Shown: piece after piece, positions 1-19,520 of the stretch
Position numbering within the stretch: position 1 is the stretch's first letter
Layout: every line of letters begins with the position of its first letter
Origin: an uncultured Nitrososphaerota archaeon
GTDB lineage: Archaea > Asgardarchaeota > Njordarchaeia > Njordarchaeales > Panguiarchaeaceae
DNA length: 19,520 nucleotides
Assembly: GCA_964636085.1 (NCBI GenBank)
Contig: CAZWPQ010000002.1
Span: 97,249-116,768 of the forward strand
Direction of reading: 5' to 3'
The notes under the pieces: generated by a model
Told to the model about the DNA's origin: nothing
What the model saw: the letters and a program-made list of their open reading frames with translations, nothing else
The model's database searches: none
Translations under genes and position numbers: made by a program

Positions 1-503
1 AGATTACCTAGTACGACACGACTTAAAATATTTTTTTAGGATGATATTTAAAGATTATTTATCCATAGAAGACCATTCTGCCTTTCCTTCCACCCTAAGT
101 AGATCCAATTTCCTTCCATAACCCTATCAACCATTCCTTTTTCTAAGGTGGTATTAGTCATGTATAATTGTTGAGAAAATGCTTTTTTAAAACAATTTTG
201 ATCCAACAATGAGGGGGCTCTCCTTAATCCTGTACTTAATATCCAAAAGAGCAGAATTATGATAGACGGCAAAGACATATCTTTATAATTTCCTATTAGT
301 TATAATCAAGACATCAGTACTCATAAAGAAAATCACTCCTTGTTGATAACTCGAGGGTTATTATTTTCGATTAATCGTTTCTGTATGAATACGTATCAAA
401 AAGCAACATTTATAATTTAGCAAAAAATAATGTATGTATAGAAGGCCGCATTTTCTTAATGCGGCCAACGCCTATAATCCATAGACTAGAGGTGCCGAAA
501 ATC

Positions 504-3500
504 TTGAAAAGAGCTATATTAGTATTGATATTGGTTGTATCTATCCCTGTGGTTGGAATTCCTAAGGGTGACCTGACCAGCAAGTCAAGTGCTAAAAATT
601 CACCAAAGAATAGGCCAGAGCTGCAAAGACTTATCCAAGGCTCCAAGAGTCCAGCAATGGTATTCGAAAATGATGTAGAGGTCAGAAATTCTAAAATTAC
701 TGGCTCAGTGGAGGTATATGGCCAATCGGAAGTTGTCCTTGATAACGTGGTTTTCTATGTAGACTATACATTTATTGAAGTTATGGACAATGCCAAATTA
801 ATCATTAACAACTCGAAGTTTTTGGGGCATGATACAAATCCAACCGTATATATACATCTGTATGATAATGCCACACTCTATATCTCAAACACCACAATTG
901 ATATTTCCATTTCATGGTTTGGCATAGAGACCTATAATCAATCATATTTATATCTAGAGAATATCCGAGCTATCACACGTATTGAGGCCTATGATAGTTC
1001 AATTGTGTACTTAGGAGGGAACATTAGCGATACATATATATACGCATTTAACCAAAGCATCATTATGTGCTATGGTGCTAATCTCGAGTCAACACCCATA
1101 ACTGGGCATGATTATGCAAGGATATACGTCTATTATTCTAATGCCTGGAGATTCTATATTTTCGATATCGCCATGTTCATGTCATATGATTCCCAGTTTG
1201 ACGAATTGTCTGGAGACGGCTCAAACTCTGTCTATATGTACTTTTCAAATGTGACGGATATAGATCTCGTTGGAGAGGACTACTTCTGGGTAGAAAACTG
1301 TACAATTTCAAGTAGCTTTACGGTTGATACGTATGATACCCCCAATATGCTGGGAAGACCTGGATCCTATGGATACATAATAAATTCGGATATTGGGGAT
1401 CTATACTTATATACTTTCCAGGTTATCAACATAAATAATTCGCATATTTCCTATCTACATTACGCAAAAGTTTATGAGGGCGATTTGGTCATTAATGAAA
1501 CCGATACGATCTACGATACGTGCTATGATAACTATGTCGCGTATGACACAACGATAGATTTATCCGAGTTAACATCTCACATATTCGTAATGAATTCAAA
1601 CAACGTACGCATTAGTAGAGTGGATGATCCAGACCATGTATATCTATATAATGTAACTAATGCCTATTTCGACTCAAAGGATGCTTGGTGGTTCTATGTC
1701 TATGCATGGAATAGTAATGTCGATATCGCAAATTGCACACTTAGATACTTGCATGTCATGGCCTATTATTCATCAGTGGATATAGTCAACATTTCTGTAA
1801 ATGGCTCAATTACAGTAGATGTTGAAGGCTCGTTTGTCTATATGGAAAATATTTACTCTGTATACGTCACCCATAGCTCTATATATATGAAAAGAAGTAT
1901 GCTTTTGGCTGAAAATGTCACTATGGAACAGATCAGGTTCAGTTCGATCGCCTCTTATGCCTCGTTCGAAATGTTTAACTTTACTAATGGACAATTCTTT
2001 ACAATCAAAGATAACTCGTATGTGGATCTGTCGGACGGAAAGGTGAACACATCAATTGAGCTATATGATTCTTATTTATCACTGAATAATACAAATGTTT
2101 CCCAGCTATATATTAAATACTTCATGCTTGCAAATGGAACCTTCGAGATAAGGGAGGGAGTCATAGATATTTCTTCTTCTTCAGGAGACACATTAAATGG
2201 TGTGTTTGGTTATGCGAACTATAACGTGGACAGGTTTACGATAGATAAGTTAGAGATCCGCAATGCTACTGTGACTCTTGATGATATATTTTCGTACTTA
2301 TACTATGGGTATTTCTGTACAAGCGACATATATCTGTATAACTCATCGCTATATGGGAATGGTGTTTGTGGCGTGAATATAGAGTTGGATATGTATGCCT
2401 ATAATTCCTCCATTTATCTAGAGTCGAGTAGCATAGACTTCTTGGATGCTGAGAACTCAACATTGGTCTTTAACAGTACTAATGTTACCGAGATAGATCT
2501 TACTCGGGGTACAATAAAGGCCAATTACTCATATTTTGACGAGATATCCATAATTGGGGATTCCGAAGTATTTCTCTATATGTCCAATATTACTCACGGC
2601 CTACACACGGAAATGTCGGAAGAGACAATATTTGGTGAATTAATGCTGCCAATAGTAAACGTAACGGCGATAAAGACAAATATTAGTGAGTTGGGTATAG
2701 TAGGATTTGGATCTATTGAGCTAAATAGCTGTGTAGTCGAGTATTTGTACTATACTTTCGGGAATGCCACCATAATAGACACAAACATTACTGGTGTACT
2801 GCTAAACAATACACTGTTTACATCGGGTACAAATATTATAGAGAACAACAAGATAGTATCCGGATCAGGCACATCGCTCCTCAATATTGTTGGTGACTGT
2901 CATATAAATAGTATTGCCAATGTACTCGTGGTTGAGCAATCCCCAACTGGGCCGCCTGTTAGTCTCGAGGTTTATAACTCGATGTACCTTGGAATACTCG
3001 GCTATGGAGGCTCCATAAGAATAAACTCGACATATCTGAATGTGATATTTATGTACGATATGGATTCCCTCACCATGTATAACGTCACCGTAAATGCAAC
3101 GATGTTTGAGGAACTAATGCTCCCAATATCTATGGACTATGGATATATAGACTATGTGACCTTCATCCAAGCAATACCTATCTTCAGTATAGAACAGGGA
3201 TATCTCCATAATGTAACTCTGGACTCCCCATTCGTAGTTTTCTACAATACATCGGCCAACCTATCACATGTGGATGTAACATATATCGATGGAGTAATGA
3301 TAATGTTATATTCAAGACTATTGATAGACAACTCCCATATCCCTGGAATTAGTACCATGAATTCTCAGTTCGATGTGAATACAACAACGATAGTCTACAT
3401 GGAGATAGAGAACTCTACTTGCTCGATGGTTGATTCGGTGGTATATGGAGACACTTTAATTGTGCACGACAACGCCTTTTTGGACATTGAGGGCTCAAAA

Positions 3501-4526
3501 ATCGACTTTTTAATTATACCTAGCTCCTCAGAATCAATTAAGAATATATCCATATCAGTGAGGAATACCAATATAACGGATCTATATACAAAGTACTATG
3601 TCGTTACAAACCATCGGGGAGTCCTCTTCGATAATGAGACTATCACTGGTATCTATGATACAAGAACCAAATACATAGATGTCCAAGCCGAAGGTGTAAT
3701 CACCATTGCATTTTTCGAGGTCGTTGGTTATGGCAAGACTATAATAGAGGACTATACTGGAAAGTCCGAGATAGCAATGTTGTGGGTCAACACAACTGTG
3801 GACACAAATCCCCCTACGATAGAGTGTCTCAATGGTTCCTACATAGAGTATGAGCTTGGCCTATCAGAGCATTTATTTGTAAAGATGAATGATGAAACAC
3901 CCACCGAATTTGTTGTATATCTAAATGACTCAGAGATAATGAGGAGTGAATATGTTGAGAACTATACGTTATATCTAGACCTAACACCCCACATTACAAG
4001 TCCAGGATTCTACATCATTAAGATTGTTGCAAACGATTCTGAGGGCAATCAAGCAAAGGAGGAGGTAAATGCAACAGTCTTTCCGTCCGAGCCCCCAGTA
4101 ATAACGCTAAGCCCCAATGATACATATTCCATAAAGACAAACGAAACAAAGACACTAATATGGAAGGCGGAGGACAGATCACCCGACATATACAAACTAT
4201 ACATAAACGGCGAGGAGATATATGAGAGCACTTGGAGCAGTGGTGAAGAAATCACATACAACTTCAGCACAAACTATACTGGAACATACAACGTGACGAT
4301 AGTCTTCTACGACAAAGTTGGCCTCTACTCCATGGATACAGTCCAGATAAATGTGACGGAAATAACGACGACAACAACAACTACAGTTACGGAGGAGGAG
4401 AAGAAACTAAACTATCCTCTAATCCTAGCAATAGTTGGGGTATTAGCAGCAGGGCTAATAGCGATAATAATACTAAGAAAAAGAAAGGCCCAAGCTCTAG
4501 CAAAACAAGAAGAAGGAAAAGGGTAA
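504..4526 (+). CDS. Large secreted, C-terminally membrane-anchored cell-surface glycoprotein (beta-helix-like repeats plus two Ig-like domains)
   Basis: The ORF track gives 459..4526. An in-frame TTG at 504 follows GAGGTG (489-494) and yields a classic signal peptide, MKRAILVLILVVSIPVVG. The body is rich in N/S/I/Y/D with short beta-strand periodicity and many N-x-S/T sequons. Two C-terminal Ig-like units follow (DTNPPTI...ANDSEGN; EPPVIT...W..ED..PD.Y....NG...GTYNVT..FYDKVG), then a Thr-rich linker (TTTTTTTVT), a TM helix (LILAIVGVLAAGLIAIIIL) and a basic tail (RKRK). Confidence 0.8.
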   Translation: MKRAILVLILVVSIPVVGIPKGDLTSKSSAKNSPKNRPELQRLIQGSKSPAMVFENDVEVRNSKITGSVEVYGQSEVVLDNVVFYVDYTFIEVMDNAKLIINNSKFLGHDTNPTVYIHLYDNATLYISNTTIDISISWFGIETYNQSYLYLENIRAITRIEAYDSSIVYLGGNISDTYIYAFNQSIIMCYGANLESTPITGHDYARIYVYYSNAWRFYIFDIAMFMSYDSQFDELSGDGSNSVYMYFSNVTDIDLVGEDYFWVENCTISSSFTVDTYDTPNMLGRPGSYGYIINSDIGDLYLYTFQVININNSHISYLHYAKVYEGDLVINETDTIYDTCYDNYVAYDTTIDLSELTSHIFVMNSNNVRISRVDDPDHVYLYNVTNAYFDSKDAWWFYVYAWNSNVDIANCTLRYLHVMAYYSSVDIVNISVNGSITVDVEGSFVYMENIYSVYVTHSSIYMKRSMLLAENVTMEQIRFSSIASYASFEMFNFTNGQFFTIKDNSYVDLSDGKVNTSIELYDSYLSLNNTNVSQLYIKYFMLANGTFEIREGVIDISSSSGDTLNGVFGYANYNVDRFTIDKLEIRNATVTLDDIFSYLYYGYFCTSDIYLYNSSLYGNGVCGVNIELDMYAYNSSIYLESSSIDFLDAENSTLVFNSTNVTEIDLTRGTIKANYSYFDEISIIGDSEVFLYMSNITHGLHTEMSEETIFGELMLPIVNVTAIKTNISELGIVGFGSIELNSCVVEYLYYTFGNATIIDTNITGVLLNNTLFTSGTNIIENNKIVSGSGTSLLNIVGDCHINSIANVLVVEQSPTGPPVSLEVYNSMYLGILGYGGSIRINSTYLNVIFMYDMDSLTMYNVTVNATMFEELMLPISMDYGYIDYVTFIQAIPIFSIEQGYLHNVTLDSPFVVFYNTSANLSHVDVTYIDGVMIMLYSRLLIDNSHIPGISTMNSQFDVNTTTIVYMEIENSTCSMVDSVVYGDTLIVHDNAFLDIEGSKIDFLIIPSSSESIKNISISVRNTNITDLYTKYYVVTNHRGVLFDNETITGIYDTRTKYIDVQAEGVITIAFFEVVGYGKTIIEDYTGKSEIAMLWVNTTVDTNPPTIECLNGSYIEYELGLSEHLFVKMNDETPTEFVVYLNDSEIMRSEYVENYTLYLDLTPHITSPGFYIIKIVANDSEGNQAKEEVNATVFPSEPPVITLSPNDTYSIKTNETKTLIWKAEDRSPDIYKLYINGEEIYESTWSSGEEITYNFSTNYTGTYNVTIVFYDKVGLYSMDTVQINVTEITTTTTTTVTEEEKKLNYPLILAIVGVLAAGLIAIIILRKRKAQALAKQEEGKG

Positions 4527-4535
4527 CCTTAACAT

Positions 4536-4549
4536 CTTCCTCTTTTTTC
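4536..4549 (+). terminator. Putative archaeal oligo-T terminator
   Basis: Pyrimidine run CTTCCTCTTTTTTC about 10 nt after the surface-protein stop codon. Confidence 0.35.
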
Positions 4550-4665
4550 ACACAGCAATTTCTCCCCATGAAAGACAAAGAACATTACAGATAGATGAAA
4601 ACTTTTCTCAACAACTCGGCAAATATAGTAATCTCCATTTTTTGTATTGTTATATTTGATGACAG

Positions 4666-5622
4666 ATGGTGATATATTTGAGGGTAGAGCATGGATATTT
4701 AAAAGTCAAGGATCTAAAAATCTCGAGGCTCGGGCTCGGCACACACCAACTAGGAGCATCATGGGGAGTCCCCAATAAAAATATGGCATTAGAGATAATC
4801 AATACCGCATTAGACAACGGGATAAACTGGATCGATACAGCAGAAACATACAACGACGGTATCTCAGAGAAGTTCATTGGGGAGGCCCTGAAGCGCAGAG
4901 GCGATAGAGAGGACGTGATAATCGTAACAAAAGTATCCATAGAACATCTTAGATATAGGCTCGTATTAAAGGCTGTCGACATGAGCCTTGATAGGCTACA
5001 AACAAACTATGTTGATATATGCCTAATACACTGGCCCGATCCATATGTCCCGGTTAGGGAAACAATATCAGCTCTGGATAAGCTCATCGATGAGGGAAAG
5101 ATAAGATATATCGGTCTATCCAATTTCCCAGCCTGCCTAGTTAGGGAAGCAATCCATTATGCCAGACACGAAATAGTTACAAATCAATTACTATACAACC
5201 TTATAGAACGTGATATCGAGAAAGAAATCCTTCACAAAATGCGGGAATTAGAAATCCCAATAATGGCATACAGCCCCCTAGCCATGGGGTACCTCACCGG
5301 AAAATACTCCAAACCAACAATCAAGAGTGATGACGATCCCCGCAGATTTATCCCATGGGGCATAAACGAGAAAAATTTTGTCCACATAAACAGACTACTA
5401 GACGTAGTAAGGAACATTGCTAAAAAATATGGCAAAACAATCGCACAAGTATCCCTTAATTGGCTCCTAGCCAATGATGATATCTTCCCAGTAGTCGGAG
5501 CCACAAAACCAGAACACGTCCTAGAAAACATCGGCTCCATGGGATGGAGACTCAGACCCGAAGACATCGAAACATTGAACAAAACATCCAAAGAAATCAT
5601 CGAAAAAATGGAATACTGGTAA
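4666..5622 (+). CDS. Aldo/keto reductase family oxidoreductase
   Basis: Motifs LGLGT, IDTAETY (catalytic D/Y), IVTK (K), DICLIHWPD (H), IGLSNF, NQLLYNL, AYSPLAMGYLTGKY and AQVSLNW. An alternative TTG start at 4678 follows GGTGA. Confidence 0.93.
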   Translation: MVIYLRVEHGYLKVKDLKISRLGLGTHQLGASWGVPNKNMALEIINTALDNGINWIDTAETYNDGISEKFIGEALKRRGDREDVIIVTKVSIEHLRYRLVLKAVDMSLDRLQTNYVDICLIHWPDPYVPVRETISALDKLIDEGKIRYIGLSNFPACLVREAIHYARHEIVTNQLLYNLIERDIEKEILHKMRELEIPIMAYSPLAMGYLTGKYSKPTIKSDDDPRRFIPWGINEKNFVHINRLLDVVRNIAKKYGKTIAQVSLNWLLANDDIFPVVGATKPEHVLENIGSMGWRLRPEDIETLNKTSKEIIEKMEYW

Positions 5623-5871
5623 AACAGTTGGACTATCCTCTACATCAGGTAGCTCCCTAAACCCCGACCTGCTAAATTTTTCGACTGGATAATGTTAAGT
5701 TAAAACTGGACAAGAATAAAAGCAAAGAGCTATAAAAAACATGAGACTGAGAACTAATAAACCCCCTAGAAAACCTACAAGCCCCCAATCTGCTTCTTCC
5801 TATAACTACAAACTCCAGTAATCCCTTTTAGCCGTAGTCCTTCCCCCAGAGTAATCCTCCTTAGAAATCCC

Positions 5872-6345
5872 TCAAGAATCCTTCTCCACAGATATCCGAG
5901 ACCCAACATCCATCATATAATGCATAGCGAGATACCTTATAAACCCAAGACAAAGTCTCTCATCCCCCGCAACAACAACCTTGCTGGGTAACTCAACACC
6001 GACAAGCAGTCCAAGATCGGAAACCCCAATAGGAAACCTAACGCAATTCACACTCATACAGATAGCATCACGATAACACTTAGTAGTCAATATCTCCTTT
6101 TCCTCTATTTTACCTCCAAAGCTTTTTATCAAATACTCAATAAGATCAGTATTGCTCTTCGGAGCTGAGACGAAAATTTTAGTTCTGTAATAGTCGCCAT
6201 GTTTTGTGGAATAATCATATCTAACTGGAGCCCCGTAGCCAATGAGGGTGGCCTTAAGCATCAGAAGCTTTTCCATCTCTTTCGGGGGCTTAAAACCAAT
6301 ACGTACAATCTCTTCAACATCAAATTCTCTTAGATCCTCAGCCAT
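5872..6345 (-). CDS. Hypothetical protein (157 aa)
   Basis: ATG-started ORF with protein-like composition and an AT-rich promoter-like upstream region; no motif recognised. Confidence 0.65.
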   Translation of the reverse strand: MAEDLREFDVEEIVRIGFKPPKEMEKLLMLKATLIGYGAPVRYDYSTKHGDYYRTKIFVSAPKSNTDLIEYLIKSFGGKIEEKEILTTKCYRDAICMSVNCVRFPIGVSDLGLLVGVELPSKVVVAGDERLCLGFIRYLAMHYMMDVGSRISVEKDS

Positions 6346-6474
6346 CTAGATCACTAGTGAGACTTAAATCCAAAAAATATTATGAGTATTTAAGAACGTT
6401 ATTTAAAATTAGCGTTGCATCCCTTAGTTTTTCCAATTCTAGTAGTTCTAAGTGTAGCCTTGTAATGGTTGTTG

Positions 6475-7266
6475 TTAAATGCCGAGTACGTATCTCCAAA
6501 ATCTTGGACACTCACTACATCTACCCTTCAATTTTCCTGTCCTCTTATAGTACTTAAAAACTTTATCGGTGACCTCTTGCCTGATCCATCTGAGAATATT
6601 CATGATAGCTTCTACACTCCTATTTATGTCGTCTATAGCTTCTCTATACGTCGCGTGTATCTGTTTCTCCACGGATATTATTGCGTCTATAATATCCCCG
6701 GGACTAGCACCCTTTTTTATCTTAGCCACAGGATATGAACCCACCTCTAATGTGTTACTAGATGACGTTAATGAGGTACTTGCATGTTTTTTCACAAAAA
6801 ACTCACCGCTGTATAAGCCATGAATTATTGCTGAACATGCACCATCGATATTTATGTGTTCAGTGCGCGATCCCATATATTCGTTGAGCAACTCTATGAT
6901 CTTCTTTCTAATATCTCTAAGCAATCTTTGTGCATGAGTATTATGTCTGGAAGCCATGTTGAGGAAATTTCTGATGGCTTTCTCTATATCTCTATAATGC
7001 TCTAAAAACAAACGTACCCTACTGGAGAATTCACTATCCATATGAATGATATTCCATTCTATACTTAGGAATTCACTATCCCTTAGGAAAATCTCACCAT
7101 TAATATAATGAACCCTACTGATGATTGATAAAAATCGTTTTGCTCCAGCGATGATTTCCCTATAGTGTCTCACCTTCGCCTTCTGATACCTCTTATACCT
7201 AATACTAGCAAACATAGCACATAGAGTTATGATTGCACTGACTAAGCACTCCACCCAAGATAGCAT
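6475..7266 (-). CDS. Hypothetical protein with N-terminal TM anchor, helical body and C-terminal GxCxxCP motif
   Basis: GGTGG SD-like motif before the ATG; hydrophobic N-terminus (CLVSAIITLCAMFASI) followed by basic RYKRYQKAK; amphipathic helices; LKGRCSECP near the C-terminus. Confidence 0.7.
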   Translation of the reverse strand: MLSWVECLVSAIITLCAMFASIRYKRYQKAKVRHYREIIAGAKRFLSIISRVHYINGEIFLRDSEFLSIEWNIIHMDSEFSSRVRLFLEHYRDIEKAIRNFLNMASRHNTHAQRLLRDIRKKIIELLNEYMGSRTEHINIDGACSAIIHGLYSGEFFVKKHASTSLTSSSNTLEVGSYPVAKIKKGASPGDIIDAIISVEKQIHATYREAIDDINRSVEAIMNILRWIRQEVTDKVFKYYKRTGKLKGRCSECPRFWRYVLGI

Positions 7267-7453
7267 GAACCACCACCATTATTGAGAAATTCTTGGGGAT
7301 TTTTATTAAAAAGGGTAGAAATTGCGACTGGGAGAGCACTGGTGTAGAAATTGATATCTGCTAAGTTGGATGTGCTTGATAATGTTATTAGTATAAACTC
7401 GTAAGCTCCATATCCAGCAAAAAAATAGAAGTATGTAGTCATTTTTATTCACA

Positions 7454-7930
7454 TTAATAGGATATGACTTCATCCAGTATGGAAGCTATATGCGCTGCTA
7501 TCTTACCTCGGACCATCAAACATATTTCATGGTTTTCTACTAATCCTCCCCAAGTGATATTTGCAGATCCTACAATAGCTATTCTCCTGTCGATAATTAT
7601 TACTTTTGCATGGAGATGCCGGCCAGTAATTTTGTTGAAATCAAAAAGTTTAACATTTTTATATTTCTTACACACGTCAAGCAACAGTGTGCGGACATGA
7701 TCTGGCTGGTCGTGAAGACTATCCACTACAATATAAACACGCACTCCATTTTTTGCAGCATTCCTAAGTCTCGCAATTATTGGGTCTATACCAGAGCCGA
7801 ACCTATATGTTGCTATAATTATTTCATATCCCGCGTCCTCAAGTAACTTTAACAGGACCGATTCAAAGGATCTATAGCCTTTCCCTGTGAATAAATACCC
7901 CGTGACAAGGATCTCAATTTCGGAGCTCAT
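7454..7930 (-). CDS. drmC: DISARM phospholipase D-family nuclease DrmC (single HKD domain)
   Basis: HAKVIIID (HxKxxxxD), followed by VGSAN and ENHE. ATGA overlap with the drmB stop; third position in drmA-drmB-drmC order. Confidence 0.85.
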   Translation of the reverse strand: MSSEIEILVTGYLFTGKGYRSFESVLLKLLEDAGYEIIIATYRFGSGIDPIIARLRNAAKNGVRVYIVVDSLHDQPDHVRTLLLDVCKKYKNVKLFDFNKITGRHLHAKVIIIDRRIAIVGSANITWGGLVENHEICLMVRGKIAAHIASILDEVISY

Positions 7931-9777
7931 GGTGGATTCTCCAGTAACAAATGCCTATCAAGCCACATATTTCTGTGTTCACATGACGTCTCAGAAACGA
8001 ATAAACATGCATAACATGCTGACCCAACGTACATACCGTATTTGAATTCTTGCTCGTAACACAGTGGATCGTTTGAACATATTAATGCAAGTTCGTAGGC
8101 TCGTGCTAGCATTTCCTCAAACTTGTCGACCAGCGATATTAAACCACCTAAAGTTCCGTCGGCACCTGGTTGAACGGTGTACAGCACTATTCCTCCCAAG
8201 ACTCCTCCATCAGTTACTTTTAGATATACTCGCTCTCGTATCGATGCAGCAGAATACCCGGAGTCTATTGATAATGCACGTATCAGCAGGTGTGAAAGCG
8301 TATGCCACCACACAAAGGCCGGATGTAACTCTATGGGAAATTGGGGATCCCTAAACAAGTAACTCGAGTATTTTCTTTTCTCTGGCAATCGACTCCTTTG
8401 TTCCTCTAAGGCTTGAAGCCATGCCTTGGCAGATTTGCCAGATAAATCTAACATACCGTCATTTTCGTCGAGTGTAATGAAGATGCCCTCACCATAAAAC
8501 TCCGTGCCAATGAACCATAGATCGTTGTCCCTCTCAAAATACACGGGCACTAGACGTGAGCGCTCAGGATGTGGATTTAGCCTCCTATAACCCACTTGAA
8601 CGATGATTGTGTGGAGCCTAGAAATTGGGACAACGCGGAACATGTGACCCATTGGCCCCTTAACTTTTTCTCTTATACTTCTATAGTCAACATAAAACTT
8701 CACAGGAGCTTGTAGTGCACGATTATAAGGGGGATAGCCTTCCTTAGATGCTCTTAAAAGTGCGTCGAACTCATCCTCAAGCAATCCACTTAGCGTTGAT
8801 GGAATAGGTTTCGTGAGATCGTCTATCGCCGCCTTTATGTCTTTCCATTCATATTTCATTATACTTTCGATGATGCTTTCTGATATGTCCTCCACCTGTT
8901 GCAGGTTATTTAAGATCTCTTTGAACTCTTTCTCAGTCTTTGGACGGTGTGCACGCAATGCATAACGTATTGGAGTTATCGAGAGCAAATCGTGAAGTTC
9001 GGTAGCAGGTGGGGGCACCGTGAACAGAGAGATTATCTCCGTTATTCTTAAATTGGACGCCTGACGTTGAATAATTCTAGCTTCAGCATTACAGTTCCTC
9101 GGTCTATACGGAGCTTCATCAAGGTCTTCTCTCTCTGGATATCGTCCAGTGCACTTGTGTGACATTTTATAGTATGCGTAACCAAGGTTAACCTTCGCTC
9201 CACACTCTGGGCATATAATCTCTATCTGACTCAATTTACCACCTGGCTTCCACTCGAAATACCTCCTATTAGGACATCCTTTATTTTTATGATGAACAAG
9301 CTCAGGCCAGTCAACATCGTCTAGATGCCCATTAGGGCAGGCTAAGACAAATCGTATTGCCTCCTCAGGCCTCTTATTGAACTTAACACCAGACTTTTTA
9401 CACTCTGGACAGCCGTATCTCAAATCGTATAATATCCAATGCTCCGTACACAGAGCCCATCCGGGAAATAGTTTGGTTTTGTAGAGAAGGAGTGTGCCAG
9501 CACCGCTCGTTTCCTCGCTTGTGGGTATTCTACAGATCCTAATTTTACGACTTCCCACATCGTATCTAAGTCTCGTTTGAAGTATGTCTCTAAGAACTTT
9601 CTCAAACCTTCCAGGTTCGCGTATCTCAAAGTCCTCTGGGTTCCTTTTATTGGGCCTGAAAAATCCTCTATCAGGTAACGGTATAATTCTAGGACCGTAG
9701 GGGCTCTCTAGTATAGCACCCGGACCATAAGTTATTACGAATTTTGACTCTCTTATGCTCTGCCTTAATTTAGACAT
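7927..9777 (-). CDS. drmB: DISARM DUF1998 protein DrmB
   Basis: N-terminal ITYGPGA, RFVLACPNGHLDD and GEGIFI motifs. DUF1998 core HTLSHLLIRALSIDSGYSAASIRERVY and DGTLGGL, with C-terminal CSNDPLC...ACYAC...SETSCEHRN. The ORF track starts at 9804; the ATG at 9777 has GGTGA 5 nt upstream, and the ATG at 9783 overlaps the drmA stop (TGATG). Confidence 0.92.
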   Translation of the reverse strand: MSKLRQSIRESKFVITYGPGAILESPYGPRIIPLPDRGFFRPNKRNPEDFEIREPGRFEKVLRDILQTRLRYDVGSRKIRICRIPTSEETSGAGTLLLYKTKLFPGWALCTEHWILYDLRYGCPECKKSGVKFNKRPEEAIRFVLACPNGHLDDVDWPELVHHKNKGCPNRRYFEWKPGGKLSQIEIICPECGAKVNLGYAYYKMSHKCTGRYPEREDLDEAPYRPRNCNAEARIIQRQASNLRITEIISLFTVPPPATELHDLLSITPIRYALRAHRPKTEKEFKEILNNLQQVEDISESIIESIMKYEWKDIKAAIDDLTKPIPSTLSGLLEDEFDALLRASKEGYPPYNRALQAPVKFYVDYRSIREKVKGPMGHMFRVVPISRLHTIIVQVGYRRLNPHPERSRLVPVYFERDNDLWFIGTEFYGEGIFITLDENDGMLDLSGKSAKAWLQALEEQRSRLPEKRKYSSYLFRDPQFPIELHPAFVWWHTLSHLLIRALSIDSGYSAASIRERVYLKVTDGGVLGGIVLYTVQPGADGTLGGLISLVDKFEEMLARAYELALICSNDPLCYEQEFKYGMYVGSACYACLFVSETSCEHRNMWLDRHLLLENPP

Positions 9778-9782
9778 CCGCA

Positions 9783-12700
9783 TCACCTTCTCTTCTTTCG
9801 CCAAGGATATAAATCAAACGCTATTGTGCCTTCAATATCTCTCAGTGACTGAGGTGCATTTTGAAAGACAATATCCTTCTCAGCATGTTTATGTTTTAGA
9901 TCTCCAAGAACCACATGGAAATTTGTCGTGAAATATTCGTTATACCTGAGGTTATCATTGTGCTTCTTTGCAAGCGACTTCCAACGGTCAATTAATGAAT
10001 GTATAAATCTTTCAAGCCAAACAATATTTGGTCTTCGTGGATCTGGCTGTTCCTTAGCTCTCCAAGTGATATAATTTACTATTAAATCTCTAATACTACG
10101 TAAACATTTTCCCCTTTTGCCGCTATCATCTAGTAGCTTGATTAGATGTGCATATTCGTTCAAATAGATAGGATCCTTTAAAGTTAAACCATGTGTTCGA
10201 TAATTTACATTCCTGAGCATCGACACGATAACAGGTCCTAATGCTCGCTCTAGGGTTCCGACCGAGAATGGTGCCGCAGTTATCTCTTCAACTGATTTAT
10301 CAAGCATTCGATGGTACCCACAGAAGAACTCATAGTGGCTCAAATCACGTGGTCTTGAGGATCTGTATAGTGTTACAACAAGACCTCCTCTCATCCTACC
10401 AACTCGTCCAGTGGCCTGAATGTATGCTGATGTCGTTTTGGGCTGCCCATGAACTACCATGGAGGAAAGCCTCCCTACATCCACCCCGGTTCCGAACATT
10501 GACGTAGCAAATAATGCGTCTGGTGCATTGTGGGGATACTTGCGGTTTAGTATATTCAGTATCGACGGTAAATCTGTTGATTTTGTCCGGCTCGATAATT
10601 CAAGTACGGTCTCATCAGAAATATGTCGTCTTCTCTTACCAGCAATCTTCTGGAGCCTCTCAGGTATGTCTTGGCGGTATAGACTTAACGCCCCTGCAAG
10701 CTCCCTTACAGCGTTGAAGTAGCCAACGATTGTCCAAAACTTGTCAACTTCTGCAGGATTTACCCCCATATCAGAAAGATCTCTAGTGGCTTGAAGCATT
10801 CTTGCCCATATCCTAACTATTGGAGTTAACCCACCCTTTCCGGGGGCTAAAATACCCATGTACACCCTACCGGGTCTGTCCTCGTGTAATGGGTGTCTAT
10901 CGAGGAATTTAATGAAAAACCTGTCGTCGATATCTGGGCTTGGAGGCGGGAACAGAGCCAAATCTCTGATGAAAAGACTTCTTACATGTTCATGTGCTCT
11001 CTTTATTGTAGCTGTCGATGCTATGTATTTTGGCCTATGGTTTTTTATTGCTGCTAGGAACTCAACAGCGGATTCATATATCCCGACTAGGCTCCCAAGG
11101 GGCCCCTCAATGAGATGTAATTCATCTTGAATTATCAAGTCGGGAGGGTCTAAACGTGGAATTGGCTTGTATAAATTCAAGCCATAGTCCTCTGGGTGTT
11201 CACTGTCTGATTTTCCACTTAGTCGCTTTGATGCGTAAGGAATCAAGTAAGGTCTGTAGTACCCATATAGAGCGTGATAGTACTCAACATTCCCAAAAAG
11301 TGCGGCCGCACGGGCTTCGAAGGCAAGCCTTGCAATCTTGTCTACTGTGGCGATGAGGAATGAAGGTGGATTGTGATATATCTGTTCATCAACCGTCAAT
11401 GCTGGAATTGGTATTCGAGTAGACACAAACTGTCGCGAACCGCCGTTAAATGCATCACATCGGCAAAATTCTGGAACCATCTTGAAGACGTTTCCGTCAG
11501 GACTCTCTACAACACGCTTGTTAATTTCAATTCTGGTTTTCTGGAACAGTCTGAAAATCATATTCCTCGTTTGGTTTTTAGCTCGCTTTCTACCTTTAAC
11601 TGACCCACCGATGAATCTTAGGTCGAATAATGGCGAAAGTGGTGCTCCCTCAACCCAGAGAACTCCTTTGTTAAGTTTGCATTCTGGATTCGGGCAGAAT
11701 ATTTCAAAGTTGTACTTCTTCTCAGCACCGTATGGTGTCTTGAATTTAAGGATAAAGTAGCCTGGTCGCGATGGTCTTGCACAGACAATTTCCACTCGAA
11801 TTCCCTTCCCCCGTAGAAATTCCTTTAAATAATTCCATAGCTTATCTAAATCGTCAGACTTGATCGGGTTTCCCGAGGTAATCTTAAGTATCACTGTATA
11901 GTAATTTTTTCTCACTTGAACAACTTTTCTGTGTGTCACTCTCAAACCAATGACACCATTACTTTCAAAGAATTCGTTTATGCACCCCTGAAGCTGGTCG
12001 GCATCGAGATCTACTTCGGTTCTCACAAGCCAGTATATTATATGTTCTTTGTTTGATTCTAGACCCATTTCTGGTATGCTTAATATAGAGCCACATACCG
12101 GACAGTTCAGGACTTGGGCAGGTTCTCCTTGTACTATCGCTCCCTCCTTTATTTTATCTTCTAAGATACTAAGCGCCCCAGCGATTACTTGTTTGGTGTC
12201 TTGGCTCCATGTATCATGGAGCCTGTTCGGCGTCACATGGCCTCCTACCCAAAGCCCTATTGAAATTCGAGACGTCCCCCATATGAAGTCATCCTTTATT
12301 CCACACTTCTTCGGTCGCCATCCAATAGGTTCACCGCTGCCAAGACCGTAGACTCGAAGATATTCGCATGCAGTTATCATCCTAAGGGCTCTTCTAAACT
12401 GCTGTATCGTAAGAAGTCGCAGGGTGTATCTAAGAATCACAGCAACGCCAGTCCCTGTTTTATCGAGATTCTCTTCACTTCTTTTTAAGGCTTTCCGTCT
12501 GCGATAGGCTATAGCAAATGCTGCTAGAGCAAGGTAAGCTTCGGTTTTTCCAGCACCGGTTGGAACCCATAACAAATCACACACGTTTCTGTAATGAGAG
12601 TCCTCATTGACTATGGACTCCAATACTAGTAGAATGAATGCCAATTGAAAGGGGCGCCAAGTAAATTTTCCTCTCTTCGACCACTTTGCTTGAAGATCTA

Positions 12701-14006
12701 TAACTTTGTTGGCAAAACAAAATGCTAAACGTGCATCCTCATCCTTGATTAGAAGTTCTATCCCAGAACGTATACGTTGAAGGGTCTCCTCGCACTTTGC
12801 TATGATTCTTTCTGCTATTTTTCTCTCTAGCTCAGGCTGTGCTGAAATCTTACGTTTCCAATGTTTGATCCATTTTTTGTATGCTAGAACAATAGGCCTC
12901 AATGCCCGTTTAATCTCTTCCGGATCCCAAAGCTCAGCAAGTTCTTCAGCGCTCAGAACGGGCGGATCCCCATATTCCCCGCGCCAACCGATTTCGGGAA
13001 ATTCAACATTGCAAATGGGAGTGAACTCCGTCCTTGCATCTGGACATGCGAATGTCTCCCTAACGTCACTTCCATAAAGTTTTTCGACAAATTCTCCATC
13101 AACCCAATAGAAGGGTGGTGCTTTTGGTCTCAATTTTTCAATCTGAGGATTCTTAACAGGCTTCTCTGGATCGATGTCTCTCCATATTGCTGAGCACATG
13201 TGACCTCGAGCCTTAGCCGCCTTCTTCTGGTAGAGAAACTCCAGTTCCTCCCTTCTCGTGCTCATACCTTTAAGAGAGTATTGCTGAGAGACTAGACGCG
13301 TACCATCTGTCAACTTAACACGTATCTGAGGTTGGAAAATATGCTTCTCAATGAATTCATGCATATCTTTAGTAGGTCCCTGTTCTACACGCATGTTATT
13401 GATTAAGAATATGCTCACATGGATCTTGCTACCGTTTAGTCTTCGTGATAGTATATATAAACATATCTCAGCATCTTTCTTGGTGGTCTTACCTTTCTCA
13501 TTAAGACAATAGGATATCACCCTCTGTTTTTCTGGATCTATCGTAATAGGGTCTTTAGAGTACCATGCTCTCGGATAACGTTTCCATATATAAACATCCC
13601 CGTGTTTTTCTCTAAGGTATCGAGCCCACGTAATACAAATTTGCATCTTGGGCTCTCCACTCTCCTTCTCCACAACGAAAGAGAGACCTATTGATCGCGG
13701 GAGATTTTTTGGATTCAACACAGGCTGAACGAGTGCTGCAATGGTGACATCAACATCCTCATCCTCCACATCCTCTTCAAAGCTTTCCGCAAGTTTCGAA
13801 GGTAAAGATCCTTCAACATTCTCATCCACAATAGCTGATTCCGTAGGCTCCTTCACTGCTGGAGCTAGAACACCAGTTATGTACTCAGATAGAGGTGTAT
13901 CCCCTGGGGGCAAAGTCTCATAAATGCCATTCCTAGGTCCTAAAACTTCCTTTGCGAGCTCGCTGATAAGGAAAGCTCTTACCAGCAGATTCATTATACT
14001 CACCAT
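9783..14006 (-). CDS. drmA: DISARM SF2 helicase DrmA
   Basis: Q motif WRPFQLAF, Walker A PTGAGKTEAY, RYTLRLLTIQQF, IATVDK, Walker B IIQDELH, STAT, VGYFNAVREL, ATSMFGTGVDV, motif VI YIQATGRVGR and RPRDLSHYE. Immediately upstream of the DUF1998 and PLD genes. An alternative SD-supported start lies at 13994. Confidence 0.92.
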   Translation of the reverse strand: MVSIMNLLVRAFLISELAKEVLGPRNGIYETLPPGDTPLSEYITGVLAPAVKEPTESAIVDENVEGSLPSKLAESFEEDVEDEDVDVTIAALVQPVLNPKNLPRSIGLSFVVEKESGEPKMQICITWARYLREKHGDVYIWKRYPRAWYSKDPITIDPEKQRVISYCLNEKGKTTKKDAEICLYILSRRLNGSKIHVSIFLINNMRVEQGPTKDMHEFIEKHIFQPQIRVKLTDGTRLVSQQYSLKGMSTRREELEFLYQKKAAKARGHMCSAIWRDIDPEKPVKNPQIEKLRPKAPPFYWVDGEFVEKLYGSDVRETFACPDARTEFTPICNVEFPEIGWRGEYGDPPVLSAEELAELWDPEEIKRALRPIVLAYKKWIKHWKRKISAQPELERKIAERIIAKCEETLQRIRSGIELLIKDEDARLAFCFANKVIDLQAKWSKRGKFTWRPFQLAFILLVLESIVNEDSHYRNVCDLLWVPTGAGKTEAYLALAAFAIAYRRRKALKRSEENLDKTGTGVAVILRYTLRLLTIQQFRRALRMITACEYLRVYGLGSGEPIGWRPKKCGIKDDFIWGTSRISIGLWVGGHVTPNRLHDTWSQDTKQVIAGALSILEDKIKEGAIVQGEPAQVLNCPVCGSILSIPEMGLESNKEHIIYWLVRTEVDLDADQLQGCINEFFESNGVIGLRVTHRKVVQVRKNYYTVILKITSGNPIKSDDLDKLWNYLKEFLRGKGIRVEIVCARPSRPGYFILKFKTPYGAEKKYNFEIFCPNPECKLNKGVLWVEGAPLSPLFDLRFIGGSVKGRKRAKNQTRNMIFRLFQKTRIEINKRVVESPDGNVFKMVPEFCRCDAFNGGSRQFVSTRIPIPALTVDEQIYHNPPSFLIATVDKIARLAFEARAAALFGNVEYYHALYGYYRPYLIPYASKRLSGKSDSEHPEDYGLNLYKPIPRLDPPDLIIQDELHLIEGPLGSLVGIYESAVEFLAAIKNHRPKYIASTATIKRAHEHVRSLFIRDLALFPPPSPDIDDRFFIKFLDRHPLHEDRPGRVYMGILAPGKGGLTPIVRIWARMLQATRDLSDMGVNPAEVDKFWTIVGYFNAVRELAGALSLYRQDIPERLQKIAGKRRRHISDETVLELSSRTKSTDLPSILNILNRKYPHNAPDALFATSMFGTGVDVGRLSSMVVHGQPKTTSAYIQATGRVGRMRGGLVVTLYRSSRPRDLSHYEFFCGYHRMLDKSVEEITAAPFSVGTLERALGPVIVSMLRNVNYRTHGLTLKDPIYLNEYAHLIKLLDDSGKRGKCLRSIRDLIVNYITWRAKEQPDPRRPNIVWLERFIHSLIDRWKSLAKKHNDNLRYNEYFTTNFHVVLGDLKHKHAEKDIVFQNAPQSLRDIEGTIAFDLYPWRKKRR

Positions 14007-14295
14007 AAAAAATATAATTTCTTTCGCATTTAAAAATGTTTCGTTTGGTTATTTAAGAAAGCATACGATACAGGCAATGTAAATCATAATGAAATATGAT
14101 TCATTATGATAAATTATCATAAATTATTTTGAAATATGTTATTAAAACACAGCTTTTAAAGGAATACATCATCGAACGACTAGGCACCAAAGTCAGGAAG
14201 CATGTGGTTTATGCGTAATATTCCGTATATTCTTAATTTTCAACCATTTTTATAAGCCAATTTTTGTTATTATGTATGTATGGAGAGGAGTTATC
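14007..14295. promoter_or_regulatory. Divergent AT-rich promoter region between drmA and the methyltransferase operon
   Basis: TTTTTAAA on the minus strand (14029-14036), about 25 nt upstream of drmA. TTTATAA on the plus strand (14249-14255), upstream of the SD GGAGAGGAG (14282-14290). Confidence 0.55.
14083..14122. repeat. Two overlapping perfect inverted repeats (operator-like)
   Basis: ATCATAATGAA (14083-14093)-N6-TTCATTATGAT (14100-14110), and TTATGATAA (14104-14112)-A-TTATCATAA (14114-14122). Confidence 0.7.
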
Positions 14296-14682
14296 ATGGT
14301 TAAAAGCACAAAGAAGTATAAGACACTCAAAATTCCTCCTCCGATATTGGACTGCATTAACATTGCTAAAGCGAAAATATTAATGAGCATTAACACATTC
14401 ACGAATTTACCGGTAGATGTTCTTAGCCCTAAGAAATGCCCAATTTGTGGACACGAACTCGAGCCTTTTGAATATGATACTGGACGCACGGATCTGCTAG
14501 GATACGTGTTCTGTAGGAATTGTCGCTATAAGCAACCCGTTGTGTCTGACACAGATAAACTTGAAATATCTAAGATTTCGAAATATCTGAGCGTTGGCAC
14601 CTTAATTGGTTTTGGCATAGCGTCACTACTTTTCCTGATGAAAGAGGAGATCTCTGGGAAAAAAGACTTTGTAGAGGGGTAA
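14296..14682 (+). CDS. Small protein: RHH-like N-terminus, Zn ribbon (CPICG...CRNC), C-terminal TM helix
   Basis: The ORF track gives 14272; the ATG at 14296 follows the SD GGAGAGGAG. Contains KYKTLKIP followed by a helix, two CxxC pairs and hydrophobic LSVGTLIGFGIASLLFLM. The stop is 2 nt before the MTase ATG. Confidence 0.7.
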   Translation: MVKSTKKYKTLKIPPPILDCINIAKAKILMSINTFTNLPVDVLSPKKCPICGHELEPFEYDTGRTDLLGYVFCRNCRYKQPVVSDTDKLEISKISKYLSVGTLIGFGIASLLFLMKEEISGKKDFVEG

Positions 14683-14684
14683 CG

Positions 14685-15740
14685 ATGTATAGACCCACGG
14701 TTGTCGATCTATTCTGCGGTATGGGGGGTCTATCCTATGGATTTAAGCTATTGGGCGTATTTAAAATAAAGGGTGTTGATATAAATCACTACGCGACGCT
14801 CTCATATAGATTCAACAACATCGGAGAAACACATACTTGGGACATAAGATCTAAATTCCCAAGAAAATACCTCCCTCTAATTGTTGTAGGAGGACCTCCA
14901 TGCAAGCCATGGTCCGCGGTGAATGTTAGATTGAGGCGAAGATCCCATCCTGATTATAGTCTAATCTCTAAGTTTTTTGAATATATTAGGTGGATTAACT
15001 TAAGGTCAAAGGGCAAGAAACCAGCAGTTGTAGTACTGGAAAATGTGCCTCCCTTGAGGAGAGATCCAATTCTCCAAAAAGAGCTTGAAAAAATGCAAAA
15101 AATTGGCTTCTCCCACAGTGCACGTGTGATATCCTATTATGACTTCGGTGCTGCTAGCGGTAGAAGAAGACTTTTTGTGGTTCTAGTTAATGAAAACTTA
15201 GTACAATTAAGCGGACACGGTGCGGAGATCATCTTCGGTATACTCGAGGAATTTAGAAATAGAGTCAAAAGAAGACGAGTTGTTCGGGATGTTATCTCAG
15301 ATCTAGAGAATGTCGAGCGAAATAGCATCCCTGACCACGAGTGGCCAATTCTAAAGACAATACGCAGATACATTAATCTTTATAGGACGAATAAATACGG
15401 GTGGTATGTTCTAAGGTGGGATCAACCTGCTAAAAGTTTTGGGAACATCATGAAGACTTATATCCTACATCCTTCTGCTTGGGACTGGATTCATAATGGT
15501 CATAGTTCGGAGCGTTTTAACTCTGTGAGAGTTATCTCCGTGCGAGAGGCTATGAGGATTATGGGCTTTGGTGATAGCTTTACTAAGGATAAGGAACTTC
15601 AAGAGCTCAGCTATATTTTCCCTAAATCCGTTCCAATGAGCCACAAGTATCAAATGGTCGCTGATGCCGTTAGTCCCATCTTCTCAAAGTACTTAGCAGA
15701 AGCTATTCTAAAATTTCTCCAAGAGCATGGCTTAATGTAG
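14685..15740 (+). CDS. DNA (cytosine-5)-methyltransferase, DrmMII-like by context
   Basis: Motif I DLFCGMGG, motif II GVDIN, motif IV GGPPC (catalytic Cys), motif VI LENV, motif VIII RRR, motif IX SVREAMRIMGF and motif X QMVADAVSP. Confidence 0.92.
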   Translation: MYRPTVVDLFCGMGGLSYGFKLLGVFKIKGVDINHYATLSYRFNNIGETHTWDIRSKFPRKYLPLIVVGGPPCKPWSAVNVRLRRRSHPDYSLISKFFEYIRWINLRSKGKKPAVVVLENVPPLRRDPILQKELEKMQKIGFSHSARVISYYDFGAASGRRRLFVVLVNENLVQLSGHGAEIIFGILEEFRNRVKRRRVVRDVISDLENVERNSIPDHEWPILKTIRRYINLYRTNKYGWYVLRWDQPAKSFGNIMKTYILHPSAWDWIHNGHSSERFNSVRVISVREAMRIMGFGDSFTKDKELQELSYIFPKSVPMSHKYQMVADAVSPIFSKYLAEAILKFLQEHGLM

Positions 15741-15751
15741 GTTCCTCAGAT

Positions 15752-16477
15752 ATGAACAATCAGCAAAAGAAACCGCGTCGCATAATCAATATGTTAAGAC
15801 ATAAGATAAAAATCTATGGATCTACTTTCTCTGAGTTGATTGTGAAAAATTCGGGCAATATCATTGAAGATTGGCCATGGAGGCGAGCGAAGGATCCGTT
15901 TTTGATAATGATTACAGAGATGCTCCTCCAGAGAACCCGAAGGAGTCAAGTGCTAAGAGTGTATAATAAAATTGTTTCAGCAATGAATAAACATGGGAGC
16001 CTATGTGCCGTTCTCGAGATCTACGGTAAAGAGAGATTAATAAAGTTATTGAAATCTCTAGGTCTTATGTGGAGAGTTATTAATGTAATTAAAGCTGTAG
16101 AATTCGTATGTGAAAGATATGGCGGGAGAGTACCTAGCGATACCAAAAGTTTAACAAAAATTCCTGGTGTTGGCCAATATGTATCGAGAGCAGTACTATG
16201 CTTAGCCTTTGGGGAAGATGTGGCGATGGTTGACACCAATGTGGAGCGAATAGTATTTAGGTTCTTTTTAGGATGTGACCCACCTAAAATTGAAATTAGA
16301 AGGAATAGAGAATTTCTTAAACTAATTGATTCGCTGATTCCAAAAGGAAACGCTAGGGTGTTTAACCTCACGCTCATAGATCTGGGATCCAAAATCTGCC
16401 TACCAACGAGACCCAATTGCAGAAATTGTCCTCTTAATCTCCAATGCAAGTACGCTAAGACAGAGAACTTAAATTAA
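15752..16477 (+). CDS. mig: HhH-GPD DNA glycosylase with 4Fe-4S cluster; Mig/TDG-type T/G (U/G) mismatch glycosylase
   Basis: PWR...DP....TEMLLQRT, helix-hairpin-helix IPGVGQY (Tyr, not the lyase Lys of EndoIII), catalytic VDTN, FNL (MutY typically has FNQ) and CLPTRPNCRNCPLNLQC (Cx6Cx2Cx5C). No MutY C-terminal NUDIX-like domain. Located 11 nt downstream of a C5-MTase. Confidence 0.8.
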   Translation: MNNQQKKPRRIINMLRHKIKIYGSTFSELIVKNSGNIIEDWPWRRAKDPFLIMITEMLLQRTRRSQVLRVYNKIVSAMNKHGSLCAVLEIYGKERLIKLLKSLGLMWRVINVIKAVEFVCERYGGRVPSDTKSLTKIPGVGQYVSRAVLCLAFGEDVAMVDTNVERIVFRFFLGCDPPKIEIRRNREFLKLIDSLIPKGNARVFNLTLIDLGSKICLPTRPNCRNCPLNLQCKYAKTENLN

Positions 16478-16721
16478 AGTCTTGTGTCCCTGTTCTTTAA
16501 AAATATACGATTAAAGATAGAATTGTATGATAAATTAAAATATTTTTAAAAATTTCATGATTATTCTTCTATAATTAGTTAGGCATATGATGTATATGCG
16601 TCAACTGGCCATGTTATGTGAATATTACATCAGAAAGATTGGATTCGTGATTCAATTCGTAATCCTAATGGGCTCTATGGAATGCAAATTAATTTAAGCA
16701 TTTGTAATGAAGGTGTGCTAT

Positions 16722-18320
16722 ATGTTTGTTGAAAAGAAACCAAAGGGATGGTTAATTAATAATTATGTCGTTTCGAACCCCTTTGTTATATTCCATATAG
16801 CTGCTGAGATTATAAAGCATGGTGGAGAGCAGAACCTCGCCGACATCGCAAATACATTCCTAAGCACCGGAGACGAGGGATTTGGCAGTTACCTTTACAA
16901 CAAAATTTTAAACCTAACTATAGAGTCTTTTTATAATATTTTTAGAGAGGCGTATCCTTCAACGATAAGGGATAAGCCTAAGAGGGAAAAAGAACTTAAA
17001 AGATGGTTTCGGAAGGCCTTTTATAGGGTATGGTCTGCCGTGGTTAATTGGTATTCTGTCGTGTCCACACTAGAAAAAGCAAAAAAAGAGCTTAGACACG
17101 AAATGATAGGTGAGTACATCGACTTATTTAAAATGGCACCCTTAGAGTTTGTTCGCTTCACTACTCAGAAGGCTATTCCGCTCTACATCCAAAGTAAACG
17201 TAAGAGCGTCACATCGTCTAAACAAAATATTATTGTTAGAACATTAAGCATGTTGGACATGCAGTCATTTAAATACATTGTTCCAATAACAGCCCTTGTA
17301 ACTTTCTATGCCTACTCGGAGCCACTCTACATAATTTTCTCGATAATATACAATTTTGTTGCCAAGTACTTTAAAGAACTAAATTATCTCCTAGACTTAG
17401 GCAAGAAAATCATAACATCATCCATCGGTGGACTCAAACTCACAGTAAATGTAGACAAGCTTAGAAGAATAGTGTACCAAGCATTCGTGTCTAGGCTTAT
17501 CTTCACGATTGTAGGATCACAATACGAGAATAGAGTGCGAATACCAATAGAGTTTTTAATCAGTTTAGTATTACGCAGAAGGCGAGGATGGACTTGGTCT
17601 GAACTCTATGAAGAGAATCCAATACCCTTAGAAATATACCGTATAGTAAGTTGTTTGTTTTCTAAAAAGCCTGCCACCATGGTTTCTATCGCTTCAGGCA
17701 AACATGAGGACGATTTCGAACCAATCAAATTCAAATCAACACTTGATCTGCCTGATGATTATACGCATCTCAACTCATTCACAATCTCGGAAACAGCCCT
17801 TGCTTTATCTCTAGCGATGAAGTTTACCTTTTTAGCAATACTACAGTTGCCTGAGCATGAAATCGATCAAGGTTATCTAAAGAAAATGCTCTTAAGCTAT
17901 ATATTTACTCCTGCCGATGTTCTTATAGCATATTATAAAATTAAGGGCAAAACGCAAACAAGTGGATATGTCAGGATTGACGATTTAACAAGGGAGATCA
18001 TTAAGTCATACTCGGACAAGAAACTACTTAGTGGAACGCAGAGTATCTTTGACAGATATCTTGTTCTTGCCAACAATGAATCTAAGAGTTCGATACGTTC
18101 GATTGTAGAGGGGTTAATCCGTGGAGAAATACCCCTCTCTAACATACGAAGTTTAGGTTTCTCAGTAGGCTTCTGGCACGCATTACTAGGAAGCAGATAC
18201 ATGGATGTTCACACAGCTATTAGAGAGAAAGGTTTGGATATATATACTTATCGAAGACCGGTTGATGGATTTTTGTTCAATTTTAATATAACTGATTCGG
18301 AGGAGGTGATGTTTTTATGA
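16722..18320 (+). CDS. Hypothetical protein (~532 aa), mostly helical, coupled to the downstream ATPase
   Basis: Long ORF (track start 16707). The ATG at 16722 has AGGTG 6 nt upstream and AATTTAAG at 16691-16698. Its stop overlaps the next ATG (ATGA). No catalytic motif recognised. Confidence 0.75.
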   Translation: MFVEKKPKGWLINNYVVSNPFVIFHIAAEIIKHGGEQNLADIANTFLSTGDEGFGSYLYNKILNLTIESFYNIFREAYPSTIRDKPKREKELKRWFRKAFYRVWSAVVNWYSVVSTLEKAKKELRHEMIGEYIDLFKMAPLEFVRFTTQKAIPLYIQSKRKSVTSSKQNIIVRTLSMLDMQSFKYIVPITALVTFYAYSEPLYIIFSIIYNFVAKYFKELNYLLDLGKKIITSSIGGLKLTVNVDKLRRIVYQAFVSRLIFTIVGSQYENRVRIPIEFLISLVLRRRRGWTWSELYEENPIPLEIYRIVSCLFSKKPATMVSIASGKHEDDFEPIKFKSTLDLPDDYTHLNSFTISETALALSLAMKFTFLAILQLPEHEIDQGYLKKMLLSYIFTPADVLIAYYKIKGKTQTSGYVRIDDLTREIIKSYSDKKLLSGTQSIFDRYLVLANNESKSSIRSIVEGLIRGEIPLSNIRSLGFSVGFWHALLGSRYMDVHTAIREKGLDIYTYRRPVDGFLFNFNITDSEEVMFL

Positions 18321-19520
18321 GCTCAAGCGGTTCCTTACCAGATCTCTTGTCAAAATTAGGAAACAAAATAGACCTTCCATCACCATTCCTTAGTCGTACA
18401 ATTAGAATTGGATATACCACGAGGGAAGAATTACCATTTATTAGAATAAAGTTGAATTCGCCATTTGATATATTAGAGACTGATGTATCTATAGCTGACA
18501 GAACTGTTATACTTATTCTAGGCTCTAAGGGCACTGGAAAATCGTTTCTGGCTGTTTATCTTCGTAATAAATTTGAAAAAGAAGGCTTTACAGTTATACC
18601 TGTCGACTGCCAACAAGAAAAAATTGGGAGTTTAGAGGACTACCTTACTAAGTACATCTCGAATAAACTTAATGTTAAAGATGGAAGTGGTTCTGTAGCG
18701 GAGCTATTAAACCAGTCTATATCAAAATTCGGTAGGGTTGCTATAATCATTGATGACTTTAGTGATACATTAAAGAGAGATTTCAGCAATGCTGTCGAGG
18801 TCGTCAGTAATCTCCTTGAACTTGCTGTGAAATTCAGAGGTGGATTGGGTGGCAAACTGTTCAAGTTAGCTATGGTCATGCAAACAGATGAGGGAGACCC
18901 ACTTAAATACACAGTTGACTTCTTAAATGAACTTTATTCACTTGCGACTGAGAGGAAAAGCTTTGCTTATGATATTCTCTTTGGCTATGGTTTTAGAAAT
19001 CCTATCGATATATTCGCTGAAAAATCCACATTTTCTAGAATTGAAGACGAGGAAAGTCTCGAGCGAGCTATGTTCAGGGAGGCCTCCGCGGTCTTTGTTG
19101 ATGGGCTTTGGTTCAAAATTAGAAGCTTCTTAGCTATGGATCGAAGCATTTATGATGTCCTAATGCGTGTTAAAAAGGTAATTTATGAGTTTTTTGATTT
19201 CTATTTAATGAATTCTTCAGGGTTCATAAAACAACTTAAGAGTGCAACCCAAGGTAGTGATAAGTCTGAGGAAACTGTAATCAAAGAAATGGCAAAAGTA
19301 GCATTGGAAATCATAAACAGAGGTAATGTAATTAATGAATTTATAAATGATGAAGTGCTGGATGTTCTCGCAATGCATCTAATTCTCCAGCCTACAAAGT
19401 ACATTAAGCTTGAGCATGGTGAAGAAACACTAATATGTGAAGGCACTACGGGGGGTTTAGGTGGGTTTAATGCTGTGGCTGTATTAGACGTCTTGGACAG
19501 GATTTATGATGGAGCTATAA
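18317..19520 (+). CDS. P-loop NTPase (AAA+/STAND-like ATP-binding protein), 3'-truncated by the window
   Basis: Manual translation from ATG 18317 (SD GGAGGTGA at 18302-18309) stays open for 401 codons to the window end: MSSSGSLPDLL...VILILGSKGTGKS (Walker A, 18521-18544)...VAIIIDD (Walker B, ~18740-18757)...LAMVMQT. It is absent from the ORF track because no stop falls within the window. Confidence 0.85.
   Translation, partial: MSSSGSLPDLLSKLGNKIDLPSPFLSRTIRIGYTTREELPFIRIKLNSPFDILETDVSIADRTVILILGSKGTGKSFLAVYLRNKFEKEGFTVIPVDCQQEKIGSLEDYLTKYISNKLNVKDGSGSVAELLNQSISKFGRVAIIIDDFSDTLKRDFSNAVEVVSNLLELAVKFRGGLGGKLFKLAMVMQTDEGDPLKYTVDFLNELYSLATERKSFAYDILFGYGFRNPIDIFAEKSTFSRIEDEESLERAMFREASAVFVDGLWFKIRSFLAMDRSIYDVLMRVKKVIYEFFDFYLMNSSGFIKQLKSATQGSDKSEETVIKEMAKVALEIINRGNVINEFINDEVLDVLAMHLILQPTKYIKLEHGEETLICEGTTGGLGGFNAVAVLDVLDRIYDGAI

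Follow-up and report, generated by a model that had tools for sequence, protein, structure and literature searches.

Among the described systems closest to the locus examined here is the class 2 DISARM of Bacillus paralicheniformis 9945a, which is reported to comprise drmE, drmA, drmB, drmC and drmMII (10.1101/2021.12.28.474362, PMC9252829). In this system, deletion of drmE is reported to have abolished protection, and according to the same report class 2 DISARM bears drmE just “on occasion” (10.1101/2021.12.28.474362); the PADLOC type II model makes DrmE obligatory (PMC9252829). For class 1, the system of Serratia sp. SCBI offers a structural reference (7S9V, PMC9142583). An archaeal system with a C5 methylase, Freyarchaeia DISARM-II, was reported with DrmD and DrmE (PMC11529989), and Bell et al. 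(10.1101/2025.09.15.676423) placed many undescribed DISARM-like branches among “uncharacterized DISARM-like classes”, in a text with 0 occurrences of the word glycosylase. Outside DISARM, the enzyme Mig.Mth is reported as a T/U:G mismatch glycosylase (Horst and Fritz 1996, cited in PMC3260424; PDB 1KEA).

The locus described here was found in a 19,520-nucleotide stretch of archaeal DNA (the window). Like the Bacillus class 2 system, it combines the drmABC core with a C5 methylase and has neither an adenine methylase nor an SNF2 helicase; it differs in having no DrmE by profile, a conserved Mig/Vsr gene, a DrmA of a long-form lineage and a short DrmC. With the Serratia class 1 system it shares the DrmA helicase core, the position of the trigger loop, the C-terminal arm motif and a DUF1998 DrmB, but not DrmD or DrmMI. 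We consider it likely that the locus is a five-gene DISARM with its own DrmA lineage, made of a C5 methylase, a T:G-repair enzyme, DrmA, DrmB and DrmC, that follows class 2 logic with DrmE as an optional part. We found no description of this subtype in the literature.

The drmABC core and the class of the locus

ORF calling on the window placed drmA (9783-14006, 1407 aa), drmB (7927-9804, 625 aa) and drmC (7454-7930, 158 aa) on the minus strand, overlapping one another and followed by a 263-aa ORF. Head-to-head with these, the plus strand carries, in order, a Zn-ribbon/TM ORF (14272-14682), the C5 methylase gene (14685-15740), an HhH-GPD glycosylase gene (15752-16477), a 537-aa ORF and a P-loop ATPase gene. 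The original prediction had described a coupled drmABC facing a C5 methylase and a Mig-type glycosylase, and the ORFs agree with the PADLOC and NCBIfam profiles in showing that these are the genes present.

DrmA is a long-form SF2 helicase that scored 1583 bits against PADLOC PDLC02571 and 1538.6 bits against the NCBIfam long form NF038326 (cut-off 999), and matched 7S9V with an E value of 2e-117. Its Walker A (PTGAGKT) and Walker B (QDELH) motifs are present, and alignment showed that it keeps its helicase motifs as well as the SLR-x-I/V-E motif at the C terminus. Residues 46-102 form an acidic, trigger-loop-like segment with 14 D/E against 3 K/R in 57 aa. The first ~130 residues of class 1 DrmA, an N-terminal EVE-like region, are missing from this protein. 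In RecA1 about 150-190 aa are inserted, so that about 230 residues here stand against about 49 in class 1. DrmB, a DUF1998/MZB protein, matched PF09369, PDLC02583 (680 bits) and NF038324 (466.8 bits, cut-off 240), and is encoded by a separate gene adjoining drmA with no helicase fusion. DrmC, a short PLD nuclease (PF13091; PDLC02614, 151 bits), matched NF038319 at positions 76-232 only, with a score under the cut-off; it is without the first ~75 positions of this class 1 model and without the class 1 N-terminal helical bundle. The DISARM core is therefore present by its genes, namely a DrmA helicase, an adjoining DrmB and a PLD nuclease after drmB. Dpd, BREX, Druantia and ARMADA were considered for this helicase and for the 537-aa/ATPase pair and rejected, with no DpdG, DpdH or BrxA match and with the helicase and DUF1998 unfused; a BrxC_BrxD match in the profile search was weak (E 0.012) and lay over a P-loop alone.

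As had been predicted, neither DrmD nor a recognisable DrmE was found. The SNF2 profile NF038317 had no match in the window or in the assembly (83% complete), the PADLOC and NCBIfam DrmE profiles matched nothing among the window proteins or in the same 83% complete assembly, and no DrmMI adenine methylase was detected among the window proteins, in sequence up to position 19520. The DrmE search was likewise negative in five genomes bearing related loci. The class 2 combination of DrmMII with the core triplet is seen here and in 33/34 relatives, while the strict PADLOC type II model, with its required DrmE, leaves the locus out. Since the Bacillus system needs drmE, a DrmE-less system must differ mechanistically or use an unrecognised partner. 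In 7/34 relatives an accessory protein of ~790 aa with OB-fold and winged-helix features may be such a partner; it was not found in this assembly (83% complete). As a candidate for DrmE itself it was set aside, having no PADLOC or NCBIfam match, and it may still be a remote homologue. The 801-aa neighbour in locus L091 is not DrmE by NCBIfam, so the “class II” label of this locus in the DrmA tree is unconfirmed.

Conservation of the cassette in a separate DrmA lineage

The DrmA tree separated this lineage from class 1 and the other references with 100/100 support and a stem of 0.95, in a reference set without a confirmed DrmE-bearing Bacillus DrmA, and so upheld the predicted distinctness of the lineage. 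Locus L026, which we identify with the Freyarchaeia DISARM-II locus, has a short-form DrmA outside this clade. The original label of a non-canonical subtype is thus sound for a distinct lineage without DrmD and recognisable DrmE. It nevertheless goes too far, since drmE is found in class 2 just “on occasion” and lineage-specific profiles for these proteins already exist in PADLOC and NCBIfam. Despite these profiles, strict detection (PADLOC type II wants DrmE) would miss this compact and widespread lineage.

As the relatives were picked for their resemblance to this DrmA, and several of them are closely related to one another, the following counts overstate independence; 18/34 assessable loci have less than 7 kb on one side. 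Among the 34, which come from archaea and bacteria, a C5 methylase gene was found in 33 and drmC in 32. Every one of the 34 has a T:G-repair gene, which is Mig-type in 30 and Vsr in four (confirmed for L019), never both together. The conserved unit is methylase-Mig-drmA-drmB-drmC, widespread in archaea and present in some bacteria. It stands as a bare five-gene cassette amid unrelated genes in Moorella (by an integrase), Thermococcus barophilus, T. cleftensis, an armatimonadete and Methanosarcina. Because cultured hosts, namely T. barophilus, T. cleftensis and Moorella thermoacetica, carry the bare cassette, questions on DrmD/E-free defence by DrmAB with a C5 methylase, and on the cost of 5-methylcytosine at high temperature, are testable.

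The methylase and the Mig-type glycosylase

The predicted methylase and glycosylase calls were both corroborated. The 351-aa methylase (DrmMII) scored 280 bits against PDLC02655, has an intact catalytic PC motif and is the sole PF00145 match in the assembly. In the genome, CCGG, GCGC, GGWCC, CCWGG and GCWGC are depleted; as several motifs are depleted alike, the depletion of CCWGG singles out no methylase target.

The best PDB match of the 241-aa glycosylase is Mig (1KEA, E 1e-38), with which it shares the HhH-GPD fold and the Fe-S motif of four cysteines, without a MutY C-terminal domain. Its residues E56, R61, Y143 and D161 align with Mig E42, R47, Y126 and D144, so that the structural features of a Mig enzyme are all present. 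Of these, we take Mig E42, R47 and D144 to be functional residues. The gene for Mig.Mth belongs to a plasmid-borne type II restriction-modification system. As with Mig.Mth and dcm-vsr, the gene here adjoins that of a C5 methylase; unlike Mig.Mth, it is attached to a DISARM cassette. A tyrosine at the lyase position, as in Mig Y126, marks a monofunctional T:G glycosylase (PMC9945173).

All activities in the scheme that follows are inferred. Judging from its family, the methylase would place 5-methylcytosine on host DNA. By analogy with the Serratia structure (PMC9142583), DrmA and DrmB would form a helicase complex restrained by the trigger loop, which would load on unmethylated DNA with 5' overhangs, hydrolyse ATP and stop incoming DNA from replicating, and DrmC may degrade that DNA. 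The glycosylase, if it acts as Mig.Mth does, would excise T or U opposite G after deamination of 5-methylcytosine or cytosine, and base-excision repair would then restore a methylatable site, at a cost of deamination expected to grow with temperature. In four relatives Vsr would fill the job of the glycosylase.

The glycosylase or Vsr might instead take part in attack and so stand in for DrmD and DrmE: the nicks or abasic sites that it makes in DNA that enters the cell or is partly methylated would give DrmAB the ends on which it loads. A repair gene is as constant as the methylase (34/34 loci), it lies directly upstream of drmA in 18/30 relatives with Mig and stays beside drmA in L041, where the methylase gene is elsewhere. 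Moreover, DrmAB requires a 5' overhang, and this DrmA is without the EVE-like region, for which a role in reading modified bases has been predicted. The residues nevertheless fit the monofunctional T:G glycosylase Mig, with tyrosine at the lyase position, and Mig and Vsr, which are unrelated but share a known role in repair, replace each other. The Mig gene also keeps to the methylase gene, adjoining or fused to it (fusion in L049) in 29/30 relatives as well as in the window, and is retained across a change of methylase family (21 short-type, 12 other); a methylase-Vsr pair is even found next to a class 1 system (L092). We therefore regard a role in attack as improbable. Equally doubtful is its extension, in which the lineage would be a third DISARM class that does without DrmD and DrmE since Mig or Vsr makes the DNA ends that activate an EVE-less DrmAB.

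Since its gene goes with that of the methylase, the glycosylase most likely repairs deaminated 5-methylcytosine and makes no antiviral attack, as the analogy with Mig suggests. The predicted “integral” role of a repair glycosylase holds for the constant presence of the gene, but the enzyme is integral only as the partner of the methylase. This pairing of methylase and repair gene is itself an old theme, and the more exciting extra parts of the locus are most likely bystanders.

Neighbouring genes and the head-to-head layout

The 263-aa ORF (6475-7266, minus strand) starts 187 nt past the drmC stop and encodes an N-terminal hydrophobic helix. On the plus strand, the 537-aa ORF (16707-18320; 532 aa if counted from its second Met) overlaps by 4 nt with the gene for an AAA/STAND-like ATPase (18317 to beyond 19520; AAA_22, E 4e-8). 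We treat these three as neighbours of uncertain membership and the Zn/TM gene as a local neighbour. The ATPase is incomplete at 401 aa because the window stops at the contig end; no contig in the assembly overlaps this end, and two other assemblies stop earlier. For the 136-aa Zn/TM protein, predicted as RHH/Zn/TM, profiles detected the Zn ribbon alone, the RHH-like start being a call by eye.

According to the original prediction, the 537-aa protein and one or more ATPases stand in for DrmE and DrmD. The pair lies 229 nt after mig on the same strand with its mutual overlap, 12 nt of the intergenic palindrome described below recur exactly upstream of it, and the lineage does differ in its accessory genes from locus to locus. 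The Zn/TM, 263-aa, 537-aa and ATPase genes, however, are all absent from 36 related loci (best E 0.7 or worse across about 600 kb), so that the predicted co-occurrence of the plus-strand neighbours with drmABC did not materialise, an outcome that the original prediction had itself named as refuting, and complete genomes hold the cassette without such a pair. The 537-aa protein resembles neither the DrmE profiles nor, by profile, the ~790-aa accessory; it had no match in Pfam, PADLOC, NCBIfam, PHROGs or the ESM Atlas, no relative but itself among 1.84 billion cluster representatives, and a structure model with a pTM of 0.23. The ATPase, the only one in the window besides DrmA, is AAA-like and not SNF2, with just generic P-loop matches in 300 genomes, generic AAA clusters only in the Atlas and a single-sequence model with a pLDDT of 42; a weak test for homologues among longer proteins found none. 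We thus hold a replacement of DrmE and DrmD by this pair to be highly improbable. The two are most likely chance neighbours and not new parts, and the five-gene reading that we favour would have them as a separate coupled pair, independent of the cassette, in the same variable region. Zn/TM homologues in the same phylum likewise sit away from DISARM, and the Zn/TM gene loses its proposed place as a conserved member.

Nor is the divergent layout a trait of the subtype, as MTase-Mig-drmA-drmB is co-directional in 17 relatives. In a same-genus genome (G002), homologues of the Zn/TM gene and of a 157-aa gene lie 3 kb apart, co-directional, with other genes between them. Flipping 14272-16477 recovers both this arrangement and the usual MTase-Mig-drmA order, and the head-to-head layout therefore probably arose by a local inversion of the Zn/TM-MTase-Mig block in this genome. 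No clear inverted repeats mark the ends of the proposed inversion, the best being an AT-rich match of 15/17. Codon usage and GC showed no mark of a foreign origin of the cassette.

The 265-nt, AT-rich spacer between drmA and the Zn/TM gene holds two overlapping, perfect inverted repeats (14083-14122; 11-6-11 and 9-1-9), each pattern being unique in the assembly; an arm of at least 11 arose in 4/300 shuffles. From their sequence, these repeats could serve as an operator, and the spacer could drive both arms.

A further alternative is that the cassette has ceased to be antiviral here or never was, and is a mobile module of methylase and helicase that is decaying or passive and was split apart by the inversion. 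Its order is rearranged relative to all relatives, its distribution in the phylum is patchy (5/400 genomes above the cut-off), and the relative in L022 is broken by frameshifts. We nonetheless find this reading unlikely, as all five cassette frames are full length with intact catalytic motifs, the spacer could still drive both arms, and the intact relatives L017, L032, L034, L059 and L060 also have altered gene orders.

Gene content and protein identities

The window forms the final 19.5 kb of its contig in an assembly of 2.41 Mb (83% complete), and near-identical DNA is contained in two hydrothermal-vent runs, either of which is a possible source. All ORFs named in the original prediction were present. 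Mutually overlapping drmA, drmB and drmC genes on the minus strand are separated by an AT-rich spacer of 265 nt from a plus-strand run made of a 136-aa Zn/TM gene (14272-14682), a C5 methylase gene and an HhH-GPD glycosylase gene. A 537-aa ORF (16707-18320) follows 229 nt past the glycosylase, then an ATPase gene (from 18317) that ends with the contig at 401 aa. Overlapping perfect palindromes were observed in the divergent spacer (14083-14122); an exact 12-nt piece of these is repeated upstream of the 537-aa gene (16526-16542), with one further copy elsewhere in the assembly. At the other end, an aldo/keto reductase gene (4666-5622) is the last ordinary gene ahead of the variable region, and the gene at 459-4526, unrelated to the DISARM finding, encodes a surface protein of 1355 aa that combines Ig/PKD-like domains with a Thr-rich linker and is anchored in the membrane at its C-terminus.

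A single PADLOC model stood out for each of DrmA (1583 bits, next same-name model 656), DrmB (680 and 125), DrmC (151 and 69) and the methylase DrmMII (280 and 70). The window DrmA also passes the cut-off of a dedicated NCBIfam 'long form' DrmA model, and this lineage is therefore already present in curated libraries. In line with the predicted lack of drmD and drmE, models for both proteins matched nothing in the 83% complete assembly. The closest solved structure to the glycosylase was the mismatch glycosylase Mig (1KEA, 136 bits vs 114 for MutY); its residues E56, R61, Y143 and D161 align in register with Mig E42, R47, Y126 and D144, the four Fe-S cysteines are present and the MutY tail is absent.

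Conservation of the cassette

Window-type DrmA was found in 36 distinct loci, 34 of them with sufficient flank for assessment (at least 7 kb on both sides in 16 only). Named hosts include the archaea Thermococcus, Methanosarcina, Methanocellaceae, Bathyarchaeia, Nitrosarchaeum and Thorarchaeota, as well as Moorella, Chloroflexota, Armatimonadota and sphingomonads. In this set, chosen by likeness to the window DrmA and including several close kin, six-frame profile scans detected a C5 methylase in 33/34 loci and drmC in 32/34 (it is missing in locus L041); every locus had a T:G-repair gene. This gene was Mig-type in 30 and Vsr in four (L019, where it was confirmed separately, L023, L053 and L078), never both together. 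The proposed integral glycosylase is thus supported only as a partner of the methylase.

The Zn/TM, 263-aa (6475-7266, minus strand), 537-aa and ATPase genes were found in no related locus (best tblastn E of at least 0.7 over approximately 600 kb). The 537-aa protein matched only itself among 1.84 billion representatives and nothing in any family library; as an orphan absent from the other members, it cannot define a subtype. The ATPase, of AAA/STAND type with Walker A and B motifs, gave generic P-loop matches only against 300 genomes of the phylum. Both proteins, originally put forward as substitutes for DrmE and DrmD, are most likely bystanders. Homologues of the Zn/TM protein in the same phylum are located away from DISARM, preceding unrelated genes near cas1 in the same-genus genome G002 and a Schlafen AlbA gene in genome G275. 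From these contexts the Zn/TM gene looks like a lineage gene heading variable cassettes and not the conserved operon member that had been predicted.

No DrmD orthologue was found within the cassette among related loci, two of which have other SNF2-like helicases 3-5 kb off it, and the DrmE model had no match in five genomes with related loci. An uncatalogued protein of ~770-870 aa adjoins drmA or drmC in 7/34 loci (L017:2329-4704, L032:2740-5130, L034:2122-4518, L037:7582-9951, L039:13505-16126, L078:7640-9940 and L102:15995-18373). Its structural model, a confident one (pLDDT 87), begins with a helical part and contains OB-like barrels as well as winged helices in tandem; the fold weakly resembles HIN/CST and SelB domains. 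The protein is a candidate occupant of the DrmE slot in this DrmA lineage; it was not found in the window's assembly. A GHKL ATPase/histidine-kinase gene, mostly with a receiver-domain gene, adjoins the methylase or Vsr in four loci (L037:2461-5684, L053:3486-7029, L019:21616-23990 and L102:18410-20410). In the element-like stretch L100:7237-9920 the methylase is headed by an RHH gene, and mig is separated from drmA by an EcoRII-C nuclease gene. In a Methanocellaceae contig (L022:10001-15785) drmA and drmB are split into several pieces by frameshifts or assembly errors.

DrmA lineage, classification and layout

In trees built with FastTree (39 rows) and IQ-TREE (17 rows, LG+G4), window-type DrmA branches apart from the class 1 and other reference proteins on a long, fully supported stem; it is a distinct lineage relative to this small reference set, which does not include a confirmed DrmE-bearing system. 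The N-terminal part of class 1 DrmA (~130-150 residues), an EVE-like domain according to Bell et al. (10.1101/2025.09.15.676423), is missing from its members, and a region that spans 36-51 residues in references is 180-230 residues long in them. Two features are retained, an acidic segment in the place of the trigger loop and the arm motif at the C-terminus; by position I1391 is likely the counterpart of Serratia V1296. DrmC of the lineage (~155-185 aa) is without the N-terminal bundle of most DrmC.

The 'distinct subtype' originally proposed stands in part: the locus has its own DrmA lineage and a repair gene, but the orphan pair is most likely not a part of it and the original class 2 definition applies, since that definition, as quoted in 10.1101/2021.12.28.474362, gives core genes plus a C5 methylase, with drmE only 'on occasion'. 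The locus falls outside only the strict PADLOC type II rule (PMC9252829), which requires DrmE. Judged by its sequence, the locus is a real and intact class 2 DISARM variant whose repair gene is linked to the methylase. The variant is undescribed in the literature searched, yet present in profile catalogues: no papers linking DISARM to a glycosylase were found in that literature, and the account by Bell et al., which speaks of 'many uncharacterized DISARM-like classes', does not include the window-type class. The profile of the relatives suggests an Asgard archaeon as host; among them is a genome whose DISARM resembles the Freyarchaeia system as described.

The head-to-head layout, predicted to be a subtype trait, occurs in no related locus. 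Seventeen have MTase-Mig-drmA-drmB(-drmC) in a single direction, and Thermococcus and Moorella have drmABC-MTase-Mig. In G002 the Zn/TM homologue shares a strand with a homologue of the 157-aa gene found at 5872-6345 in the window, 3 kb away. Flipping 14272-16477 recovers both this arrangement and the usual MTase-Mig-drmA order. The most economical history is therefore one local inversion that followed insertion, which probably produced the window layout; no end repeats were found to confirm it. The 157-aa ORF shows 48% identity to the first 150 residues of its 352-aa G002 counterpart, which lies near cas1 and a helicase; the shorter window ORF is possibly truncated.

Long-form DrmA was above cut-off in 5/400 genomes of the phylum; four assemblies from the same genus (75-81% complete) yielded no copy. 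The closest relatives of the window DrmA (51%) are not the phylum's other examined copy (38%), which points to horizontal acquisition.

Proposed role of the repair gene

By family, the methylase would mark self DNA. DrmAB, autoinhibited by a loop and loading on 5' overhangs as in the Serratia work (PMC9142583), would load on unmethylated invading DNA and stall it. DrmC is described as dispensable in both tested DISARM classes (10.1101/2021.12.28.474362). The glycosylase would repair T:G mismatches arising from 5mC deamination, a role suggested because it tracks the methylase and is exchanged for Vsr: the Mig-type gene adjoins or is fused to the methylase gene in 29/30 loci, a repair glycosylase is retained when the methylase is of another type (21 short-type, 12 other), and Vsr, which is unrelated but known for the same repair, takes its place in some loci. 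This pattern fits the function described for Mig.Mth, the repair of such mismatches at high temperature; Mig is not limited to thermophiles, being found here in Methanosarcina and Methanocellaceae too. In L049:7922-9922 a Mig-type glycosylase is naturally fused to a C5 methylase directly upstream of drmA; at the equivalent place L053, closely related to it, carries Vsr and another methylase. One C5 methylase only was found in the window's assembly, despite strong depletion of five motifs, CCGG, GCGC, GGWCC, CCWGG and GCWGC (0.58-0.73 of expectation).

What the first reader, a model, noticed from the sequence alone, without database searches (positions are those of the whole stretch)
16722..19520. 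Unannotated P-loop ATPase translationally coupled to a large unknown protein
Seen: a reading frame of at least 401 codons, absent from the ORF track, begins at an ATGA overlap with a strong SD. It has Walker A GSKGTGKS, Walker B IIIDD and a polar sensor-like position (VMQT), followed by a long helical region. The upstream 532-aa protein has no recognisable motif, although its C-terminal part (LIAYYKIK...GYVRIDDLTREI) could be winged-helix-like. The pair has its own AT-rich upstream gap (16478-16721). Inference: it is either the sensor/motor arm of this DISARM variant or the start of a separate undescribed defence system.
Basis: partly seen in the sequence, partly recalled or inferred. Interest (0 to 1): 0.7.

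Follow-up and report, generated by a model that had tools for sequence, protein, structure and literature searches.

The report
Orphan protein plus P-loop ATPase pair
Next to a DISARM antiviral gene cluster in an Asgard-type archaeon sit two overlapping genes, one with no detectable relative and one cut-off ATPase recognisable only by its nucleotide-binding core, so they are real but their role stays unproven.

Summary
ORF-A (16722-18320, 532 aa) and ORF-B (18317-19519, at least 401 aa, cut by the contig end) are real coding genes. They are joined by an ATGA overlap with a 10-nt Shine-Dalgarno match, and they follow a 244-bp gap of 28% GC. ORF-B has intact Walker A and B motifs.

ORF-A matched only itself among 1.84 billion cluster representatives and in every family library tried. 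ORF-B matches only generic P-loop models. Its AAA_22 score of 34 bits is in the range that SRP54/FtsY GTPases also reach. No subfamily test was met: STAND, Orc1/Cdc6, IstB, BrxC, SspC and DrmE all failed. Both single-sequence structure models were poor (pLDDT 34 and 42).

Neither gene recurs at the 6 related DISARM loci I fetched. Their codon usage is native-like, whereas the drm genes look foreign. Both points weigh against a conserved DISARM subunit. On the other side, this DISARM has no DrmD or DrmE, and a 12-mer from the drmA/methylase operator recurs in the ORF-A upstream gap.

My best reading (about 0.4) is an autonomous, lineage-specific NTPase-plus-partner module at the edge of the island. 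A defence role is inferred from position only.

The scan's index holds this stretch only from this same genome, not from other DNA.

The parts
16478..16721 (.). AT-rich intergenic region upstream of ORF-A; likely holds its promoter. It contains a 12-mer (16526-16537) identical to the left half and centre of the palindrome in the drmA/methylase divergent promoter (14105-14116).
   Evidence: GC 0.283, 244 bp. The 12-mer occurs 3 times in the 2.41-Mb genome, two of them here. Only 2 of 239 other AT-rich 244-nt windows share 12 nt or more with the operator region.
16710..16715 (+). Shine-Dalgarno-like AAGGTG, 6 nt before the ORF-A start codon
16722..18320 (+). ORF-A: 532 aa, 61.8 kDa, pI 9.4, predicted mostly helical, two marginal hydrophobic segments (residues 191-209 and 355-377); no detectable relative
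   Evidence: only itself among 1,835,955,588 representatives; no family or PDB hit
18301..18310 (+). Strong Shine-Dalgarno match AGGAGGTGAT inside the end of ORF-A, 6 nt before the ORF-B start
18317..19519 (+). ORF-B: P-loop NTPase, at least 401 aa, cut by the contig end; the fragment has pI 5.1. The start ATG overlaps the ORF-A stop (ATGA).
   Evidence: Pfam AAA_22 E 3.7e-8, 34.2 bits against a cut-off of 27
18521..18544 (+). Walker A GSKGTGKS (residues 69-76; invariant Lys is K75)
18743..18757 (+). Walker B IIIDD (residues 143-147)
   Evidence: the strand order beta1-alpha-beta2-alpha-alpha-beta3 in the AF2 model has pLDDT about 60-76 over residues 80-170

Best explanation
ORF-A and ORF-B form a genuine two-gene operon with its own upstream region. 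It lies at the edge of, but is not a conserved part of, the neighbouring class-2-like DISARM system (drmA, drmB, drmC, a C5 methylase and a Mig-like glycosylase).

Shown:
- Both are coding genes, and they are translationally coupled (ATGA overlap plus a strong internal SD).
- ORF-B has an intact ATP/GTP-binding core.
- ORF-A is a basic protein without relatives.
- The ORF-B fragment is acidic.

Inferred:
- The two products are made in fixed ratio and act as a complex.
- ORF-B works as a nucleotide-driven switch or loader.
- ORF-A is the basic, possibly nucleic-acid- or membrane-associated partner that carries the output.
- Given the position beside a defence system in a variable, strain-specific region, the module is most likely a lineage-specific, fast-evolving antiviral or anti-mobile-element device that acts independently of DISARM.

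The C-terminal part of ORF-B, which would tell a sensor from a motor, lies beyond the contig end.
For: - Real and coupled genes.
- Own 244-bp, 28% GC upstream gap, whereas the gaps inside the methylase operon are 2 and 11 nt.
- P-loop core: Pfam AAA_22 34.2 bits, above the cut-off of 27. Below their cut-offs are AAA_16, nSTAND3, ATPase_2 and the NCBIfam Sll1717-family ATPase (27.7 against 75).
- ORF-A matched only itself: 1 hit among 8000 scored candidates and 1 among 1,835,955,588 representatives. It had no relative in the metagenome, genome or viral contig scans, in phages or plasmids, or in 40 relatives.
- ORF-B has no relative beyond the P-loop. In 40 relatives the best non-self hit was 19.5 bits; in 400 genomes of the phylum it was 21.3 bits.
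- Not conserved with DISARM: among 103 ORF entries from 9 loci of 6 genomes that carry related drmB, the best ORF-A E-value was 0.7. The best ORF-B E-value was 0.0021, to a small AAA_14 ATPase. The Mig-like glycosylase does recur there, at G209 and G395.
- Composition: codon scores are 0.18 and 0.24 for the pair (genome 0.211, sd 0.034), against 0.135-0.15 for drmA/drmB, 0.133 for the methylase and 0.087 for the glycosylase. GC is 0.37-0.38 for the pair against 0.43-0.44 for drmA/drmB.
- Opposite charge: pI 9.4 against 5.1.
Against: - No homologue exists, so there is no conservation, no gene-neighbourhood statistic and no test of selection.
- No defence-family hit is better than a P-loop-only match: PADLOC mad8 1.3e-4, DRT helicase 5.5e-4.
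- Native-like codon usage fits an ordinary lineage-specific gene equally well.
- Both structure models are unusable for fold assignment (pLDDT 42.3 and 34.4). Foldseek against the PDB gave no hit at E <= 0.001.
- Complex formation and nucleic-acid binding are inferences from coupling and charge only.
- The shared 12-mer could mean co-regulation with DISARM, which favours the rival reading.
Confidence: 0.4

Rival explanations
1. The pair is a lineage-specific auxiliary arm of this DISARM system. It would fill the slot that DrmD or DrmE holds elsewhere and be co-regulated with drmABC and the methylase operon through a shared operator.
For: - PADLOC finds DrmA (E = 0), DrmB (8e-205), DrmC (7e-45) and DrmMII (8e-84) in the window, but no DrmD or DrmE.
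- Pfam DrmE_C was not found in the whole assembly, which is 83% complete.
- In print, DISARM comprises drmABC, a methylase and drmD or drmE (PMC11529989, passages read), plus 'additional auxiliary genes' (PMC9142583, passages read).
- Related loci in the phylum carry varied auxiliaries: a UvrD-like plus a NERD helicase (G209), an SNF2 helicase (G144), a GajB-like helicase plus a small AAA ATPase (G077), and unknown proteins of 469 aa and 1013 aa (G395, G063).
- The 12-mer TATGATAAATTA of the operator palindrome recurs in the ORF-A gap. It has 3 copies in the genome, and only 2 of 239 control windows match as well.
Against: - There is no sequence match to any Drm model.
- The pair was not found at the 6 related loci fetched.
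- A 244-bp gap separates it from the methylase operon, whereas auxiliaries elsewhere are packed into the drm operon.
- Codon usage and GC differ from drmA/drmB.
- The 12-mer covers one half-site only and was noticed after the fact among 10 similar-length repeat families.
Confidence: 0.2
2. The pair has nothing to do with defence. It is an ordinary lineage-specific operon of this archaeon (regulatory, structural or other) that happens to lie next to an inserted DISARM island.
For: - Codon usage is within 1 sd of the genome mean, while the drm genes lie about 2 sd below it.
- No defence-specific family hit.
- The genome has 17 places matching AAA_22, so such ATPases are common in it.
- 'Same genus' genomes are very distant: 44-48% identity for the neighbouring genes tested. 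Absence of relatives is therefore less remarkable.
Against: - Not a single relative of ORF-A exists among 1.84 billion representatives. That points to fast evolution or recent origin, which is more typical of conflict genes.
- The position is beside a defence system and near the variable surface-protein and effector loci noted by the scan (unchecked).
- Contigs break inside ORF-B at the same place in two runs.
Confidence: 0.3
3. The pair is part of a mobile element: a helper ATPase of the IstB, TniB/TnsC or Orc1 type with a novel transposase or replication protein. The assembly would break there because the element is repeated or variable.
For: - AAA_22 is the Pfam model that such helper ATPases also match (recalled).
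- Weak IstB and DnaC-like hits: NCBIfam IS21 helper 16.5 bits, PHROG DnaC-like E about 0.06.
- A coupled 'large protein then ATPase' order resembles IstA-IstB (recalled).
- The contig ends inside ORF-B.
Against: - The IstB score of 16.5 is far below its cut-off of 200.
- No DDE, rve or integrase hit in ORF-A.
- Single copy in the genome.
- No tRNA in the window and no terminal inverted repeats of note.
- No match in phages, plasmids or viral contigs.
- No Cdc6 C-terminal domain hit in the 401 residues present.
Confidence: 0.07
4. The frames are not real genes, only chance open frames or an assembly artefact.
For: No relatives. No RNA run is listed for the stretch.
Against: - Open frames of 532 and more than 401 codons in 38% GC DNA.
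- In-frame codon scores at genome level with negative off-frame scores.
- SD motifs at both starts.
- A bona fide P-loop domain.
- The same sequence, without differences, in contigs of four public runs from four studies.
Confidence: 0.03

Closest known systems
Generic P-loop NTPases matched by Pfam AAA_22 (PF13401), with AAA_16, ATPase_2 and nSTAND3 below threshold
   Same: Walker A and Walker B at the expected spacing. A beta-alpha-beta core. A score above the AAA_22 gathering threshold (34.2 against 27).
   Different: The model is unspecific: FtsY/SRP54 GTPases of the same phylum score 27.1-30.9 bits on it. Nothing outside roughly residues 55-205 matches any family. No relative shares the rest of the protein.
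STAND / Avs-type defence NTPases
   Same: hhhhDD Walker B. Weak nSTAND3, AAA_16 and NB-ARC-like signals. Helical region predicted after the core (low confidence). A defence-island setting.
   Different: All STAND models are below threshold. The N-terminal extension is only about 60 residues, so any effector would have to be a separate protein. The sensor part, if there is one, lies beyond the contig end.
DISARM auxiliary proteins (DrmD SNF2 helicase; DrmE)
   Same: Position next to drmABC plus drmMII in a system that lacks both DrmD and DrmE.
   Different: No match to PADLOC Drm models, Pfam DrmE_C or NCBIfam. A separate transcription unit. Not found at related DISARM loci. ORF-A is predicted all-helical rather than helicase-shaped (low confidence; that DrmE is helicase-shaped comes from earlier scan notes, unchecked).
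NCBIfam NF047389, P-loop ATPase of the Sll1717 family, and Asgard look-alikes
   Same: This is the longest specific match: residues 59-205 to model positions 26-156, E 1.4e-6. Several Asgard look-alikes of 560-780 aa also follow an upstream gene closely.
   Different: 27.7 bits against a cut-off of 75. A profile of 8 Asgard look-alikes aligns to ORF-B over only 39 columns around the P-loop, probability 36%. No paper in the held library names this family.
Transposition or replication helper ATPases coupled to an upstream enzyme (IstA/IstB, TniA/TniB, Orc1/Cdc6)
   Same: The gene order 'large protein then overlapping AAA-type ATPase'.
   Different: IstB scores 16.5 bits against a cut-off of 200. 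No transposase or Cdc6 C-terminal domain. Single copy.

Membership tests
P-loop NTPase, Pfam AAA_22 (PF13401) | Score above the curated gathering threshold | tested here: met
   34.2 bits against 27, residues 61-165; 35.6 bits in the six-frame genome search. Low specificity: SRP54-type GTPases score 27.1-30.9 bits.
P-loop NTPase, Pfam AAA_22 (PF13401) | Walker A GxxxxGK[ST] and Walker B hhhhD[DE] | tested here: met
   GSKGTGKS at residues 69-76 and IIIDD at 143-147
STAND NTPases (NB-ARC, NACHT, nSTAND, AAA_16; Avs-like) | Match to a STAND NTPase model above its threshold | tested here: not met
   nSTAND3 21.3 against 27.2; AAA_16 22.2 against 32.6; no NB-ARC or NACHT hit at E <= 0.01
STAND NTPases (NB-ARC, NACHT, nSTAND, AAA_16; Avs-like) | NBD, helical domain and winged-helix module after the core | tested here: inconclusive
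   The AF2 model has helices at 245-355 and a hairpin at 362-375, but pLDDT there is below 50. No Foldseek hit at E <= 0.001.
STAND NTPases (NB-ARC, NACHT, nSTAND, AAA_16; Avs-like) | C-terminal repeat or sensor domain | not testable with these tools
   The gene is cut at residue 401 by the contig end. Public contigs gave no usable extension.
DISARM component (DrmD or DrmE, or any Drm protein) | Match to PADLOC Drm models, Pfam DrmE_C (PF24957) or NCBIfam DrmE models | tested here: not met
   ORF-A: 0 families in PADLOC, Pfam and NCBIfam. ORF-B: no Drm model. PF24957 has no match in the whole assembly.
DISARM component (DrmD or DrmE, or any Drm protein) | Recurrent co-location with drmABC in related systems | tested here: not met
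   No relative at any of the 6 fetched loci (one, G319, is only 4.7 kb). Best E 0.7 for ORF-A and 0.0021 for ORF-B, the latter to a small AAA_14 ATPase. Three further drmB matches (G076, G159 and the second locus of G077) were not fetched.
DISARM component (DrmD or DrmE, or any Drm protein) | Same operon as drm genes or the methylase | tested here: inconclusive
   Same strand as the methylase operon, but after a 244-bp AT-rich gap. A shared 12-mer hints at common regulation. No transcript data.
Orc1/Cdc6 initiators | AAA+ core plus Cdc6 C-terminal winged helix; match to curated models | tested here: not met
   No Cdc6_C or Orc1/Cdc6 NCBIfam hit in residues 1-401. The Foldseek hit to 2qby_A has E 0.012 and TM 0.25.
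IS21-type IstA/IstB or Tn7-like TniB/TnsC pairs | Helper ATPase model match, upstream DDE transposase, multiple copies or element ends | tested here: not met
   IstB 16.5 bits against 200. No transposase domain. Single copy. No flanking repeats of note.
BREX BrxC/BrxD, SspC and other PADLOC ATPases | Match to the PADLOC model | tested here: not met
   No Brx or Ssp hit at E <= 0.01. The best hits were P-loop-only: mad8 1.3e-4, DRT NERD-helicase 5.5e-4, AbiO, Nhi, SngB.

The most novel reading that the evidence does not exclude
The pair is an undescribed NTPase-based immune module specific to this Asgard lineage. It could be a stand-alone two-gene system in which a P-loop switch controls a fold-unknown basic effector. 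Or it could be a replacement for DrmD/DrmE that is wired to DISARM through a shared operator. ORF-A would then be the founding member of a protein family with no known relatives.
Probability: 0.2. Interest if true: 0.6.

Novelty: new variant of a known kind. Interest (0 to 1): 0.3.

Why it matters
If the pair is a working immune module, it adds an archaeal, and specifically Asgard, defence device with a protein of unknown fold. It would also show how a DISARM system without DrmD or DrmE is completed or accompanied.

As things stand it documents two things. A 532-aa protein has no detectable relative in the very large collections searched. And an AAA_22 label on a neighbouring ATPase carries little information.

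Because no homologue exists and the gene is truncated, no open question becomes testable yet without new sequence or bench work.

Tried and rejected
Searches that led nowhere:
- Extending the contig. No k-mer overlap of 15-127 nt between the C2 end and any of the 102 contigs. Logan contigs of 4 runs are short; one 254-nt record overruns the end by 43 nt, but its letters were not shown.
- Homologues of ORF-A.
- Homologues of ORF-B.
- Family libraries for both proteins: Pfam, PADLOC, NCBIfam and PHROGs. Pfam was also run at E <= 10 on three pieces of ORF-A and on the two ends of ORF-B. The only extra hit was DUF596, E 0.03-0.12, 13-15 bits, which I discarded.
- PDB by sequence: nothing useful.
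- ESM Atlas. Its own ORF-A model has pLDDT 0.35 and all TM scores are <= 0.21 by query. The ORF-B neighbours are small archaeal AAA-type clusters, at scores of 0.93 that shuffled proteins reach 4-10% of the time.
- AF2 single-sequence models were poor. Foldseek against the PDB gave no hit at E <= 0.001 for either. ORF-B hits were generic P-loop folds (SRP54, thymidylate kinase, NifH, Cdc6) at TM <= 0.25.
- The Sll1717-like lead. 31 of 400 genomes have sub-threshold matches and 0 of 400 pass the cut-off. A profile of 8 of them aligns with ORF-B over 39 P-loop columns only. Rejected.
- Synteny with the 4 'same genus' genomes. Neighbouring genes are only 44-48% identical or not found. Abandoned.
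- Expression: no RNA holder was listed.
- A membrane role for ORF-A: two hydrophobic windows of 1.46 and 1.71 on the Kyte-Doolittle scale are marginal. Left open.
- The literature search for 'Sll1717' found 0 papers.

Limits of what I read:
- I did not search print for the gene pair itself, since it has no name and no relatives.
Supplemental tables of Asgard defence surveys (for example those cited in PMC11529989) could list comparable loci.
- Ofir et al. 2018 was not read. Its content is cited only through passages of PMC9142583 and PMC11529989.
- For the other papers I saw only the search listings.
- The finer taxon name (Njordarchaeota) comes from an unchecked scan note. I verified only TBP and 8 Ras-family GTPase genes in the genome.
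Full report
Setting.

The window is G000:C2:97249-116768, and its last base is the last base of the contig. The assembly has 2.41 Mb in 102 contigs, is 83% complete and has 39% GC. It encodes TBP and 8 strong Ras-family GTPases. This fits the Asgard assignment given by an earlier, unchecked scan note.

PADLOC identifies these genes in the window:
- DrmC, 7454-7930 on the minus strand, E 7e-45.
- DrmB, 7927-9804 on the minus strand, E 8e-205.
- DrmA, 9783-14006 on the minus strand, E 0.
- Divergently on the plus strand, a small zinc-ribbon protein at 14272-14682.
- A C5 methylase at 14685-15740, matching DrmMII at 8e-84.
- A MutY/Mig-like HhH-GPD glycosylase at 15752-16477, matching the PADLOC 'Type II nicking endonuclease' model at 5e-41 and NCBIfam mutY at 1.5e-40, below that model's cut-off.

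No DrmD or DrmE was found in the window. Pfam DrmE_C has no match in the whole assembly.

The observation.

- ORF-A runs 16722-18320 (532 aa; an alternative ATG lies at 16707). AAGGTG sits 6 nt before 16722, and the public gene call also starts there.
- ORF-B starts at ATG 18317, which overlaps the ORF-A TGA stop. It is preceded by AGGAGGTGAT at 18301-18310 and stays open for 401 codons to the contig end.
- Walker A (residues 69-76), Walker B (143-147) and VMQT (187-190) are there.
- The upstream gap is 244 bp at 28% GC.
- Both frames score as coding with a codon model trained on 810 long ORFs of the genome. The scores are 0.182 and 0.238, against a genome mean of 0.211, sd 0.034; off-frames are negative.
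- The same DNA, without a single listed difference in 16478-19520, lies in Logan contigs of four runs from four studies of hydrothermal vent or sediment metagenomes.

What ORF-A is.

Nothing known matches it.
- Pfam, PADLOC, NCBIfam, PHROGs and PDB sequences gave no hit. Pieces scanned at E <= 10 gave only a 13-15-bit DUF596 match.
- The word-indexed search of 5.8 billion clusters found only the protein itself.
- The exhaustive phmmer run over 1,835,955,588 representatives also found only itself.
- Degenerate-pattern scans of metagenome, genome and viral contigs gave no relative. tblastn on phages and plasmids gave none.
- A six-frame search of 40 relatives gave none either; the only other row there is a 15-bit match inside a 52-aa frame with a stop.
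- The protein is basic (pI 9.4), predicted almost all-helical, and has two marginal hydrophobic stretches.
- The AF2 model (pLDDT 34.4) and the Atlas model (pLDDT 0.35) are too poor for fold comparison.
- The suggested winged helix in the C-terminal part has no support and could not be tested.

What ORF-B is.

It is a P-loop NTPase, and little more can be said.
- AAA_22 is the only model above its threshold (34.2 against 27). AAA_16, nSTAND3, ATPase_2 and AAA fall below theirs.
- The longest specific match is to the NCBIfam Sll1717-family ATPase: 27.7 bits against a cut-off of 75, residues 59-205.
- PADLOC and PHROG hits cover the P-loop only.
- The AAA_22 label is weak evidence. The best six-frame matches to ORF-B in 400 genomes of the phylum reach at most 21.3 bits. 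Of the 5 such matching proteins scanned, 3 are FtsY/SRP54 GTPases, which themselves score 27.1-30.9 bits on AAA_22; the other two are a generic AAA_22/AAA_14 ATPase and an ATPase_2 protein.
- No relative shares anything beyond residue 185 or so.
- In the AF2 model only residues 80-170 reach pLDDT 60-76. They show the expected strand-helix alternation. The rest is below 50.
- Foldseek returned only generic P-loop folds, none at E <= 0.001.
- A profile built from 8 Asgard Sll1717-like ATPases aligns to ORF-B over 39 columns around the P-loop, probability 36%.

Relation to DISARM.

DrmB relatives occur in 9 of 400 genomes of the phylum, the own genome included. I fetched context from 6 of the other 8. 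G076, G159 and a second G077 locus were not fetched, and G319 is a 4.7-kb contig with only drmA and drmB.

Among 103 ORF entries of 120 aa or more from these loci (overlapping loci give duplicates), the best match to ORF-A has E 0.7. The best match to ORF-B has E 0.0021, to a 202-aa AAA_14 ATPase. By contrast, the Mig-like glycosylase recurs at G209 (5.8e-39) and G395 (2.3e-9), and the C5 methylase recurs at three loci.

The closest system, G395 (DrmB 42% identical), reads DrmA, DrmB, DrmC, a 469-aa unknown protein, a Mig-like glycosylase and a C5 methylase. It is followed directly by PmbA/TldD and a Ras GTPase. The conserved unit therefore ends at the methylase and glycosylase.

Composition points the same way. 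The drmA, drmB and methylase genes score 0.13-0.15 and the glycosylase 0.087 on the genome's codon model. The drmA and drmB genes have GC of 0.43-0.44. ORF-A and ORF-B score 0.18 and 0.24 at GC 0.37-0.38.

Three things keep the DISARM-arm reading alive.
- DrmD and DrmE are missing here.
- The related loci carry very different auxiliary NTPases: UvrD-like and NERD helicases, an SNF2 helicase, and a GajB-like helicase.
- The 12-mer TATGATAAATTA, which is the left half and centre of the 9-1-9 palindrome at 14104-14122, recurs at 16526-16537. It has only 3 copies in the genome. Only 2 of 239 other AT-rich windows match the operator region over 12 nt or more. This was noticed after the fact among ten repeat families of similar length, so I treat it as a lead only.

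Mechanism.

Shown:
- two coupled genes;
- a competent nucleotide-binding site;
- opposite net charge of the two products;
- no relatives;
- a native-like composition;
- a position at the edge of a defence island and at an assembly break.

Inferred:
- the products form a complex;
- ORF-B is a nucleotide-driven switch or loader;
- ORF-A is the output or adaptor, possibly on nucleic acid;
- the module serves conflict with viruses or mobile elements on its own.

I give this reading 0.4. The DISARM-auxiliary reading gets 0.2, an unrelated lineage-specific operon 0.3, a mobile-element helper pair 0.07 and an artefact 0.03.

Novelty and verdict.

DISARM in Asgard archaea is already in print (PMC11529989, passages read). 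The pair itself is not assignable to any described system. Without homologues, a full-length ORF-B or a usable model, there is no positive evidence that it is a system at all. It is a real and tidy gene pair of unknown role, and the interest is modest.

The scan's index holds this stretch only from this same genome.

Noticed in passing
window 14104-14122 and 16526-16537: The 12-mer TATGATAAATTA, from the perfect 9-1-9 palindrome in the drmA/methylase divergent promoter, recurs in the ORF-A upstream gap. It has 3 copies in the 2.41-Mb genome, and only 2 of 239 AT-rich control windows match the operator region as well. This may be a shared regulator site.
   Followed up: partly
window 15752-16477; L027:18943-19593 (G209); L023:18832-19566 (G395): A Mig/MutY-like HhH-GPD glycosylase accompanies DISARM with a C5 methylase in 3 of the 7 Asgard loci looked at, the own locus included. 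It is a recurring repair partner for 5mC deamination rather than a one-off.
   Followed up: partly
L023:17426-18835 (G395, 469 aa); L025:6596-9637 (G063, 1013 aa): In the two closest related DISARM operons a protein with no Pfam or PADLOC hit directly follows drmC, in the position where an auxiliary subunit would sit. Neither resembles ORF-A or the window's 263-aa ORF after drmC.
   Followed up: partly
L027 (G209), L029 (G144), L031 (G077): Other Asgard DrmA/DrmB cores are combined with different auxiliary NTPases: a UvrD-like plus a NERD helicase; an SNF2 helicase; and a GajB-like helicase plus a small AAA_14 ATPase plus a 1245-aa protein with a weak SspC match.
   Followed up: no
window 18468-18478 and onward: Logan contigs of two runs (X1, X2) both break at 18468-18478, just before the P-loop of ORF-B. 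In X1 the per-contig depth falls from 43 to 27 and then to 12-21 towards the window end. This may mean strain variation starts inside ORF-B, which would explain the assembly break. Depth per contig is a weak measure.
   Followed up: no
window 7454-16477 against 16722-19519: The drmA, drmB, methylase and glycosylase genes score 2 sd or more below the genome's codon-usage mean, and drmA and drmB have higher GC. ORF-A and ORF-B are native-like. The DISARM block looks like the more recent arrival.
   Followed up: partly
L055, L060, L063, L064 and others (Asgard genomes G391, G100, G095, G107): P-loop ATPases of 560-780 aa with sub-threshold Sll1717-family matches follow an upstream gene of about 360-395 aa, at gaps of 4 to about 220 nt, in several Asgard genomes. 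This may be a recurring uncharacterised pair. It is unrelated in sequence to ORF-A or ORF-B beyond the P-loop.
   Followed up: partly
window 5872-6345 and 6475-7266 (minus strand): Two ORFs downstream of drmC (157 and 263 aa) have no convincing family hit. The 157-aa protein has a 48%-identical relative in one same-genus genome.
   Followed up: no
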